Shown: in pieces, positions 1 through 64,000 of the stretch
How the letters are laid out: each line of letters begins with the position of its first letter
Numbering within the stretch: the stretch's first letter is position 1
DNA from: Myxococcota bacterium
GTDB lineage: Bacteria; Myxococcota_A; UBA9160; JAFDDA01
Reading direction: 5' to 3'
Assembly (NCBI GenBank): GCA_965228475.1
Contig: OZ245817.1
Span: 3,520,001 to 3,584,000, forward strand
Length of the DNA stretch: 64,000 nucleotides
The notes under the pieces: generated by a model
Databases searched by the model: none
Told to the model about the DNA's origin: nothing
Seen by the model: the letters and a program-made list of their open reading frames with translations, nothing else
Position numbers and translations under genes: made by a program

Positions 1-1166
1 TCGCCGCTGCGCTCACGAGGCTCCTCGGGGCCCGGGTCGAAGCCTTCGACGGCGCGCCGCGGGATCTTCATCCCGATCATGCGCTCCGTCGCTCGGACCC
101 AGCCGCGATCCTCCCCGGTCACGAAGGTGCAGGCGACGCCCTCGTTCTCGGAGCGGCCGGTCCGCCCGATCCGGTGCGTGTAGGCCTCGGGCGTGTTCGG
201 CACGTCGAAGTTGATGACGTGGGAAACGCCGCGCACGTCGATGCCGCGGGCCGCGATGTCCGTCGCCACGAGCACGTGGTAGCGCCGCGAGCGGAAGCCG
301 CTCATGGCCCGGTCGCGCTGGGCCTGGGACATGTTGCCCTGCAGCCCGACGGCGCGGTGTCCGGCCTTGTTCAGCTGGTCCGCCAGGCGCTTCGCGCGAT
401 GCTTCGTCCGCGTGAAGACGATCGCGGAATCGCAGCCGTCCTCGCCCAGCAGCTGCTCGAGCAGGTCTCGCTTGCGGCCCTCCGCCACCGGAAAGAGCGC
501 GTGATCGATGGTCGACGCCGGCGCCGTGTGCGCGAGTTCGACGACGTGCGGGTCGTCGAGCAGGTCGTCCGCGAGCCGGCGCACCTCCTTCGGCATCGTC
601 GCCGAGAAGAGCAGGTTCTGCCGATCGTCCGGAAGCGCCGCGAGGATCCGGCGAACGTCGGGCAGAAAGCCCATGTCGAACATGTGGTCGGCCTCGTCGA
701 GCACGAGCGTCTCGACGCCGTCGAGCCGCAGCAGGCGCTGGCCGAGCAGGTCGAGGACACGCCCCGGGCAACCGACCACGATCTCCGGCCGCGAGCGCAG
801 GGCGTTGGCCTGGTTCCGCACGGAGACGCCGCCGAAGACGGTCGCCACCTTGAGGCGCGTGTACTTGGCGAGGGTCCGCATCTCGGCCGCGATCTGCGTC
901 GCGAGCTCACGGGTCGGCGCGAGGACGAGGGCGCGCGGGCCCCGCCGACGATCGCGCTGGAGCCGGTCGAGGATCGGGAGCGCGAAGGCCGCCGTCTTCC
1001 CGGTGCCCGTCTGGGCGAGCCCGAGGACGTCGCAGCCGTCGAGGCTCGCGGGGATCGTCTCGGCTTGGATGGGCCGCGGCGTTTCGAAGCCAGCGGCGTG
1101 CAGGCCGCGCTCGAGGGTCTCGTCGAGGCCGAAACCTTCGAAAGCGGTGGAATCATCGAATGACAT
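1..1166 (-). CDS. rhlE: DEAD-box ATP-dependent RNA helicase (RhlE-like); 3' end runs off the window
   Basis: Translated by hand from ATG at 1166: MSFDDSTAFEGFGLD..PRPIQ (Q motif), AQTGTGKT (motif I), VLDEADHMFDMGF (DEAD), FSAT, HRIGRTGR (motif VI). Absent from the ORF track because no stop lies in the window. Confidence 0.93.
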   Translation of the reverse strand, partial: MSFDDSTAFEGFGLDETLERGLHAAGFETPRPIQAETIPASLDGCDVLGLAQTGTGKTAAFALPILDRLQRDRRRGPRALVLAPTRELATQIAAEMRTLAKYTRLKVATVFGGVSVRNQANALRSRPEIVVGCPGRVLDLLGQRLLRLDGVETLVLDEADHMFDMGFLPDVRRILAALPDDRQNLLFSATMPKEVRRLADDLLDDPHVVELAHTAPASTIDHALFPVAEGRKRDLLEQLLGEDGCDSAIVFTRTKHRAKRLADQLNKAGHRAVGLQGNMSQAQRDRAMSGFRSRRYHVLVATDIAARGIDVRGVSHVINFDVPNTPEAYTHRIGRTGRSENEGVACTFVTGEDRGWVRATERMIGMKIPRRAVEGFDPGPEEPRERSG

Positions 1167-1462
1167 GAAAATGTGGATCTCCGCCCGACGCGCAGCGCGT
1201 GCAGAAGCTGCACGGGTTCACTGCACGGCCGGGCCGTACGTTTCCGACCCAGACAACAGCAAAGGGCAAGAGAGGTGGTTGGCGGCGCGACCTCTCGAGG
1301 GGTTGAGGTCCTGTTGTTCACCGCGTGGGGCTGACGCCCGATGGGAGGTGGTTAGCTCTTCCCGGTTTCGGCCGCCACCCGGCGCTTCTTGAGCGACGCC
1401 GACAAGGCCCCCCGGCCGGGCCCCCGAACGCAGTGGAAACGTGAGGCTTTCCGGTCCGCAGG

Positions 1463-4039
1463 CTAGAAGCGGGAAGCCTTCAGCTTGACGTCCGCCGCCT
1501 CCCAGGCCTTCGCGAAGCGGCGCTCGATGCCCTCGGCCTGGTCGTTCTTGCCCTGGGCCCGCATCGCCTGGGCCAGCCCGAACAGCGACCAGCCGTTCTC
1601 CGGGTTCTTCCGAAGATCCTGCCAGTAGACGGCCTCGGCCTCGTCGGCCCGGCCCGCCTTCAACAGGACGGCGCCGAGCGACTGGCGGACCGGGTAGAAC
1701 CAGTCCGGCGGCTCGGTGTAGTTGAGCTGGTCCTGGAGCAACACCGCACGGTGCAGGCTCGCGAGGGCGTCGCCAAAGCGCCCCTCTTCGGCGGCGATCT
1801 CCCCGAAGAGGATCGCGCTCGCCAGGCCGAGCAGCTGCTGGGCGTCGTTCGCTCCGACGATGCGATCCTTCAGGGCCGGCGAGCGCTGGAGCTTCGCCAG
1901 CGACGCGAACTCGAGGTTCGCAGCGTCGTAGTTCCCGAGCCGGGCGTAGGCCAGGCCCCGGGCGTAGTGGTGGATGCCCCAGGCGAAGGTCAGATCCCCC
2001 GGCGGCGGCGGCTCCGCGAGGACCTCCTGCCAGCGGCCGAAGCGGACCAGGGCGAAGTACGACGTCACCGGGAAGACCTGCGCGAACTCGGGCAGGTCCC
2101 GGATGTGCTCGATCGTCTTCTCGATCACCTTGCGCGAGGCGCGGATCGAGTCCTCGCTGCGGCCCTGGAGGCTCGTCGTCCACCAGTAGAAGTGGAGATT
2201 GTGCGGGTAGTAGGCCAGCGGGTAGATGCCCTGGGCCCGACACGTCGTGATGTACTCCTCGTCGGCCTGGATCGCCTTCTCGTTGGCGAGGGTCGCATCC
2301 GCATAGCGGCCGATGCGCGCGTAGATGTGAGAGGGCATGTGCTGGAGGTGGCCGGCGCCGGGTGCCGCATCGACCAGATCGTCCGCCGCGGCCTCGCCGA
2401 GCTCCGGGTGCGCGTACTCGGTGGTGTGGATGTAGAGGTGGTTCGCGCCCGGATGGCCCGGGTTGACGGCGCGCACGCCCTCGAGGACGCGAAGGATCGT
2501 CTTGGTGCGGTCGTAGGGCTTGAAGTCGGCCGTCCAGTAGTCCCAGGGCGAGAGGTTCATCAGGGATTCGGCGTAGAGCGTCGCGGCGTCCTGGTCCTTC
2601 GGGTCGGCCTCGTGGAGCTTGCCCATCGCCTCGGCATAGGCGGCGTCCAGGGCCGCGCGGTCCGGGTTGGCCTTGCCTGTGTAGCGGGCCGAGAGCGCCT
2701 TCACGTAGGCGCGCTCGCGCGCGCTTCCGTTCTTTGCGCGCTTGCGCGCCTCTTCGACGAGGGCGTGGGCGCGCGCTTCGTTGTCCGGGTCCATCGGTGC
2801 GTTGATGTTGGGACCGAGCACGAGCGCCTGGCCCCAGTAGCCCATGGGCGAATCGGGATCGAGACGGCTCACCTCCTGGAAGGAGCGCATCGCCTCCTTG
2901 TGGTTGAAGCCGTAGGCGAGGATCAGGCCCTGATCGAAGAAGAGCTGGGCCCGGCGCGAATCCGTCTGGATCGGATGGCTGTGGCTGCCGAGCGTCTGCA
3001 GCCGCGGCGCGATCTGGCCTTCGATGACGGGCGAAGTGACGTCCTGCGCTCCGGGCGCCGCACCGACCGGGGGTGCGGCTGCGGCGAGCGCAGCGAGACG
3101 GGCGGCTTCCTCCGCGGCGGCCTGCTCCGCAGCGAGGCGAGCAGCTTCCTCCGCGGCGGCCTGCTCCACTGCGAGACGGGCGGCCTGTTCCGCAGCGAGG
3201 CGCGCGGCTTCTTCCGCAGCGGCCTGCTCCGCAGCGAGGCGCGCGGCTACTTCCGCGGCGGCCTGCTCCGCAGCGAGACGTGCGGCTTCTTCCGCAGCGG
3301 CCTGTTCCGCTGCGAGGCGCGCGGCTTCCTCCGCGGCGGCCTGCTCGGCAGCGAGACGCGCAGCTTCTTCCGCGGCAGCCTGCTCCGCAGCGAGGCGGGC
3401 AGCTTCCTCCGCGGCAGCCTGCTCCGCAGCGAGACGGGCAGCTTCCTCCGCGGCAGCCTGCTCCGCAGCGAGACGTGCGGCTTCTTCCGCAGCAGCCTGC
3501 TCCGCCGCGAGACGCGCAGCTTCCTCCGCGGCGGCCTGCTCCGCAGCGAGGCGGGCAGCTTCCTCCGCGGCAGCCTGCTCCGCAGCGAGACGTGCGGCTT
3601 CCTCCGCGGCAGCCTGCTCCGCAGCGAGACGTGCGGCTTCTTCCGCAGCAGCCTGCTCCGCCGCGAGACGGGCAGCCTCCTCCGCAGCAGCCTGCTCCGC
3701 AGCGAGACGTGCGGCTTCTTCCGCAGCAGCCTGCTCCGCAGCGAGACGGGCAGCCTCCTCCGCAGCGGCCTGCTCCGCAGCCCTCCGTGCGGCTTCTTCC
3801 CGGGCGGCCAGCTCCTCGGCCATGCGAGCGGTCTCTTCCGCGGCGGCCCGTTCGGCGGCCAGGCGCGAAGCCTCTTCCGCGGCCTGACGGGAGCGCTCGG
3901 CCGGAGGACGCTCGGCCAGCGGCGGCCCCGGGATCGCCGGGAAGGGCCGCGGCAGCGGGGCGTCCAGGATGTCGTCCGCGCAACCCTGCACGAACGTGGC
4001 GGTAAGAAGGATGGCCAGGGCCATCGACGGCGAACGCAT
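1463..4039 (-). CDS. Lipoprotein with a long Ala/Glu-rich helical repeat stalk and a C-terminal TPR-like domain
   Basis: GGAGG RBS before ATG 4039; signal peptide MRSPSMALAILLTATFVQG-C (lipobox). It is followed by (EEAARLAAEQAAA)n and a ~540-aa helical domain with FFDQGLILAYGFNH, HPGANHLYIH and GHLQHMPSHIY. This is the C-terminal part of ORF-track 1463..7030. Confidence 0.88.
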   Translation of the reverse strand: MRSPSMALAILLTATFVQGCADDILDAPLPRPFPAIPGPPLAERPPAERSRQAAEEASRLAAERAAAEETARMAEELAAREEAARRAAEQAAAEEAARLAAEQAAAEEAARLAAEQAAAEEAARLAAEQAAAEEAARLAAEQAAAEEAARLAAEQAAAEEAARLAAEQAAAEEAARLAAEQAAAEEAARLAAEQAAAEEAARLAAEQAAAEEAARLAAEQAAAEEAARLAAEQAAAEEAARLAAEQAAAEEAARLAAEQAAAEVAARLAAEQAAAEEAARLAAEQAARLAVEQAAAEEAARLAAEQAAAEEAARLAALAAAAPPVGAAPGAQDVTSPVIEGQIAPRLQTLGSHSHPIQTDSRRAQLFFDQGLILAYGFNHKEAMRSFQEVSRLDPDSPMGYWGQALVLGPNINAPMDPDNEARAHALVEEARKRAKNGSARERAYVKALSARYTGKANPDRAALDAAYAEAMGKLHEADPKDQDAATLYAESLMNLSPWDYWTADFKPYDRTKTILRVLEGVRAVNPGHPGANHLYIHTTEYAHPELGEAAADDLVDAAPGAGHLQHMPSHIYARIGRYADATLANEKAIQADEEYITTCRAQGIYPLAYYPHNLHFYWWTTSLQGRSEDSIRASRKVIEKTIEHIRDLPEFAQVFPVTSYFALVRFGRWQEVLAEPPPPGDLTFAWGIHHYARGLAYARLGNYDAANLEFASLAKLQRSPALKDRIVGANDAQQLLGLASAILFGEIAAEEGRFGDALASLHRAVLLQDQLNYTEPPDWFYPVRQSLGAVLLKAGRADEAEAVYWQDLRKNPENGWSLFGLAQAMRAQGKNDQAEGIERRFAKAWEAADVKLKASRF
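3088..3799 (-). repeat. Intragenic 39-bp tandem repeat, ~18 copies, encoding EEAARLAAEQAAA
   Basis: Directly visible periodicity. Units differ mostly at synonymous positions; one unit is shortened and two carry Val substitutions. Confidence 0.95.
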
Positions 4040-4125
4040 GCGAAACCTCCGGGCGGCCAGTCTAGAACGGATGGGCCCCCGGAGTCGAACGGCGTTGCGT
4101 GGGATTGCGGCCGCGCTGCCGGTCT

Positions 4126-5592
4126 TTAGCGTGCGAGTTTCAGGTTGGTGTAGCGGGGGTCGTCGGTGACCTCCCGCTCGACCGCCGGAGCCAGCCAATC
4201 CGGCAACGCGGCCTCCTGGTCCACGGAGCGCAGCTCGACCTCCGCCAGCCAGAGCGGCCGATCGAGGAACTCGTCGATCTCCCAGACGAGGTCGCCGTCG
4301 GGCACGATGTGCCGCCGCTTGTGGATCCGGCAGCCCTCGGTCAGCGGCCAGAGCGTGTCGAAGACGCGCTCGGTGGTCGCCTCTTCGATCTCGATGCGCT
4401 CGATCCCGGCGCCCAGCTTGAGGGTCCGCACGAAGCGCGCTCCCGAAGGGCCCTCGGTGCGCCGCAGCCGTTCCCGGATGCGGTCGCCCGGCAGCCAGCC
4501 CTGGCGGATCTCGACGGTCTCCCGCAGCGCGGCCACCGGCGAGAAATCGACGGCGCCCCGAAGCAGGTATTTCCGCTCGATCTCGACGGGCGGACGCGCC
4601 GCCGCTTCGAGCTGGCTGGCGAACTCCTCGACGTCCTCGAGCAGCGCGGCCATGCCCCCGGCGAACCACTCCTCCTCGAGGCGACGGAAGTGAGCGTCCA
4701 TGCGCGCCTGCGCTCGGCGCGTCAGTTCGAGGAGCCCGGACCGCTCGCTCCGGCGTGCCTCGCGCCGCAGCGATTCTTCCTGGGCGCCGCGGGCGAGTTC
4801 GTGCAGCTGCCGGGCGCGCTCGGCCGCCGCGAGCTCGAGCGCGCCCCCGAGCTCTTCGCGCTGGACGTGGGCATCGTTGAGGTCGCCGAGCACGTCCTGG
4901 AGCCGCTTGCACCGCTTCACCAACGCGCGCGCCCCGGGGACGTAGTCCCGCGCCGGCTCGACGAGGTAGCGAAGGCGCTTCCCGGCGACCCGAGCGTCGT
5001 GGCAGCGCTGCATGTCGTCGATGCCCTGGATCCGCGAGAGGCCGGCGATCAGCTCCGCGGCGCTCCTCCGGGTCTCGGCCGCGAGTGCCTCGCCGAACAC
5101 CGGGCCCGCCTCGGGCTTCCCGAGGTGTTTGCGGACCGTGACCCGCTCGAGGCGCGGCACGAGCTCGGTGCGCAGCGCCTCGAAGCCTTCGCGGACGCCG
5201 CTGCGCGCGTGGGCGAGGCCCTCGGCCTTGCGCGCTTCGAGGCGGGCGACCCACCAGTCGTGACCCAGCCGGTGCGCGGGACTCAGACCCGGGCGTTCGC
5301 TCGCCAGCCACTCGAGGGCCACCTCGGCATCCCGGCCTCCGCCCGTCGAACGCTGGAGCGAAGCCAGCGCCCGCCGGTCCCGCTTGCGCACGCTCTTGCC
5401 GAGCGGCTTGCGCCAGGCCCGCAGCGCGCTGCGCGTGCGGCGCAGGGCCACACGGAAGTCGTGAAGGGCTTCGCTCTGGTTCGGGTCGTCGAGATCCTCG
5501 CCGCTCCGGGAAGCGTCCTCGAGCAGGGAGAGCACGACGAGGCGAGCCCCTTCCTCGGGCGATCGGACCAGCAAATCGGCGGGCAGGGCCAA
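4126..5592 (-). CDS. CHAD-domain + CYTH-domain fusion protein (polyphosphate-associated)
   Basis: CHAD motifs LHDFRVALRRTRS, HDARVAGKRLRY and LQDVLGDLND; CYTH motifs EIERKYL and WEIDEF..LAEVEL. Start set at TTG 5592 after GAGGAG (ORF track extends to 5694). Confidence 0.9.
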   Translation of the reverse strand: MALPADLLVRSPEEGARLVVLSLLEDASRSGEDLDDPNQSEALHDFRVALRRTRSALRAWRKPLGKSVRKRDRRALASLQRSTGGGRDAEVALEWLASERPGLSPAHRLGHDWWVARLEARKAEGLAHARSGVREGFEALRTELVPRLERVTVRKHLGKPEAGPVFGEALAAETRRSAAELIAGLSRIQGIDDMQRCHDARVAGKRLRYLVEPARDYVPGARALVKRCKRLQDVLGDLNDAHVQREELGGALELAAAERARQLHELARGAQEESLRREARRSERSGLLELTRRAQARMDAHFRRLEEEWFAGGMAALLEDVEEFASQLEAAARPPVEIERKYLLRGAVDFSPVAALRETVEIRQGWLPGDRIRERLRRTEGPSGARFVRTLKLGAGIERIEIEEATTERVFDTLWPLTEGCRIHKRRHIVPDGDLVWEIDEFLDRPLWLAEVELRSVDQEAALPDWLAPAVEREVTDDPRYTNLKLAR

Positions 5593-5758
5593 GGCGGTGG
5601 TTGCTCCTCGTGTCGGGTGAACCGGAAAGGTAGGGACGCGAGCCCGGTCGGGCCAGCCGCGCCGCCGGCCCCGCGTCGAACGAAGTTTCTTCACCCAGGA
5701 ACCCGGCGACCCGATGCGGAGGGTTGCTAGCTTCGGGTCGCGTTCGCGGAGTGGACAC

Positions 5759-7180
5759 GTGAAGATCTACCTCGTCCGACATGCCAAGTCCGAGAAGCGA
5801 AACGGCTGGGACGGGCCGCTTCCGCTGCGGCCGCTCACGCCGCTCGGGCTCGAGCAGGCGCGCGCCCTCGCAGAGGAGCTCGCTGCGGATCACATCCCGC
5901 GCGTGCTCACCAGCCCCCACCTCCGCTGCCGGCAGACGATCGAACCCCTCGCCCAGCTCTGGGACAGCGGCGTCCAGCTCGATGAGCGCCTCGCGGAAGG
6001 AACGTCCCCGGCGAAGTCCCTCACGCTGCTCGACGAACTCGACGATCGCCCTGCCCTCATCTGCACCCACGGCGACGTGATCCAGAGCTGGATGGCCGAG
6101 CTGGAAGAGCGCGGGGCGACCCTCGACGGACCCTTCCGCTCCGAGAAGGCCTCCGTCTGGATCGTCGAGCAGGGCGAAGCGGGTGCGATCACCGCTCGCT
6201 ACCGGCCGGCGCCGGACATCAGCCAGGTCCTGGACGAACTTCCGGGCGAGTGCCTCGGCGTGCTCGACATGGGCAGCACTTCCTTCCGTGTGCTCGCGGC
6301 CGACATGACGCGTGCCGGCCGCATCCGCCCGATGGCCTCGGAGAAGCGCATGCTCCGGCTGGGCGCTGCCGTCGCCCGCTACGGCGAGATCCCCCAGGAG
6401 ATGGCGGACCGCACCGTCGAAGCCGCACGGGAGCTCGGCCTCGCGGCGAAGCAGGCCGGCGTGGAGCGCCTGTTCCCCGTCGGCACCGCCGCCCTGCGCG
6501 ACGCCGGCAACGGACGCTGGCTCGCCGAGCGCATCGGTCTCGCCCTCGGCCTGCCCGTGCGCGTGCTCGAGGGGGAGGAAGAAGGCCGCCTCGCCTTCGC
6601 GGCCTTCCGCCGCCGCGTCCTCATGCCGCCGGGAATCACGCTCGGCGCGGACCTCGGCGGCGGCAGCTTCCAGATCACCCTCGGCGACGAGAACGGCCCG
6701 GTGTGGTCGACGAGCTTCCCGATCGGGGTGACCCGACTCCAGCGCGAGTTCGTCGAGGGCGACCCGGTCCCCTCCGAGGCCGTGGTGGGCATCCGCGCGC
6801 GCGTCCGCGAAGCGCTCGAGCGCGCGAAGCCTCCGACCGCCTGGCCGCGCGATTGCGTCCTCGGCGGCGGCACCGCGCGCGCCATCGGCAAGCTCGCGCT
6901 CGCCCGGCGGGGCAAGCGGGCCGGAAGCACGGTGAACGGGCTCGTCCTCTCGGCGACGAGCCTGGCCGGGATGGCGGACGACCTGCTGCACGCGAACCAG
7001 GCCGAGCGCCTCTCGATGGCGGGGATGCACAAGCAGCGGGTCGACCTGCTGCCCGTGGGCGCGCTGATCCTCTCGACCGCGGCCGAGACGCTCGGACTCG
7101 ACGGCTTCCGCATCTGCGACTGGGGCCTGCGCGAAGGCGTGCTCCTCAGCGTGCGCGACGGCCAGCTCCGCATCCCCTAG
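5759..7180 (+). CDS. SixA-like histidine phosphatase fused to a Ppx/GppA-family phosphatase
   Basis: GTG start; KIYLVRHA, SPHLRCRQT and CTHGDVI (histidine phosphatase); LDMGSTS, GTAALRDA, EEEG, DLGGGS and GLREG (Ppx/GppA ASKHA fold). Confidence 0.9.
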   Translation: MKIYLVRHAKSEKRNGWDGPLPLRPLTPLGLEQARALAEELAADHIPRVLTSPHLRCRQTIEPLAQLWDSGVQLDERLAEGTSPAKSLTLLDELDDRPALICTHGDVIQSWMAELEERGATLDGPFRSEKASVWIVEQGEAGAITARYRPAPDISQVLDELPGECLGVLDMGSTSFRVLAADMTRAGRIRPMASEKRMLRLGAAVARYGEIPQEMADRTVEAARELGLAAKQAGVERLFPVGTAALRDAGNGRWLAERIGLALGLPVRVLEGEEEGRLAFAAFRRRVLMPPGITLGADLGGGSFQITLGDENGPVWSTSFPIGVTRLQREFVEGDPVPSEAVVGIRARVREALERAKPPTAWPRDCVLGGGTARAIGKLALARRGKRAGSTVNGLVLSATSLAGMADDLLHANQAERLSMAGMHKQRVDLLPVGALILSTAAETLGLDGFRICDWGLREGVLLSVRDGQLRIP

Positions 7181-7195
7181 CGGAGGGGCGCCGGC

Positions 7196-7990
7196 CTACC
7201 AGGAAAGATCGAGGGTCTTGCGCATGACCGCCTCGAACTCGGCGTCGCCGAGCTTGGCGCGCGTGGCGAGCGTCGCCTCGGCATCGCTTCCGACCGGGAT
7301 GCGCAGGCGGTCGTCCTTGCCTTCGATGGAGTTCGCGATGGCCTCGCCCACGGCCTCCGGCCCGGGCCGCGGCCCGCCGAGGAGCTTGCCGTCGGTGCCG
7401 GACCAGAGCTCGTGCAGCTCGTCGTAGGGCGCTTCCTCGACGCCGTAGACCACGTTCTTGCCGCGCATCGCCGTATCGAAGTAGCCGGGCTCGACGAGCG
7501 CTGCGCGGATGCCGAAGTGTCCGACCTCGAGCTTCAGGGTCTCGGTGAGCGCCTCGAGGGCGAACTTCGAGGCGCTGTAGAACGCGCCGAGCGGCGTCCC
7601 CACGCGGCCCGAGACCGAGGAGACGTTGACGATCACGCCGCGGCCGCGTTCCCGCATGCCCGGGAGAACGGCCTGGGTCGTGCGCACGACGCCCCAGAAG
7701 TTCGTCTCGAACAGATCCCGGGCCGCTGCCTCGGGGACCTTCTCGACGGGGCCGCCCGCGTTGTTGCGGCCCGCGTTGTTCACGAGGCCGTCGAGCTCCC
7801 CGGCGGCGGCAAAGGCCGCGGCGACCGAGGCTTCGTCGTCGACGTCGAGGGCCAGGCGTTCGGCGACGTCGAGATCCGCGAGGGTCTCCGGACGGCGCGC
7901 CGTCGCCACGACGTCGTGACCCCGCGCGCTCAAGATCTCCGCGGCCGAGCGGCCGATTCCCGTGGAACAACCCGTGATCAAGACGCGCAT
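7196..7990 (-). CDS. Short-chain dehydrogenase/reductase
   Basis: MRVLITGCSTGIG, NNAG, YSASK. Confidence 0.93.
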   Translation of the reverse strand: MRVLITGCSTGIGRSAAEILSARGHDVVATARRPETLADLDVAERLALDVDDEASVAAAFAAAGELDGLVNNAGRNNAGGPVEKVPEAAARDLFETNFWGVVRTTQAVLPGMRERGRGVIVNVSSVSGRVGTPLGAFYSASKFALEALTETLKLEVGHFGIRAALVEPGYFDTAMRGKNVVYGVEEAPYDELHELWSGTDGKLLGGPRPGPEAVGEAIANSIEGKDDRLRIPVGSDAEATLATRAKLGDAEFEAVMRKTLDLSW

Positions 7991-8018
7991 GGGACTCCTC
8001 GCTGCGAGTGTTGGCGAA

Positions 8019-8963
8019 CTAGAACGAAAACGCTCCGAAGAGCGATGGGCGCCGGATCTCCACCGTATGGCCGATGGCCTCCGCTGCCGCACGCGCGGCG
8101 TCTTCGAAAGCGGTGAGGTCTTCCTCGTAGCGCGGCGCATCGGCGTTCGGGTCCGCGAGCGGCACGAAGAAGTCGTCGAAGTGCTGGGGAACGATCACCC
8201 GCGGACGCAGGGCCTCGACCAGGCGCTCGGCGAAATCCTCCGGGCCGCCGACCACCGACGTCAGCAGCACGTCCACGGTGACGCCCTCGGCCTTCAGGGC
8301 CTCGAGCGCCGGCGCGTGGTAGCCGGCGCTCGAGAGCAGGAAGAGGCGAAGACCCGAGGGACGATGGGTCACGAGATACCCGCGGGCGTCGCCGAGCTTG
8401 AAGGAGAGCGAGTGGATCGGCCCATCGGGCGGCTCCTCGACCGTGCCGGGCAGAGGCGGCTCACCGAAGAAGATCTCCGCGTGGCGGGATTCGACGACGC
8501 GAACGTCGAAGGCTCCGTGGCTCACCGTATCTCCCGGATCCGCCCGGCGCAGCTGCTCGGCCGGGACGCCGTAGCCCTCGGAGATGGCCACGGTCGTGCC
8601 ACTCCCGACGACCGTCGCGCCCGTCCGCTGCGCGAACCACGGCGCGTCGCCGAGATGGTCGAAGTGGCTGTGTCCGATCAGGATGAGATCGGCCCGGGCG
8701 AGCTCCGGCGCCGGGCTCCCGGCGGCGACGAGCGGCTCGAGCACGCTGGCGTCGGGCACGTAGCGGCGGAAGATCGTCCGCAGCCAGCCGGGCCGCGAGA
8801 GGTACGGGTCGTGGAGGATCGTGTCCTCGCCGGCCTCGATCGAGAAGCCCGCGACACCGAGCCAGCGCACGCGGACCTCGGCGGCGGCCGGCCCGGCCGG
8901 GAACCCCATCGACGCAGCGGCCAGAAGCGACAGGCAGGCAACGAGCAGGGGGCGGGGTGACAT
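8019..8963 (-). CDS. Secreted MBL-fold metallo-hydrolase
   Basis: Signal peptide, GHSHFDHLGD motif, PQHFD. Confidence 0.88.
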   Translation of the reverse strand: MSPRPLLVACLSLLAAASMGFPAGPAAAEVRVRWLGVAGFSIEAGEDTILHDPYLSRPGWLRTIFRRYVPDASVLEPLVAAGSPAPELARADLILIGHSHFDHLGDAPWFAQRTGATVVGSGTTVAISEGYGVPAEQLRRADPGDTVSHGAFDVRVVESRHAEIFFGEPPLPGTVEEPPDGPIHSLSFKLGDARGYLVTHRPSGLRLFLLSSAGYHAPALEALKAEGVTVDVLLTSVVGGPEDFAERLVEALRPRVIVPQHFDDFFVPLADPNADAPRYEEDLTAFEDAARAAAEAIGHTVEIRRPSLFGAFSF

Positions 8964-9064
8964 CGCGCGGATGCTACCGGGCCCGATCGAGGCGCGGCAA
9001 CCGGCCCCTGGGAACCCGGCCGGCGTGATACCCTCCGGCCGGGTCGGGGATTCGGAGAACGCGC

Positions 9065-10027
9065 ATGCCGCGCCGGACCTCTGCTGCCGCCCGGGCCCTC
9101 CCCTTCCTCGTCGCCCTCGCCGTGCTCGCGCCGGCCTCGGCCGAAGCCTTCGTGATCCTGAACTACCGCTTCGAGCCGTGCACCTTCCCCTGCACGCCCG
9201 AGGTCGATCTCGAACGCTCGCTCCGCGAAGCGCCGCGCTGGGACGCCGCGCCGGGAGCGCGCTCGACCCTCGCCGACGGGATCCAGGTCGGGGTCGCGAG
9301 CGGCTTCGCGGAGACGATGGCGGCCGACACCGGCCTCGACCCGGCGCTCCTCGAACGGGGGATCGTCGACGCCTTCGCCGCCTGGAGCACGCCGGAACTC
9401 TTCTTCGACATCACCTTCGATTCGACCCCGGGGACGAACGAGATCGACCTCTTCGCGACGGACTCCCGGATCGACCCGCTCTTCCAGGGCAACGGCTTCT
9501 CCGGGCTCGCCTTCACCTACCGCAGCAACCCCGCCCCGCGGACCCTCACGAGCGGCTCGGCCGGCATCGGGCGGGTCATCACCCGAGGCGAGGTCTTCCT
9601 CGCCTTCGATCGCCTGTGGCAATCCTTCGAGCTGTGGAAGCTCGCGGGGCTCCTCTTCGAGGAGGATCGCTTCGACCGCTACGTGAATCTCCTGATCCAC
9701 GAGATCGGGCACACGCTCGGGTTCGGTCACCCGAACGAGAACCCGGACCTGAACATCGACGACGACGGCGACCCGTTCACGGTCTTCGAACCCGACGACC
9801 CGCTGAACCCGTGGGTCGGGCTCTCCCTCTCGGACAACGTCGACCCGGACGCGATCATGCGCGGCGGCATCCCCATCGTGAACTTCCGCGAAGCCTTCAC
9901 CGCCACGGAACTCTACGCCGACGACCGCTCCGGCCTGAACCTCCTCTACCCGAGCGTGCCCGAGCCGCCGCTCGCCTGGCTCCTCGGGCTCGCGCTGCTC
10001 GGGATCCGGCGATCGCGACGGGCCTGA
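9065..10027 (+). CDS. Secreted metzincin (matrixin-like) zinc protease with PEP-CTERM tail
   Basis: Signal peptide ending AEA; HEIGHTLGFGH zinc motif; Met-turn-like AIM; C-terminus VPEP + TM + RRSRR. Confidence 0.88.
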   Translation: MPRRTSAAARALPFLVALAVLAPASAEAFVILNYRFEPCTFPCTPEVDLERSLREAPRWDAAPGARSTLADGIQVGVASGFAETMAADTGLDPALLERGIVDAFAAWSTPELFFDITFDSTPGTNEIDLFATDSRIDPLFQGNGFSGLAFTYRSNPAPRTLTSGSAGIGRVITRGEVFLAFDRLWQSFELWKLAGLLFEEDRFDRYVNLLIHEIGHTLGFGHPNENPDLNIDDDGDPFTVFEPDDPLNPWVGLSLSDNVDPDAIMRGGIPIVNFREAFTATELYADDRSGLNLLYPSVPEPPLAWLLGLALLGIRRSRRA

Positions 10028-10069
10028 GACGAGGTATCCTGCCGCCCGGCACGAACGCAGGAGACTTCC

Positions 10070-10528
10070 ATGGCCACGACCTTCGAAACGCCCCACGCCC
10101 TGCTCGACGCCATCGGCACCCAGCTCGGCGAGAGCGATGCCCTCGAGATCACCCAGGAGCGCATCAATCTCTTCGCCGACGCGACGGGCGACCACCAGTG
10201 GATCCACGTCGACCCGGAACGCGCAGCCAAGGGCCCCTTCGGCAAGCCGATCGCCCACGGCTACCTGACGCTCTCCCTCGCGAGCTACTTCCTGCCCCGC
10301 ATCATCACGGTGAAGGGCATCTCGATGGGCGTGAACTACGGAACCGAGAAGGTCCGCTTTCCGGCGCCGGTTCCCGTGGGCTCGAAGGTGCGCGCCAGCG
10401 CCGAGCTCGTGAACGCCGAAGAGATCAAGGGCTGCATCCAGGCCACGGTCCGGGTCACGATGACGGTGGAAGGCAACGACCGGCCCTCCTGCGTCGTCGA
10501 CACGATCAGTCGCTACTACCCGGCCTAG
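10070..10528 (+). CDS. MaoC-family dehydratase
   Basis: FADATGDHQWIHVDPERA, IAHGYLTL, NYG..VRFPAPV; AGGAG RBS. Confidence 0.93.
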   Translation: MATTFETPHALLDAIGTQLGESDALEITQERINLFADATGDHQWIHVDPERAAKGPFGKPIAHGYLTLSLASYFLPRIITVKGISMGVNYGTEKVRFPAPVPVGSKVRASAELVNAEEIKGCIQATVRVTMTVEGNDRPSCVVDTISRYYPA

Positions 10529-11705
10529 CCGGCGCCCGCTTCGGGGCACTGGGGACGCGTGCCCACGGACGGATCGTCACCGCGAGCGGCTCGTGGTCCG
10601 AGAGCGCCTCGCCCGTCGCCGGGTCGACGGCTTCGAAGACCGCCGGAGCGGCGACGCCGACCTTGCGGGTGAGGATCCAATCGATCCGCACCGGCACGCG
10701 GCGCGATCCGCCGCCTTCGACGCGCCGGACCGTGCCCTCCCCCAGGACGTTCGCCACTTCCCAGTCGAAGCCGGCGCTCCGGGCGCGCTCGAAGAGCGGC
10801 TCGTGGCGGACCGGACGCAACAGCCGCTCGGGATCCTCGGCGAGGGCCGGCTTCAGGTGCTCCGGGTCGAAGACGTGGGCCGTCGGCATCGACATCGTGT
10901 TGAGGTCCCCGGCGACGACGGCCGGAGCCCCCGGCGCATAGGCCTCGACGGCCTCGAGCAGGGCCGAGACCTGTTCGGCCCGGTGCGCCGGGTCCGTATG
11001 GCTCTCGAGATGGACGGCCGCGACGGTCACGTCGACGCCGCCGGCGCGGACGGTCCCGAGGACCGCCATGCGCCCGCCGACCCGGGGCTCACCGCGGGCG
11101 CCGTCGAACCACTCCCCGCCCTCGTCCAACCGCACGACGGCCGGGCGCGCGATCGGCAGGGCGCTCGTGATCGCTCCCCCGTGCAGCCCGCGCGCGTTCG
11201 ACTCCCCGGCGTGCCGTTCGCGCTCTTCGGGCCCACCGAGTCCCAGCTCGAGGAACTCGACGCCGTAGACGAAGCCGTGGCCGAGGGCGCCTGCGATCTC
11301 CCTCGCCGTATGGTGGTTTCCGGTGCGCGCCATCCCGACGTCGAGCTCGGAGAGCAGCGTGACGTTCGCGCCCGTCGCAGCGATCACGGCCGCACTCTGC
11401 GCCACGTGCCGCCCGCGCTCGAGGTTCCAGACGGCCAGCCGAAGCTCGCGCGGCTCGGCGAGGCGCGCGGGCGGCGGCGCCTGCTCGACGGCGCGGAACA
11501 CGCCGAGCGCTCCTTCGAGTTCCGCGTGGACACGGGCGCCGCGCGGGCCGGCGGCGATCCGCTCCCGCTCGGCCGGATCGACCGCCGGGAACTCGCCCAC
11601 GACCTCTTCGAAGATGCGCGCCGCCACGGCGCGGAAAGCTAACGCGTCCCGGAGGGACGGACGCGAGAAGCCGCGAGGGGCGCGCACCACGCCTCTGCGG
11701 TGCAT
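10506..11705 (-). CDS. Endonuclease/exonuclease/phosphatase family protein
   Basis: WNLERG, LSELD, VHLES, AGDLNT, IDWI and SDH motifs; true start uncertain. Confidence 0.85.
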   Translation of the reverse strand: MHRRGVVRAPRGFSRPSLRDALAFRAVAARIFEEVVGEFPAVDPAERERIAAGPRGARVHAELEGALGVFRAVEQAPPPARLAEPRELRLAVWNLERGRHVAQSAAVIAATGANVTLLSELDVGMARTGNHHTAREIAGALGHGFVYGVEFLELGLGGPEERERHAGESNARGLHGGAITSALPIARPAVVRLDEGGEWFDGARGEPRVGGRMAVLGTVRAGGVDVTVAAVHLESHTDPAHRAEQVSALLEAVEAYAPGAPAVVAGDLNTMSMPTAHVFDPEHLKPALAEDPERLLRPVRHEPLFERARSAGFDWEVANVLGEGTVRRVEGGGSRRVPVRIDWILTRKVGVAAPAVFEAVDPATGEALSDHEPLAVTIRPWARVPSAPKRAPARPGSSD

Positions 11706-11983
11706 TCATTCGCACTCGCGCCCGGGCTCTGTTAGGTTCCCCGCGAAGGTCGTCCGATCGGTTCACAGCCGCTGGCCTGACCCGCCTGTCCTGTTTTCCT
11801 CTCGAATCAACCTTCCGCTGTTTCCGGCATGGGCTCTGGCCTCGAACCGCTTTGGCCTCGGCTTTGGCCCCGAGCTGGAAACGCGGGTTTCATCGCAACG
11901 GGACGCTTCGGACCGGACAGTCCGCGAGGAAGCGTCGCCACCGCCGTGCGGCGCCAGCGCCGAGCACGGCAAGGATCGAGAGT

Positions 11984-12262
11984 TTGAAGAAGCTTTACGT
12001 CGGAAACCTTCCTTTCAGCGTGGACGAGAACGAGCTGCGGGGCGTCTTCGAACGCTACGGCAGCGTCGAGTCGGTCGCGGTCATCACCGACCGGGAGACC
12101 GGCCGGCCGCGCGGCTTCGCTTTCGTCGAGATGTCCGAGGCGAGCGCCGCGGACGAGGCCATCCGGGCCCTCGACGGCAGCGACATGGGAGGCCGCAACC
12201 TGCGCGTCAACGAAGCGCAGGACAAGCGCCGCGGTGGCGGCGGAGGTGGCGGGCGCTACTAG
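11984..12262 (+). CDS. Glycine-tailed RRM RNA-binding protein
   Basis: TTG start; RNP2 LYVGNL, RNP1 RGFAFVEM, LRVNEA, C-terminal GGGGGGGRY. Confidence 0.95.
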   Translation: MKKLYVGNLPFSVDENELRGVFERYGSVESVAVITDRETGRPRGFAFVEMSEASAADEAIRALDGSDMGGRNLRVNEAQDKRRGGGGGGGRY

Positions 12263-12277
12263 CGCTCTCAGGATTCG

Positions 12278-12323
12278 CCCGGGAGGCCTGGCCTCCCGGG
12301 CCCCGGAGGCCCAGCCTCCGGGG
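12278..12323. terminator. Two back-to-back GC hairpins after the RRM gene (terminator or mRNA-stability element)
   Basis: CCCGGGAGGC-CTG-GCCTCCCGGG followed immediately by CCCCGGAGGC-CCA-GCCTCCGGGG; no U tract. Confidence 0.55.
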
Positions 12324-12358
12324 AGTCGTCTGGTTCGGAATCTCGTCGGGGGGCAACC

Positions 12359-12568
12359 ATGGCACGTCGCAGCCGCATGTCGGTCCAGAAACGGAAGCGT
12401 GAACGGGACAAGGCCGAACGCGCCGCAATGAAGCGTGAGGGCCGCCTGCGCGATGACGAAGGGGCGGAAGGCTCGGGGAACGAGTCGGCCGTGGCCACCC
12501 ACGACGATCTCGAAGGCTACGGTTTGATCGTCGAGCCCGAAGACGTCGAAGAAGCGGAGCAGAAGTAG
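12359..12568 (+). CDS. Small hypothetical protein, basic N-half and acidic C-half
   Basis: ATG after a G-rich RBS; protein-like composition (MARRSRMSVQKRKRERDK...). Confidence 0.7.
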   Translation: MARRSRMSVQKRKRERDKAERAAMKREGRLRDDEGAEGSGNESAVATHDDLEGYGLIVEPEDVEEAEQK

Positions 12569-12569
12569 C

Positions 12570-12785
12570 GTGGCGGTCCCGGCCCGCCGCACGGAGCCCG
12601 CACGAGACGAACGCGTCGCGCCCAAGCGCGTGACGCAACTGGTCCCGTGCGATGGTCACGCCTTCGATCCGGACCTCGTCTGCCCCTGTGGCATCACCTG
12701 GTCCGAGCATCAGGCCACCCCGCGGGCCTGCACGCGGAGCGCCCAGCGCAACCGCGCGGGCGACGGCACCGGCGAAGACCGGTAG
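12570..12785 (+). CDS. Small Cys/His-containing hypothetical protein
   Basis: Starts 1 nt after the previous stop; CDGH..CPCG..WSEH..C pattern. Confidence 0.5.
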   Translation: MAVPARRTEPARDERVAPKRVTQLVPCDGHAFDPDLVCPCGITWSEHQATPRACTRSAQRNRAGDGTGEDR

Positions 12786-12794
12786 CCACCCCCT

Positions 12795-13661
12795 CTAGAC
12801 TTTCGAAATCACCTCGTCGCCGAAGCGGAGCATCGCATCTCGCTTCTGCGCGGGCGTGCTGGTCGGCCCGAGCGTGTAGCTGAAGGGCCAGCAGGTCGTG
12901 GCGGTCATGCCCTCGTCGCCGAGCTTGCGAAGCAGCTCGAGGTCCGGCGGCACCGTGAGCGGAACGATCGTCTCGAAGGGTTCGCCGCTGCGCCCCGCTT
13001 CCTCGCGAAGGCCGCGAAGCTGCTCGAGGATCCCGGGCACCTCGTCCGGGGCCTGGCCGGTGCCGATCCAGCCGTCGCCGAGCGCCGCGGCGCGCTTGAA
13101 GGCGGCCCGCGAGACGCCGCCGACGCAGATCGGCACGCCGACCCCGGGCGCCGGCGTCATCTGGAAGGAGCCGATCCGGAAGTGCTCGCCCCAGTGCTCG
13201 GACATCTCCCCCGTCCAGGCCTTGCGCATCACCTCGAACATCTCGTTCATGCGCTTGCCGCGGGTCTCGAACCGCACGCCGAGGGCGTCGTACTCCTCGC
13301 GGATCCAGCCGGCGCCGACGCCGAGCATCACGCGGCCGCCCGACATGCGCGCGACGTTGCCCACCGTCTTCGCCACCTCGAGCGGATGCCGGAGCGGCAG
13401 GATGTAGACCATCGTGCCGAAGCGCAGGCGCTCGGTGACCGCCGCCATCGCCGCGATGGTGGTCCACGGCTCCGGGAACGGCGAGTCGCCGTCGAAGGCG
13501 GGCTTCCCGTCGTCGGAGTACGGGTAGTGGGATTCGAGCTTCCCCGGAAAGAACAGGTGGTCTGAAAGGAGGACCCCCTCGAAGCCCGCCTCCTCGGCAC
13601 CGCGCGCGATGTCGAGGAGCTGATCGGGCTCGGCGAAGGACGCGACCTGCCAGAACTTCAT
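12795..13661 (-). CDS. LLM-class (probably F420-dependent) oxidoreductase
   Basis: MKFWQ start; SDHL, EPWTTIAAMAAVT, LPLRHP, GAGWIREEY, GDGWI. Confidence 0.9.
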   Translation of the reverse strand: MKFWQVASFAEPDQLLDIARGAEEAGFEGVLLSDHLFFPGKLESHYPYSDDGKPAFDGDSPFPEPWTTIAAMAAVTERLRFGTMVYILPLRHPLEVAKTVGNVARMSGGRVMLGVGAGWIREEYDALGVRFETRGKRMNEMFEVMRKAWTGEMSEHWGEHFRIGSFQMTPAPGVGVPICVGGVSRAAFKRAAALGDGWIGTGQAPDEVPGILEQLRGLREEAGRSGEPFETIVPLTVPPDLELLRKLGDEGMTATTCWPFSYTLGPTSTPAQKRDAMLRFGDEVISKV

Positions 13662-13669
13662 GGGGGCTC

Positions 13670-14455
13670 CTAGGGGTGTTGGCTCGAGACCGAGACGACC
13701 TCGCCCGTCATGTAGGACGAGTACCCGCTCGCGAGGAAGACGATCACGTTGGCGACCTCCCAGACCTCGGCGCCGCGGCCGAAGGCCTCGCGCGCCTCGA
13801 GCTCGTCGAGGAGCTCCTGGGGCGTCACCTTGGCGAGGAAGGGATGCGTGGCGAGGCTCGGGGCGACCGCGTTGATGCGCACGCCGTGCTCCGCCGCCTC
13901 GAGCGCCGAGCAGCGGGTCAATGCCATCACGCCGGCCTTGGCCGCCGCGTAGTGGGCCTGCCCCTTCTGCGCGCGCCAGCCGAGCACCGAGGCGTTGTTC
14001 ACGATCACGCCGGCGCCGCGCTCGATCATGTGCGGGAGCATCGCGCGCGTCATGCGGAAGGTCCCGGTGAGCGTGATCTCGAGGACGTCGTACCACTGGG
14101 CGTCCGTCATCTCGACGACGTTCGCGGTGCCGCCGAGGCCCGCGTTGTTCACCAGCACGTCGACGTGGCCGAGCTCCTCGATCGCGCCCGCGATGAGCGC
14201 CTGCACGCCCTCCTCTTCCCGGACGTTGCACAGACGGCTCGGGGGCGGCGCACCGGCCACCTCCGCGAGACGCTCGACGGCCTCCCCCAGCCGCCGCTCG
14301 TGGATGTCGCTCACCAACACGCGCGCGCCCTCTTCCAGGCAGCGCTTCGCGGTGGCGAAGCCGATCCCCGTCCCCGCCGCGGCGGTGACGAGGACGTTCT
14401 TCCCGGCGAGCAGGTCGTGCCCGGGCTCGTAGGGCGGCGGCGGTTGCGGGCTCAT
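13670..14455 (-). CDS. ipdF: SDR, IpdF (Rv3559c)-like, steroid C/D-ring (HIP) catabolism
   Basis: Characteristic GHDLLAGK.VLVTAAAGTGIG, NNASVLGWRAQ.GQAHYAAAK and C-terminal VSVSSQHP; adjacent to fadE30/fadD3-like genes. Confidence 0.8.
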   Translation of the reverse strand: MSPQPPPPYEPGHDLLAGKNVLVTAAAGTGIGFATAKRCLEEGARVLVSDIHERRLGEAVERLAEVAGAPPPSRLCNVREEEGVQALIAGAIEELGHVDVLVNNAGLGGTANVVEMTDAQWYDVLEITLTGTFRMTRAMLPHMIERGAGVIVNNASVLGWRAQKGQAHYAAAKAGVMALTRCSALEAAEHGVRINAVAPSLATHPFLAKVTPQELLDELEAREAFGRGAEVWEVANVIVFLASGYSSYMTGEVVSVSSQHP

Positions 14456-14474
14456 GCGGTCCTCGCTGCGGAGT

Positions 14475-15671
14475 TCATGCGGGCCTCGGTTCGCGCGGCA
14501 GCCCGAGCGAACGCTCCGCGATGAGGTTGCGCTGGATCTGGTTCGTGCCCGCGTAGATCGTGTCCGAGCGGGTGAAGAGGAAGAGGCGCTGGAGCCGGGA
14601 GAGGCCGTCGGCGTCCGTCACTTCGGCCTCGGCGCCGAGCACGTCCATGGCGAGCTTGCCGAGCTCCCGGTGCCAGGTGGCCCAGAAGATCTTGGTGATC
14701 ATCGCGCCGCGCGGCGGCGCGGCATCGGCCGAGTGCGAGACCGTGCGCAGGGCGTTGTAGCGCTGGATGCGCAGGCCCATCCAGGCCTGGGCGATTCGCT
14801 GGCGGATCCGCGGGTCGCGGGCCTTGCCGTTGCGCTTCGCGATCTCGATCACCTGGTCGAGCTCGTTCTGGAAGAGCATCTGCTGGCCGAGCGTCGAGGC
14901 GCCGCGCTCGAAGGCGAGCGTCGCGTTCGCGACCTTCCAGCCGCCGTTCACCTCGCCGACGACGTTCTCGCGCGCGGTCCGCACGCCGTTGAAGAAGACC
15001 TCGCTGAACTCGCTGTCGCCGGTGATCTGGCGGATCGGGCGGATCTCGATGCCCTCGGCGTCCATCGGGACCAGCAGGTAGGAGATGCCGGCCTGCTTCG
15101 GCTTCGCCTCCGGGTCGGTCCGGCACAGCACGAAGCACCAGTCGCTCCACTGGGCCCAGGAGGTCCAAACCTTCTGGCCGTCGATCACCCACTCGTCGCC
15201 ATCGAGCACCGCGCGGGTCTGCACGTTCGCGAGATCCGAGCCCGCGTTCGGTTCGGAGTAGCCCTGGCACCAGAACTCCTTGCCCCTCAGGATCGGCGGA
15301 AGGAAGCGCCGCTTCTGCTCGTCGCTCCCGCAGAGCAGGACGGTCGGGCCGAGCAGCCCCTCACCGATGTGCCCCATTCGGCCGGGCGCGTGGGCGCGGG
15401 CGTACTCCTCGTAGAAGATCATTTGCTGGGAAAGCGGAAGGTCCCGGCCGCCGACGTCCGCGCCCGGAATCTCCCGGGGCCAGCCGAGGCCGATCCAGCC
15501 GGCCGCGCCAAGGGCGCGCTCGAAGGCCTTGCGCTCCTCGACGAAGGCGTGTTCGTCGCCGGGGCCGCCCCGGCCGCGCAGCTCGGCGAACTCGCCGGCC
15601 AGGGCGTGCTCGAGCCAGCCGCGCACCTCGCTTCGGAAGTCTTCGTCTTCCTTCGAGAATCGGACGTCCAG
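14475..15671 (-). CDS. Acyl-CoA dehydrogenase, FadE30/IpdE1-like
   Basis: WCQGYSEPNAGSDL, GQKVWTS, FERG, SDTIYAGTNQIQRN. The family-like N-terminus (xDVRFSKEDEDFR) begins at CTG 15671 behind GGAGG; the ORF track gives 15755. Confidence 0.9.
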   Translation of the reverse strand: MDVRFSKEDEDFRSEVRGWLEHALAGEFAELRGRGGPGDEHAFVEERKAFERALGAAGWIGLGWPREIPGADVGGRDLPLSQQMIFYEEYARAHAPGRMGHIGEGLLGPTVLLCGSDEQKRRFLPPILRGKEFWCQGYSEPNAGSDLANVQTRAVLDGDEWVIDGQKVWTSWAQWSDWCFVLCRTDPEAKPKQAGISYLLVPMDAEGIEIRPIRQITGDSEFSEVFFNGVRTARENVVGEVNGGWKVANATLAFERGASTLGQQMLFQNELDQVIEIAKRNGKARDPRIRQRIAQAWMGLRIQRYNALRTVSHSADAAPPRGAMITKIFWATWHRELGKLAMDVLGAEAEVTDADGLSRLQRLFLFTRSDTIYAGTNQIQRNLIAERSLGLPREPRPA

Positions 15672-15728
15672 GGGAGAGCCTCCGCGGGCCCGCCCCCAGG
15701 GTTCGGGGCCGGGATCCGCGGAGGGAGA

Positions 15729-15751
15729 ATACGATACGATACGATCCGTAT
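15729..15751. promoter_or_regulatory. Putative TetR operator ATACG-N3-CGTAT with extra ATACG repeats, in the divergent fadE30/fadD3 promoter
   Basis: ATACG ATACG ATACG ATC CGTAT; the same motif occurs at 24115 and 57412. Confidence 0.75.
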
Positions 15752-15790
15752 GCAAGGCGCCCGGAGGCGCCCTGCGCCGCCGGAGGCCCC

Positions 15791-17359
15791 TTGGAATCCA
15801 CGATCCCCCGCCTGCTCTTCGCCTCGGCCGAGCGCTTCGGCGCTGCCCACGCCATCGAGGACGGCCCGACCACGCTCACCTTCCGCGAGCTCGCGGAGCG
15901 CAGCACCCGCGCTTGCCGGGCGCTCCTCGCCTTCGGCCTCGAACCCGGGGAGCGGGTCGCGATCTGGGCACCGAACCGTTGGGAGTGGGTCGTGGCCGCG
16001 CTCGGCGTGCAGATGGCCGGCGGCGCGATCGTCACCCTGAACACACGCTACAAGGGCAGCGAAGCGGCCTACCAAATTCGCAAGTGCCGCACGCGCGTGC
16101 TGTTCACCGTCGGCGAGTTCCTCGACTTCCGCTACGTAGACGCCCTGGCCGAGCAGGACGTGCCGGCCCTCGAGCGCATCGTCACCTTCGACGGCGATGC
16201 GGCCGGGGCGCAGTCCTTCGAGGCCTTCCTCGCCGAGGGCGACGCGGTCCCGGCCGAGGCCGCCCGCGAGCGCGCGCTCTCCGTCGATCCGGAGGACGTC
16301 GCGGACCTGATCTTCACCTCGGGCACCACCGGCCACCCGAAGGCCGTGATGGCCACGCACCACCAGAACCTGCGGAGCTTCGAGGTGTGGAGCACCGTCG
16401 TCGGCCTGCGCGAAGGCGACCGCTACCTGATCGTGAACCCGTTCTTCCATTCCTTCGGGTACAAGGCCGGCTGGCTCGCCTGCCTGATGATGGGCGCGAC
16501 CGCCCTGCCCCACCCGGTCTTCGACGTGGGCCAGGTGCTCGAACGCATCGGCAAGGAGCGCATCACGGCGATCCCGGGCGCGCCGAGCCTCTACCAGTCC
16601 CTGCTCGCCCACCCGGACTACGCGCGATTCGACCTCTCGAGCCTGCGCCTCGCGGTGACCGGCGCCGCGCCGATCCCCGTCGAACTGATCGAACGCATGC
16701 GCACGGAGCTCGGCTTCGAGACCGTCGTGACGGCCTACGGCTTGACCGAAGCGACGGGCACCGTCTCCATCTGCGACCCGACGGACGACCCGGAGACGAT
16801 CTCGACGACCTCCGGCAAGCCCATCCCCGACATCGAGGTGAAGTGCGTCGACGAAGCGGGCCGTGAAGTTCCGCGCGGCGAGCCGGGCGAGATCTGGGTG
16901 CGCGGCTACAACGTCATGAAGGGCTACTTCGAGGACGAAGCCGCCACGCGCGAGGCGATCGACCCGGAGGGCTGGCTCCACACCGGTGACATCGCCACGA
17001 TGGACGAGCGCGGCTACCTGACCATCACCGACCGCCTGAAGGACATGTTCATCATGGGCGGCTTCAACTGCTATCCGGCGGAGATCGAGAGCCTGCTCTT
17101 CGAGATGCCGGGCGTCGCCCAGGCCGCGGTGATCGGCGTCCCGGACGAGCGCATGGGCGAGGTCGGCATGGCCTTCGTCGTCCCGAACGCCGGCGCCGAG
17201 CTCGACGAGGCCGGGGTCGTCGCCTGGGCACGCGAGCACATGGCGAACTTCAAGGTGCCCCGGCACGTCGCGATCCTCGAAGCGCTGCCGATGAACCTCT
17301 CGGGCAAGGTGCTGAAGAACGAGCTGCGCGAGGAAGCGGCGCGCCGGCTCGGGGCCTGA
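15791..17359 (+). CDS. fadD3: Acyl-CoA synthetase, FadD3 (HIP-CoA ligase)-like
   Basis: FTSGTTGHPK, NPFFHSFGYKAG, TAYGLTE, LHTGD, DRLKDMFIMGGFNCYPAE, GKVLK; TTG start after GGAGG. Confidence 0.82.
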   Translation: MESTIPRLLFASAERFGAAHAIEDGPTTLTFRELAERSTRACRALLAFGLEPGERVAIWAPNRWEWVVAALGVQMAGGAIVTLNTRYKGSEAAYQIRKCRTRVLFTVGEFLDFRYVDALAEQDVPALERIVTFDGDAAGAQSFEAFLAEGDAVPAEAARERALSVDPEDVADLIFTSGTTGHPKAVMATHHQNLRSFEVWSTVVGLREGDRYLIVNPFFHSFGYKAGWLACLMMGATALPHPVFDVGQVLERIGKERITAIPGAPSLYQSLLAHPDYARFDLSSLRLAVTGAAPIPVELIERMRTELGFETVVTAYGLTEATGTVSICDPTDDPETISTTSGKPIPDIEVKCVDEAGREVPRGEPGEIWVRGYNVMKGYFEDEAATREAIDPEGWLHTGDIATMDERGYLTITDRLKDMFIMGGFNCYPAEIESLLFEMPGVAQAAVIGVPDERMGEVGMAFVVPNAGAELDEAGVVAWAREHMANFKVPRHVAILEALPMNLSGKVLKNELREEAARRLGA

Positions 17360-17367
17360 ACCGCTCG

Positions 17368-18879
17368 GTGGCGGACGGGGCCCTCGATACGTCGAGTCTC
17401 TGGCGGCTCGTCGAGACGCGCGCGGCCACGACCCCCGAAGCGCTCTTCGCCGTCGACGAGGCCGGCCGCGCCCTCACCTTCGCCGAGTACCACGAGCGCG
17501 CGCTCGGCGTCGCCGCCGCCCTCCACGCCGAAGGGCTCTCCTCCGGCGACGTCGTGTCCTGGCAGCTCCCGACGAACCTCGAAGCCCTGATCCTCTCCGC
17601 GGCCCTCGCCCGCGTCGGCGCCGTGCAGAACCCGATCCTCCCGATCTATCGCCAGCGCGAGGTCGGCTTCGTCGTGAGGCAGGCGGGCGCGAAGCGCCTC
17701 GCCGTCCCCGAGACGTTCCGCGGCTTCGCCCACGGCGCGATGGCGCGTGCGATCGCGGAGGACCTCCCCGGCCTGGAGCCGTGGATCGTCGGCGAGACGC
17801 TCCCCACGGGCGACCCGTCGAGCCTTCCGCCGTACGAAGCCCCCGGGCCGCGCGACACCCGCTTTCTCTTCTACACGTCGGGAACCACGGCGGATCCGAA
17901 GGGCGCCCGGCATTCGGACGCGACGCTGCTGGCGGTCGGCCGCGCTCTACACGAACGGCTCGCACTCGAGAGCGACGATCGCATCGCCCTCGTCTTTCCT
18001 TTCACCCACGTCGGCGGCGTCGGCTGGCTGCTCGCAGGGCTCCTTGCCGGCTGCGCGCAGATCGTGATTCCGACCTTCGGACCGGAGGCGATCTCGGTGC
18101 TGGCCCGCCACGGCGTCACCCAGGGAACGGCGGGCACGGCCTTCCACCAGGCCTACCTCGCCGCCCAGCGCGAGCGCGGCGGGGAACCGGTCTTCCCGCG
18201 CATCCGCACCTTCCCCGGCGGCGGCGCCCCGAAACCTCCCGCCCTGCACTACGAGATCAAGCGCGAGCTCGGCGGCGCCGGCATCGTCTCCGGCTACGGC
18301 CTCACCGAATGCCCCATCGCGACCATGGGCGCCGCCGACGACCCGGACGAGCGCCTCGCCGAAACCGAAGGCCGCGCCACCCGCGGCGTCGAGATCCGCA
18401 CGAGCCCCGAAGGCGAGATCCGCCTGAAGGGCCCGCAGCTCTGCCTCGGCTACCTCGACCCTGCCCTCGACGCCGCCGCCTTCGACGAAGCGGGCTTCTT
18501 CAAGACCGGCGACCTCGGCCACCTCACCGAGGACGGCTACCTCGTCGTCACCGGGCGACTGAAGGACGTCATCATCCGCAAGGGCGAGAACATCAGCGCC
18601 AAGGAGATCGAAGACCTCCTGCACGAGCACCCGAAGGTCGCGGAGTGCGCGGTCGTCGGCCTGCCCGACCCCGCGAGCGGCGAACGCGCCTGCGCCGTGG
18701 TGGTCGCCTCGGATCCGAGTTCGCCCCTCTCCTTCGAAGAGATGGAGAGCTTCCTCCGCGAGCGCGAGCTGATGACCCAGAAGATCCCGGAGCAGCTCGA
18801 GACCCTCGACGTGCTCCCCCGGAACCCGACGGGCAAGGTCCTGAAGCATGCGCTCCGGGAACGCTTCGAGCGCGCCTAG
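17368..18879 (+). CDS. AMP-binding acyl-CoA ligase
   Basis: YTSGTTADPKG, SGYGLTE, FKTGDLG, GRLKDVIIRKGEN, GKVLK. Confidence 0.92.
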   Translation: MADGALDTSSLWRLVETRAATTPEALFAVDEAGRALTFAEYHERALGVAAALHAEGLSSGDVVSWQLPTNLEALILSAALARVGAVQNPILPIYRQREVGFVVRQAGAKRLAVPETFRGFAHGAMARAIAEDLPGLEPWIVGETLPTGDPSSLPPYEAPGPRDTRFLFYTSGTTADPKGARHSDATLLAVGRALHERLALESDDRIALVFPFTHVGGVGWLLAGLLAGCAQIVIPTFGPEAISVLARHGVTQGTAGTAFHQAYLAAQRERGGEPVFPRIRTFPGGGAPKPPALHYEIKRELGGAGIVSGYGLTECPIATMGAADDPDERLAETEGRATRGVEIRTSPEGEIRLKGPQLCLGYLDPALDAAAFDEAGFFKTGDLGHLTEDGYLVVTGRLKDVIIRKGENISAKEIEDLLHEHPKVAECAVVGLPDPASGERACAVVVASDPSSPLSFEEMESFLRERELMTQKIPEQLETLDVLPRNPTGKVLKHALRERFERA

Positions 18880-19679
18880 CCGGAGGTGGAAGCGGCGGGG
18901 TGCTGCTTCGCGTGCCGCTCGGCCGCGAGCTTGCTCTGGTAGCCCGACTGCAGGACGTCGACGAGGACCATCACGACCACGGCGAAGTAGAAGGTCGACT
19001 TCGCCATGGGCTCCACGGCGTAGCCGAGGAGCTTCAGGTGGGCGACGTGGCCGCCCTCCCCGAGCAGCACCACGCCGACGATCAGCAGGATGAACAGGCC
19101 GAGCACCTCGTACTTCCGGTTCTTCTCGATGAACTCGGAGACCTGGTCGGCCAGGAGCAGCATGGCGATGCCCGAGGATACGATCGCGATGGCGAGGACC
19201 GCGAAGACCTGGGTGATCGCCAGCGCCGAGAGGATCGAATCGAACGAGAAGATCAGGTTCATGGTGACGATGAGCGCCACCACCTGTGCGGCCGACTTCG
19301 CCGACCGGTCGCGATCCTTCTCGAGATGCTCGATGGCGAGCAGGTGACTGATCTCCTTGATGGCCGTGTACATCAGGAACGCACCGCCCAGCAGGAAGAC
19401 CACGGACGCGAAGTTGAACGCGCCCTCGAAGACGCCTTCCCAGCGCAGCTCGAACCACACGCCGGTGAACCGGTCGAGCAGGTTCATGATCAGGAACAGG
19501 AGCACCACCCGCAGCCCGACGGCAATCAGGATGCCCCAGCGGCGCACGGCGGCCTGGGAGCCCTCGGGCGCGCGCTGCGACTCGATCGAGATGTAGAGCA
19601 GGTTGTCGAAACCGAGGACGGCCTGGAGGAAGATCAGCATCCCCAGGTTGGCCGCGTTCTCCAGCGTAAACAGATCCAT
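18876..19679 (-). CDS. TerC-family integral membrane protein
   Basis: QAVLGFDNLLYI, MNLIFSFDSILSA, multiple TM segments; ATG 19679. Confidence 0.9.
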   Translation of the reverse strand: MDLFTLENAANLGMLIFLQAVLGFDNLLYISIESQRAPEGSQAAVRRWGILIAVGLRVVLLFLIMNLLDRFTGVWFELRWEGVFEGAFNFASVVFLLGGAFLMYTAIKEISHLLAIEHLEKDRDRSAKSAAQVVALIVTMNLIFSFDSILSALAITQVFAVLAIAIVSSGIAMLLLADQVSEFIEKNRKYEVLGLFILLIVGVVLLGEGGHVAHLKLLGYAVEPMAKSTFYFAVVVMVLVDVLQSGYQSKLAAERHAKQHPAASTSG

Positions 19680-19833
19680 GGTCCACCGCCCTTCTTGGGC
19701 CGCGGATTCTAACCACAGGGCGCGGGCTTCGGGAAGTGGCGAATGCCGGGTGACGCTTTTCACGCAGGCCGCATTGACGAGACGGGACCCGCCCGTCCAG
19801 GCCGGGCTGCCCCGCTATGCGAAGGAGACCACC

Positions 19834-20079
19834 ATGGACCTCTTGATCCTCCTGCTCACCGGCCTCGTGATCGGGGCTCTCGCCAAGTTCCTGATGCCGG
19901 GCGACGACCCGGGCGGAATCATCGTGACCACGCTGCTCGGCATCGCCGGCGCCTTCGTCGGCGGCTTCGCCTCCTCGGCCGTAGGCCTCGAGATGGGCGG
20001 CGTCGGCAACATGCTCGCCGCCATCGCGGGCGCCATGCTGCTGCTCGCGGGCTACCGCGTGGTGGCCGGGAAGCGCTGA
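19834..20079 (+). CDS. GlsB/YeaQ/YmgE (transglycosylase-associated) membrane protein
   Basis: GLVIGALAKFLMPG.DPGG..TTLLGIAGAFVGG; AAGGAG RBS. Confidence 0.92.
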   Translation: MDLLILLLTGLVIGALAKFLMPGDDPGGIIVTTLLGIAGAFVGGFASSAVGLEMGGVGNMLAAIAGAMLLLAGYRVVAGKR

Positions 20080-20083
20080 GGCC

Positions 20084-20905
20084 CTACAGGTTCATCTGCT
20101 TCGGCGGGCGGACGACGATCTGCTCGACGTTGACCTGGATGGGCTGGGTCACGGCGTAGTAGACGGATTCGGCGACGTCGGTGGGGTCACAGAGCATCTG
20201 GGAAAGCTGGTTCTGGAGCTTCTCGAAGACCTCGTCGGGCAGCTTCTCCCCTTGTTTCACCTCGACGTCGATGCCCGTCATCTTGGTGAAGCCCTGGAGG
20301 AACTCGGGGGCGAAGTTGCGTGCGAAGTTGGTCGCGATGGCGCCCGGCATCACGGTGCAGACGCGGATCGAATCCTCTTCGAGCTCCTCGCGCAGGGTCG
20401 AGCTGATCGCGTTGACCGCGTGCTTGGTCGAGCCGTAGACGCCGGAGTTCGAGCGGAGCGCCGCGACCGAGGAGACGTTGACGATGTGGCCGTCGCTCTC
20501 GGTCTCGCGCATGGCCTTGACCGCGGCCTGGCAGCCGGCGAGCAGCGCGATGACGTTCACGTCGAACATCTCCTGCCATTCCTCAGGGTCGGCCTCGGTG
20601 ATCTTGCTCGGGTAGGAGAGCCCGGCGTTGTTCACCATGATGTCGAGGCGCCCGGTGCCGTCGGCGACCTCGGCGACGAGTTCCTGGAGCCGCGCCGTAT
20701 CGCGCACATCCATGGCCTGAACGCTCGCGCGGCCGCCCGCTTCCTCGATCACCTTCTGGGAGGCTTCCATCGGCGCCGCGCTGCGGCCGACGAGCACCAC
20801 GCGCGCTCCGGCGCGGCCGAGCCGCTCGGCGATGGCGCGGCCGATCCCGCTGCTGGCTCCGGTGACGATCGCGGTCTTGCCGACGAGGGCGGGGGCTTCG
20901 CTCAT
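20084..20905 (-). CDS. Short-chain dehydrogenase/reductase
   Basis: TGASSGIG, NNAG, YGSTK. Confidence 0.93.
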   Translation of the reverse strand: MSEAPALVGKTAIVTGASSGIGRAIAERLGRAGARVVLVGRSAAPMEASQKVIEEAGGRASVQAMDVRDTARLQELVAEVADGTGRLDIMVNNAGLSYPSKITEADPEEWQEMFDVNVIALLAGCQAAVKAMRETESDGHIVNVSSVAALRSNSGVYGSTKHAVNAISSTLREELEEDSIRVCTVMPGAIATNFARNFAPEFLQGFTKMTGIDVEVKQGEKLPDEVFEKLQNQLSQMLCDPTDVAESVYYAVTQPIQVNVEQIVVRPPKQMNL

Positions 20906-20961
20906 GGGGTCCTCCGAATGGGCGGGCGCGAGATCCAGCTCGTTCGCGAGAGCGGAGGGTA

Positions 20962-21552
20962 TCAGGTCTCGGCGAGCAGGCTCCGAACGGCCTGCGCGAT
21001 GCTGCGCTTCGTACCTTCGAGGGGCAGGCCCTGATGCACCCGCAGATGATCGAAGGTCTCGAAGGAGAGGAGCGCATCGAGTGCCGCGATCAACTCGGGC
21101 GAAGCGCCCTCGAGCTCCGGCGCAAATGCGGCCCGCATCTGCTCCCGGAGCTGCGCCCGGGTCTCCCGGTCGCGCTCGCGGTCTTTCGGGAGCGGCCGGG
21201 CCGAACGCAGCACGGCGCGCCGGAGGGGTCTCACGATCTCCGCGGCCTCCGCCCGGCGGTCGACGAGGTCCGCCACGCGGTCGGCGAGGTCCCCCTCGAA
21301 CGGTCCGCGCAGGAGGATCGGGGCGACCTGGCCGCGCACGTGTGCGGTGACCGCCTCGCTCATCCCGTCGAGATCCCCGAAGTGGCGGAAGAGCGTGCTC
21401 AGGCTGACCCCGGCCTCAGCGGCGATCCGCTCGGCCGTGATCTCGATCTCCGGGTTCGAGAGCGCGCGCACGACCGCCTCGATCATCCGCTCCCGGCTCC
21501 GCTGGGAGCGGAGATGGCGGCCATCCTCGCGGCCCGGAGTGCTATCGGACAC
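20962..21552 (-). CDS. TetR/AcrR-family transcriptional regulator
   Basis: N-terminal HTH TAERIAAEAGVSLSTLFRHF. Confidence 0.92.
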   Translation of the reverse strand: MSDSTPGREDGRHLRSQRSRERMIEAVVRALSNPEIEITAERIAAEAGVSLSTLFRHFGDLDGMSEAVTAHVRGQVAPILLRGPFEGDLADRVADLVDRRAEAAEIVRPLRRAVLRSARPLPKDRERDRETRAQLREQMRAAFAPELEGASPELIAALDALLSFETFDHLRVHQGLPLEGTKRSIAQAVRSLLAET

Positions 21553-21570
21553 GGTATCCCCCCGGGAAAT

Positions 21571-21619
21571 TGAGATATTGCTTCACTTGGATCATATTAT
21601 GAGATATTGACTGTCAATA
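21571..21619. promoter_or_regulatory. AT-rich divergent promoter with palindromic operator
   Basis: Perfect palindrome TATTGAC-T-GTCAATA (21605-21619); direct repeat TGAGATATTG at 21571 and 21600. Confidence 0.7.
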
Positions 21620-21644
21620 ACTTGATACTTCCCTGGAGGATCTC

Positions 21645-22397
21645 ATGCGGCCCAAGATAGTGAAATGTCGCCCCGGCTTCTGGCTCGTGCTCCTGTTCGC
21701 CCTGGCCCCGGCCCCCGCTTCGGCCATGGGCTTCAACTTCGAGATGCGGCAGCTGCTGCCCGGGATCAACCCCATCGCCCGCGACGTCTACGCGTGCGAG
21801 ACCTGCACCCTCGAACAGTTCGAGGCGATCCCCGTCCCGGCGGGCTGGGAGAAGGCCCCGGCGCGGACGCAGCTCTTCTCGAGCGCCATCAACCTCGGCT
21901 CGCCGGACAACGGCGTGCCGACCTCGATCGACTTCGTTCCCGACGTCCCGGGCAACGAGTTCGAGTACGTGGCCCGGGTGCTCTCGGGCACCGTCGTCGG
22001 GTTCGACCTGGGCCTCGGCCCGCTCGCGATCGCCCAGGTCCAGCGCGACGTCGAGTTCACCTACGACGCGGGCTCGGTGATCCACGAGGTCATCGACCCG
22101 ACCGGCGAGCGCTACATCCTCTTCACCTTCGACTTCGCACTCTCGGAATCGACCTACGACCTGATGGCCGAGGATTCGCTGGCGGCGCTCGCCCTGCCCG
22201 CGGGCTGGACCTACGAAAGCAGCACCCTCAGCGAGGCCCTCGTGTTCGATTCGGACGGGCTCGCCACGGTGTTCTCTCAAGGAGGCATCGCGAGCTGGCA
22301 GCGCTACGCCGGGGTGCCCGAGCCGTCGGCTGCGGCCTTGGCCCTGGCCGCCGCGATCGGGTTCGCGACGCTCACTCGCCGAGGAACTCGCGCGTGA
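21645..22397 (+). CDS. Secreted protein with PEP-CTERM tail
   Basis: GGAGG RBS, signal peptide, C-terminal VPEP + hydrophobic helix + RR. Confidence 0.85.
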   Translation: MRPKIVKCRPGFWLVLLFALAPAPASAMGFNFEMRQLLPGINPIARDVYACETCTLEQFEAIPVPAGWEKAPARTQLFSSAINLGSPDNGVPTSIDFVPDVPGNEFEYVARVLSGTVVGFDLGLGPLAIAQVQRDVEFTYDAGSVIHEVIDPTGERYILFTFDFALSESTYDLMAEDSLAALALPAGWTYESSTLSEALVFDSDGLATVFSQGGIASWQRYAGVPEPSAAALALAAAIGFATLTRRGTRA

Positions 22398-22995
22398 ACG
22401 CGGCGAGGGCGCGGCTCGCGTCGTCGCTGGCTTCGAGCCCGGCGAGCGTGCCCTCGCGATCCGCCGGCGAGCGGTTCTGGCCGAGCTTGAACTTGGCTTC
22501 GACCCGCTCGACGGGCAGCTCGAAGGCGACGATCGCGCGGCGCATCGCGCGGGCGTACTCCTCGGGCAGGTCCGGCCGCCAGCGGTCGGGCCTGCCCCCC
22601 TCGTAGCGCTCCACCATGGCGTCGAGCATCGCGGCCTTTCGCGAGTCGTCCTCGAGCACGCGCGGGTTCCCATGGGCATGCACGACGGCGTAGTTCCAGG
22701 TCGGCACCGCGGGCATCTTCGCGTACCAGGCCGGCGAGACGTAGGCGTGGGGGCCGTGGAAGATCGCGAGCGCCGGGGTGGCACCGTCGAAGCGTTCGCG
22801 GATGGGGTTGTTGCCCGCGACGTGCCCGACCAGGGTGCCCCACCCCTCCCCTTCACCGCGCTCGAGCACCAGCGGCACGTGGGCCACCTCGACGCCGTCC
22901 GCGCCCGCGGAGACCAGCGTCGCGAAGTCGTAGCGATCGATGAAGCGCAGGAGCGTTTCGCGGTCGTGGACGTCGAAGGCCGGCGGAACGTACAT
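22372..22995 (-). CDS. PaiB-like FMN-binding protein
   Basis: MYVPPAF, GPHAYVSPAWY, VPTWNY, KFKLGQN. Confidence 0.92.
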   Translation of the reverse strand: MYVPPAFDVHDRETLLRFIDRYDFATLVSAGADGVEVAHVPLVLERGEGEGWGTLVGHVAGNNPIRERFDGATPALAIFHGPHAYVSPAWYAKMPAVPTWNYAVVHAHGNPRVLEDDSRKAAMLDAMVERYEGGRPDRWRPDLPEEYARAMRRAIVAFELPVERVEAKFKLGQNRSPADREGTLAGLEASDDASRALAAFTREFLGE

Positions 22996-23003
22996 GGCGG
23001 CCG

Positions 23004-23408
23004 TCAATCCTCTCGCGACGATTGCGGGAACTGCGGCAGGTCGTCACCGATCTCGACCCAACCGGCCTTCGACGCGACGAAGATGTGGGCATCGACCCGG
23101 ACGTCGGCGTCGTCTTCGAGCGTGCCGAGCGCAACGTCGACGAGGTCCGGGGTGCGAGCATCCGCGAAGAGGAGTTTCGCGCCGCAGACGCCGCAGAAAG
23201 ACCGGGTCACGCGCTCCGAAGAGGGGTAGTGGGCGAGGCGGTCCTCGCCGGCCTCGAACACGAGCGCCTCCCGGGTGACGGAGCCATACGTGCCGAAGGC
23301 CGAGCCGTGTCCCTTGCGGCACATCGAACAGTGGCAGTGGGTCACCCGCGAGAACGGCTCGGCGACGCGGTAGCGGATGGCTCCGCAAAGGCAGCTTCCT
23401 CGGGCCAT
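23004..23408 (-). CDS. GFA/CENP-V family protein
   Basis: GSCLCG, CHCSMCRK, FCGVCG, HIFVASKA.W. Confidence 0.93.
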   Translation of the reverse strand: MARGSCLCGAIRYRVAEPFSRVTHCHCSMCRKGHGSAFGTYGSVTREALVFEAGEDRLAHYPSSERVTRSFCGVCGAKLLFADARTPDLVDVALGTLEDDADVRVDAHIFVASKAGWVEIGDDLPQFPQSSRED

Positions 23409-23448
23409 GGGCCGAGGGTATCGCTTCGGGCAGCGAGGCGAAGTCTCG

Positions 23449-24039
23449 CTAGGCGCTGCGCAGGCCCTTCAGGGCGAGATCGACGATCGGGGCCACCATC
23501 TTCGGCTGGAGCTTCGCGCCGGTGAAGAACAGGCGGACGGCGATCGGGCCGACGATCAAGTCGGCGGCGAGCTCGAGGTCGAGCCCCTTCGGGAGTTCGC
23601 CGCGGGCGACGCCGCGCTCGAGGGCGGCGGTCAGCGGGCGGCGCCTGCCCTTCAGCACCGGGTCGAAGAGCTCGGAGAAGGTGTCGTTGTGAGCGCGCTC
23701 CCCGGCCAGGCTCGGGAGGACCGTGGCCAGGGGTGTCGCGTTGAAGAGCTGGAGGTAGCCGCGCAGCATGGCCTTCAGGTCTTCGGCGAGATCGCCGGTA
23801 TCGGCGTCTTCGAGCCGCGGGAGGCCGCCGAACGCCTCGACCACGAGGGGGAGCTTCGAGGGCCAACGCCGGTAGATCGTGGCCTTCCCGACCCCCGCAC
23901 GCTGGGCCACGCCTTCGACGGTCAGGGCCGAGAAGCCGACCTCGGAGAGCAGCTCGAGGGTGGCGTCGAGGATGGCCTGATGGGCCTCCTCGCTCCGGGG
24001 CCGCCCCGCGCTACCACTGGGACCATTCGCCTCTGCCAC
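23449..24039 (-). CDS. TetR/AcrR-family regulator (candidate binder of ATACG-N3-CGTAT)
   Basis: GRPRSEEAHQAILDAT, VAQRAGVGKATIYRRWPSK. Confidence 0.93.
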   Translation of the reverse strand: MAEANGPSGSAGRPRSEEAHQAILDATLELLSEVGFSALTVEGVAQRAGVGKATIYRRWPSKLPLVVEAFGGLPRLEDADTGDLAEDLKAMLRGYLQLFNATPLATVLPSLAGERAHNDTFSELFDPVLKGRRRPLTAALERGVARGELPKGLDLELAADLIVGPIAVRLFFTGAKLQPKMVAPIVDLALKGLRSA

Positions 24040-24114
24040 GTCGATTCCTCAATCAGGGCGGTCACTTGCCTGCGAAAGGCGGGGTCCGAGAAGGGGCTCC
24101 CCCCACCGTCGCAT

Positions 24115-24137
24115 TACGATACTATACGTTCCGTTAT
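24115..24137. promoter_or_regulatory. Putative TetR operator between the TetR gene and the flavoprotein operon
   Basis: TACGATACT ATACG TTC CGTTAT; variant of the 15729 and 57412 sites. Confidence 0.7.
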
Positions 24138-24172
24138 TGAACGTCACCCACCCATCCGAGGGGCGCACCCGC

Positions 24173-25831
24173 ATGGCCAGCCAGCCGGCGAACTGGGATC
24201 TCGAGACTGACGTGGTGGCCGTGGGCTCGGGCCTGGCCGGCCTGACCGCGGCCATCGTCGCCCACGACCAGGGCAAGGAAGCCGTGGTGCTCGAGAAGGC
24301 ACCGAAGCTCGGTGGCCTGTGCGCCTACGGCGGCGGCGAGGTCTTCTGCCCGAATGGCCGCCACATGAAGGGCATCGGCCAGGACGACAGCGACGAGGCG
24401 GCGGCGGCCTACTTCGATTTCCTCGGCGCGGGCTTCAACGACGCGGCCCTCACCGGGAAGCTCCTCGCCCACTACCGCGAAGCCCTCGAGTACGTCGAGG
24501 ACAAGGCCGGCGTGCCGTGGGAGGCCGTCGACGGGCTGCACGATTACTACTACCCGGATGCGCCGGGCTCGGGCACCGGCCGCTACCTCGCGGTGAAGCT
24601 CTTCGACGGTGCGCAGCTCGGCGAGTGGCAGACGAAGACCTGGGCGATGTCGCCGCACCTCCCGCCCGGCCTCACGCACCGCGAGATGTACGAGTGGGGC
24701 GGCCTCGCGAACGTCACCCAGTGGAACTACGAACTCCTCGGCGAGCGCGCGGCCACGGATCAGCGGAGCTTCGGCCCCGGCATGATGGGCTGGTTCGTGA
24801 AGGCCGCGGTGGTCGATCGCGGCATCGCCGCCCACGTGGAGACGCCGGTGCGCGAGCTCGTCGTCGAAGACGGCCGCGTCCTCGGCGTGCGCGCCGAGAA
24901 GGACGGGCGCGACTTCTTCGTGCGCGCGCGCGCGGGCGTGCTCCTCGCCATCGGCGGCTACGACCACAACAAAGAGATGGCCACGATGTACGAGGAGTGG
25001 CACGAGTGGAACTCCTCCACCCAGCCCTACTTCCACGGCGACCACCTCGTCATGGGCGGCGAGATCGGCGCGGACATCGCGAGCGTCCCGCCCCAGAACC
25101 TCGCCATGTTCTACGGCTACAACATCCCCGGCGAGGAGCACGACGGCGTGCCGCTCTTCCGCTCGAGCTGGGAATGCGGTTGCCCCCATGCCATCTGGGT
25201 GAATCAGGCGGGCGAGCGCTTCACGGACGAGTCCTTCTACAAGGACTACCAGCCGCGCATCCGCCAGCTCGACGGGCGCACCCAGAGCTTCCCGAACCGC
25301 CAGCCGTACCTCGTCTTCGACGGCAACTACCGCGAGCGCTACCCGCTCGGCTCCTACGCCCCGGGCATGGACATCCCGGAAGAGCTGGCCGTCTCGGCCG
25401 GTTCCGTGCGAGAACTCGCCGAGAAGTGCGGCATCGACGCGGACAGCCTCGAGCGCACCCTCGCCGAGTTCAACCAGCACGCCGCCGAGGGCAAGGACCC
25501 GAAGTTCGACATGGGGCACTTCCCCTGGACCCAGGGGCTCGCGGGCGACCCGAACTACCCGAACCCGAACGTCGGAGTCGTCGACAAGCCGCCCTTCTAC
25601 GCCGTGAAGCTCCGGCCCGTCGGCGTCGGCATCAACAGCCACGGCCTGCGCACCAACACCGACGGCCAGGTGATGCACGTGCGCGGGCACGCCATCCCGG
25701 GCCTCTACGCCGCGGGCATCTCCGCCGCGCTGCTCGATCTCGGCGGCGGCTACCAGAGCGGCACGTCGAACATGCGCGCCATCACCTGGGGCTACCTGGT
25801 CGGCCGGCACATGGCCCAGGGCAAGGCCTGA
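24173..25831 (+). CDS. FAD-dependent oxidoreductase, 3-ketosteroid-delta1-dehydrogenase-like family
   Basis: DVVAVGSGLAG, LEKAPKLGG, DYYYPDAPG, IWVNQAGERF, IPGLYAAG. Confidence 0.85.
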   Translation: MASQPANWDLETDVVAVGSGLAGLTAAIVAHDQGKEAVVLEKAPKLGGLCAYGGGEVFCPNGRHMKGIGQDDSDEAAAAYFDFLGAGFNDAALTGKLLAHYREALEYVEDKAGVPWEAVDGLHDYYYPDAPGSGTGRYLAVKLFDGAQLGEWQTKTWAMSPHLPPGLTHREMYEWGGLANVTQWNYELLGERAATDQRSFGPGMMGWFVKAAVVDRGIAAHVETPVRELVVEDGRVLGVRAEKDGRDFFVRARAGVLLAIGGYDHNKEMATMYEEWHEWNSSTQPYFHGDHLVMGGEIGADIASVPPQNLAMFYGYNIPGEEHDGVPLFRSSWECGCPHAIWVNQAGERFTDESFYKDYQPRIRQLDGRTQSFPNRQPYLVFDGNYRERYPLGSYAPGMDIPEELAVSAGSVRELAEKCGIDADSLERTLAEFNQHAAEGKDPKFDMGHFPWTQGLAGDPNYPNPNVGVVDKPPFYAVKLRPVGVGINSHGLRTNTDGQVMHVRGHAIPGLYAAGISAALLDLGGGYQSGTSNMRAITWGYLVGRHMAQGKA

Positions 25832-25836
25832 GCCCG

Positions 25837-26436
25837 GTGGCGGAAGCCGACTACACCACCACCGCGAAGCTCCCGCGCGAGCTCATCTGGGACTTCGTGA
25901 AGGACATGGACAACTTCGCGCCGTTCTTCATGGGCTACCAGGAGCACACCCAGGAGAGCGAGACCGAATCGCTCTGGGTGCTGAAGGGCGACCTCGGCGC
26001 CATGACACGCCTCCTGAAGTTCAAGGTCGACATCACCGAGTGGAACGGCCCCGAGCGCGTGACGTTCACCCTGAAGGGCCTGAACGAGCCGATGACCGGC
26101 GAGGGCAGCTTCGAGATGATGCCCTACGAAACGGCCGAGCAGGCTGCGGCGGTTCCGGCCGAGGCACCCGCCGCGAAGAACCCCCTCGCCCGCTTCTTCG
26201 AGCGGGTCTTCCGATTCTTCTTCCAGCTCGTGCGCGGCACGCCCGAGCGCGCCGAGAGCGCCGACGCCGGACCGGCCGCGGGTACGACGCGCATCCAGTT
26301 CCGCCTGAAGGTCGACCCGGGTGGCCCGATGGCACCCATGATCAACGCCATGATCAAGCCGCTCATGCCGAGCTTCGCCGAGGATTTCGCCGGCAAGCTC
26401 GTCGGACACCTCGAGCAGCAGCATGGCTCGAACTAG
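25837..26436 (+). CDS. SRPBCC/CoxG-family ligand-binding protein
   Basis: GTG start; IWDFVKDMDNFAP..GY, ITEW.GPERVTF. It is the C-terminal part of ORF-track 24319..26436. Confidence 0.82.
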   Translation: MAEADYTTTAKLPRELIWDFVKDMDNFAPFFMGYQEHTQESETESLWVLKGDLGAMTRLLKFKVDITEWNGPERVTFTLKGLNEPMTGEGSFEMMPYETAEQAAAVPAEAPAAKNPLARFFERVFRFFFQLVRGTPERAESADAGPAAGTTRIQFRLKVDPGGPMAPMINAMIKPLMPSFAEDFAGKLVGHLEQQHGSN

Positions 26437-26451
26437 CGAGGAGCATCACCG

Positions 26452-27636
26452 ATGGTGAAGTACAACCCCTTCGACCCCGAAGTCCAGCGCGGCGACACGC
26501 TCGAGGTCTACCGCCAGATGCGCGACGAAGCGCCCTGCTACTACATCGAGGAGTACGACGCCTGGGCACTCTCGCGCTTCCACGACATCTGGGAGGCCTC
26601 CCAGGATACGGAGCACTACACGGCGACGAAGGGGACGACGTCCTCCCACGTGCTGACGAAGGTCCAGCCCGTGACGCCGATGCTCAACCTGATGGATCCG
26701 CCCCAGCACACCCAGCTCCGGCGCGAGATCCGGAAGTTCTTCATGCCCGCGCGCGCGCGGAAGCTCGAGCCGTGGATCCGCGACATCGCCGCCGGCTGCC
26801 TCGACGCCAGGCGCGAAGCCGGAAGCCTCGACATCGTCGGCGACTTCGCGGCTCAGGTCGCGACCAAGGCCGCCTGCGAGGTCAACGGCTTCCCGAAGGA
26901 AGATGGCGACCTGCTGACGGAGCTCGTGCGCCGCTTCTTCGAGCGCGACCCGGAAGTCGAAGGCATGACGGAGGACGCCCTCGCCGCCATGAACGAGCTG
27001 TTCGCCTACTTCATGGAGCTCACCCAGAAGGTCCGGAAGCAGGCCGGCGAGATGACGGTCGTGAAACTGCTGACGGAGATCGAGATCGACGGCGAGAAGC
27101 TCGACGACATGGCGATCGGCTCCCACCTCTCGATGCTGATCATCGGCGGCGCCGAGACCTTCCCGAAGGTCTTCGCCAACCTGATCCGGCGGCTCGGCGA
27201 GCACCCGGACGCGCGCGCGAAGTGCAAGAAGGACCCGTCGCTCATCCCGGACGCCTTCATGGAGGGCCTGCGCTACGACATGCCGACGCAGTTCCTCTGC
27301 CGCACGGTCACGAAGGAACACGAGATCCACGGCGAGAAGCTGAAGCCCGGCCAACCGATCCTCTACCTCTACCCCTCCGCCAACCGGGACCCGCGCGAGT
27401 TCGATTCGCCCGACACCTTCGACATCGAGCGCCGCGCGCCGCGGATCCTCTCCTTCGGCCACGGGACCCACTCCTGCATCGGGCTGCACGTCGCCAAGAT
27501 GGAAGGCCGCATCTGCCTCGAGGAGACGCTGAAGCGGATTCCGGACTACGAGGTCCTGATGGATCAGGCCGACCGGCTCGTGACGGACTTCGTCCAGGGC
27601 TACGCGAAGCTTCCCGTCTCGTTCCAGCCCTTCTAG
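26452..27636 (+). CDS. Cytochrome P450
   Basis: MDPPQH..LR, I-helix GGAET, EGLR (ExxR), SANRD, FGHGTHSCIG heme-Cys motif. Confidence 0.96.
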   Translation: MVKYNPFDPEVQRGDTLEVYRQMRDEAPCYYIEEYDAWALSRFHDIWEASQDTEHYTATKGTTSSHVLTKVQPVTPMLNLMDPPQHTQLRREIRKFFMPARARKLEPWIRDIAAGCLDARREAGSLDIVGDFAAQVATKAACEVNGFPKEDGDLLTELVRRFFERDPEVEGMTEDALAAMNELFAYFMELTQKVRKQAGEMTVVKLLTEIEIDGEKLDDMAIGSHLSMLIIGGAETFPKVFANLIRRLGEHPDARAKCKKDPSLIPDAFMEGLRYDMPTQFLCRTVTKEHEIHGEKLKPGQPILYLYPSANRDPREFDSPDTFDIERRAPRILSFGHGTHSCIGLHVAKMEGRICLEETLKRIPDYEVLMDQADRLVTDFVQGYAKLPVSFQPF

Positions 27637-27639
27637 GGC

Positions 27640-28401
27640 GTGACCGGTCTCGCGGAACCCGCGATCGGCGGCGCGGTGGTCTCGCTGGTCGAGCCCCACG
27701 CCGGGCAGGCCCGGGCTTTCCACCGCTGGTACGAGCGCGACCACTTCCATGCCGGCTGCATGGCCGGCCCCGGGTTCTTCGCGGGCCGGCGCTACGTCGC
27801 GACGACGGAGGTCGCCGGTTCTCGGGAACCGGCCTGCGCGTGGCCGGGCGACCCGAAGCGCGGCCGGTTCCTCGCGCTGTACTGGCTCGCCCGGGGCGCG
27901 GAAGAGGAAGCCATCGACTGGTCGATCGAGCGCTTCCACGCCCTGCGCGCGGCCGGGCGCATCTTCCGAGAAGCCGATCTGGTCCACGGAGGCTTCTACG
28001 CCTTCGACGGCGCCCTCGCCCGCGACGCCGACGGCGTCCCCGCCACGCTCGCCCTCGACCACGACTTCGCCGGCGTCGCGATGACGCTCGTCGAGACCCA
28101 TGACCGCGAAGCGCTCCGCGCGTGGTTCGCCGCCGAGTTCACGCGCGGGCCGGTCGCCCTCTCCGTCGGACTCGCGCCGCGGCCGCGGCCCCCGGGCGCG
28201 ATCCACGCCGCCGACCCCGCCGCCTACCCGGACCGTATGGCCTGGTTCCACTTCCTCGACGAACCGCCCGCCGCGGCCTGGCCCGATCACGCTGCAGCAC
28301 TCGGGGCACGCCTCGGCGACCCGGCCCTCGGCCGCTGCGTCTTCTCCGCCGCCTTCCTCCCGACGGTGCCCGGCACCGATCGCCACGTGGAAGAGGGCTA
28401 G
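27640..28401 (+). CDS. Hypothetical protein (EthD/DUF4286-like dimeric alpha-beta barrel)
   Basis: FHRWYERDH..PGFFAGRRY..FLALY pattern; lies within the operon. Confidence 0.65.
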   Translation: MTGLAEPAIGGAVVSLVEPHAGQARAFHRWYERDHFHAGCMAGPGFFAGRRYVATTEVAGSREPACAWPGDPKRGRFLALYWLARGAEEEAIDWSIERFHALRAAGRIFREADLVHGGFYAFDGALARDADGVPATLALDHDFAGVAMTLVETHDREALRAWFAAEFTRGPVALSVGLAPRPRPPGAIHAADPAAYPDRMAWFHFLDEPPAAAWPDHAAALGARLGDPALGRCVFSAAFLPTVPGTDRHVEEG

Positions 28402-28406
28402 CGGCG

Positions 28407-29312
28407 TTGTCCGGGAAACCGCTCGCGCTCTCGATCCTCGTCTCCGGCCTCGACCGGCTCTTCGGATCGGACCTCGCACGGCTCCTCGAACTCTCCCGCG
28501 CGGCCGACGCGGCCGGCATCGACCAGCTGGTCCTGCCGGACCACCTGGCGATCGGGACCAGAACGGACCGCTACCCGTATGGCCGGTTTCCCCTTCCGGT
28601 CGAGGAGCCCTGGCTGGAACCGCTCACCGCCCTCGCAGCGATCGCGGGCGCGACCGGGCGGATCCGGCTCGGCACCGGGATCCTGATCGCACCGCTTCGC
28701 CCGGCGCTCCTGCTCGCCAAGACCGCGGCCACCCTCGACGTGCTCTCGCAGGGCCGCCTCGACCTCGGGATCGGAACGGGCTGGCAGCGCGAGGAGTTCG
28801 ACGGCGCCGGGGTCCCCTTCGCCGGCCGGACCGCACGCATGGACGACACGGTCCGTGCCTGCCGCGCGCTCTGGCGCTTCACGCCGGCGAGCTTCTCTTC
28901 GGAGACGGTCTCCTTCCGCGAGCTGCGCTGCCTGCCGCGCCCCGTCCAGCCGGGCGGCCCGCCGATCTGGATCGGCGGCGCCCTCACCGAGGGCAACCTC
29001 GCGCGGCTCGTCGAGTACGGCACGGGCTGGCTCCCGATCGCAGAGAGCGACGAGGCGTGGGCCGCCGGGCGGGATCGAGCCCGCAGCGCCTTCGAGGGCG
29101 CCGGACGCAACCCCGACGACCTGGGCCTTCGCGCGCCCCTGGCCGCAAAGCTCGCGGCCGACGGAAGGATCGACCTCGATGCCACCCTCGCGGAACTGCC
29201 CCGGCTTCGGGCCCTCGGGGCGACCGCGGTCTCGATCCCCCTCGCGCGCTTCATCGCCCGGCCCGAGGAAGCGCCGGCCTTCTTCGAACGCCTCTCTCGG
29301 GCCGAGCGCTAG
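28407..29312 (+). CDS. LLM-class (probably F420-dependent) oxidoreductase
   Basis: PDHL, EPLTALAAIAGAT, LAKTAATLDVLS.GR, GTGWQREEF; start approximate. Confidence 0.9.
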   Translation: MSGKPLALSILVSGLDRLFGSDLARLLELSRAADAAGIDQLVLPDHLAIGTRTDRYPYGRFPLPVEEPWLEPLTALAAIAGATGRIRLGTGILIAPLRPALLLAKTAATLDVLSQGRLDLGIGTGWQREEFDGAGVPFAGRTARMDDTVRACRALWRFTPASFSSETVSFRELRCLPRPVQPGGPPIWIGGALTEGNLARLVEYGTGWLPIAESDEAWAAGRDRARSAFEGAGRNPDDLGLRAPLAAKLAADGRIDLDATLAELPRLRALGATAVSIPLARFIARPEEAPAFFERLSRAER

Positions 29313-29336
29313 CCCGTATACTGCGAGCCCGAACCC

Positions 29337-30668
29337 ATGCCCTCCTCCCCGACGACCCCCGCGACGACTCCGGCGACGAACGCCGCACCGCCCAGTTCCC
29401 GCTACGCCGCCTACGCGCTCGTCGTCCTGTTCGTCGTGTACGTCTTCAACTTCGTCGATCGCCAGGTGCTCTCGATCCTGATCCAGCCGATCCAGGAGGA
29501 GCTCGGCGTCTCCGACACGGCCATGGGTCTGCTCGCCGGCCCCGCCTTCGCGATCTTCTACACCCTGGCCGGCGTCCCCATCGCGCGCTGGGCGGACACG
29601 GGCTCGCGCCGCAACGTCATCGTCTTCTCGCTCTCGCTGTGGAGCCTGATGACGGCGGCTTCGGGCTTCGCCCGCAACTACGCGATGCTCGCCCTGGCCC
29701 GCATCGGCGTCGGTGCGGGGGAGGCCGGCGGCACGCCGCCTTCGCACTCGCTCCTCTCGGACTACTTCCCGCCCGAACGCCGTGCGACCGCCCTGGCGCT
29801 CTACGGCAACGGCATCTACATCGGCTCGGGCCTCGGCATCATGGCGGGCGGCCTGCTCGAGCAGTACTTCGGCGACTGGCGAAACGCCTTCTTCGCCGTC
29901 GGCCTGGCGGGTCTCCCGCTCGCCGTGCTCGTCTACTTCACGATCCGCGACGTGCCGCGCGGGGTGAACGACCCCCCGCGCAGCGTGGATGACGATCGCC
30001 CCGCGGCCGACGCGGCCGACGAGACCTTCTTCAGCGTGATGCGCTTCCTCTTCTCGAAGCGCGCCTTCGCCTGGCTGGTGACCGGCGCCTGCTTCAAGGC
30101 GATCGCGGGCTACGCCGTCCTGACCTGGGGCGCGGTCTTCCTCGGCCGCGTCCACGGCATGGACCGCGCGGAGATCGGCGCACTCTTCGGCCCGACGATC
30201 ATGATCGGCGGATGCGTCGGGGTGAGTCTCGGCGGCTGGCTCGCGGACCGCCTCGGCGCGCGGGACGCCCGCTGGTACATGCGCATGCCCGCCATCCTCT
30301 CGGTGATCGCGCTTCCCCTGGCCCTCGGCTTCGCCCTCGCGCCGGACAAGCGGACGGCGATCGCGTGCTTCGTGCCCTTCTACGCCCTGGCGAACATGTA
30401 CGTCGGGCCGCTCTGGTCGACCGCCCAGAACCTCGCCCGGCCGAGCATGCGCGCAACGGCTTCCGCGGTGCTGCTCTTCATCTTGAACATCTTCGGCCTC
30501 GGCCTCGGGCCCTTCCTGGTCGGCCTCGGCAACGACCTGCTGGCCGAGCGCTACGGCGCGCTCTCGGTCCGCTACTCCCTCGTCGCGGTGCTGCTGCTCT
30601 CGGCCGCGGCCTGCGTCCCCTTCTGGCTGGGTTCGAACCACCTGCGGAAGGAGCTCGCGGATGTCTGA
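29337..30668 (+). CDS. MFS transporter (spinster-like)
   Basis: FNFVDRQVLSIL, ARIGVGAGEAG..PPSHSLLSDYFP; ~12 TM segments. Confidence 0.93.
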   Translation: MPSSPTTPATTPATNAAPPSSRYAAYALVVLFVVYVFNFVDRQVLSILIQPIQEELGVSDTAMGLLAGPAFAIFYTLAGVPIARWADTGSRRNVIVFSLSLWSLMTAASGFARNYAMLALARIGVGAGEAGGTPPSHSLLSDYFPPERRATALALYGNGIYIGSGLGIMAGGLLEQYFGDWRNAFFAVGLAGLPLAVLVYFTIRDVPRGVNDPPRSVDDDRPAADAADETFFSVMRFLFSKRAFAWLVTGACFKAIAGYAVLTWGAVFLGRVHGMDRAEIGALFGPTIMIGGCVGVSLGGWLADRLGARDARWYMRMPAILSVIALPLALGFALAPDKRTAIACFVPFYALANMYVGPLWSTAQNLARPSMRATASAVLLFILNIFGLGLGPFLVGLGNDLLAERYGALSVRYSLVAVLLLSAAACVPFWLGSNHLRKELADV

Positions 30669-30712
30669 CCGGGTCGCCGCGAACGAGATCACGAACCTCT
30701 GACGGGAGAACC

Positions 30713-31498
30713 ATGTCCTTCGAGAACCTGCTGTATGAAGTCGATGCCGGCGTCGCGCGGATCGCGCTGAACCGCCCGAAGGCGGCCAACGCCATCGATC
30801 TCGCGACGGCGCGGGAGCTGATGGAGGCCGCGCTCGCCGCGGACGAAGATCCGGCCGTGCGCGCGGTGCTCGTCACGGGCGAGGGCAAGATGTTCTGTGC
30901 GGGGGGCGATCTCGGATCCTTCCGCAGCGTCGGCGACGGCGTCCCGGCTCTGCTGAAGGAGATCACGACCTACCTGCACGCCGCGATCTCCCGCTTCGCG
31001 CGGATGCGCGCCCCGGTCATCGCCGCGGTGGACGGCGCGGCGGCCGGGGCCGGCTTCAGCCTGGTCTGCGGCATGGACCTCGTGCTCGCTTCCCCGAACG
31101 CCCGCTTCACGATGGCCTACACCCAGGTCGGCCTCGCTCCCGACGGCAGCTCGAGCTACTGGCTCCCGCGCATCATCGGCCTGCGCCGGACGGCGGAGCT
31201 CATGCTCACGAACCGCCGGCTCTCCGCGGAGGAGGCGCAGGCGTGGGGCATCGTGAACCGGATCGTCGCCGAGAGCGTCGAGGACGAGGCACTCGCCCTC
31301 GCGAAACAGCTCGCCGCCGGCCCGACGGAATCCTTCGGCCTCGTGAAGAAGCTCCTGCTCGCGACCGGCAACAACGGGCTCGAGACCCAGATGGAGCTCG
31401 AGAGCCACGCGATCTCCGACGCCGCACGCACCGACGACGCGAAGGAAGGCATGGCCGCCTTCTTCGAGAAGCGAACGCCGACCTACCAGGGACGCTAG
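30713..31498 (+). CDS. Enoyl-CoA hydratase/isomerase
   Basis: LNRPKAANA, FCAGGDL, GAAAGAG, GLAPDG, EG..AFFEKR.P. Confidence 0.94.
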   Translation: MSFENLLYEVDAGVARIALNRPKAANAIDLATARELMEAALAADEDPAVRAVLVTGEGKMFCAGGDLGSFRSVGDGVPALLKEITTYLHAAISRFARMRAPVIAAVDGAAAGAGFSLVCGMDLVLASPNARFTMAYTQVGLAPDGSSSYWLPRIIGLRRTAELMLTNRRLSAEEAQAWGIVNRIVAESVEDEALALAKQLAAGPTESFGLVKKLLLATGNNGLETQMELESHAISDAARTDDAKEGMAAFFEKRTPTYQGR

Positions 31499-31506
31499 GA
31501 GCCGAC

Positions 31507-32304
31507 ATGTCACGACTCGAAGGCAAGATTGCGATCATCACGGGCTCCGCCCGCGGAACGGGCGAGACGACGGCCCGCCTGTTCGCCGCGGAGGGCGCGC
31601 GCGTCACCATCGCCGACGTGAACCGGGAGGGCGGCGAATCCGTCGCGCAGGACCTCGGCGACGCGGCGCTCTTCGTGGAGACCGACGTCACGTCGGAGGC
31701 GTCCTGGGCGAACTGCGTCGAGGCGACGCGGAAGCACTTCGGCGCGCCGCCGAACGTCCTGGTGAACAACGCCGCGCTCCTGCATCTGGCGGCCCTCGAA
31801 GACACTGAAGGCGCCGATCTCGAGCGACTCCTGCGGGTGAACACGATGGGCGCCTTCCACGGCATCCGCGCGGTGCTGCCGGGCATGAAGGAGACCGGCG
31901 GCGGCTCGATCGTCAACGTCTCCTCGATCGACGGGCTCGCGGCCAAGAACGGCGTCGCGGCCTACGCGACCACGAAGTGGGCCTTGCGCGGCCTCTCGAA
32001 GGTCGCGGCGGTCGAGCTCGGGAAGTACGGCGTGCGCGTGAACGTGGTCTGCCCCGAGGCGGGCAGCCCGGACATGATCGCGCCCTACCTGCCGCCGGGT
32101 ATCGACTTCGAGAAGATCGACGCGGGCGCGCACCGCATGCTCGCCTACCAGAAGGACCGCAAGAACATCGAGCGCCTGAAGGACGTCGCCCGCATGATCG
32201 CGTTCCTGGCTTCGGACGAGAGCCTCTCGTGCACCGGTGCCGACTTCGCCGTCGACAGCGGCTACACGATGGGACGGGTGCTGCCGGGCGTTCCCGGTTC
32301 CTGA
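31507..32304 (+). CDS. SDR (3alpha,20beta-HSD-like)
   Basis: TGSARGTG, NNAA, SSIDG, YATTK. Confidence 0.9.
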   Translation: MSRLEGKIAIITGSARGTGETTARLFAAEGARVTIADVNREGGESVAQDLGDAALFVETDVTSEASWANCVEATRKHFGAPPNVLVNNAALLHLAALEDTEGADLERLLRVNTMGAFHGIRAVLPGMKETGGGSIVNVSSIDGLAAKNGVAAYATTKWALRGLSKVAAVELGKYGVRVNVVCPEAGSPDMIAPYLPPGIDFEKIDAGAHRMLAYQKDRKNIERLKDVARMIAFLASDESLSCTGADFAVDSGYTMGRVLPGVPGS

Positions 32305-33506
32305 TCGGAGGCACCCGGCGTTCCAAGGCGACCCGTGCGGTCAAGGTCGTAGCGGCGTCCGCGCCACACGACGCTCCGCTGGGTGTAGACGCGCAGGAAG
32401 ACGAAGGGCGCGAGCAGCAACACGACCGCCGGGGCGATCCAGTGGCGCGGGCGCAGCGGTGAGCCGCCGACCGCCGCGTGGAGGCGGACCAGGCTCTCGG
32501 TCACCCCGCCCGCGGCGAGAAACCACGGCAGCGACACCCACACGAGCCCCGAAGCCGCGAGCCCGGCGCCGCCCAGCAGGCCGGCGAAGAACACTCCCGC
32601 ACGCCAGGCGATCGGCATCTTGAACGACCAATCGGGGAAGCCCCGGGAGAAGGTCATCCAGCGGACGAAGTTCGCGAGGAACTCGCCCGGGGCCGCGCCG
32701 AGCCAGACGATCCCCACCGGATGGGGCGTGACCCGGTTGCGGAAGCCGGCGGTCTGGAGATGCACGCCGATCTGGATGTCGTCGACGAAGTTCCCGGCGA
32801 TGTCTTCGAGTTCCCCGATGGCTCGCAGCCCCTCGCGCCGCAGCACCATCACCTGACCCAGGATGAAGGGCAGTTCGCCCCCCTGCCCGGCGGCCACCTG
32901 CCGCGCCGACGCGCCGTAGAGCCCGTTCAAGAGGATCGCCGAGGCGGCGTCGGCGAGGTTGCGCGGCGCGGGGGTCACGACGGCGGGGGCGGAAGCGCTG
33001 CCGTTCTTCGGATCCGAGAGGAGCGTCTCGACGGCGACGCGTAGGGCGTCCCCGTCGGCCCGCACGTCCGAGTCGACGAAGCCGATGCACTCGCCGCGCG
33101 CCCGGGCGAGGCCGTGGATCATCGCGTGGAGCTTGCCGGTGCGGCCCGCGGGCGGCGCGCCGCAGAACAGGACGCCGATCTCGTCCTCGCCGCCGCGCGC
33201 GCGGTATTCCGCGACGACGCGCTCGACGATGGGAAGGGCCGGTTCGTCGCGATCGTCGAAGACGAAGAGCGTCTCGACCTCACCGGGGTAGCCGTGGGCG
33301 AGCCCCGCGCGAAGGTTCGCTTCGACTTCCGCGTCGAGCCCTTTGATGGGGCGGATGATCGTGAGCGACGGGTAGCAATCGAGCGGGGCGGGCAGACTCT
33401 CGGGGCGCAGCGCCGCTGCGAGACGACGGTGGTGAAGGAGCGCCGCCGCCACGAGCAGCGACCCGAGCCCGAAGACGGCGCCGGAAGCGAGACCCGATTC
33501 GAACAC
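32262..33506 (-). CDS. Membrane glycosyltransferase, GT21/HpnI (ceramide-glucosyltransferase)-like
   Basis: IIRPIKG, TGK, DSD, DD, RW motif; N- and C-terminal TM segments. Confidence 0.85.
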   Translation of the reverse strand: MFESGLASGAVFGLGSLLVAAALLHHRRLAAALRPESLPAPLDCYPSLTIIRPIKGLDAEVEANLRAGLAHGYPGEVETLFVFDDRDEPALPIVERVVAEYRARGGEDEIGVLFCGAPPAGRTGKLHAMIHGLARARGECIGFVDSDVRADGDALRVAVETLLSDPKNGSASAPAVVTPAPRNLADAASAILLNGLYGASARQVAAGQGGELPFILGQVMVLRREGLRAIGELEDIAGNFVDDIQIGVHLQTAGFRNRVTPHPVGIVWLGAAPGEFLANFVRWMTFSRGFPDWSFKMPIAWRAGVFFAGLLGGAGLAASGLVWVSLPWFLAAGGVTESLVRLHAAVGGSPLRPRHWIAPAVVLLLAPFVFLRVYTQRSVVWRGRRYDLDRTGRLGTPGASDQEPGTPGSTRPIV

Positions 33507-33564
33507 GTGCCCCCCACTCGTTCGAGTCGCGGAACGTAGCAGCCCAAGCTACGGTTCGGCGGCC

Positions 33565-35760
33565 TTGAGCCAGCCCATCGAACGCGCGCTCGCTCGTTTC
33601 GCCGGCGCCGTCGTCGATGCGTCCCAGCGCCACGCGCGCGCCGTCGTCGTTGCGGGCCTGCTCCTCACCCTGGCCGCCGGGTTCGCCGCTTCGCACCTCG
33701 TCGCCGACAGCGACCCGGACCGCATGACCGCAGCGGACCTGCCGTTCCGCGTGACGAAACGACAAATCGAAACCGAATTTCCGATGCTTCGTGACAGTTT
33801 CGTCATCGTCGTCGAGGCGACGCGCGGCGAACACGCTCGGGAAGCGGCCGGCACACTCGCCCGGCGTCTGGCCGAGGATGGCGAGCGTTTCCGGGCCGTC
33901 GCCGCACCGACGTCGGACCCGTTCTTCGAACGAAACGCCTGGCTCTACCTGCCCGAAGCCGCCTTCGAGGCGGCGCTGCGCTCCCTCCGCGAAGGAGCCA
34001 GCCCCGAGCCACGCTCGCCGCCCGCCCGGCAGATCCTGCTCGCGCAACCCGCGCTCGACGAAGACGGCCTCGCACCGGCCCTCGATGCGATCGCGGCGGT
34101 CCGGACGGCCGCCGCGGCGCTCCCCGAACGCGACGGACTGCGCGTCCGGGTGACGGGCGACCTCGCCGTGCTGACGGAGGAGATGTCCGAGATCCGCGAT
34201 CAGGTGCTCGTCGCGTCCCTCGTCTCGGTGCTGCTCGTGACGGCAGTGCTGATCCTCACCCTGCGCTCGTTCCGGCTCTTCCTCGCCACGCTGCTGCTCC
34301 TCCTCGTCGGTCTCGTCTGGACCGCCGGCTTCGCCGCCCTGGCCGTAGGCCGGCTGAACGTGCTGACGACGGCCTTCGCGGTCCTCTACATCGGACTCGG
34401 CGTCGACTTCGGGATCCACTTCGCCCTGGGCTTTCGCGAGCGGCGAGAGCGAGGCGCGGCTCCGGACGTCGCGCTCCGCGAGGCCGGCCGTGACGTCGGG
34501 AGCTCCCTCGCCTTCTGCGCCCTCACGACGGCGACCGGTTTCTTCGCCTTCGTGCCGACGGACTACACCGCGGTCGCCGAGCTCGGCCTGATCTCGGGAA
34601 CGGGCATGTTCCTGAGCCTGCTCGCCACCTTGACCTGGTACCCGGCGACGCTCGCCCTCGGCCTCGGCCGCTCGACCCGGCTCGACCCGCGCACGGGGGC
34701 CCGGCGCGAGATCACGCTTCCGAGCTTTCCGCTGCGGCATCCCGGTGCCGTGATCGCGGCGGCCGTGCTCCTGTGCGGGGTCGGCGCGGGCTTCGCGCGC
34801 GACGTCCGGTTCGACGACAACCCGTTGAACGTGCGGGACCCTCGCGTCGAGTCCGTGGCGGCGCTCGAAGAGCTGCTGGCGGACCCCGCACTCTCTCCGT
34901 GGACGGCCGAGGCTCTCGCAAGCGGTCCGCGCGCCGCGCGTGAGCTCGCGCAGGCGCTCGAGGCACTCCCCGAGGTCGCGCACGCGCACACGGTGCACGA
35001 CCTCCTTCCGCCCGATCAGGAGCGCCGGCTCGCCCGGATCGCCTCGCTCCCCGAGGCCGTTCGCCAACAGCTCGCGCCGGGCCTTCCCAAAACTGCGCTC
35101 GCCTTCGAAGACCTGCCGGAGTCCCTGCGGAGCCGATATCTCTCCCGAAGTGGCATCGCCCGGGTCGAGATCTTCCCGAGCGAGGACCTGACCGCGCCGG
35201 GCGCCCTCGCCCGCTTCGCCGACGCCGTGCGCCGCGTCGCCCCCGACGCCTCGGGCGCCGCCGTCGGCACCGTCGAGTTCGCGCGCGCGATCACGCGCGC
35301 GCTGAAGCAGGCCCTCGCCACCGCTGTCGCGGTGATCCTCGTGCTGCTGCTCCTGCTCTGGCGAAGCCCGCGCGACGCCATGATCACCCTCGCCCCCCTG
35401 GCCTTCGGCACGCTCACGATCGTCGCCTTCGCCGGCGCGCTCGGCCTCCCCTTCAACTTCGCAAACGTGATCGTGTTGCCGTTGCTGCTCGGCATCGGCG
35501 TCGACAGCGGGATCCACCTCGTGCACCGCCACCGGCTCGCGCTCGGCGCCGACGCGAACCTGCTCGAGACGAGCACCGCACGCGCCGTGCTCTTCAGCGC
35601 GCTCACGACGGGCCTGTCCTTCGCCACGATCTGCTTCGCTTCGCACGGGGGAATCGCTTCGCTCGCGCTGCTGCTGACGGTCGGGATCGGGGTCATGCTC
35701 GCCGCGAACCTGCTGCTCCTGCCCGCGCTGGTGGCCCGCTTCGGAAAGCGGGAGCGCTAG
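33565..35760 (+). CDS. MMPL/RND-family transporter, HpnN-like (shortened)
   Basis: IGLGVDFGIH, FVPTDYTAVAELG, NPLNVRDP..ESV, FNFANVIVLPLLLGIGVDSGIH. Confidence 0.88.
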   Translation: MSQPIERALARFAGAVVDASQRHARAVVVAGLLLTLAAGFAASHLVADSDPDRMTAADLPFRVTKRQIETEFPMLRDSFVIVVEATRGEHAREAAGTLARRLAEDGERFRAVAAPTSDPFFERNAWLYLPEAAFEAALRSLREGASPEPRSPPARQILLAQPALDEDGLAPALDAIAAVRTAAAALPERDGLRVRVTGDLAVLTEEMSEIRDQVLVASLVSVLLVTAVLILTLRSFRLFLATLLLLLVGLVWTAGFAALAVGRLNVLTTAFAVLYIGLGVDFGIHFALGFRERRERGAAPDVALREAGRDVGSSLAFCALTTATGFFAFVPTDYTAVAELGLISGTGMFLSLLATLTWYPATLALGLGRSTRLDPRTGARREITLPSFPLRHPGAVIAAAVLLCGVGAGFARDVRFDDNPLNVRDPRVESVAALEELLADPALSPWTAEALASGPRAARELAQALEALPEVAHAHTVHDLLPPDQERRLARIASLPEAVRQQLAPGLPKTALAFEDLPESLRSRYLSRSGIARVEIFPSEDLTAPGALARFADAVRRVAPDASGAAVGTVEFARAITRALKQALATAVAVILVLLLLLWRSPRDAMITLAPLAFGTLTIVAFAGALGLPFNFANVIVLPLLLGIGVDSGIHLVHRHRLALGADANLLETSTARAVLFSALTTGLSFATICFASHGGIASLALLLTVGIGVMLAANLLLLPALVARFGKRER

Positions 35761-36635
35761 CCGAGAACGTCGGCGACGCGATCCACCTCTTCGGGGTCGA
35801 GCGTGGTCGGTACGAGCACGACCTCGTCGCAGCCGAGATCCTCCATCTGCCGCAGCGCCTCTCTCAGGGACGCCGCGTCCTGACAGCGCACCGTCGGCGC
35901 GATGGCCGCAGCGGCGTCCGGGCCGAGGAAGTTCAGATAGCGCCTCACGTAGGCGTCGAGCTGGCCGCGCCCGTCCGCGCCGAGCGCGAACCAGAACCCG
36001 GTACAGAGCCGCGGTGCCGGGCGCTCCGCTTCCGCCCAGGCCATCCGCGCCAGCTCGAAGGCGCCATGGGTCTCCTCGGGCGACGGGCCGAAGCTGAAGG
36101 CCTTCAGGCCGTTCGCGTAGCGCGCGGCGCGGCGAATCGACTTCGGAAAGAGCGAGCCGGCCAGGATCTCCGGGCCGCCCGCCTGGCGAGGGAGCGGCTC
36201 GACGATCCGCAGGGCGCTCTCGACGACCTTCTCTCCGCGCCAGACGCGCCGCATCGTTTCCACGCTCCGCTCGAGCCGCGCGAAGCGCGAACCATCGAAG
36301 GGAACCTCGAGCGCCGCGTAGTCCTCCTCCCGGCCGCCGACGCCCACGCCGAACACGACGCGCCCCTCCGAGAGCACGTCGAGCGTCGCGACCTGCTTGG
36401 CGAGCTCGACCGGGGCGTGGAGCGGTACGACCGAGACGTCGAACAGGATGCGCACGCGCTCGGTGAGCGCCGCGACGGTGGAAAGCAGCACCATCCCGTC
36501 CGGGTTCGGAAAGCTCACGCGCTCCCCGCTCGCGATGCAAGAGAACGGGCCGGCTTCGACCCGCTCGGCCCAGGCGTGGACGTGCTCCCGATCGAGCCCC
36601 GGCACCATCACGGGCAGGTTCATGCCGACGTTCAT
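35757..36635 (-). CDS. LLM-class flavin-dependent oxidoreductase
   Basis: GERVSFPNPD, LAKQVATLDVLSEGR, GVGGREEDY. Confidence 0.9.
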   Translation of the reverse strand: MNVGMNLPVMVPGLDREHVHAWAERVEAGPFSCIASGERVSFPNPDGMVLLSTVAALTERVRILFDVSVVPLHAPVELAKQVATLDVLSEGRVVFGVGVGGREEDYAALEVPFDGSRFARLERSVETMRRVWRGEKVVESALRIVEPLPRQAGGPEILAGSLFPKSIRRAARYANGLKAFSFGPSPEETHGAFELARMAWAEAERPAPRLCTGFWFALGADGRGQLDAYVRRYLNFLGPDAAAAIAPTVRCQDAASLREALRQMEDLGCDEVVLVPTTLDPEEVDRVADVLG

Positions 36636-36655
36636 GGCGGGGGGAGTCTACCCCC

Positions 36656-37396
36656 TCATCGCGTCGGCTGCGCGTCGCTGGAAGGCTCCGAGCCGGGCCG
36701 CTCGGCCTCGTAGAGGCTCACGAGCCGGGCGACCAGAACCGCGACGTAGAGGACGCCGACCACGGATTCGAGAATCTCGAGGGAGCGTGCAGGGCCGCTC
36801 TCCGGTGTGACGTCGCCGTACCCGAGCGTCGTCAGGGTCACGAAGCTCGCGTAGAGCAGGTCGGCCCAGGGCGGCGTCTTGCCCTGCCCCTCCGGGATCG
36901 CGAAAGAACCGGGCGAGACGGTCTCGAGCCAGGCGAAGCAGGCCGCAAAGGCCATGCCGAGCAGCAAGTAGACGCAGGCGGCGCCCGCCAGCGTATCGAC
37001 CCCGACGCGCCTGGCACCGAAGACCTCTCGGAAGACGAGGGCCGTGATCCACAGATGGAACGCGGCCTCGAACGCGAGGGACGCTGCCTCGAGGTTCCGC
37101 GAGGCCCGCACGACGTTCGCCGCGTCGGTTCCGGCCGCCGCGATGGCAAGCGCGCAGGCCAGACCGAAGGCGGCGCCGTTCGCGCCCGCCGCCAGAACGC
37201 CAGCGACCAGGACGAGAGCCGAGATGCCATGGAGGAGGACCGCGTCGGCGAGGTCGTGGCTGGCGTACGGATAGGCCAGCAGCAACCCGACCAGGCTCGC
37301 GAGCAGCAGGCGGAAGCGCCACCCCTCGGACGGGCTCGGGAGGGGCCCCGAGGCCGGGCGCACCCTTGCCCGGGTCGGCGGTTGGACGGCATGCAT
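36656..37396 (-). CDS. Potassium channel family protein
   Basis: Selectivity filter TLTTLGYGD, multiple TM segments, AGGAGG RBS. Confidence 0.9.
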   Translation of the reverse strand: MHAVQPPTRARVRPASGPLPSPSEGWRFRLLLASLVGLLLAYPYASHDLADAVLLHGISALVLVAGVLAAGANGAAFGLACALAIAAAGTDAANVVRASRNLEAASLAFEAAFHLWITALVFREVFGARRVGVDTLAGAACVYLLLGMAFAACFAWLETVSPGSFAIPEGQGKTPPWADLLYASFVTLTTLGYGDVTPESGPARSLEILESVVGVLYVAVLVARLVSLYEAERPGSEPSSDAQPTR

Positions 37397-37418
37397 CGGC
37401 GTCTCCTCCTCTCCCAGG

Positions 37419-37448
37419 AAACGCCCCTTTCGGCCCGAAACCCCGCAA
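37419..37448 (-). promoter_or_regulatory. Putative ECF promoter TTGCGGG-N17-GCGTTT (K+ channel gene)
   Basis: Minus strand TTGCGGG GTTTCGGGCCGAAAGGG GCGTTT, 22 nt before ATG; one of four copies with identical spacing. Confidence 0.8.
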
Positions 37449-37512
37449 CGTTCTCGGAGTTCCGCGGGTTTCGCGTGCTCGGCTGGAGGGAACGCGGGCC
37501 CCCCCTGGTTTT

Positions 37513-37542
37513 TTGCGGGTTTTCGAAGCTCCCGCTGCGTTT
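37513..37542 (+). promoter_or_regulatory. Putative ECF promoter TTGCGGG-N17-GCGTTT (pqiA-pqiA-MCE operon)
   Basis: TTGCGGG TTTTCGAAGCTCCCGCT GCGTTT, 17 nt before ATG, followed by AGGAGG. Confidence 0.8.
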
Positions 37543-37559
37543 ATTCCCAGGAGGCCCCC

Positions 37560-38192
37560 ATGGTCCCTGGCCGAGACCCGAAATCCCTGGCTCGCGGAGC
37601 CGTCGCCTGCCACGCATGCGACTGGCTCCAGGAGCGAGTCGAGCTCTCCTCCGGCGAGCGGGCGCGCTGCGCCCGATGTGGGACCGAACTCTTCCGAAGC
37701 CACCGGGAAGGCTTCGACCGGCCGATCGCGCTGACCGTGGCGGCGGCCGTCTGCTTCGGTCTCGCCAACACCTTTCCACTCCTCGCCCTTTCCCTCGAGG
37801 GCCGCGTGCAGCACAGCACCATCCTCGACGGCGTGCTCGACCTCGCGGCGGACGGGCTCTGGATCGTCGCCGGCTTCGTCTTCCTGGTGACGATGGCGGT
37901 GCCGTTCCTGCAGATCGCCGGTCGATTCTACCTGCTCCTCCCCCTGTCGCGCGGCAGGCGAGCCCCTGGATTCCACCGAAGCCTGCGAAGCCTCTCGTGG
38001 CTCGGGCCGTGGGGGATGCTCGAGGTCTACCTGCTCGGCGTGATCGTGGCGATCGTCAAGCTCTCGGATCTGGCTCAGGTCGAGATCGGCGTCGCTTTCT
38101 ACGCCTTCCTGGCCCTGATCGTGCTCGAGATCGCCGCCGCCGCGAGCCTCGACCCTCATGCGATCTTCGAAGCCGCGGAGACCGCGCAATGA
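37560..38192 (+). CDS. pqiA: PqiA/LetA-family membrane protein, N-terminal half
   Basis: ACHACD..CARCG zinc ribbon; PWGMLEVYLLG..VAIVKL. Confidence 0.92.
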   Translation: MVPGRDPKSLARGAVACHACDWLQERVELSSGERARCARCGTELFRSHREGFDRPIALTVAAAVCFGLANTFPLLALSLEGRVQHSTILDGVLDLAADGLWIVAGFVFLVTMAVPFLQIAGRFYLLLPLSRGRRAPGFHRSLRSLSWLGPWGMLEVYLLGVIVAIVKLSDLAQVEIGVAFYAFLALIVLEIAAAASLDPHAIFEAAETAQ

Positions 38193-38803
38193 CGGGCACG
38201 ACGGCCAGGACGGCAGGCTTGCGCGCCTGCCTGAACTGCGAGGCGCTCTGGCCTCTCGCGGGCCCTTCGACGTGTGCGCGCTGCGGCGCCGATGTCCCGC
38301 TGCGCCTGCCCGAGAGCCTCTCGCGAACCCTCGCCCTGCTCCTCGCTGCCGCCGCACTGTATGTCCCTGCGAACTGGTTCCCGATCATGACCGTCCGCCG
38401 CCTCGGCCAGGGTGAGCCGGCCACCATCCTCGGCGGCTGTCAGCATCTGTTCGAGTCCGGCATGTACGGGCTCGCGGCCCTCATCTTCTTCGCGAGCGTG
38501 CTCGTGCCGGGCCTCAAGCTCGTGGGCCTCGCCTATCTGGTGGCGATGACCCATCGGCGCTCTCGCAAGCGGCTGCTCGAACGCACGCGTCTCTACCACG
38601 TGATCGAGATTTTCGGCCGCTGGTCGATGATCGACGTGTTCGTCATCGCGATTCTCGTGGCGCTCGTCCAGCTCGGCGCCCTCGCACGGATCGAGCCTGG
38701 GCTCGGCGCCACCTTCTTCTGTCTCGTCGTCGTCATCACCATGTTCGCCTCGGCGAGCTTCGACCCCCGAATGATGTGGGATGTCCTGGAGGATCCATCA
38801 TGA
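38189..38803 (+). CDS. pqiA: PqiA/LetA-family membrane protein, C-terminal half
   Basis: CLNC..CARCG; YVPAN.FPIM; GRWSMIDVFV; FDPR..WD; ATGA overlap with the upstream gene. Confidence 0.92.
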   Translation: MTGTTARTAGLRACLNCEALWPLAGPSTCARCGADVPLRLPESLSRTLALLLAAAALYVPANWFPIMTVRRLGQGEPATILGGCQHLFESGMYGLAALIFFASVLVPGLKLVGLAYLVAMTHRRSRKRLLERTRLYHVIEIFGRWSMIDVFVIAILVALVQLGALARIEPGLGATFFCLVVVITMFASASFDPRMMWDVLEDPS

Positions 38804-40596
38804 GCGATCGAACCGACCCGCAGCACGCAGCGCAGGGCCTGCCCCGCACGCGCGTGGACCGCCGCCGGAGCATTCCCCTCGTCTGGTGGATCCCCATCGT
38901 GGCCCTGCTCGTCGGCGCTGGTGTGATCTACGACAGCTACGCGAGCCGCGGACCGACGGTGACGCTCCGCTTCAGCGACGGACAGGGCCTCGAGGCGGGC
39001 AAGACCCGCATCAAGTACAAGTCCGTCGAGATCGGCCTCCTGACCTCGATCCGTCTGAGCGACGATTTGAGCGGCGTCGTGGCCGAAGCGGAGATGGATC
39101 CCGGCACGGAAGGCCATCTCACCGACGCCACGGCCTTCTGGCGGGTGACACCCCAGGTCGGGTTCTCGGGCGTGACCGGTCTCGACACCCTCGTGTCGGG
39201 AGCCTACGTCGCGGTGTACCCCGCGGCCGGGACGCCACAACGCGAGTTCGAGGTGGCCGATCACGCACCGATCGATCTGGGTCATCGTGACGCTCTGCAC
39301 CTCCGCCTGCGATCCGCGCGCGGCGCGGTCCCGATCGGTGCTCCCGTCACCTGGCGGGGCATGATCGCCGGAGAGGTCACGCGCACGACGGTGGCCGATG
39401 ACGGGGAAGGGTTCGTGATCCACGCCCTGGTGGACCGCCCCTTCGCCGACGGGGTGCGGGCGGGCACGCGGTTCTGGCGCGAGAGCGGCATCGACGTTTC
39501 GCTCGGAGCCGCGGGGCTCGAAGTCCATGCTGGCTCCGTGCGCTCCATCGTGACGGGCGGCATCGCCTTCGACGGGCCCGAGGAAGCCGAAGGCCCGGCG
39601 CTCGAGCCCGGCGCCGAGCTTCCGCTCTTCGCCAACGAGAAGGCCGCCAAGGACGCGGACGTCCGCGCGGCCGGCCTGATCGTCCGGGTGGAGGCCCGCG
39701 ACGCCACGGCCCTTTCCGACGGCGCCCCGGTGCTCTACCGCAAGTCGCGTATCGGCCGCGTGCTCGGCCACGCCCTTTCGCCCGACGCCCGCACCATCCA
39801 AGCGGAGGTGCTGATCGAGGCCCGCTTCGCGCCGCTCGTCCGGGCGAACACGCGGTTCTGGAACGCCAGCGGCGTGCGCGTCGAGATGGGCCCGACCGGG
39901 CTCGCCGTCGAGACGGGACCCCTCGCCCAGGTGGTCGGCGGAGGACTCTCCCTCGCGACGCCCGACCGGCCGGGAGCGCCCGCGGAACCGGGCCGACTGT
40001 TCGCGCTGGCCGAGGAACCGTCCGAGCGATGGCTCGCCTGGGCCCCGGAGATCTGGCTGGCCGGCGAGGACCCGAGCAAGGCCGTCGCCCACGCCCTGCC
40101 CCGGACGGCGCGGCCCGCCGGGCTCGCGATCGAACTGGTCTCGGACGAGGCCGGCTCGGTCTCGCCGGGCGCGGGCGTGTACTTCAGGCGCCTCCGTGTG
40201 GGGGAAATCGTTTCGCGCGAGCTCGCCGGCGACGCGCGAACCGTGCGCATCCACGCTCGCATCGAGCGTCGCTACGCGCACCTCGTCCGCCAGAACTCGC
40301 GATTCTGGAACGCCAGCGGAATCGGAGTCGACATGGGCCTCGGCGGACTTCGCGTCCAGACCGAATCGATGGAAGCGCTGCTCGCAGGCGGCGTGGCCTT
40401 CGCGACCCCCGACCCGGCCGGCGCCCCGGCGAAACGAGGCAGCTCGTTCGCGCTGCACGGGAAGGGTCGAGACGAATGGCGCGACTGGGCGCCGGCGCTC
40501 GGCGTCGGCGGGTCCGCTCCGGCCGCGGTCACGGCGGCCGGCACGGCCGGCACCGCCAGGGCCGGGGGCTTCTGGGGGCGGCTGCTGGGACGCTGA
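38800..40596 (+). CDS. Multi-MCE-domain transport protein (PqiB/LetB family, four MCE domains)
   Basis: VWWIPIVALL TM; GLEAGKT.IKYK, GLDTLVSGAY; three further MCE units ending TRFW/SRFW. Confidence 0.9.
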   Translation: MSDRTDPQHAAQGLPRTRVDRRRSIPLVWWIPIVALLVGAGVIYDSYASRGPTVTLRFSDGQGLEAGKTRIKYKSVEIGLLTSIRLSDDLSGVVAEAEMDPGTEGHLTDATAFWRVTPQVGFSGVTGLDTLVSGAYVAVYPAAGTPQREFEVADHAPIDLGHRDALHLRLRSARGAVPIGAPVTWRGMIAGEVTRTTVADDGEGFVIHALVDRPFADGVRAGTRFWRESGIDVSLGAAGLEVHAGSVRSIVTGGIAFDGPEEAEGPALEPGAELPLFANEKAAKDADVRAAGLIVRVEARDATALSDGAPVLYRKSRIGRVLGHALSPDARTIQAEVLIEARFAPLVRANTRFWNASGVRVEMGPTGLAVETGPLAQVVGGGLSLATPDRPGAPAEPGRLFALAEEPSERWLAWAPEIWLAGEDPSKAVAHALPRTARPAGLAIELVSDEAGSVSPGAGVYFRRLRVGEIVSRELAGDARTVRIHARIERRYAHLVRQNSRFWNASGIGVDMGLGGLRVQTESMEALLAGGVAFATPDPAGAPAKRGSSFALHGKGRDEWRDWAPALGVGGSAPAAVTAAGTAGTARAGGFWGRLLGR

Positions 40597-40648
40597 GCGC
40601 AGGCGCGGCTCGGGCTGGCGCCGGTCTCGAGGACCGTGAAGCGGGGCT

Positions 40649-41236
40649 CTAGCCTTCGAAGCTCGGCCCGAGCTCGCGTCGTAGCCAGGCCCGGGCGAAG
40701 GTCCAGTCGCCCTCTACCGTTCGCGCCGAGACGCCGAGAGCCGCGGCCGCCTCCGGGGTCGTCATCCCGGCGAAGTAGCGGAGTTCGACGACACGTGCCT
40801 GGCGCTCCGAGAGCGCTTCGAGCCGCTTGAGCGCTTCGTCCAGCGCGAGCAGACCCTCGAGATCCACGCCGACCTCGGGGGACGACGGCCCCTGGGTCAG
40901 CGTCACCCGGCTCCAATCCCCGCCACGCTTCTGGCGCTTCCGCGCGACGGCGTGGTTGACGAGCAGACGTCGCATGGCCTGGGCACCGATTGCCAGGAAG
41001 TGCGTCCGCCCTTGCCATTCCACGCGCCTCTGATCGACGAGCTTCTCGTACGCTTCATGGACGAGCCCCGTCGCATCCAGGGTGTGCCCCGGTCGCTCCC
41101 GATTGAGGTAGCCGCTCGCGATCCGACGCATCTCGTCGTAGACCATCGGTAGGAGTTCTTCCGCCGCGCGACGAGCCCGCTCGGGGTCGCCCTCGATCCG
41201 CGTCAGCTGCTGGGTGACGAGCGCCCGGAGATCCAT
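40649..41236 (-). CDS. ECF sigma factor, TIGR02999/ECF43-like
   Basis: VYDEMRRIA, HTLDATGLVHEAY, HFLAIGAQAMRRLLVNHA..KRGG, VVELRYFAG, TVEGDW.FARAWL. Confidence 0.93.
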   Translation of the reverse strand: MDLRALVTQQLTRIEGDPERARRAAEELLPMVYDEMRRIASGYLNRERPGHTLDATGLVHEAYEKLVDQRRVEWQGRTHFLAIGAQAMRRLLVNHAVARKRQKRGGDWSRVTLTQGPSSPEVGVDLEGLLALDEALKRLEALSERQARVVELRYFAGMTTPEAAAALGVSARTVEGDWTFARAWLRRELGPSFEG

Positions 41237-41279
41237 GGGGAGAAAGGTAGCCGGGTTTTCGCCGGGCCTCCGAGACCCT

Positions 41280-44200
41280 TCACGGCGAGCGCTCGAGGAG
41301 CGCTCGGGCGACGCGGCCGTCGAGGGGGTCGGGTTCTTCCGGCCAGCCGTCGAGCGACCGTTCGATGAGCCGGCGGGCTTCGGCCGGGCGGCCCGCATCG
41401 ACGTGCCAGCGGGCGAGATCGATCGCGGCCCGGAGACCGAAGGCGCGCGCACCGCGTGCTTCGGCCAGGGCAAGCGCCCGTTCGAGCGCCTCGACCCCAG
41501 CCGCGTCTCCCGCGTCGAGCCGGAGCCGCGCCGCACCCTGGAGTCGCAGCAGTTCGGGCTCCCCGAGACGGCTGAGGGTACCGGAGGTGATCTCCAGCCC
41601 GGCGTCGACGGATTGCAGGGCCTCCTCGACCCGGCCGGCCTGGAGCTGGCTCTCGGCGAGGTGGCTCAACAGGAGATCCACGTAGAGGACGGCGCCCGCG
41701 GCTCGGGCCTCGGCGACGGTCCGCGCTGCCCGGTCCAGGGCCGCCGGCTGCCTCGAAAAGGCGTCCGCACAGGCGCCCTGCGCAGAAGCCACCTTCTCGA
41801 GGAACAGGATTCCATGATCGCGGCTCGAAGCTTCGGTCGGACGGGCGAGAGCCAACGCATCCTCCCTCGATCGGCGCAGAAGGTGAAGCGCAGCGATGAA
41901 GGTGCCAGCCAGGGCGCGGTTGAGCGCCTCGCTCGAACGCTCGGCCGTCGCGAGGGCGCACCTGGCGTGTCGATCCGCTTCCGCCCTTCGCCCGCTCAGC
42001 CACTCGACGAGCGCCAGGTACTCGTGCGCCACCACCTCGAGGTCTTCCGGGTAGACCTCGAGGGGCTTCACGCCGTGGGTTCGCCAGTCTTCGAGGACTC
42101 CCTCGAGGAGCGGGCGGCAGCGATCCAACTCGCCCTTCCAAAGGGCGATCTCTCCCTGCCCGGCCCGCGCGTAGAGGGCGACGCGACGGTCGCCGGCTCG
42201 CTCCGCGGCCTCGAGCAGGGCATCGGCGCGGGTCTCCGCATCGAGGGCGCCCGCCGTCCGATAGGATCCGAGCAACGCGACCAGGGTGGAGAGTCGGCTT
42301 GGCGTCTTCGGGTCCAGGCTCAGACACGCTTCGTGGGCTCGATGGAAGACCCCCCGGGCCGCCTCCGAACCCCAGCCGAGCGTCGCGGACAGCGCGTAGC
42401 CGAGCCCGGAAAGAATGATCACTTCGCGCTCGCGATCGACGACGCCCGGCGGCAGGCCGTCCACCGCCGCGAGGGCCCGCTCGAAGTGATGTCGCGCCTC
42501 GCGATACGCACAGACCTGCTGGGCCGCGGCCCCGGCCTCGACCCAGGCCTCGAGTGCCTCTTCCAGACGCCCCGCCCGCTCGGCATGATGGGCGAGCCAT
42601 TCCGGGTGCTCCGACAGCTCCGGGGCGAACCGCTCGCGCAGCAAGGCGCACACCTGCCCGTGCAGGGACCGTCGCTCCGGAGCGGGAATCGATTCGTAGG
42701 CGGCTTCCTCGATCAGCGCGTGGCGAAAGGCGTAGGCCGTACCGCCGTGCGCGTCCGCTCGACGGGTCAGAATCTCGGCTTCGACCAGGCCGGCGAGGTG
42801 GTGGTCCACCGCCGCAGGATCTCCATCCGCGAGCGCTCGCAACTGGGGCGTCGAGAAGTCGCGACCCAGGACGGAGGCGAGTTGAGCGAGCACCTTGCCC
42901 CGGCCGAGGCCGTCGAGACGCGCCATCAGGAGGTCCTGCAGGCTCGCCGGAATGCTCTCGCCCGAAGCACCCTCGAGCGATTCGAAACAGCGGATCAACT
43001 CGCCGACGAACAAGGGGTTGCCATCGGCTCTGGTGAAGACACGATCGACCGCCTCGGCCCGGACGTCGCTTCCGAGTCGCCCTTCCATCATCCGGCGCAC
43101 CTCACTCTTCCGCATGCGCCGAAGTGCGACGGGCGTGACGTGTTCGCGTCCCAACCAATCCAGCTGCATCCCGGGGCGGGCCGAGAGCACCAGCAGCAAC
43201 CGACTGGTCGGGATCTCCTGCACGAGCCCCTCGACCACTTCGAGCGAGCTCGGGTCCGCGAAATGCAGATCTTCGACGACGAGGACCGCCGGGCCCGGCG
43301 CTCCGAGCGCCAGGGCCCACCGCACCAGCAGATCCTTGGTTCGACGGCTCACCTGCTCGGGGGCGAGCGTCTCGGACGGTTCGCCACCGGGCAACGGGAT
43401 GCGGAGCAGCTGCGCGACCAGCGGAAGGGCATCCTCCGCATCGGCCAGGCCCGAGCGCGAAACCCCCGCGCGCAGGATCTCGTAGGCGTGTTTCGGGTCT
43501 CGCGCCTCCCGCAGCGAGAGCTGTTCCCGAACGAGCTCGACCAGGGAGTGCAAGGGGCTCTGCTGCGAGAAGGATCGATTGCGGCACTCCGCCACGAAGC
43601 GTGGAGCCGTGCCGAGGCGAGCGCGAAGCTCTGCGACGAGTCGGGACTTCCCCACTCCGGCCTCGCCCGTCACGAGGACGACCTGCCCGACTCCCTCGAG
43701 CACCTGCTCGAAGCGATCCTCCAGCAGGGCCAGTTCCTGGGTTCGACCGACGAGGGCGTGGCGGTGGGCGGGGGTGCCTTCGCGCGGAGAGAGAACCTCG
43801 AAGGTCGACACCTGGGCGCTGTCGGGTCGTGGGCGAACTTCGAAACCGTCGCCACACGTCGCCAGGACCGCCTCCGTGGCGACGACGCTCCCGGCCGGGG
43901 CGCTCTGAAGGAGCCGTCGCGCGATCGTGAGCGTCGGCCCGAAGGTTCGGGGGCGCCCTGGCCCCTCTTCGATCAACGCGGGTCCCGTGTGGACGGCCAC
44001 CGCGACGGCCATCGGGGCCTGCGCGTCGAAATCCTGCCCAAAGGCCTCGCGCACTTCACACGCGGCACGCAGGGCGCGCTCGGGAGCATCTTCGAGCGCG
44101 GCCGGATGGCCGAAGTAGGCGATGAAGCCCTCGGCCTGAGGCTCGGCCACGGAGCCTCCGTAGCGAGCGACGACGGCCTCGCAGCGGGCGAGGGCCCCGC

Positions 44201-45350
44201 GCACGCGCTCGTCGAGCGCCTCGAGTTCGAGGTCCGACGCCAGCGCATCGCTGTTGCGCAGCTCGACGCACCAGACGGTGAGCGGCCGTCGCGCCCGCCG
44301 ACCGAGATGCTCGCTGGTGGACGTGAGCGAACCGGGCCGCGTCTCCGTGGCCGCGTCCGCGTTTCCCTCAAGCAGCTCGGCCAGCGCGGCGGCACTCGCC
44401 GGCCGCGCCGCGGGATCCTTCGCGAGGGCCTGGAGGATCGCCGCCTCGAGGTCCCGCGGCACGCCCGGCGCGCGCCGGGAAGGCTTTTCCGGGTCGGCGA
44501 AACGCTGCAGCTCGGACAGCGCTGCGGCCGTCTGGGCACGGAACGTCGCCTCTCCGGTCAGGAGCTCATGGAGAACGAGACCCAGCGCGTAGAGGTCCGT
44601 GCGCTCGCTCACCTCCGCGTCGAAGACGAGCTGCTCGGGGGCCATGTAGGCCGGCGTGCCGACCAGCGCTCCCGACCCGCCGTGCTCACGGGTCGTCGCA
44701 ATTCCGAAATCGACGATTCGCGGCTCTCCTTCGGCGTCGAGCAGGATGTTCGCGGGCTTGAGGTCGCGGTGAAGGACCCCCCGGTCGTGGGCCGCCTGGA
44801 GGCCGGCGCACAGGCGCGCGCCGATCCGGCGAACCCGCTCGGGAGACAGCGGGCCGACCCGCTTCAGCAGATCCGAGAGATCGCCGCCGTCCACGTACTC
44901 CATGGTCAAGAACAGTTCGTCGCCGACCTGGCCGACGTCGTACACGCGGCCCACCGCCGGGTGGGTCACTTCGCGTGCGAGGCGCACCTCCTCGAGCAGC
45001 CGGTCGCGATGCTCGGGACCCGGGTCACGAACCCGCTTCAGGGCGACGGTGACGCCGAGCGCCGTGTCCTCCACGCGGAAGACCTCGCCCATGCCGCCGT
45101 GCCCGATGCGTTCGAGCACACGGTAGCGGTCGGCAAGGAGGGTCCCGGTCCCGAGAACGGCCGAGCTGGCGGCTTCGCGCAGGGGAACGTGATGGCGGAG
45201 CAACGACTCGACCTCCTCTCGGAGGGAATCGTCCCCGGGGCATTCTCGTTCGAGGAAGCCGGCGCGCGCCTCGCCCTCGAGCTTCACCGCCTCGAGGAAC
45301 AGCTCCCGGACCCGTTCGAAGCGGCTCTTTCCCGAACCCGTGTTCTCCAG
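41280..45350 (-). CDS. Soluble Ser/Thr kinase + degenerate class III cyclase-like domain + AAA/STAND ATPase + TPR
   Basis: Kinase GHGGMGEV, VALK, HRDLKPAN, DFG, GTPAYMAPE; cyclase-like FIAYFG..EDAPERA; Walker A GEAGVGKS; Walker B VVEDLH; GNPLF; helical C-terminus. Start set at CTG 45350 behind AGGAGG (ORF track gives GTG 45287). Confidence 0.92.
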   Translation of the reverse strand: MENTGSGKSRFERVRELFLEAVKLEGEARAGFLERECPGDDSLREEVESLLRHHVPLREAASSAVLGTGTLLADRYRVLERIGHGGMGEVFRVEDTALGVTVALKRVRDPGPEHRDRLLEEVRLAREVTHPAVGRVYDVGQVGDELFLTMEYVDGGDLSDLLKRVGPLSPERVRRIGARLCAGLQAAHDRGVLHRDLKPANILLDAEGEPRIVDFGIATTREHGGSGALVGTPAYMAPEQLVFDAEVSERTDLYALGLVLHELLTGEATFRAQTAAALSELQRFADPEKPSRRAPGVPRDLEAAILQALAKDPAARPASAAALAELLEGNADAATETRPGSLTSTSEHLGRRARRPLTVWCVELRNSDALASDLELEALDERVRGALARCEAVVARYGGSVAEPQAEGFIAYFGHPAALEDAPERALRAACEVREAFGQDFDAQAPMAVAVAVHTGPALIEEGPGRPRTFGPTLTIARRLLQSAPAGSVVATEAVLATCGDGFEVRPRPDSAQVSTFEVLSPREGTPAHRHALVGRTQELALLEDRFEQVLEGVGQVVLVTGEAGVGKSRLVAELRARLGTAPRFVAECRNRSFSQQSPLHSLVELVREQLSLREARDPKHAYEILRAGVSRSGLADAEDALPLVAQLLRIPLPGGEPSETLAPEQVSRRTKDLLVRWALALGAPGPAVLVVEDLHFADPSSLEVVEGLVQEIPTSRLLLVLSARPGMQLDWLGREHVTPVALRRMRKSEVRRMMEGRLGSDVRAEAVDRVFTRADGNPLFVGELIRCFESLEGASGESIPASLQDLLMARLDGLGRGKVLAQLASVLGRDFSTPQLRALADGDPAAVDHHLAGLVEAEILTRRADAHGGTAYAFRHALIEEAAYESIPAPERRSLHGQVCALLRERFAPELSEHPEWLAHHAERAGRLEEALEAWVEAGAAAQQVCAYREARHHFERALAAVDGLPPGVVDREREVIILSGLGYALSATLGWGSEAARGVFHRAHEACLSLDPKTPSRLSTLVALLGSYRTAGALDAETRADALLEAAERAGDRRVALYARAGQGEIALWKGELDRCRPLLEGVLEDWRTHGVKPLEVYPEDLEVVAHEYLALVEWLSGRRAEADRHARCALATAERSSEALNRALAGTFIAALHLLRRSREDALALARPTEASSRDHGILFLEKVASAQGACADAFSRQPAALDRAARTVAEARAAGAVLYVDLLLSHLAESQLQAGRVEEALQSVDAGLEITSGTLSRLGEPELLRLQGAARLRLDAGDAAGVEALERALALAEARGARAFGLRAAIDLARWHVDAGRPAEARRLIERSLDGWPEEPDPLDGRVARALLERSP

Positions 45351-45437
45351 GGGACCTCCTCGGTTTCCCCGCTTCAGTCTATCCGATCCCCGCGTGACGC
45401 GGACCGCATGCCGTTCGAACGGCGCTTCGAGCGAGGC

Positions 45438-48400
45438 TCAAACCCGCGCCCGTGCGGGGAACTCGACGCGGAAGAACAGGGCGTAGAGGGCGGGGACGGC
45501 GAGGAGGGTGAGCAGCGTTCCGAAGCCGATCCCGAAACTGATCACCACAGCCATCGCCGAGAAGAGCGGGTCTGCCGGAACCATGAGCGGGATCAGCCCG
45601 AGCACGGTCGTGAGCGTCGTCATCATGACCGGCTGGAAGCGGGAGACCGACGCAAAGACCACCGCATCGTATGGCGTCTCGCCCGAATCGATCTCGCTCT
45701 GGATCGTTTCCAACAGGACGATCGCATTGTTGATGATGATGCCCGCGAGGGAAAGAAAACCGAGCGTCGCCATGAAACCCAGGTAGGAGTCCGTGAGCCA
45801 GAGGCCCGCGATGGCCCCGATGAAGGTGATCGGGATCGTGATGAAGACGATCGCCGGCTTCAGGAAGGAATTGAACTGCCACACCAGGATGACGACCATG
45901 GCTGCCAGGGCGTGTGGCACGAACGCCGCGAGCGCCTGGTTCGCATCGTTCGCATCCTTGGTCTCGCCGTCCAACTGGAGTGAGTAGCCGAGCGGGAGTT
46001 CCGAGGAGAGTCGTTCCAGAGCGGGTGCAAGTTCCTCTTCGAGCTGCGCCGCCTGGAGCCAGGCGTGTTTGGCGCTGATCGTGATCGTCCGGGCGAGGTC
46101 ACGGCGTTCGATTCGCGAGAGCTGCGTGCGCGCTTCGAAATCCGCGACCTGCAGGAGCCCCACGTCCGCCCCACGTCCCTCGGAGTAGATGTTCAGACTT
46201 CGGACGCGGTCCAGGTTCCGGCGTTCGGAATCGATCGCCCGGAACACGACCGGGATGACGCGGTCCGCCTCGCGGTAGTCGGTCACGTACTCTCCGCTGA
46301 AGTAGCCGTTCAGACTCGTCGCGACCTCCCGGGAAGAGACGCCCGCACGTCGGGCCCGGGGTTGATCCACGCGGATGCGGACCTTGCTGACGCGATTCTC
46401 CCAGTCGCTGTGCACGTCGATCGTCCCGGGGATGGCACGCAGGGCCGACCGGACGTCTTCCCCGAGAGCCGCCAGGCGATCGCGGTGCTGGCCGGAGACG
46501 CGGATCTTCACGAGACCGGTCTCCGAGGTGCCGAGCCAGAACTTCTTGACGCGACTGAAGACGACCGGGTGGTGCTCGGTCATGCGACGCCGCGTGCGGT
46601 CGAGGAGCGCGTCCACGGCCTCGACCGACTTCGTGTTGACGAGCACGAAGGCGACGTTGGGAGCCGCGTCGCGCGGCGAGAGCGGCACGAAGAAACGCGG
46701 GCCCCCGTAGCCCACGTAGGCGACGTGGCTCGCGACCTCGGGGTTCGTCTCCTCGTCGCCCAGCCAGTCGAGGAGCCGACGGACCTCCGCATCCGTTGCA
46801 TGAAAGCCGTACCCGGCGGGCAGGTCCACGTAGATCATGAATTGGGATCGCGGCGAGTTCGGCATGAACTGCTGGGGCACTTCCTCGAGCAGCACGACGG
46901 AACTCGCCAGCGCAGCGCCGATGGCCGACACGAACGAGACGGGCCGCCGCAGGACTCTCTCGAGCAGCGCCCGGTAGATCTGGAACATGCGTCCCTCGTA
47001 GGCTCGAGCGATCTGCTCGGGCGTCAGGATCTCCGGCTGCATCCAGCGGACGCACAGGAGCGGGGTCACGCACACGGCCAGCAGCCAGGAACACAGCAAG
47101 GTGACGGCGATCACGATCGTCATGGAGCGCAGGTATTCGCCGGTGTCGTCCGGCGCGAGGGCGAGAGGCATGAACGCCAGGATGGTCGTGATCGACGAGG
47201 TGAGCAGGGGAATCGCGAGGCTCCGGCCCGCGGCAATCGCAGCGTCACGGCGGTCTTCGCCCTCCCGAAGCCGGCGCCCGATCTCCTCCGCCATGACGAT
47301 GCCATTGTCGACGAGCAGCCCGAGGGCGATGATGAGCGTCGCCAGGCTGACGCGCTGCAACTCGATTCCGAGCACTCGCATGATGACGATCGTGAGGAGC
47401 ATGGTCATCGGCACGACGGTCCCGACGATGAGACCCGTCCGGACGCCCAGGAACACCATCACGACGACCAACACGATGCCGAGCGTCTCGTAGACGTTCA
47501 GCGCGACGCCCTGAACGGACTCCGCGACGTAACGCGCCTGGTAGGTGGCGAACTCCATCTGGTAGCCGACCGGGAGGCCCGCTTCGATCCGTTTCACCCG
47601 CTCGCGCAGCCGCGGGCCGAATTCCAGCACGTTGCCGCCCTTCATCATGGAGACCGCCAGGACCACCGCTGGCCGTCCCCCGAAGTAGGCCTTCGTCTCG
47701 GGCGGATCCACATACGCGCGATTGACGCGAACGAGGTCTTTCAGGTAGGCGACGTCCCCCGTCGCGGGGATCCGGATCAACAGGTTCTCGATGTCCTCGA
47801 CCGTCTCGAAGCTTCCCGAGGGCTCGATTGCCACGCTCAGCAGGCCGGTGTCGACGCTCCCACCCGGAAGGATCACGTTCTGGTCCCGCAGCGTCCGCTC
47901 GAGCTCGATCGGTGAGATGCCGTAGCGAGCCAGACGGGCGTCGCTCGTTTCGAGGTAGACCTGCTCGCGTTGTGCGCCGTGGAGAACCACCTTCTTCACG
48001 CCGTCGAGCGAGTAGATCTCGTCGCGCGCGGCTCGGGCCACGTCGCGCAGCTCGTGCATCGAGAAGCCGGCGGCCGTGATGGCGACCGTGGCCACGTAGA
48101 CGTCTCCGAACTCGTCGTTCACGAAGGGGCCGGCCGTACCTTCCGGCAGATCCTCCCGGACGTCGTTCATCTTGTTGCGCAGGTCCTGCCAGATGCGGGC
48201 CATGTCGAAGAAGCGATCCGAAACGATCACGTGCACGATCGCCATGCCCGCCTTCGAGCTGGCCTGGATGTGCTCCACCTCGGGAATCAACCGGATCTTC
48301 TTCTCGAGCTTGCGGGTGATCAGGTCTTCCACCCGCTCGGGCGACATGCCGGGATAGAGCGCGGTCACCACCGCTTCCCTCACGGTGACCTCGGGATCCT

Positions 48401-48506
48401 CCTTGCTCGGAAAGTCCAGATAGAAGGCCACCCCTGCGGCCATCGACAGCGCCGTGAGCAGACCGACGAGCCGCTCGTTGTCGAGGGCGAAGCGAGTCAG
48501 ATTCAT
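45438..48506 (-). CDS. RND efflux transporter permease subunit
   Basis: 1022 aa; PG.SPERVE, VNDEFGD, LGLLVDNGIV, SRFQPVMMTT. Confidence 0.95.
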   Translation of the reverse strand: MNLTRFALDNERLVGLLTALSMAAGVAFYLDFPSKEDPEVTVREAVVTALYPGMSPERVEDLITRKLEKKIRLIPEVEHIQASSKAGMAIVHVIVSDRFFDMARIWQDLRNKMNDVREDLPEGTAGPFVNDEFGDVYVATVAITAAGFSMHELRDVARAARDEIYSLDGVKKVVLHGAQREQVYLETSDARLARYGISPIELERTLRDQNVILPGGSVDTGLLSVAIEPSGSFETVEDIENLLIRIPATGDVAYLKDLVRVNRAYVDPPETKAYFGGRPAVVLAVSMMKGGNVLEFGPRLRERVKRIEAGLPVGYQMEFATYQARYVAESVQGVALNVYETLGIVLVVVMVFLGVRTGLIVGTVVPMTMLLTIVIMRVLGIELQRVSLATLIIALGLLVDNGIVMAEEIGRRLREGEDRRDAAIAAGRSLAIPLLTSSITTILAFMPLALAPDDTGEYLRSMTIVIAVTLLCSWLLAVCVTPLLCVRWMQPEILTPEQIARAYEGRMFQIYRALLERVLRRPVSFVSAIGAALASSVVLLEEVPQQFMPNSPRSQFMIYVDLPAGYGFHATDAEVRRLLDWLGDEETNPEVASHVAYVGYGGPRFFVPLSPRDAAPNVAFVLVNTKSVEAVDALLDRTRRRMTEHHPVVFSRVKKFWLGTSETGLVKIRVSGQHRDRLAALGEDVRSALRAIPGTIDVHSDWENRVSKVRIRVDQPRARRAGVSSREVATSLNGYFSGEYVTDYREADRVIPVVFRAIDSERRNLDRVRSLNIYSEGRGADVGLLQVADFEARTQLSRIERRDLARTITISAKHAWLQAAQLEEELAPALERLSSELPLGYSLQLDGETKDANDANQALAAFVPHALAAMVVILVWQFNSFLKPAIVFITIPITFIGAIAGLWLTDSYLGFMATLGFLSLAGIIINNAIVLLETIQSEIDSGETPYDAVVFASVSRFQPVMMTTLTTVLGLIPLMVPADPLFSAMAVVISFGIGFGTLLTLLAVPALYALFFRVEFPARARV

Positions 48507-49609
48507 CGGAGCCGGCCTCCTGCCACCTGCTCCGGTTCGGCCCCGAACAGGGTGACGGGCTGATCGTCCGAGAGGAACTCGACGCCCGCGGCGGCCACGA
48601 TCATCCCCGCCTCGAGACCCTCGGAGACCTCGACCTGGTTGTTGCGCAGGCCGGATACCACGATCTCCGTCCGCTTCACCGTCCCCGTTGCCGCGTCGTA
48701 GACGAATACCGAGTAGGCGTCGTCCGCCTCTGCACGGAGCGCCGCCAGGGGTAGATGGACTCCCGACGAAGCGGCTCGCCGCCCCACGTAGACGAACTCG
48801 GCCTCTACGGTCATGCCCGGACGCATCTTCTCGGGGCGTTCGAGGAGTCGGATCTTCATCGGGAAGGCGTCGGCGATGCCAGCCCGGGAGCCGAGCTGGG
48901 AGATCCGGCCGGGGACCCGCTCTCCGGCGAGGGTGGGAAAGACGACCGTCACCGGGTCGCCCGCGGCGACGTAGAGGGCCACGGCCTCGGGAGCTGCGAG
49001 CGCCACTTCGTAGGAACGTTCGCTATCGAGCTCGAAGAGGGGCTCGCCCGCGGGGACTTCGACGAAGGCGTCCACCTTCTTCAGGGAGATGACGCCATCG
49101 AAAGGCGCGCGAAGGACCGCGTTGTTCAAGTCGCGCCGGGCGAGGCCCAGCTCGGCGCGAGCGGCCCGCGTGAGCCCCTCCGCATTCGCATGGGCCGCTC
49201 GCACGCGGTCGTAGGCGGACTGGCTGACGGCGCCGGCGTCCAACATCCGCTGGTATCGAGCGAACTCGGCCTGCTGGCGAATTCGCTCGGCCTCGGCCTG
49301 GCTCACGCGCGCCTGGGCCCGGTGCACGGCCAACTCGAACGGCTGCACGTCGAGTTCGGCGAGCACGTCGCCCTTCGAGACGCGGTCACCCAGGGAGGCC
49401 ACGACCCGCCGGACGCGGCCCGAGACTTCGAAGGAGAGCTGGCTCTCGACGGTGGGGCGCACCGTGCCGGAGATCCTGCGCTCCTCGGCGGCTCCTTCTT
49501 CCTGCACCCGCACCCACTTGATGGCCCGCAGGGGGATCTCGGGGGGCGGCGGTTCGGCGCCGCAGCCGACGACGGCCAACAGGCTGGCGAGAGCGATTCG
49601 TGACCTCAT
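48503..49609 (-). CDS. RND periplasmic adaptor (MFP) lipoprotein
   Basis: Lipobox VVGC; LSFEVSGRV, LRAPFDGVI, RPGMT; GGAGG RBS; ATGA overlap with the permease gene. Confidence 0.93.
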   Translation of the reverse strand: MRSRIALASLLAVVGCGAEPPPPEIPLRAIKWVRVQEEGAAEERRISGTVRPTVESQLSFEVSGRVRRVVASLGDRVSKGDVLAELDVQPFELAVHRAQARVSQAEAERIRQQAEFARYQRMLDAGAVSQSAYDRVRAAHANAEGLTRAARAELGLARRDLNNAVLRAPFDGVISLKKVDAFVEVPAGEPLFELDSERSYEVALAAPEAVALYVAAGDPVTVVFPTLAGERVPGRISQLGSRAGIADAFPMKIRLLERPEKMRPGMTVEAEFVYVGRRAASSGVHLPLAALRAEADDAYSVFVYDAATGTVKRTEIVVSGLRNNQVEVSEGLEAGMIVAAAGVEFLSDDQPVTLFGAEPEQVAGGRLR

Positions 49610-49629
49610 GAGAGCCTCCCTGTGGCTTG

Positions 49630-49659
49630 AAACGCCACATCGGGAGGGAAGTCCCGCAA
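49630..49659 (-). promoter_or_regulatory. Putative ECF promoter TTGCGGG-N17-GCGTTT (MFP-RND-kinase-ECF unit)
   Basis: Minus strand TTGCGGG ACTTCCCTCCCGATGTG GCGTTT, 20 nt before ATG. Confidence 0.8.
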
Positions 49660-49783
49660 CCCTGATCGGGGTCGCCCTCACGGAAGGCGCCCCCGGGGCG
49701 CGGCGGGGGCCCTGGGGGGCGCGGCAAGCTCGGGGACTCGCCTGCCAGGTGCGAGGGACGTCCGCCGGGAAGGCTCGACGCCG

Positions 49784-49813
49784 TTGCGGGGTTTTTCGCG
49801 AAAGGTGGCGTTT
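49784..49813 (+). promoter_or_regulatory. Putative ECF promoter TTGCGGG-N17-GCGTTT (secreted protein gene)
   Basis: TTGCGGG GTTTTTCGCGAAAGGTG GCGTTT, 28 nt before ATG. Confidence 0.8.
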
Positions 49814-49841
49814 CCCGGTGAGTGCCCATGAAGGAGACCCC

Positions 49842-50369
49842 ATGCGATCCCGAAGCCTCTTTGCCCTCGCCTCGCTCGGCACCCTCATCGCCGCAGGCCC
49901 CGCCGCGGCTGCCGGCTACGACCACGTCCTCTCCGTGGCCGCCGACCGCTCCCCGGTGACCCTCCGGGTCGGCCCCGGGGATACGATGACCTGGCTGAGC
50001 CTCCTCAAGCAGCCGGTCTGGGTGGAGCTGCGCCGCCAAGGTCGGCGAGATGCCTGCCCCGACGGTCGACGAGACGTCCGGATGCTCCTGCTTCCGGGTT
50101 CCTCGGTGAAGAGCTGCTGGCTGCACGAGGGCGTCTACGAGTACCGGGTGCTCGCTTCCGCCCCGAGGTCCGACGGTTGGGCGCGCACGAAAGCGATCGA
50201 ACTCCTGCTCGCCGACCACCCGCTGCGTCCCTTGGACGAGCAGGCCCGCGCAGAAGAACACGAGCGGGTCCGCGCGAGGCGCGAGGCGCGCGATCGTGCC
50301 GAGAGCCGGGACGCCGTGAGCTTCCGAAGAGCGGCGGTGGTCGGGACGTCGCTCCTCGGCACGCCCTAG
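49842..50369 (+). CDS. Secreted hypothetical protein (cupredoxin-like sequence pattern)
   Basis: AAGGAG RBS; signal peptide MRSRSLFALASLGTLIAAGPAAA; LRVGPGDTMTW..PG..GVYEYRV. Confidence 0.7.
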   Translation: MRSRSLFALASLGTLIAAGPAAAAGYDHVLSVAADRSPVTLRVGPGDTMTWLSLLKQPVWVELRRQGRRDACPDGRRDVRMLLLPGSSVKSCWLHEGVYEYRVLASAPRSDGWARTKAIELLLADHPLRPLDEQARAEEHERVRARREARDRAESRDAVSFRRAAVVGTSLLGTP

Positions 50370-50405
50370 GACGACGTGGCGACGGCCCGGGCGCGTGGAT
50401 GGAGG

Positions 50406-50425
50406 GTCCGGGCTCACGCCCGGAC
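50406..50425. terminator. Hairpin between convergent genes
   Basis: GTCCGGGC-TCAC-GCCCGGAC. Confidence 0.45.
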
Positions 50426-50433
50426 GTCGCAGA

Positions 50434-52032
50434 TCACGCGAGCGCGTCGGCCGCGAAGGCCTGGGCGCTCTTGTAGTCGGCCTTGCCGTTCGGCGCGCGG
50501 AACATCTTCGGCACGGCGAGCACCCGCTTCGGCACCTTGTACCCCGCGAGCTTCTCACGGACGAAGGCGCGCACGGCCTGCTCGTCGAGCGCGGGCGATT
50601 CGACGACCGCCGTCACCGCCTGCCCCCACTTCTCGTCGGGCAGGCCGAAGACGAGCGCGTCGTTCACCGAGGGGTGGAGCTTCAGGACTTCCTCGACCTC
50701 CTCCGCGTGGACCTTCTCGCCGGCCGTGTTGATGCAGGCGCTCCCGCGCCCGAGCAGGGTCAGCGTCCCGTCCGCCTCGACGGTGCACCAATCGCCGGGG
50801 ATCGAGTAGCGGACGCCGTTGATCCTCGGGAAGGTCTTCTCGGTCTTCTCCGGGTCCTTGTAGTAGCCGCTCGGGATCGGACCGCGGCGCGCGATGAAGC
50901 CGCGCTCCCCGCTGCCCGGCTCGACCTCGCGGTGATCTTCCGTGAAGACCTTGCAGTTCTCGCCGACCATGAACTTCGCCGTCTTCGTGCCGGCGGCCTT
51001 GCTCGAGACGGAGGCGCCGAAGCCGATCGCCTCCGAGGAACCGAACATGTCCGCGAGCAGCATGCCCGGATGGTGCTCGAGGAGCCCTTCCTTCACCTCG
51101 CGGCTCCACATCACGCCGGAGGAGATGATGATGCGCAGCGAGGAAAGATCGAAACGCCCGCGGTGCTCCTCGAGCGTGCGCAGCATCGGCTTCGCGAAGG
51201 CGTCGCCGACGATGATGATCGAGTTCGCGCGCTCGCGCTCGACGGTCTCGAAGAGCTCGACCGCGTCGAAGCCCGGCGCCGTCAGCGTGACGACGGAGCC
51301 GCCCCCGACGAGGTTGTTGATCGCCGTGAAGAGGCCCGTCCCGTGCATGAGCGGGCAGGCGACGATCTGGATCGAGCCCGGGCCCTGGCGGCCGACGTTC
51401 TCGACGTGGGTCTCGGGCTTCTCGGGGATCTGTCCGCCGTTCGCCGGGGAGTTCTTGCCGTAGCCGAGCGCGCCCCAGAGCGCCTGGTGCTCCCACATCA
51501 CGCCCTTGGGCATGCCGGTGGTCCCACCGGTGTAGATGAAGAGCATGTCGTCGCCGGCGCGTTCGATCTCGAGGGGCCTGCCGTCGCCCTCCTCCGCCCA
51601 GTCCTCGTAGGCGACCGCGAACGGCGCCGTCTCCCCGCCGACCTGGACCCAGGCGGCGACGCCCGGCAGGCGGTCCTTCACCGCCGCGACGCGGTCGGCG
51701 AAGTCCCCGTCGAAGAGGACGAACTTCGCGTCTGAGTTGTCGAAGATGTAGACGAGCTCGTCGTCGAGGTAGCGGAAGTTGACGTTCACGTGGACGAGGC
51801 GCGCCTTGAAGCACGCGCCGAGCGCTTCCATGTAGGCCGGGTCGTTTCGGAGGTAGAAGCCGACCTTGTCGCCGGGCTGGCCCCCGTTCGCGAGGAACGC
51901 CCGGGCCAGGTTGTTGCTCTTGCGGCCGTACTCCCCCCAGGTGACCCGGGCCTCGCCGTGCACGAGCGCCAGGGCGTCCGACGGCAGGACGCGCTCACAG
52001 CCGTCGAGCAGATCTCCGAAGTTCCAGGTCAT
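50434..52032 (-). CDS. Acyl-CoA synthetase (FadD19-like family)
   Basis: YTGGTTGMPKGVMW, PLMHGTG, LGRGSACINTAGEKV, NGKADY. Confidence 0.92.
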   Translation of the reverse strand: MTWNFGDLLDGCERVLPSDALALVHGEARVTWGEYGRKSNNLARAFLANGGQPGDKVGFYLRNDPAYMEALGACFKARLVHVNVNFRYLDDELVYIFDNSDAKFVLFDGDFADRVAAVKDRLPGVAAWVQVGGETAPFAVAYEDWAEEGDGRPLEIERAGDDMLFIYTGGTTGMPKGVMWEHQALWGALGYGKNSPANGGQIPEKPETHVENVGRQGPGSIQIVACPLMHGTGLFTAINNLVGGGSVVTLTAPGFDAVELFETVERERANSIIIVGDAFAKPMLRTLEEHRGRFDLSSLRIIISSGVMWSREVKEGLLEHHPGMLLADMFGSSEAIGFGASVSSKAAGTKTAKFMVGENCKVFTEDHREVEPGSGERGFIARRGPIPSGYYKDPEKTEKTFPRINGVRYSIPGDWCTVEADGTLTLLGRGSACINTAGEKVHAEEVEEVLKLHPSVNDALVFGLPDEKWGQAVTAVVESPALDEQAVRAFVREKLAGYKVPKRVLAVPKMFRAPNGKADYKSAQAFAADALA

Positions 52033-52127
52033 CGCCACTCCGCACGGGTCCGCCCCCCAGCCAGATCCCTGGCGGAGCACGATAGCAGGAGAAGGGTGGA
52101 GCGTTCGGGCCGCTGGCCCGAGGCGGC

Positions 52128-52751
52128 CTAGTCCTCGCGGCGACGGCGTGCGGCGGCGCCCGCCACGAGGAGCGTGCCGACGCCGTAGGCGGCGAAGGAG
52201 CTCACCTCGGGGATCGCCGGGCCGCCGCTTCCCTCGAGGCCGCGGGCCTCGGCGTCCACGATCAACGCGGCGAAGTCGACGCGGAAGTCACCGCGCTGGG
52301 CGATGATCTCGTAATCGAGCTGGCCGGTGCCGTCGATCGTCGCGTAGAGCGTGGCCGAGACGTCGATGCTCTCGATGCCGAAGTCGACCTCGATCGGGCC
52401 GGCGGCGCTCACGTCGTCGAGCTGGACGAGCATGTACTCGCGGCGCCAATCGAAGTCGTCGCGCACGCCGAGCAGGACCGAAGCGCCCACGGTGCGATGC
52501 GTGCCGACCTCGAAGCCGCCCTCGTCTTCGAGCGTGGTCGGCAGGAAGTTCCCCGGGAGCCACAACAGGAAGGAGTCGTCCTCGATGCCGGCGGCGGTGA
52601 TGTCGAAGGTGCCGCTGATCGAGGAATCGCCGCGCGCGGAGAGCCGCTCGCCGCCGAGTGCGTCGATGTCGGTGAACGTCGCGGCTTGGGCGGGGCCGGC
52701 CAGGGCAACGGTCGCAACGAGAGCGAAGAGGGCAGCGAATCGCATCAGCAT
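52128..52751 (-). CDS. Secreted protein with variant PEP-CTERM-like tail
   Basis: Signal peptide ending AQA; C-terminal IPEV + hydrophobic helix + RRRR. Confidence 0.78.
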   Translation of the reverse strand: MLMRFAALFALVATVALAGPAQAATFTDIDALGGERLSARGDSSISGTFDITAAGIEDDSFLLWLPGNFLPTTLEDEGGFEVGTHRTVGASVLLGVRDDFDWRREYMLVQLDDVSAAGPIEVDFGIESIDVSATLYATIDGTGQLDYEIIAQRGDFRVDFAALIVDAEARGLEGSGGPAIPEVSSFAAYGVGTLLVAGAAARRRRED

Positions 52752-52865
52752 CTCCGGTGGGCGCGGGCCCGGATCGAGTGTCCGGAATGGATATCACAAT
52801 TCGCGCGCCTGGCCCTGCAAACTTCCGAAAGAACAGAGTTTTCTCGGGCCCGGCGCCCCCGCGGG

Positions 52866-53993
52866 TCAGCTCGCCTGGCGGTCCAGAACGTCGCGCGCGA
52901 CGAGCTCTTCGAGATAGCGGGAGTCCCACCAGGTGATCTGGAGCTGCTTGGCCCGGCGGAAGTAGAGCTGGATGTCGTACTCGAGGGTGAAGCCGACCCC
53001 GCCCCAGACCTGCTGGCACATCGCCGTCACGTCCCTAAAGGTCTGACACGCAAAGAGTTTTGCCATCGGCGCCAGGCGCTCGATGGGTCGGCCCTCGGCG
53101 CGGGCCCAGGCCGCCTCGTAGACCAGGGCCTTGCCGCCGTCCACGTTCGTGGTGGCGTCGGCCAGGTAGTGCGAGATGGACTGGAAGGCCCCGAGGGGCT
53201 TGTCGAACTGGACCCGCTCCTTCGCGTACTCGACCGTCATCTCGACCGCCCGCTCGGCGCCGCCCATGGCCTGGGCCGCCAGCAGCACGATCCCGTCGAG
53301 CAGCACGGCGTGGATGCCGGCCCAGCCCGTGGCGATGCGGTCGCCCGCGCCGACCCGGACGCCCTCGAGCGCGACGTCGTACTGGGTGTCCGAGGCGAGG
53401 CTCCGCTGCTGGGTCAGGGTGACGCCGTCGGCGCGCGGATCGACGAGGAACGCGGCGATGTCCTCTTCGGCCTCCCCGGTTCGGGCGAAGACGAGCAGGC
53501 GCGCGGCGGCGCTCGCGTAGAGGACGTGGCGCTTGCGGCCGGTCAGCGTGAAGCCGTCGCCATCGGGTGCGGCTCGCAGGGCGATGCCCTCGGGCCCGAA
53601 GCCGCGCTCCGGCTCGAGCCACGCCGGCGTGAGGATGGCCTCGCCGGCGACGATCTTCGGAAGCCACTCGCTTTGCTGGGCGTCGGTCCCGGAACCGAGC
53701 AGCAGCCCCGCCGAGATCACCGAGGAGACGAAGTGCGGCGTCGGCGCGAGCGCGCGGCCGAACTCTTCGTAGACGAGGGCGGCCTCGAGCAGGGTCTGCT
53801 CGGCGCCACCGAAGCGCTCGGGAATGAGCAGGCCGTGCAGCCCGAGCTCGCCGAGCTGCTTCCACAGCGCGTCGGGGTAGCCCTTCGGGTCGTCCTCCAT
53901 CGCGCGCACGACGTCGATGGGAGAGAACTCTGCGCACACGCCGCGCACCATGTCGCGGATGCCTTGCTGCTCTTCGCTGAAATCGAGGTCCAT
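52866..53993 (-). CDS. Acyl-CoA dehydrogenase (beta-type partner subunit)
   Basis: MDLDFSEEQ, ER.QFDKPLGAFQ, QQVWGGVGFTLEYD.QLYFRRAK. Confidence 0.9.
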   Translation of the reverse strand: MDLDFSEEQQGIRDMVRGVCAEFSPIDVVRAMEDDPKGYPDALWKQLGELGLHGLLIPERFGGAEQTLLEAALVYEEFGRALAPTPHFVSSVISAGLLLGSGTDAQQSEWLPKIVAGEAILTPAWLEPERGFGPEGIALRAAPDGDGFTLTGRKRHVLYASAAARLLVFARTGEAEEDIAAFLVDPRADGVTLTQQRSLASDTQYDVALEGVRVGAGDRIATGWAGIHAVLLDGIVLLAAQAMGGAERAVEMTVEYAKERVQFDKPLGAFQSISHYLADATTNVDGGKALVYEAAWARAEGRPIERLAPMAKLFACQTFRDVTAMCQQVWGGVGFTLEYDIQLYFRRAKQLQITWWDSRYLEELVARDVLDRQAS

Positions 53994-54001
53994 GGGGTCT
54001 C

Positions 54002-54490
54002 CTAGAAGTCGCCGGGCTGCCAGTCGGCGCCGCGCCGCGCCCAGGGGTTGTCGTCTTCGCTCGTGGGGAGCGCGATGCGCGCCTTGCAATCGGTGACGGT
54101 GCGGTCGCCGACGGTCAGGCTCACGTCGACGTCGACCCAGCCGCAGCCGGCGTCGTCGGTGGACGTCCGCGTGACCTCCCCGCGGAAGACCATGCGGTCC
54201 TCCGGGAAGACCGAGGCCTTCATGCGGAAGCGGATCTTGCCGAGGCGGCCCTTCGGGCCGGTCCAATCGGTGAGGTACCGCTCGAACCAGGCTGCCTGGT
54301 TCGGCGTGTTCAGGAAGATGTCCTGCACGCCGTTGCGGTTCACGGCGAAGTCCTTGTCGTGGTGCATCGGGCGCCAGTCGCGCGTGGCGAGGGCGCCGAG
54401 CACGACGGTCGAGGCCGTCACGTCGTAGGCGAGCTCGGGGAGGGCCTCACCCTCCTTCACGGCTCCGAAGTCGCGGCTGTCCGCATTCAT
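54002..54490 (-). CDS. MaoC-like hot-dog hydratase subunit
   Basis: GALATRDWRPMHHD..A, DIFLN, WTGP.GR. Confidence 0.85.
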   Translation of the reverse strand: MNADSRDFGAVKEGEALPELAYDVTASTVVLGALATRDWRPMHHDKDFAVNRNGVQDIFLNTPNQAAWFERYLTDWTGPKGRLGKIRFRMKASVFPEDRMVFRGEVTRTSTDDAGCGWVDVDVSLTVGDRTVTDCKARIALPTSEDDNPWARRGADWQPGDF

Positions 54491-55002
54491 CACGAATCCC
54501 TCCGGTAGCCGAAGCCCGTATACGTTTCGGTGCCGACGTGGTCGCCGTCCTGGTTCTCGTAGACGACGTCGATCACCCAGAAGCGGCCGGTGCCGAGCTT
54601 CGTGGTCTTGGGCGCGCTCACCGAGCGCAGCACCTGGTGCGTCCGCAGCCGGTCGCCGGGCCGCACGGGATCGCCGAAGGTGATGGTGTTGTCGGTCATC
54701 ACGGCCTCGGGCAGCTCGAGGGTCGCCTTCAGGTCGAAGTGGACCTGGAGCGGCTGGGCCTGCTCGCTGCGTCCGGGCGCCCAGAAGTGCGGCCGGAACC
54801 AGACGGAGATCATGCTCGGCGGAGCGATGGGCCCGCCGGTGAGATCCGCCGCCACCTTCTCGTCCCAGTAGAGCGGGTTCCCGTTCTCGACGGACGCGCA
54901 GCTCGACCACACGTACCCCATCTCGACGGGGAACTCGCCCGTCTCCTCGTAGCGCTTCTTTCCGATCCAGCCTTCGACTTCGGCCGGCAGCTCGTCCGCC
55001 AT
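54490..55002 (-). CDS. MaoC-like (FAS1 N-terminal-type) hydratase subunit
   Basis: ENGNPLYWD, IAPPSMISVW, PVRPGDRL, KTTKLGTGRF. Confidence 0.85.
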   Translation of the reverse strand: MADELPAEVEGWIGKKRYEETGEFPVEMGYVWSSCASVENGNPLYWDEKVAADLTGGPIAPPSMISVWFRPHFWAPGRSEQAQPLQVHFDLKATLELPEAVMTDNTITFGDPVRPGDRLRTHQVLRSVSAPKTTKLGTGRFWVIDVVYENQDGDHVGTETYTGFGYRRDS

Positions 55003-55010
55003 GGTTCCCT

Positions 55011-56195
55011 CTACTCCACCACGCCGTCGGCGCGGAGCTTCTCGATTTCGTCTTCGCCGAGTCCCGCCTCGCGGAGGACGGCCTCGGTGTCGGTGTGGTC
55101 GGCCGGGGCGACTTCGTGCACCGGCAGGTCGCGGCGGGCGCCGGCGAGGACCGCGCCGGTCTGGCGGAACGTGCCGTGCTCGGCGTCGTGGGCCTCGGCG
55201 AAGGCGCCGCGCGCGGCGAAGTGCGGGTCGCTCGCGAGTTCCGCGACGTCGTAGACCGGTGCGACGCAGGTATCGGCGGGGGCGAGCTCGGCGACCCAGG
55301 CGTCGCGGTCCTTGCGGGCGAAGGCGGCCTCGAAGGCTTCGCGAAGCTCGTCCTGCTTCGCATCGTCGTACTGGTGCGCCGCGAAGGCTTCGCAGTCGAG
55401 GGCGCGGCAGAGGTTCGCGTAGAAGGCGGGCTCGATCGCGCCGATCGAGAGCCACTTCCCGTCCTTCGCACGGTAGACGTCGTACCAGGCGTAGCGGCCG
55501 AGAAGCACGTTGCTCCCGGGGCCGGGCTCCGCGCCCGTCGCGAGGTGTTCGTCGACGTGGAGGCCCATGAGCTGGAGGACGCCCTCGGCGACCGAGACGT
55601 CGAGGTACGCGCCCTCCCCCGTCGCCTTGCGCGCGTGGAGCGCCGCGAGGATGGCGATCGCGGCGTGCATCCCGCCGGCGGCGCTGTCGGCGACGGTGGC
55701 ACCCGGGATCGGCGCGCCGCCGTCGGCACGCGGCGTCGAGCAGTGGAGGAAGCCGCCCACGGCGAGGTAGTTCAGGTCGTGGCCGGCCCACTGGCTGTAG
55801 GGGCCGTCCTGGCCGTAGCCACTCGTCGAGCAGTAGACGAGGCCCGGGTTCGCAGCGTGCAGGGCGTCCCAGCCGAGGCCGAGCCGCGCGGCGACCCCGG
55901 GCCGGAAGCTCTCGACGAAGACGTCGGCCTGGCGCGCCATCGCGAGCAGCGCGTCGCGCCCCGCGGCCGCCTTCAGGTCGACCTGCACGCGCCGCAGGCC
56001 GCGCCCGGCGCCGTAGCTGAAGAACGGCGGCCGGATCTGCTTGCCGGCCTTCTTCGCGACGGGGCCGACCTTCACGACGTCCGCGCCGTAGTCCGCGAGG
56101 ATGCGCGTGCAGCGCGCCGCGGGCCCGACGCTCGCGAGGTCGAGCACGCGAACGCCGTCGAGCATTCCCGCCGGGATGTGATCGTCCGAGGCCAA
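55011..56195 (-). CDS. CaiB/BaiF family III CoA-transferase (AMACR-like)
   Basis: VRVLDL, ESFRPGV, GYGQDGP, GHDLNY, GAIEP.FY. Confidence 0.92.
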   Translation of the reverse strand: MASDDHIPAGMLDGVRVLDLASVGPAARCTRILADYGADVVKVGPVAKKAGKQIRPPFFSYGAGRGLRRVQVDLKAAAGRDALLAMARQADVFVESFRPGVAARLGLGWDALHAANPGLVYCSTSGYGQDGPYSQWAGHDLNYLAVGGFLHCSTPRADGGAPIPGATVADSAAGGMHAAIAILAALHARKATGEGAYLDVSVAEGVLQLMGLHVDEHLATGAEPGPGSNVLLGRYAWYDVYRAKDGKWLSIGAIEPAFYANLCRALDCEAFAAHQYDDAKQDELREAFEAAFARKDRDAWVAELAPADTCVAPVYDVAELASDPHFAARGAFAEAHDAEHGTFRQTGAVLAGARRDLPVHEVAPADHTDTEAVLREAGLGEDEIEKLRADGVVE

Positions 56196-56203
56196 CGCGC
56201 CGC

Positions 56204-57385
56204 CTAGAAGTTCTTCGGCAGGCCGAGCTTGCGGCGCGCGATGATGTTCTTCTGGATCTCGCTCGCGCCGCCGCCGATCGTGTCGATCACCGAGTAGCGG
56301 TAGCTCATCTCCGGGCGGCCCCGGAGCGGCGCGTCCTCGGTGTAGACGCGAAGCTGCGCGCCGGCACCGGGCAGGTCCACCATGGCGTCCGCCACGCGCT
56401 GGGAAAGCTGGGTCGCGAAGAGCTTGTACTGGCTCGCCTGGTTCGTCGGCGGCTTCTTGCCGACCTGCCCCGCCGCGTGGACGAAGACGAGGCCGAGCAC
56501 GCGGGCCACCTCGCCCTCCGTCGCGAGCCGCGCGATTCGCGAGCGCACGTGGGGGTCGTCCTTCAGCGGCACGCCGTCGCGCGTCGCCGTCTTCACGTAC
56601 TCGACGAGCTCTTCCATGCGCTGCTCGGTCGGCGAGTAGGTGAACATGGTGAAGCGCTCGAGATCGAGGGCCTCACTGATGTAGCGGAAGCCCATGCCGG
56701 GCTCCCCGACGAGGTAGTCGTCGGGCACGAACACGTCGTTGAAGAAGACCTCGTTCGTGAGCTCGTCGCCGATCGTCGGGAGGCCGCGCACCTCGAGCCC
56801 TTCGTGGTCCATCGGGATCAGGAACAGGCTGATGCCGTCGTGCTTCTTCGTCTGATCGGTGCGCGCACCGACCCAGTACCAGTCCGCGAAGTGCGCGCTC
56901 GTGGTCCAGGTCTTCTGCCCGTTCAGCCGCCAGCCGCCTTCGACCTTCTCGGCCTTGAGCTGCATGTTCGCCGCGTCCGAGCCCGCGTTCGGCTCGCTGT
57001 ACCCGACGGCGAACTCGATCTCGGCGTTGATGATCTGGGGCAGGAACTCCTGCTTCAGCTTCTCGCTGCCGTGGCGGATCAGCGTCTTCCCGATGATGCC
57101 GACGCCCTTGCCGATCTGCGGCGCGCCGCGCCGCGCGAGCGCCTCGTTCAGGATGTACTCGTAGACGCCGGGCATCTCCTTTCCGCCGTACTCCTTGGGC
57201 CAGGTCATGCCGAGCCAGCCCCGCTCCGAGAGCTTCTTCATGAAGCCGCGCCGCTCCGGCGTGTCGACGATCTGGGCCATGTTCTCGCGGCAGACGTCGG
57301 CGACGTCCGGCGTCGCGTGCTCGTCGAGAAAGGCCTCGACCTCGCGGGCGAAGGTCTGCTCGGCGGGGGAGAACTCGAAATCCAC
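56204..57385 (-). CDS. Acyl-CoA dehydrogenase (alpha-type)
   Basis: GYSEPNAGSD, GQKTWT, ALDLER, TIGGGASEIQ; AGGAGG RBS. Confidence 0.93.
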   Translation of the reverse strand: MDFEFSPAEQTFAREVEAFLDEHATPDVADVCRENMAQIVDTPERRGFMKKLSERGWLGMTWPKEYGGKEMPGVYEYILNEALARRGAPQIGKGVGIIGKTLIRHGSEKLKQEFLPQIINAEIEFAVGYSEPNAGSDAANMQLKAEKVEGGWRLNGQKTWTTSAHFADWYWVGARTDQTKKHDGISLFLIPMDHEGLEVRGLPTIGDELTNEVFFNDVFVPDDYLVGEPGMGFRYISEALDLERFTMFTYSPTEQRMEELVEYVKTATRDGVPLKDDPHVRSRIARLATEGEVARVLGLVFVHAAGQVGKKPPTNQASQYKLFATQLSQRVADAMVDLPGAGAQLRVYTEDAPLRGRPEMSYRYSVIDTIGGGASEIQKNIIARRKLGLPKNF

Positions 57386-57411
57386 GGGGAACCTCCTGGG
57401 TCGGAGGTTAG

Positions 57412-57431
57412 TATACGATACGTCGCGTATA
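57412..57431. promoter_or_regulatory. Putative TetR operator upstream of the ACAD/CoA-transferase/MaoC operon
   Basis: TATACG ATACG TCG CGTAT A in an AT-rich intergenic region. Confidence 0.75.
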
Positions 57432-57496
57432 GAAACTCGTTAGATCGAATTCATTATATCAATCAGCTATTTAGGGATCCGCTGAAGGCCGGGAAC

Positions 57497-58681
57497 TCAG
57501 AAGTTCTTCGGCAGCCCCAGCCCACGGCGGGCGATGATGTTCTTCTGGATCTCGCTCGCGCCGCCGCCGATCGTGTCGACCACGGTGTAGCGGTAGGAGC
57601 GTTCGAAGCGGCCGTCGAGGGGGGCGCCCTCGGCTTCGGGCTTGAGCTGGGCGGCGGGGCCGAGCACGTCGAGGGCGGCGTTCGCCACGCGCTGGCCGGT
57701 TTCGTTCATGAAGAGCTTGTACTGGGAGCTCTCGACGGTCGGGACGCCGCCCTTCAGCGCGCTCGCGATGACGCGCCGCTGGAGCATGCGCGAGACCTCG
57801 AGCTCGGTGACGGCGTGGGCGACGGCGCGGCGGGCCGAGGGATCTTCGCGCAGCGGCCGGCCGTCCTGCTCGGCCTGCGCGACGTGCTCGCAGAAGGCCT
57901 CGACCTTCTTCTCGAGCGGCCCGACGGGCATCATCGCGAAGCGCTCGAGATCGAGCGCTTCGCAGATATACGTCCAGCCCTCGTTCAGCTCGCCGACGAT
58001 GAAGTCGTCCTCGACGAAGACGTCGTTGAAGAACACGTCGTTCGTGCGCTCGTCGCCGATGGTCCAGGTGGGGTGGATCTCGAGGCCCGGGTCGTCCATG
58101 CGCACGAGGAAGAGCGTGATGCCGGCGTGCTTCGCAGCGTTCGGATCCGTCCGCGCGCCGACCCAGTACCAATCGGCGAAGTGGGCGCTCGTGGTCCAGA
58201 CCTTCTGCCCGGAGAGCACCCAACCGCCGCGGGCTTCGTCGCGCGTGGCGCGCAGCTGCATGTTCGCGGCGTCGCTGCCCGCCTGGGGCTCGCTGTAGCC
58301 GATCGCGAACTCGATCTCGCCGCGGATGATCTGCGGTAGGAAGAGCCGCTTCATCTTCTCGCTGCCGTGGCGGATGATGGTCTTCCCGACGATGCCGACG
58401 CCCTTGCCGGGCTGGGGCGCCCCGAAGCGCGAGAGCGCCTCGGTCAGCAGGAAGTCGTAGATCCCCGAAAGCTCCTTCCCGCCGTACTCCGCGGGCCAGG
58501 ACATGCCGAGCCAGCCGCGCTCGGCGATCTTGCGCATGAGCGCGCGCTTGGCCGGGGTCTCGACGGTCTGGGAGAGCTGCTCGGGGTTCGGGTCCATGGC
58601 CTCGGGGGAGGCGTGCTCGGTGAGGAACGCCTCGACCTCCCGGCGGAAGGCCTCTTCTTCGGGCGAGAAGTCGAAGTCCAT
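57497..58681 (-). CDS. Acyl-CoA dehydrogenase (close paralog of 56204..57385)
   Basis: GYSEPQAGSD, GQKVWT, ALDLER, TIGGGASEIQKNIIARR.LGLPKNF. Confidence 0.93.
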   Translation of the reverse strand: MDFDFSPEEEAFRREVEAFLTEHASPEAMDPNPEQLSQTVETPAKRALMRKIAERGWLGMSWPAEYGGKELSGIYDFLLTEALSRFGAPQPGKGVGIVGKTIIRHGSEKMKRLFLPQIIRGEIEFAIGYSEPQAGSDAANMQLRATRDEARGGWVLSGQKVWTTSAHFADWYWVGARTDPNAAKHAGITLFLVRMDDPGLEIHPTWTIGDERTNDVFFNDVFVEDDFIVGELNEGWTYICEALDLERFAMMPVGPLEKKVEAFCEHVAQAEQDGRPLREDPSARRAVAHAVTELEVSRMLQRRVIASALKGGVPTVESSQYKLFMNETGQRVANAALDVLGPAAQLKPEAEGAPLDGRFERSYRYTVVDTIGGGASEIQKNIIARRGLGLPKNF

Positions 58682-58739
58682 GGCTCTCGATCCTATCTTG
58701 TCCGCCCGGAGGTGTCCCGCTCGCCTCCCGGAGGGACAC

Positions 58740-59987
58740 GTGCAGACGGACGAAGTACGGAACGCCGACCGCGGCCGGTGGGGGAAGCCGCTCGCCGGCG
58801 TGCGCGTGCTGGCCGTCGAGCAGATGCAGGCCCTGCCCTACGCGACGCAGCTCCTTTCCCATCTCGGAGCGGAGGTGGTGAAGGTCGAGCCGCCGGGCCG
58901 CGGGGAATCCGGGCGCGGCGCGCGGCCGACCCTCCAGGACCACGACGGCCGCACCGTCGGCGCGACCTTCCTGCGTAACAACCTCGGCAAGCGCAGCATC
59001 ACCCTCGACCTGAAGAGCGAGGACGGCCGGGCGATCTTCTGCGACCTCGTTCCGCGCTTCGACGTCGTCGCCGAGAACTTCAAGCCGGGCGCCATGGAGC
59101 GGATGGGCCTCGGCTACGAAGCGCTTGCCGCCCTCCACCCGCCCCTGCTCTACGTCTCGCTCTCGGGCTTCGGGCAGCTCGAGGACTCGCCCTACGCGAG
59201 CTGGCCGGCCTACGCGCCGATCGTCGAGGCCATGGCCGGCATCTACGAGCCGAACCGCAAGGAAGGACAGCCGCCGCCCGTCGTCGTCGCCGGCGCGCTC
59301 GGCGACAACGCGAGCGCGCTGTTCACGGTGATCGGGATCCTCGCCGCGCTCCGTCACCGCGACCGTACGGGTCAGGGCCAGCACGTCGACGTCGCCATGT
59401 ACGACGCGACGCTCGCGATGGCCGACATGGTCCCCCAGCTCTGGTCCATGGGCGCCCCGAAGGAGTGGGCCGCCGCGGGGTCGACGGCCATCGTCGCGGC
59501 CTTCCGCGCGCGCGACGGCTACTTCGTCGTGTCCGTCTTCCGGGAGCACCACTTCGAGCGCCTCGCCGCGCGCGTCGGCCACCCGGAGTGGACGAGCGAC
59601 CCGCGCTTCGCCACCCGCGAGGGCTGGGCCGAACAGACCGAACCCACGGTCCGGCCCGCCGTCGAGGCCTGGGCCCGGGACAAGACACGTCTCGAGGCCT
59701 GCCGCATCCTCGCCGAAGACGGCATTGCGGCCGGCCCGAGCCAGCTCGCCGAGGACATCCACGCGGACCCCCACGTCGCCGCGCGCAACATGCTCGTCGA
59801 AGTCCCGCGCAGCGATGCGCCGGACCCGATGCTCGTGGTCGGGAACCCGGTCAAGATGTCGCGCCTCTCGGACGGGCCGATCTCGCGCTACCCGGGCCTC
59901 GGCGAACACACGGAGGCCGTCCTCGAAGAGGAGCTCGGCCTGACGCCGGAGGCCCTCGGGAAGCTCCGGGAGCGCGGGGTGATCTAG
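58740..59987 (+). CDS. CaiB/BaiF family III CoA-transferase
   Basis: PLAGVRVL, GAEVVKVEPP, NLGKRSITLDLK, ENFKPG, PGLGEHT. Confidence 0.93.
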   Translation: MQTDEVRNADRGRWGKPLAGVRVLAVEQMQALPYATQLLSHLGAEVVKVEPPGRGESGRGARPTLQDHDGRTVGATFLRNNLGKRSITLDLKSEDGRAIFCDLVPRFDVVAENFKPGAMERMGLGYEALAALHPPLLYVSLSGFGQLEDSPYASWPAYAPIVEAMAGIYEPNRKEGQPPPVVVAGALGDNASALFTVIGILAALRHRDRTGQGQHVDVAMYDATLAMADMVPQLWSMGAPKEWAAAGSTAIVAAFRARDGYFVVSVFREHHFERLAARVGHPEWTSDPRFATREGWAEQTEPTVRPAVEAWARDKTRLEACRILAEDGIAAGPSQLAEDIHADPHVAARNMLVEVPRSDAPDPMLVVGNPVKMSRLSDGPISRYPGLGEHTEAVLEEELGLTPEALGKLRERGVI

Positions 59988-60039
59988 GGCCGCGCTCGGG
60001 TGATCCAGAGCCGCGCCGGGGTGATCTCCGGCCGCGGGC
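59977..60039 (+). repeat. Three imperfect 21-bp tandem repeats upstream of fae
   Basis: GGGTGATCTAGGGCCGCGCTC / GGGTGATCCAGAGCCGCGCCG / GGGTGATCTCCGGCCGCGGGC. Confidence 0.7.
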
Positions 60040-60080
60040 CGAGTTATCTTGGAAGCGTCGTTCCAACGGGAGATCCGACC

Positions 60081-60602
60081 ATGGCAGGCATCGCACGGCC
60101 CGAGATGGTGATTGGCGAAGCGTTCGTCGGCGAGGGGGCCTCGGCCGCCCACGTGAACGTGGTGCTCGGCAAGCGGGAAGGCGCCGTCGGCACGGCCTGG
60201 GCCAACGCCATCGCGAGCCCCTCTGCCGGCCATGCGCCCTTCATGGCCGTGCTCCAGCCCGGCCTCCCCGTGAAGCCCCTCACCCTGTTCGTGAACAAGG
60301 CCACGATCGACGGCGAACGCCACGGCAAGCTGACCTATGGCGCGGCCCAGGCGGGCGTGGCCGGCGGCGTCGCCGACGCCGTGGCCGAAGGGACGGTCTC
60401 GCGCGACGAGGTCGACGGCCTCCTGATCATCGCCGCAATCTGGGTGAACCCGGCCGCCGAGGACGAGCAGGCCGTCTACCGCAACAACCGCGACGCCATG
60501 CGCGCGGCCCTGAACGCGGCGGTCCAGCAGATCCCGAAGGTCGACGAGATCCTCGACGCCCGCGACGTCCCGGAGAACCCCTACTTCAAGCCCTCCCGGT
60601 AG
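60081..60602 (+). CDS. fae: Formaldehyde-activating enzyme (Fae) family protein
   Basis: IGEAFVGEG..AAH, GHAPF, KP.TLFVNKA, GAAQAGVA.GVADAV, IWVNP, YRNN. Confidence 0.87.
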   Translation: MAGIARPEMVIGEAFVGEGASAAHVNVVLGKREGAVGTAWANAIASPSAGHAPFMAVLQPGLPVKPLTLFVNKATIDGERHGKLTYGAAQAGVAGGVADAVAEGTVSRDEVDGLLIIAAIWVNPAAEDEQAVYRNNRDAMRAALNAAVQQIPKVDEILDARDVPENPYFKPSR

Positions 60603-60648
60603 CGCGGGGCGCCCCCCGAGCCAGCCGACGCGAGCCAGCGCGAGGCGC

Positions 60649-62085
60649 ATGACTCCCGAGCACCAGCCCGAAGACCTCCTCACCCCGCGCCAGCTCGAAG
60701 TCCTCGAGCTCGTCTCGAAGGGGCTCACCAACCGCGAGATCGCGGACGTGCTCGGCATCGCCATGGGAACCGCGAAGGCCCACGTCGCCGCCGTGCTCGG
60801 CGCCCTCGAGGTCTCGAACCGGACCGAGGCGATCGGCCTGCTGCGCGACAGCGAGGCCGGCGGGCGCGGCGCGGAAGAGCCCCGCCACGGCTTCCTCGAG
60901 CGCCCCGCCCTCGCCGTCCTCCCCTTCGACTGCATGGGAAACGAAGACGACACGCCGATCGCAGACGGCCTCGTCGAAGACCTCACGACGGCGCTCTCGG
61001 CCTGGCGCTGGTTCCCGGTGATCTCGCGCAACTCGACCTTCACCTTCAAGGGCACCGGCGTCGACGTGCGCAAGGTGAGCCGGGAGCTCGGCGCGCGCTA
61101 CGTCCTCGAGGGCAGCCTGCGCCGCGAGGGCAACCGCCTGCGCGTGAACGTGAAGCTCCTCGACGGCCCGAGCGGGCACCACCACTGGGCCGGGCGCTAC
61201 GACCGCACCTTCGACGACCTGTTCGCCGTGCTCGACGAGATGGTCGGCGACATCGTGCGCGTGCTCGAGCCCGCGCTCTCCCAGGTCGAACGCCTGCGCG
61301 CCCTGCGCAAGCCGCCCGAGAACCTCACGGCTTGGGAGATCTTCCAGCGCGGCCTCCACGTCCTGTGGCGCCAGAAGGTCGAGGACCCGCGCGTGGCCGG
61401 CGCGCTGTTCCGGCAGGCGCTCGAGGCGGCGCCCGAGAACTCCGCCGCCTGGGCCGCGCTCGGGATGAGCCAGCTCATGTGGGCGATCTGGGGAGAAGGC
61501 GCGAACCCCTTCGAGGAGCTCGCCGCGGCCGAGAAGTCCGGCGCGCGGGGCGTCGCCTGCGATCCGATGGACGCGACGGCGCACCTGACCCTCGGCGCGG
61601 CCCTCGGCATCCAGCGTCGGCTCGAGGAAGCCGCCGTCCCGACCCAGCAGGCCGTCGACCTGAACCCGAGCTACGCCCTGGCCCGCTTCGCGCGCGGGAT
61701 CGGACACCTCCAGCCGGGCTACGAGCACGAGGGCATCGAGCAGCTCGAGATGGCGATCCGCCTCTCGCCCCTCGATCCGATGCGGCACCACTTCCACGGC
61801 GTCCTGGCGGCGGCGCACCTCTGGGTCGGCGAGCACGAGCGCGCACTCGAGCACGCGCGGACGAGCATGGCCGCGCAGCCGAGCGAGGCGCTCTCCTACG
61901 CGCCGACCCTCGCCTCCGCCCTCGGCTATCTCGGCCAGCTCGAGGAGGCACGCGCGGTGCGCGACGAGATCCTCGCGGCGGCGCCGGACTTCAGCCTCGC
62001 CGCCTCGCGCTTCCTCGCGGCGGACGGCCTGGTCGACGCGGTCGGCGAGGGGCTGCGCCGGTTCGGCTGGGAGGTACCGGGCTGA
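60649..62085 (+). CDS. LuxR-type HTH + TolB-like + TPR regulator
   Basis: LTPRQLEVL..GLTNREIA..KAHV (N-terminal LuxR HTH); LAVLPF, ADGLVEDL, VISRNSTF, YVLEGS; TPR-like helices. Confidence 0.9.
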   Translation: MTPEHQPEDLLTPRQLEVLELVSKGLTNREIADVLGIAMGTAKAHVAAVLGALEVSNRTEAIGLLRDSEAGGRGAEEPRHGFLERPALAVLPFDCMGNEDDTPIADGLVEDLTTALSAWRWFPVISRNSTFTFKGTGVDVRKVSRELGARYVLEGSLRREGNRLRVNVKLLDGPSGHHHWAGRYDRTFDDLFAVLDEMVGDIVRVLEPALSQVERLRALRKPPENLTAWEIFQRGLHVLWRQKVEDPRVAGALFRQALEAAPENSAAWAALGMSQLMWAIWGEGANPFEELAAAEKSGARGVACDPMDATAHLTLGAALGIQRRLEEAAVPTQQAVDLNPSYALARFARGIGHLQPGYEHEGIEQLEMAIRLSPLDPMRHHFHGVLAAAHLWVGEHERALEHARTSMAAQPSEALSYAPTLASALGYLGQLEEARAVRDEILAAAPDFSLAASRFLAADGLVDAVGEGLRRFGWEVPG

Positions 62086-62867
62086 TGCGCGATCCGCGGG
62101 AGGCTTACGACCTCGCCGGAAGCACCGCGGTCGTGACGGGCGCGGCCAGCGCCATGGGCGTCGCCACGGCGCGCATGCTCGCGGCGGTGGGCGCGCGCGT
62201 CGTGCTGGGCGACCGGGACGAGGCGCGGCTCGCCGAGGCGGCGGAGGACGTGCCCGGTGCGGTCGCCCGGGCGTGCGACGTGGTCGACTCGGCTTCGGTG
62301 GAGGCGCTCTTCGACGCTGCGGGCGAGCGGGTCGACGTCGTCGTGAACGTGGCCGGCGTGATCGGCCAGGGCGAGGTCGCAGAGACGAGCGACGCGGAGC
62401 TCGCGCGCGTGCTCGACGTGAACGCCAGGGGCACCTTCCTCTGCTGCCGCGCGGCGGTGCAGCGGATGATCCCGCGCGGCGCCGGAACCCTCGTGAACGT
62501 GGCCTCGAGCGGCGCGTACGGAGCCCTGCCCGGCCTCGCGACCTACGGCATGTCGAAGGCCGCGGTCGTCTCGCTCACGCGCTCGCTCGCCGCGGAGGTC
62601 GGACGCCACGGCATCCGCGTGAACGCCGTCGCGCCGGGCTACGTCGAGGGCGGCATGAGCACGATCCGCGCCCGGCGGCCCGACGGCAGCCTCGACGAAG
62701 CGGCGATGGAAGCGATCCGCGGCCAGACCCGGCGCCGCGTCCCGCTCGGCCGGCTCTCGGAGCCCGAAGACGTGGCCCAGGCCATCCTCTACCTCGCCAC
62801 GGACGCCTCGCGCACGACGACCGGCCAGGTACTTCACCCGAACGGCGGGAGGCCGATGGTGTCCTAG
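62085..62867 (+). CDS. Short-chain dehydrogenase/reductase
   Basis: TGAASAMG, NVAG, YGMSK, VNAVAPG; TGATG overlap with the upstream gene. Confidence 0.92.
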   Translation: MRDPREAYDLAGSTAVVTGAASAMGVATARMLAAVGARVVLGDRDEARLAEAAEDVPGAVARACDVVDSASVEALFDAAGERVDVVVNVAGVIGQGEVAETSDAELARVLDVNARGTFLCCRAAVQRMIPRGAGTLVNVASSGAYGALPGLATYGMSKAAVVSLTRSLAAEVGRHGIRVNAVAPGYVEGGMSTIRARRPDGSLDEAAMEAIRGQTRRRVPLGRLSEPEDVAQAILYLATDASRTTTGQVLHPNGGRPMVS

Positions 62868-62907
62868 GGAGCCCGACGGCGCCCCGGGGAGTGTTAGGGT
62901 CTTCGCC

Positions 62908-64000
62908 ATGAGCTGGAAGCCCGAGAGCGACGAGATCGAACGGCGGCGCCAGGCCGCCCTCGAACACGGCGGTGCGGAAGCCGTCGCCAAGCAGCACGGG
63001 CGCGGCCGGCTCGCCGCGCGCGAACGCATCGCCGCCCTGCTCGACGAAGGCAGCTTCCGCGAACAGGGCCAGATCGCCGGTCAGGCCGACGAAGCGGGCC
63101 GCTTCACGCCGGCGAACGTCGTGCTCGGCAGCGGGCGCATCGGCGACCGGCCCGTCGTGGTCTGCGCCGACGACTTCACGATCCGCGGCGCCGCCTACTC
63201 GGCCGTCGGCCTGAAGAAGGGCCTCTACGCCGACGAACTCGCGATCCGCCGCCGGCTGCCGCTGGTCCGCCTGCTCGAAGGCGGGGGCGCCTCGGTGGCC
63301 GGAACGTCCGGGCAGAAGGGCCGCTCGGGCTACGACATGACGGCGCCGCCCGCCCTGAACCTGCTCGCGCTCGAAGCCATGGCGACGGTCCCGGTCGTGT
63401 GCGCCGCCCTCGGGCCGGTCGCGGGCTTCCCGGCGGCGCGGCTCGTCGCATCGCACTGTTCGATCATGACCCGCGAGACCGCGCAGATCCTGACCGGCGG
63501 CCCGGCGCTCGTCGAGCGCGCCCTCGGGGAGAACCTCAGCAAAGAAGAACTCGGCGGCGCGGCCGTCCACCTGGCGAGCGGCGTCGCCGACCGCGTGGCC
63601 GAGGACGAAGAGGACGTCTGGCGCCAGATCCAGGCGTTCCTGGGCTACCTGCCGAGCAGCGTCTTCGAAGCTCCGCCCGTCGCGGCCTGCGACGACCCGG
63701 CCGGGCGGGCCGAGGAGGAGCTCCTCTCGATCGTCCCGCGCAACCGGCGGCGCGCGTACAAGATGCGGCGGCTGCTCGAGCTCGTGGTCGACGCGGGCTC
63801 CCTCTTCGAGCTGCAGACGGGCTACGGCCGCAGCCAGATCACCGCGCTCGCGCGCCTCGACGGACACCCGGTCGGCATCCTCGCCAACGATTGCCACCGC
63901 GAGGGCGGCGCCATGACCGCCGACGGCGCCCGCAAGGTCCGCCGCTTCGCCGAGCTGTGCGACGCCTTCCACGTGCCCGTGGTCTCCTTCGTCGACGAGC
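62908..64000 (+). CDS. Acyl-CoA carboxylase carboxyltransferase subunit; runs off the window
   Basis: Translated from ATG 62908: GG.EAVAKQHGRGRL.ARERIAALLDEGSF, DFTIRG, GGP.LVERA.GE, EELGG, PRNRRRAY, GILAND. Confidence 0.92.
   Translation, partial: MSWKPESDEIERRRQAALEHGGAEAVAKQHGRGRLAARERIAALLDEGSFREQGQIAGQADEAGRFTPANVVLGSGRIGDRPVVVCADDFTIRGAAYSAVGLKKGLYADELAIRRRLPLVRLLEGGGASVAGTSGQKGRSGYDMTAPPALNLLALEAMATVPVVCAALGPVAGFPAARLVASHCSIMTRETAQILTGGPALVERALGENLSKEELGGAAVHLASGVADRVAEDEEDVWRQIQAFLGYLPSSVFEAPPVAACDDPAGRAEEELLSIVPRNRRRAYKMRRLLELVVDAGSLFELQTGYGRSQITALARLDGHPVGILANDCHREGGAMTADGARKVRRFAELCDAFHVPVVSFVDE

Follow-up and report, generated by a model that had tools for sequence, protein, structure and literature searches.

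The bipartite motif TTGCGGG-N17-GCGTTT, which occurs four times in a block of genes of a Myxococcota bacterium (contig OZ245817.1), is very likely the ECF-type promoter of the ECF43-like sigma factor encoded in the same block. This assignment, made by sequence comparison, is based on the co-location of the motif with this type of sigma factor in other phyla, on its covariation with region 4.2 of the factor and on the lack of any other sigma gene near a strong site, and the same three lines support the preliminary description of this DNA, in which the motif had been taken for the promoter of the resident ECF. The block studied covers 36656..50369 of the window (the whole stretch of 64,000 nucleotides that was analysed), and all coordinates are window positions. 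The gene identities proposed earlier were borne out by Pfam/NCBIfam profiles, and the features are as follows:

36656..37396, minus strand: small K+ channel (PF07885, TTLGYG filter, 246 aa)
37419..37448, minus strand: site A (TTGCGGG as putative -35, 17 nt, GCGTTT as putative -10), 22 nt 5′ of the K+ channel ATG
37513..37542, plus strand: site B, 17 nt 5′ of the pqiA1 ATG
37560..38192, plus strand: pqiA1 (PF04403, 210 aa)
38189..38803, plus strand: pqiA2 (PF04403, 204 aa)
38800..40596, plus strand: MCE protein, PqiB/LetB-like (four MlaD stretches, 598 aa)
40649..41236, minus strand: ECF43-like sigma factor (PF07638, TIGR02999, 195 aa)
41244..41249, minus strand: candidate housekeeping -10 TACCTT, 7 nt 5′ of the sigma ATG, no SD, presumably leaderless-type
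41280..45350, minus strand: soluble Ser/Thr kinase (kinase, cyclase-like, STAND ATPase and TPR domains)
45376..45381, minus strand: candidate housekeeping -10 TAGACT, in the RND-kinase gap, 25 nt 5′ of the probable CTG start, no matching -35
45438..48506, minus strand: RND permease (PF00873, 1022 aa)
48503..49609, minus strand: RND membrane-fusion protein (MFP; TIGR01730, 368 aa)
49630..49659, minus strand: site C, 20 nt 5′ of the MFP ATG
49784..49813, plus strand: site D, 28 nt 5′ of the secreted-protein ATG
49842..50369, plus strand: secreted protein (175 aa, all-beta domain, two Cys, no family assigned)

The preliminary description had placed four copies at these positions and strands, 17-28 nt before start codons with an RBS in between, and had seen no copy elsewhere in the window, and both statements hold. 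There are four exact matches in the window (0 in 100 dinucleotide shuffles), and these are also the only ones in the whole genome (5,006,157 bases, both strands, spacing 17), where 0.05 would be expected for two halves paired at one fixed spacing. When the same halves were searched genome-wide at other spacings, 15, 16 and 19 gave no match and 18 gave one. Each site is oriented to a nearby start codon, with an RBS of the GGAG/AGGAG type in the gap, and combines two boxes at fixed spacing with CGT in the putative -10. The spacers share only 4-10 of 17 positions between copies, which argues against recent duplication, and positions 3-4 of the spacer are TT in every copy. All strong sites of the genome lie within the block. 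One matrix ranked the four window sites 1, 2, 3 and 6, a ranking that is partly circular because its training sites were chosen by a window-derived pattern; for the cross-genome scans, a matrix built from the four window sites only was applied to other genomes. A dispersed regulon, suggested by the 86 matches of a genome scan with the relaxed pattern TGCGG-N19-CGTT, was discarded, since spacings of 16 and 22 gave similar numbers (79 and 67) and the excess thus reflects codon phase. The 20 look-alike matches from relatives had no shared gene downstream.

With regard to the sigma factor that would read the motif, a search within 10 kb of each of the 25 sigma70-family matches checked in the genome gave a site scoring more than 14 bits for just one, the window sigma (30.1 bits). 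Among 150 ECF43-like loci, the window-only matrix found sites of at least 20 bits in 11, namely L011, nine Vicinamibacterales/Acidobacteriota loci and L069, whose site is doubtful. In a start-codon-filtered scan of 157 loci in 114 clusters (threshold at least 18 bits), a site was found in 5/11 clusters with RT[VIA]E[GS][DE]W in region 4.2 and in 2/103 others (Fisher p 6e-5, with kin that are not independent and a region 4.2 grouping drawn after a first look), compared with 0/114 clusters for the reversed motif. The other six of the 11 clusters with the RTVEGDW-type helix had no site of at least 18 bits within the DNA scanned. Further loci from the order agree with this pattern: sites are present at two with RTVEGDW (L321 and L322) and absent from the three with RTAER[DE]W. 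By contrast, no site was found upstream of pqiA loci that do not adjoin this sigma, either at the second copy in the genome or in G001, G002 and G006, and the motif thus appears to travel with the sigma factor and not with the target genes. Nor is it tied to this gene set, as at other loci it precedes nucleotide-translocase-like, cytochrome c and secreted-protein genes, some of them distant from the sigma gene. In L011, a site still precedes pqiA1, in spite of its overlap with the end of the channel gene in that locus.

The lineages with strong sites are few, that is, the window with L011 (support 99), one Vicinamibacterales clade (100) and the single loci L321 and L322, in a quick version of the tree, which does not show the first two to be sisters. 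A metagenome scan that started from the motif found an ECF43-like gene in 7/118 loci, a count that has no matched control and in which at least 3/7 belong to the Vicinamibacterales clade. Neither a de novo Gibbs search of 19 sigma-kinase gaps (15.9, not clearly above the 14.1-14.4 of shuffles) nor word counts in 122 non-redundant loci revealed a family-wide motif or spacing peak. The motif was likewise not enriched directly 5′ of ECF43-like genes in 80 loci.

It is improbable that a different ECF sigma factor of the genome recognises the motif while the ECF43-like pair has other targets. About 24 sigma70-family genes exceed the cut-off in this genome, and weaker look-alikes exist outside the block, before a glyoxalase-family gene (C1:521562, RBS present) and a SIMPL gene (C1:965524). 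However, the proximity of strong sites to a single sigma gene speaks against this alternative, as does the accompaniment of the ECF43-like sigma by the motif into another phylum, and across 61 genomes from the order the relaxed pattern shows no enrichment (89 matches vs ~109 for the reversed control). The look-alikes themselves fare no better: the glyoxalase site was not seen in the two relatives with the upstream region displayed, and the SIMPL site resembles a housekeeping promoter, as it runs into TAnnnT and is conserved in G001, a genome (89% complete) that yielded no ECF43-like gene. More improbable still is that the motif is a transcription-factor operator, or a relic of the end repeats of a mobile cassette, and not a promoter. 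The four copies do form two inverted pairs near the block ends, and the block is patchy, as a sigma close to this one occurs in 10/193 genomes of the order and the block was not found beside either flanking gene in G001. Nevertheless, the motif is asymmetric, always faces a start codon at 17-28 nt and keeps a fixed spacing around variable spacers; single copies precede unrelated genes in other genomes, and no DNA-binding regulator besides the sigma factor was found in the block. The gene set is also present, in reshuffled order, in one other Myxococcota genome, and a plasmid search returned generic pqiA matches only.

The sigma factor to which we attribute the motif scores 181 bits against PF07638 and 195 bits against TIGR02999 (cut-off 126) and is the only TIGR02999/ECF43-like factor of the genome, the label "ECF43-like" resting on these matches. 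Its region 4.2 reads RTVEGDW and its region 2.2 L53-DATG-L58 (D54-A-T56-G), where Thr56 replaces the DAED acidic patch. A Thr or Ser occupies this column in 156/157 homologues, with T/S exchange among the closest ones, while the majority sequence in region 2.2 is QPTA (75/157) and the window sigma has DATG instead. Because the first Asp is retained, this factor may be partly active without phosphorylation. The kinase gene ends 43 nt 5′ of the sigma gene (position -1), and the kinase would activate the sigma factor through direct phosphorylation. Prediction of a complex between the sigma factor and kinase residues 1-325 lends slight support, with a score of 0.46 (best control 0.00), contact agreement between runs of at least 33% and partner pLDDT of at least 75; the calibration mark is reached by 116/157 solved and 2/215 mismatched pairs, and scores up to 0.60 include only 18 of the 157 solved pairs and both of those mismatches.

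The kinase comprises an ECF43-type N-terminal helical extension, a kinase domain with intact catalytic motifs, a class III cyclase-like domain, a STAND ATPase (PF13191, 76.5 bits; Walker A GEAGVGKS, Walker B LVVEDLH; kept in L011) and TPRs. The cyclase-like domain aligns with solved adenylate cyclases (E 1e-5), but its motifs are degenerate, with SDLRGF replaced by VELRNS, GDG by AEG and both metal-binding Asp by Glu. Translation probably starts at the CTG at 45350, after GAGGAGG, as a start at the GTG at 45287 would remove the conserved N-terminal helix. The best 19-residue hydropathy, located within the ATPase domain, is 1.77; the L011 orthologue reaches 1.26 and three Vicinamibacterales kinases 2.45-2.46. 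One membrane helix followed by extracytoplasmic TPRs, as in 87.8% of the ECF43 group, is thus absent, and a membrane receptor is ruled out by the soluble kinase-cyclase-like-STAND-TPR make-up, which points to a cytoplasmic rather than periplasmic input. In domain order and full length the protein resembles the TIGR03903 (TOMM kinase/cyclase) fusions and the AC-STAND-TPR ATPases; unlike the former, it scores below the cut-off (470.5 bits vs 705.75), has no TOMM cluster, carries Glu for both metal Asp and bears the ECF43-kinase extension.

Related pairs of an ECF43 sigma factor and a Hanks kinase are EcfK-PknS of Xanthomonas citri (PMC13147305) and EcfP-PknT of Vibrio parahaemolyticus, where EcfP controls polymyxin resistance (PMC8999054). 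They share with the window pair a PF07638-type sigma factor with Thr in place of the DAED patch, a neighbouring kinase gene whose product has a helical extension at its N-terminus, and the lack of an anti-sigma gene (no anti-sigma domain was found among the proteins of the block), and the polymyxin response of EcfP is of the envelope type, like the window targets. The window pair differs in that the kinase gene precedes the sigma gene instead of following it (+1 in the PMC7826278 supplement), in that the kinase is soluble and not anchored by one membrane helix with periplasmic TPRs, in the first Asp retained in region 2.2, and in its pqiA/MCE, RND and K+ channel targets. The promoter is also different, since the accessible part of that supplement predicts GTC (-35) and CAG (-10) for ECF43 and contained no text match to TGCG. 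More generally, PMC8103513 and the same supplement give AAC in the -35 and CGT in the -10 as ECF hallmarks, with TGTCACA/CGTC for ECF41 and TGTCGAT/CGTC for ECF42. Our motif resembles autoregulated ECF promoters of this kind in its two boxes, fixed spacing, CGT and small local target set, and departs from them in its TTGCGGG -35 and in the lack of a copy directly 5′ of the sigma gene. The preliminary description knew of no account of the gene set or motif, and none was found in our literature search (ECF43/EcfK/EcfP promoters; pqiA/RND/K+ channel regulation); the promoter sequence is apparently undescribed, although an ECF43 promoter may be given in the original papers on EcfP (Iyer et al. 2020) and EcfK or in the supplements to these.

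The earlier model went further, combining the same promoter assignment with a single MFP-RND-kinase-sigma transcript from site C and, consequently, positive feedback. We regard this fuller version as unlikely. All four genes point the same way, separated by -4, ~87 and 43 nt, and neither the RND-kinase nor the kinase-sigma gap yielded an intrinsic terminator; according to PMC8103513, autoregulation applies to about 55% of predictable ECFs, and in L133 a site lies directly 5′ of an ECF43-like gene from another clade. However, autoregulation from site C would need read-through of ~8.4 kb across MFP, RND and kinase. The RND stop is followed by two hairpins, which do not exceed shuffles (z -1.0). 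Both in L011 and in the Vicinamibacterales loci, moreover, the kinase-sigma unit is apart from MFP-RND, and the sites are on the opposite strand. The sigma and kinase genes also have TAnnnT elements of their own, whereas none occurs within 60 nt before the four motif-headed targets. In L011, TACCTT is again found 6 nt 5′ of the sigma ATG, and a leaderless signature is apparent in TAnnnT located 6, 7 and 8 nt before ATG in 108, 21 and 20 of 1869 crude starts (4, 5 and 2 for the control hexamer); nothing passed a strict scan for a sigma-70 consensus promoter. Positive feedback as a design feature is thus not upheld, and read-through from site C may contribute some feedback in this genome, without being a conserved element of the system. 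Similarly, the claim that the sites head all four transcription units stands for the site before each of four starts and not for the units as such, as the kinase and sigma genes each have a candidate -10.

Taken as a whole, it is likely that the resident sigma factor reads the four promoters, that the kinase switches it and that a transport and envelope response follows. TTGCGGG and GCGTTT would be the -35 and -10 of these promoters, and a basal supply of sigma factor and kinase would come from a housekeeping-type promoter of each gene. Once its STAND-TPR part has detected a cue in the cytoplasm, the kinase would phosphorylate Thr56 in region 2.2, and perhaps a linker Thr too, and the phosphate would supply the negative charge for binding to core RNA polymerase. 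The holoenzyme could then fire the two divergent promoter pairs, providing PqiA/MCE lipid transport, an RND-MFP exporter, the K+ channel and a secreted protein that may be a beta-sandwich. For the latter, no match was obtained at E 0.001 in a fold search and all Atlas matches were below 0.9, so "cupredoxin-like" is a lead only, and BLAST similarity between the secreted proteins of the window and L011 was not significant. As to the proposed "envelope-remodelling or defence module", the targets can fairly be read as serving envelope remodelling, and defence finds nothing here in its support.

In E. coli, the MCE lipid transporters PqiABC and LetAB have PqiA-domain proteins followed by a multi-MCE protein. 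The window has the same arrangement, but PqiA is split over two genes, there are four MCE stretches, PqiC was not found in the block and the promoter is putatively of the ECF43 type. A sigma factor that reads local promoters is a textbook arrangement, and activation of such factors by kinases is also established, so the surprise is limited; what is unusual here is the soluble sensor kinase. It is possible, if doubtful, that this kinase is an NLR-like cytoplasmic receptor, in which binding of a metabolite, lipid intermediate or protein of an invader to the TPRs or pseudo-cyclase would cause STAND oligomerisation, mutual kinase activation and sigma phosphorylation, and would thereby turn on a horizontally moving lipid-transport/efflux/K+ module through the TTGCGGG -35 specified by RTVEGDW.

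TIGR02999/ECF43-like sigma factors are very abundant: of 8,000 candidates scored, 4,834 proteins reached E 1e-40 or better. The published promoter of the ECF43 group is, in the part of the source available, a weak prediction. The promoter proposed here is concrete and tied to a recognition helix, and it may allow regulon prediction in uncultured Myxococcota and Acidobacteriota as well as a simple reporter for sigma phosphorylation. If the NLR-like reading were true, it would contribute one entry to a promoter code for TIGR02999 sigma factors and add inside-the-cell sensing to sigma phosphorylation, so far known from membrane receptors.

The motif TTGCGGG, followed by 17 nt and GCGTTT and read here as the -35 and -10 elements of candidate promoters, is a real feature of the block at 36656-50369. 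A pattern search of the window found four matches, and none in 100 shuffles, bearing out the copies of the preliminary description:

37419-37448, (-) strand: site A, before the K+ channel gene
37513-37542, (+) strand: site B, before pqiA1
49630-49659, (-) strand: site C, before the membrane fusion protein (MFP) gene
49784-49813, (+) strand: site D, before the secreted protein gene

The motif is not frequent in the source genome (5,006,157 bases in one contig, C1, of which the window is C1:3520001-3584000), as these copies are its only matches at spacing 17, with 0.05 expected genome-wide from random pairing of the halves; at other spacings, the halves were found once at 18 and never at 15, 16 or 19. 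The gaps from site to ATG are 22, 17, 20 and 28 nt, each with a ribosome-binding site inside, and the spacers share 4-10 of their 17 bases between copies, including TT at positions 3-4.

The gene identities proposed for the block were confirmed by Pfam and NCBIfam (K+ channel, two pqiA, a four-MCE protein, RND permease and fusion protein, kinase and sigma factor). The secreted protein has an all-beta domain, and profile, atlas and fold searches assigned it to no family. Another secreted protein, at 52128-52751 (-), has a PEP-CTERM-like tail (IPEV, membrane helix, RRRR) and no Pfam match, and left of the block, at 32262-35760, a glycosyltransferase family 21 gene is divergent from an MMPL/HpnN-like transporter.

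The sigma factor (TIGR02999/PF07638) is the sole strong member of its family in the genome. Its region 2.2 reads DATG, including Thr56; Thr or Ser occupies that column in 156 of 157 homologues, and DAT or DAS is found in 9 of 25 aligned close homologues. PMC13147305 and PMC8999054 describe activation of ECF43 factors by phosphorylation of the region 2.2 Thr. The catalytic motifs of the kinase are intact, it has an N-terminal helical extension typical of ECF43-partner kinases, and its probable start lies upstream of the called GTG at 45287, which would remove a helix conserved among its homologues:

45348-45350, (-) strand: probable CTG start codon of the kinase, 5 nt after GAGGAGG

This extension is similar to that of PknS, although PknS has a membrane helix and the block kinase does not. 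The kinase domain is followed by a cyclase-like domain (both metal-binding Asp replaced by Glu), a STAND ATPase and TPRs, a build shared by the orthologue in L011, another Myxococcota locus with a reshuffled gene set. Additionally, a DAS-type sigma (P0006) and a STAND kinase (P0132) each come from a contig of 485,340 bases, and this equal size suggests a third such pair. When the sigma was modelled in complex with kinase residues 1-325, the score was 0.46, against 0.00 for the best control; 116 of 157 solved pairs reach the mark, 18 of the 157 at 0.60 or less, compared with 2 of 215 mismatched pairs, both of them at 0.60 or less. The runs agree in at least 33% of contacts, with partner pLDDT of at least 75, and the modelling weakly supports a possible sigma-kinase contact.

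The proposal that the motif is the promoter of the resident ECF43-like sigma is probably correct, given the survey of sigma factors in the genome and the association between site and helix across loci. Among 25 sigma70-family matches checked in the source genome, this sigma alone lies within 10 kb of a site scoring above 14 bits, using a matrix trained on sites of other genomes. ECF43-like loci were gathered from GTDB genomes (among them the best 80 of 364 matches, 40 of 75 outside the source genome, and 7 of 9 outside it, the remaining two being G027, already included, and G521, omitted as a duplicate of L011). A matrix derived solely from the four sites of the window scored 41 hits over 15 bits in 150 loci, versus 25 in reversed DNA, and 11 loci reached at least 20 bits: L011, nine from Vicinamibacterales/Acidobacteriota and one with a doubtful site. 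L011 and the nine have the kinase gene before the sigma gene, and their region 4.2 is RT[VI]E[GS]DW, as in the window. When the start-codon filter was applied and the 157 loci were grouped at 70% identity into 114 clusters, sites of at least 18 bits were present in 5 of 11 clusters with the window-type helix versus 2 of 103 others (p 6e-5, with kin not independent and the helix grouping drawn after a first look), and in 0 of 114 in reversed DNA. The other 6 of the 11 had no such site within the DNA covered. In a quick tree, the window with L011 (99) and the Vicinamibacterales group (100) form separate small clades. A motif-first metagenome scan, without a matched control, gave 118 loci, 7 of them with an ECF43-like gene, the frequency of this gene in the order being 12 in 61 genomes.

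The motif travels with the sigma and not with the cargo genes. No site was found upstream of pqiA in three other genomes (G001, G002, G006) or before the second pqiA copy of the source genome, and in Vicinamibacterales the motif stands before a pair of TLC nucleotide-translocase-like genes and, elsewhere in the genomes, before genes for a cytochrome c and for small proteins. The TLC pair (L025:3-4249, L026, L031, L051, L055) has the motif before each gene and is divergent from a kinase-kinase-ECF43 unit. In Vicinamibacterales, 2 of 4 and 3 of 5 sites lie away from the sigma, and the reader of such distant sites is not fixed because these genomes hold 4-10 paralogues. At L133:8001-8666, the motif directly precedes an ECF43-like gene that belongs to another clade, a possible autoregulation or sigma cascade. 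In other members of the order, ECF43-like sigmas with an RTAERDW/EREW helix and no TTGCGGG site are paired with a long block-type kinase (L323, L326) or have RND-MFP genes as neighbours (L325); these probably form a sister system that uses a different promoter.

The regulon had also been described as self-contained, which is largely so in the source genome: the four strong sites all fall in the block, and only two weak candidates were found outside:

C1:521562-521590, (+) strand: TTGCGGG-N17-ACGTTC before a glyoxalase-family gene
C1:965524: site before a SIMPL gene, running into TAnnnT

The glyoxalase-family gene, whose AGGAGG and ATG are spaced from the site as at sites B and C, is a possible weak fifth target, and its site was not seen upstream in two relatives. 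The SIMPL site is kept in G001 (89% complete), where no ECF43-like sigma was found. A relaxed pattern was not enriched in the 61 genomes of the order (89 matches versus about 109 reversed).

The module is patchy in the order, where 10 of 193 genomes carry a close sigma. GC content is unremarkable, and a clean insertion site for the block is not demonstrable because its flanking genes lie on different contigs in G001. L011 runs kinase, sigma, MCE, two pqiA, channel, RND (only 35% identical to that of the window) and MFP with an outer-membrane factor; its sites precede pqiA1 and a divergent secreted gene, and the contig stops short of where the efflux string begins. Its pqiA1 site (L011:8628-8657, (-)) falls inside the last codons of the channel gene. 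A second pqiA-pqiA-MCE operon of the source genome (C1:553486-556489; MCE 38% identical) lacks the motif and lies about 9 kb away from another RND gene.

Positive feedback was the weak part of the preliminary description and is doubtful, considering the opposite-strand sites elsewhere and the candidate leaderless-type -10 of the sigma itself. In L011 and Vicinamibacterales, all strong sites are opposite in strand to the kinase-sigma unit. The leaderless signature, TAnnnT before ATG, occurs in the source genome at 108, 21 and 20 of 1869 crude starts at 6, 7 and 8 nt (control 4, 5 and 2), the 7- and 8-nt counts being the clean figures, as the start filter inflates gaps divisible by three. The sigma gene has TACCTT 7 nt before its ATG and no SD, its L011 counterpart has TACCTT at 6 nt, and 17 of 116 homologous sigma genes have such an element versus 3 for the control; none was found within 60 nt of the start of the four motif-headed genes. 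TAnnnT also precedes the second copy of pqiA and the LLM gene (36635). On the other side, the RND-kinase and kinase-sigma gaps showed no terminator, and read-through from site C into kinase-sigma may occur. Feedback from site C is nevertheless unlikely.

The switch is of ECF43 type, although the kinase lacks the membrane location of the group and the motif differs from the predicted ECF43 promoter, GTC/CAG in part 13 of the PMC7826278 supplement. No description of motif or gene set was found in the literature searched, which may have left out an ECF43 promoter already in print; this is a known switch type with an apparently undescribed promoter. No specific indication of phage defence was found. 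The overall kinase-sigma mechanism is most likely one in which both proteins would be present at basal level, the kinase would phosphorylate Thr56 and the sigma holoenzyme would fire the two divergent promoter pairs. As for signal and physiological role, we infer that a cytoplasmic cue may activate the kinase via its STAND-TPR part, and that lipid-transport, export and K+ functions would be induced in response.
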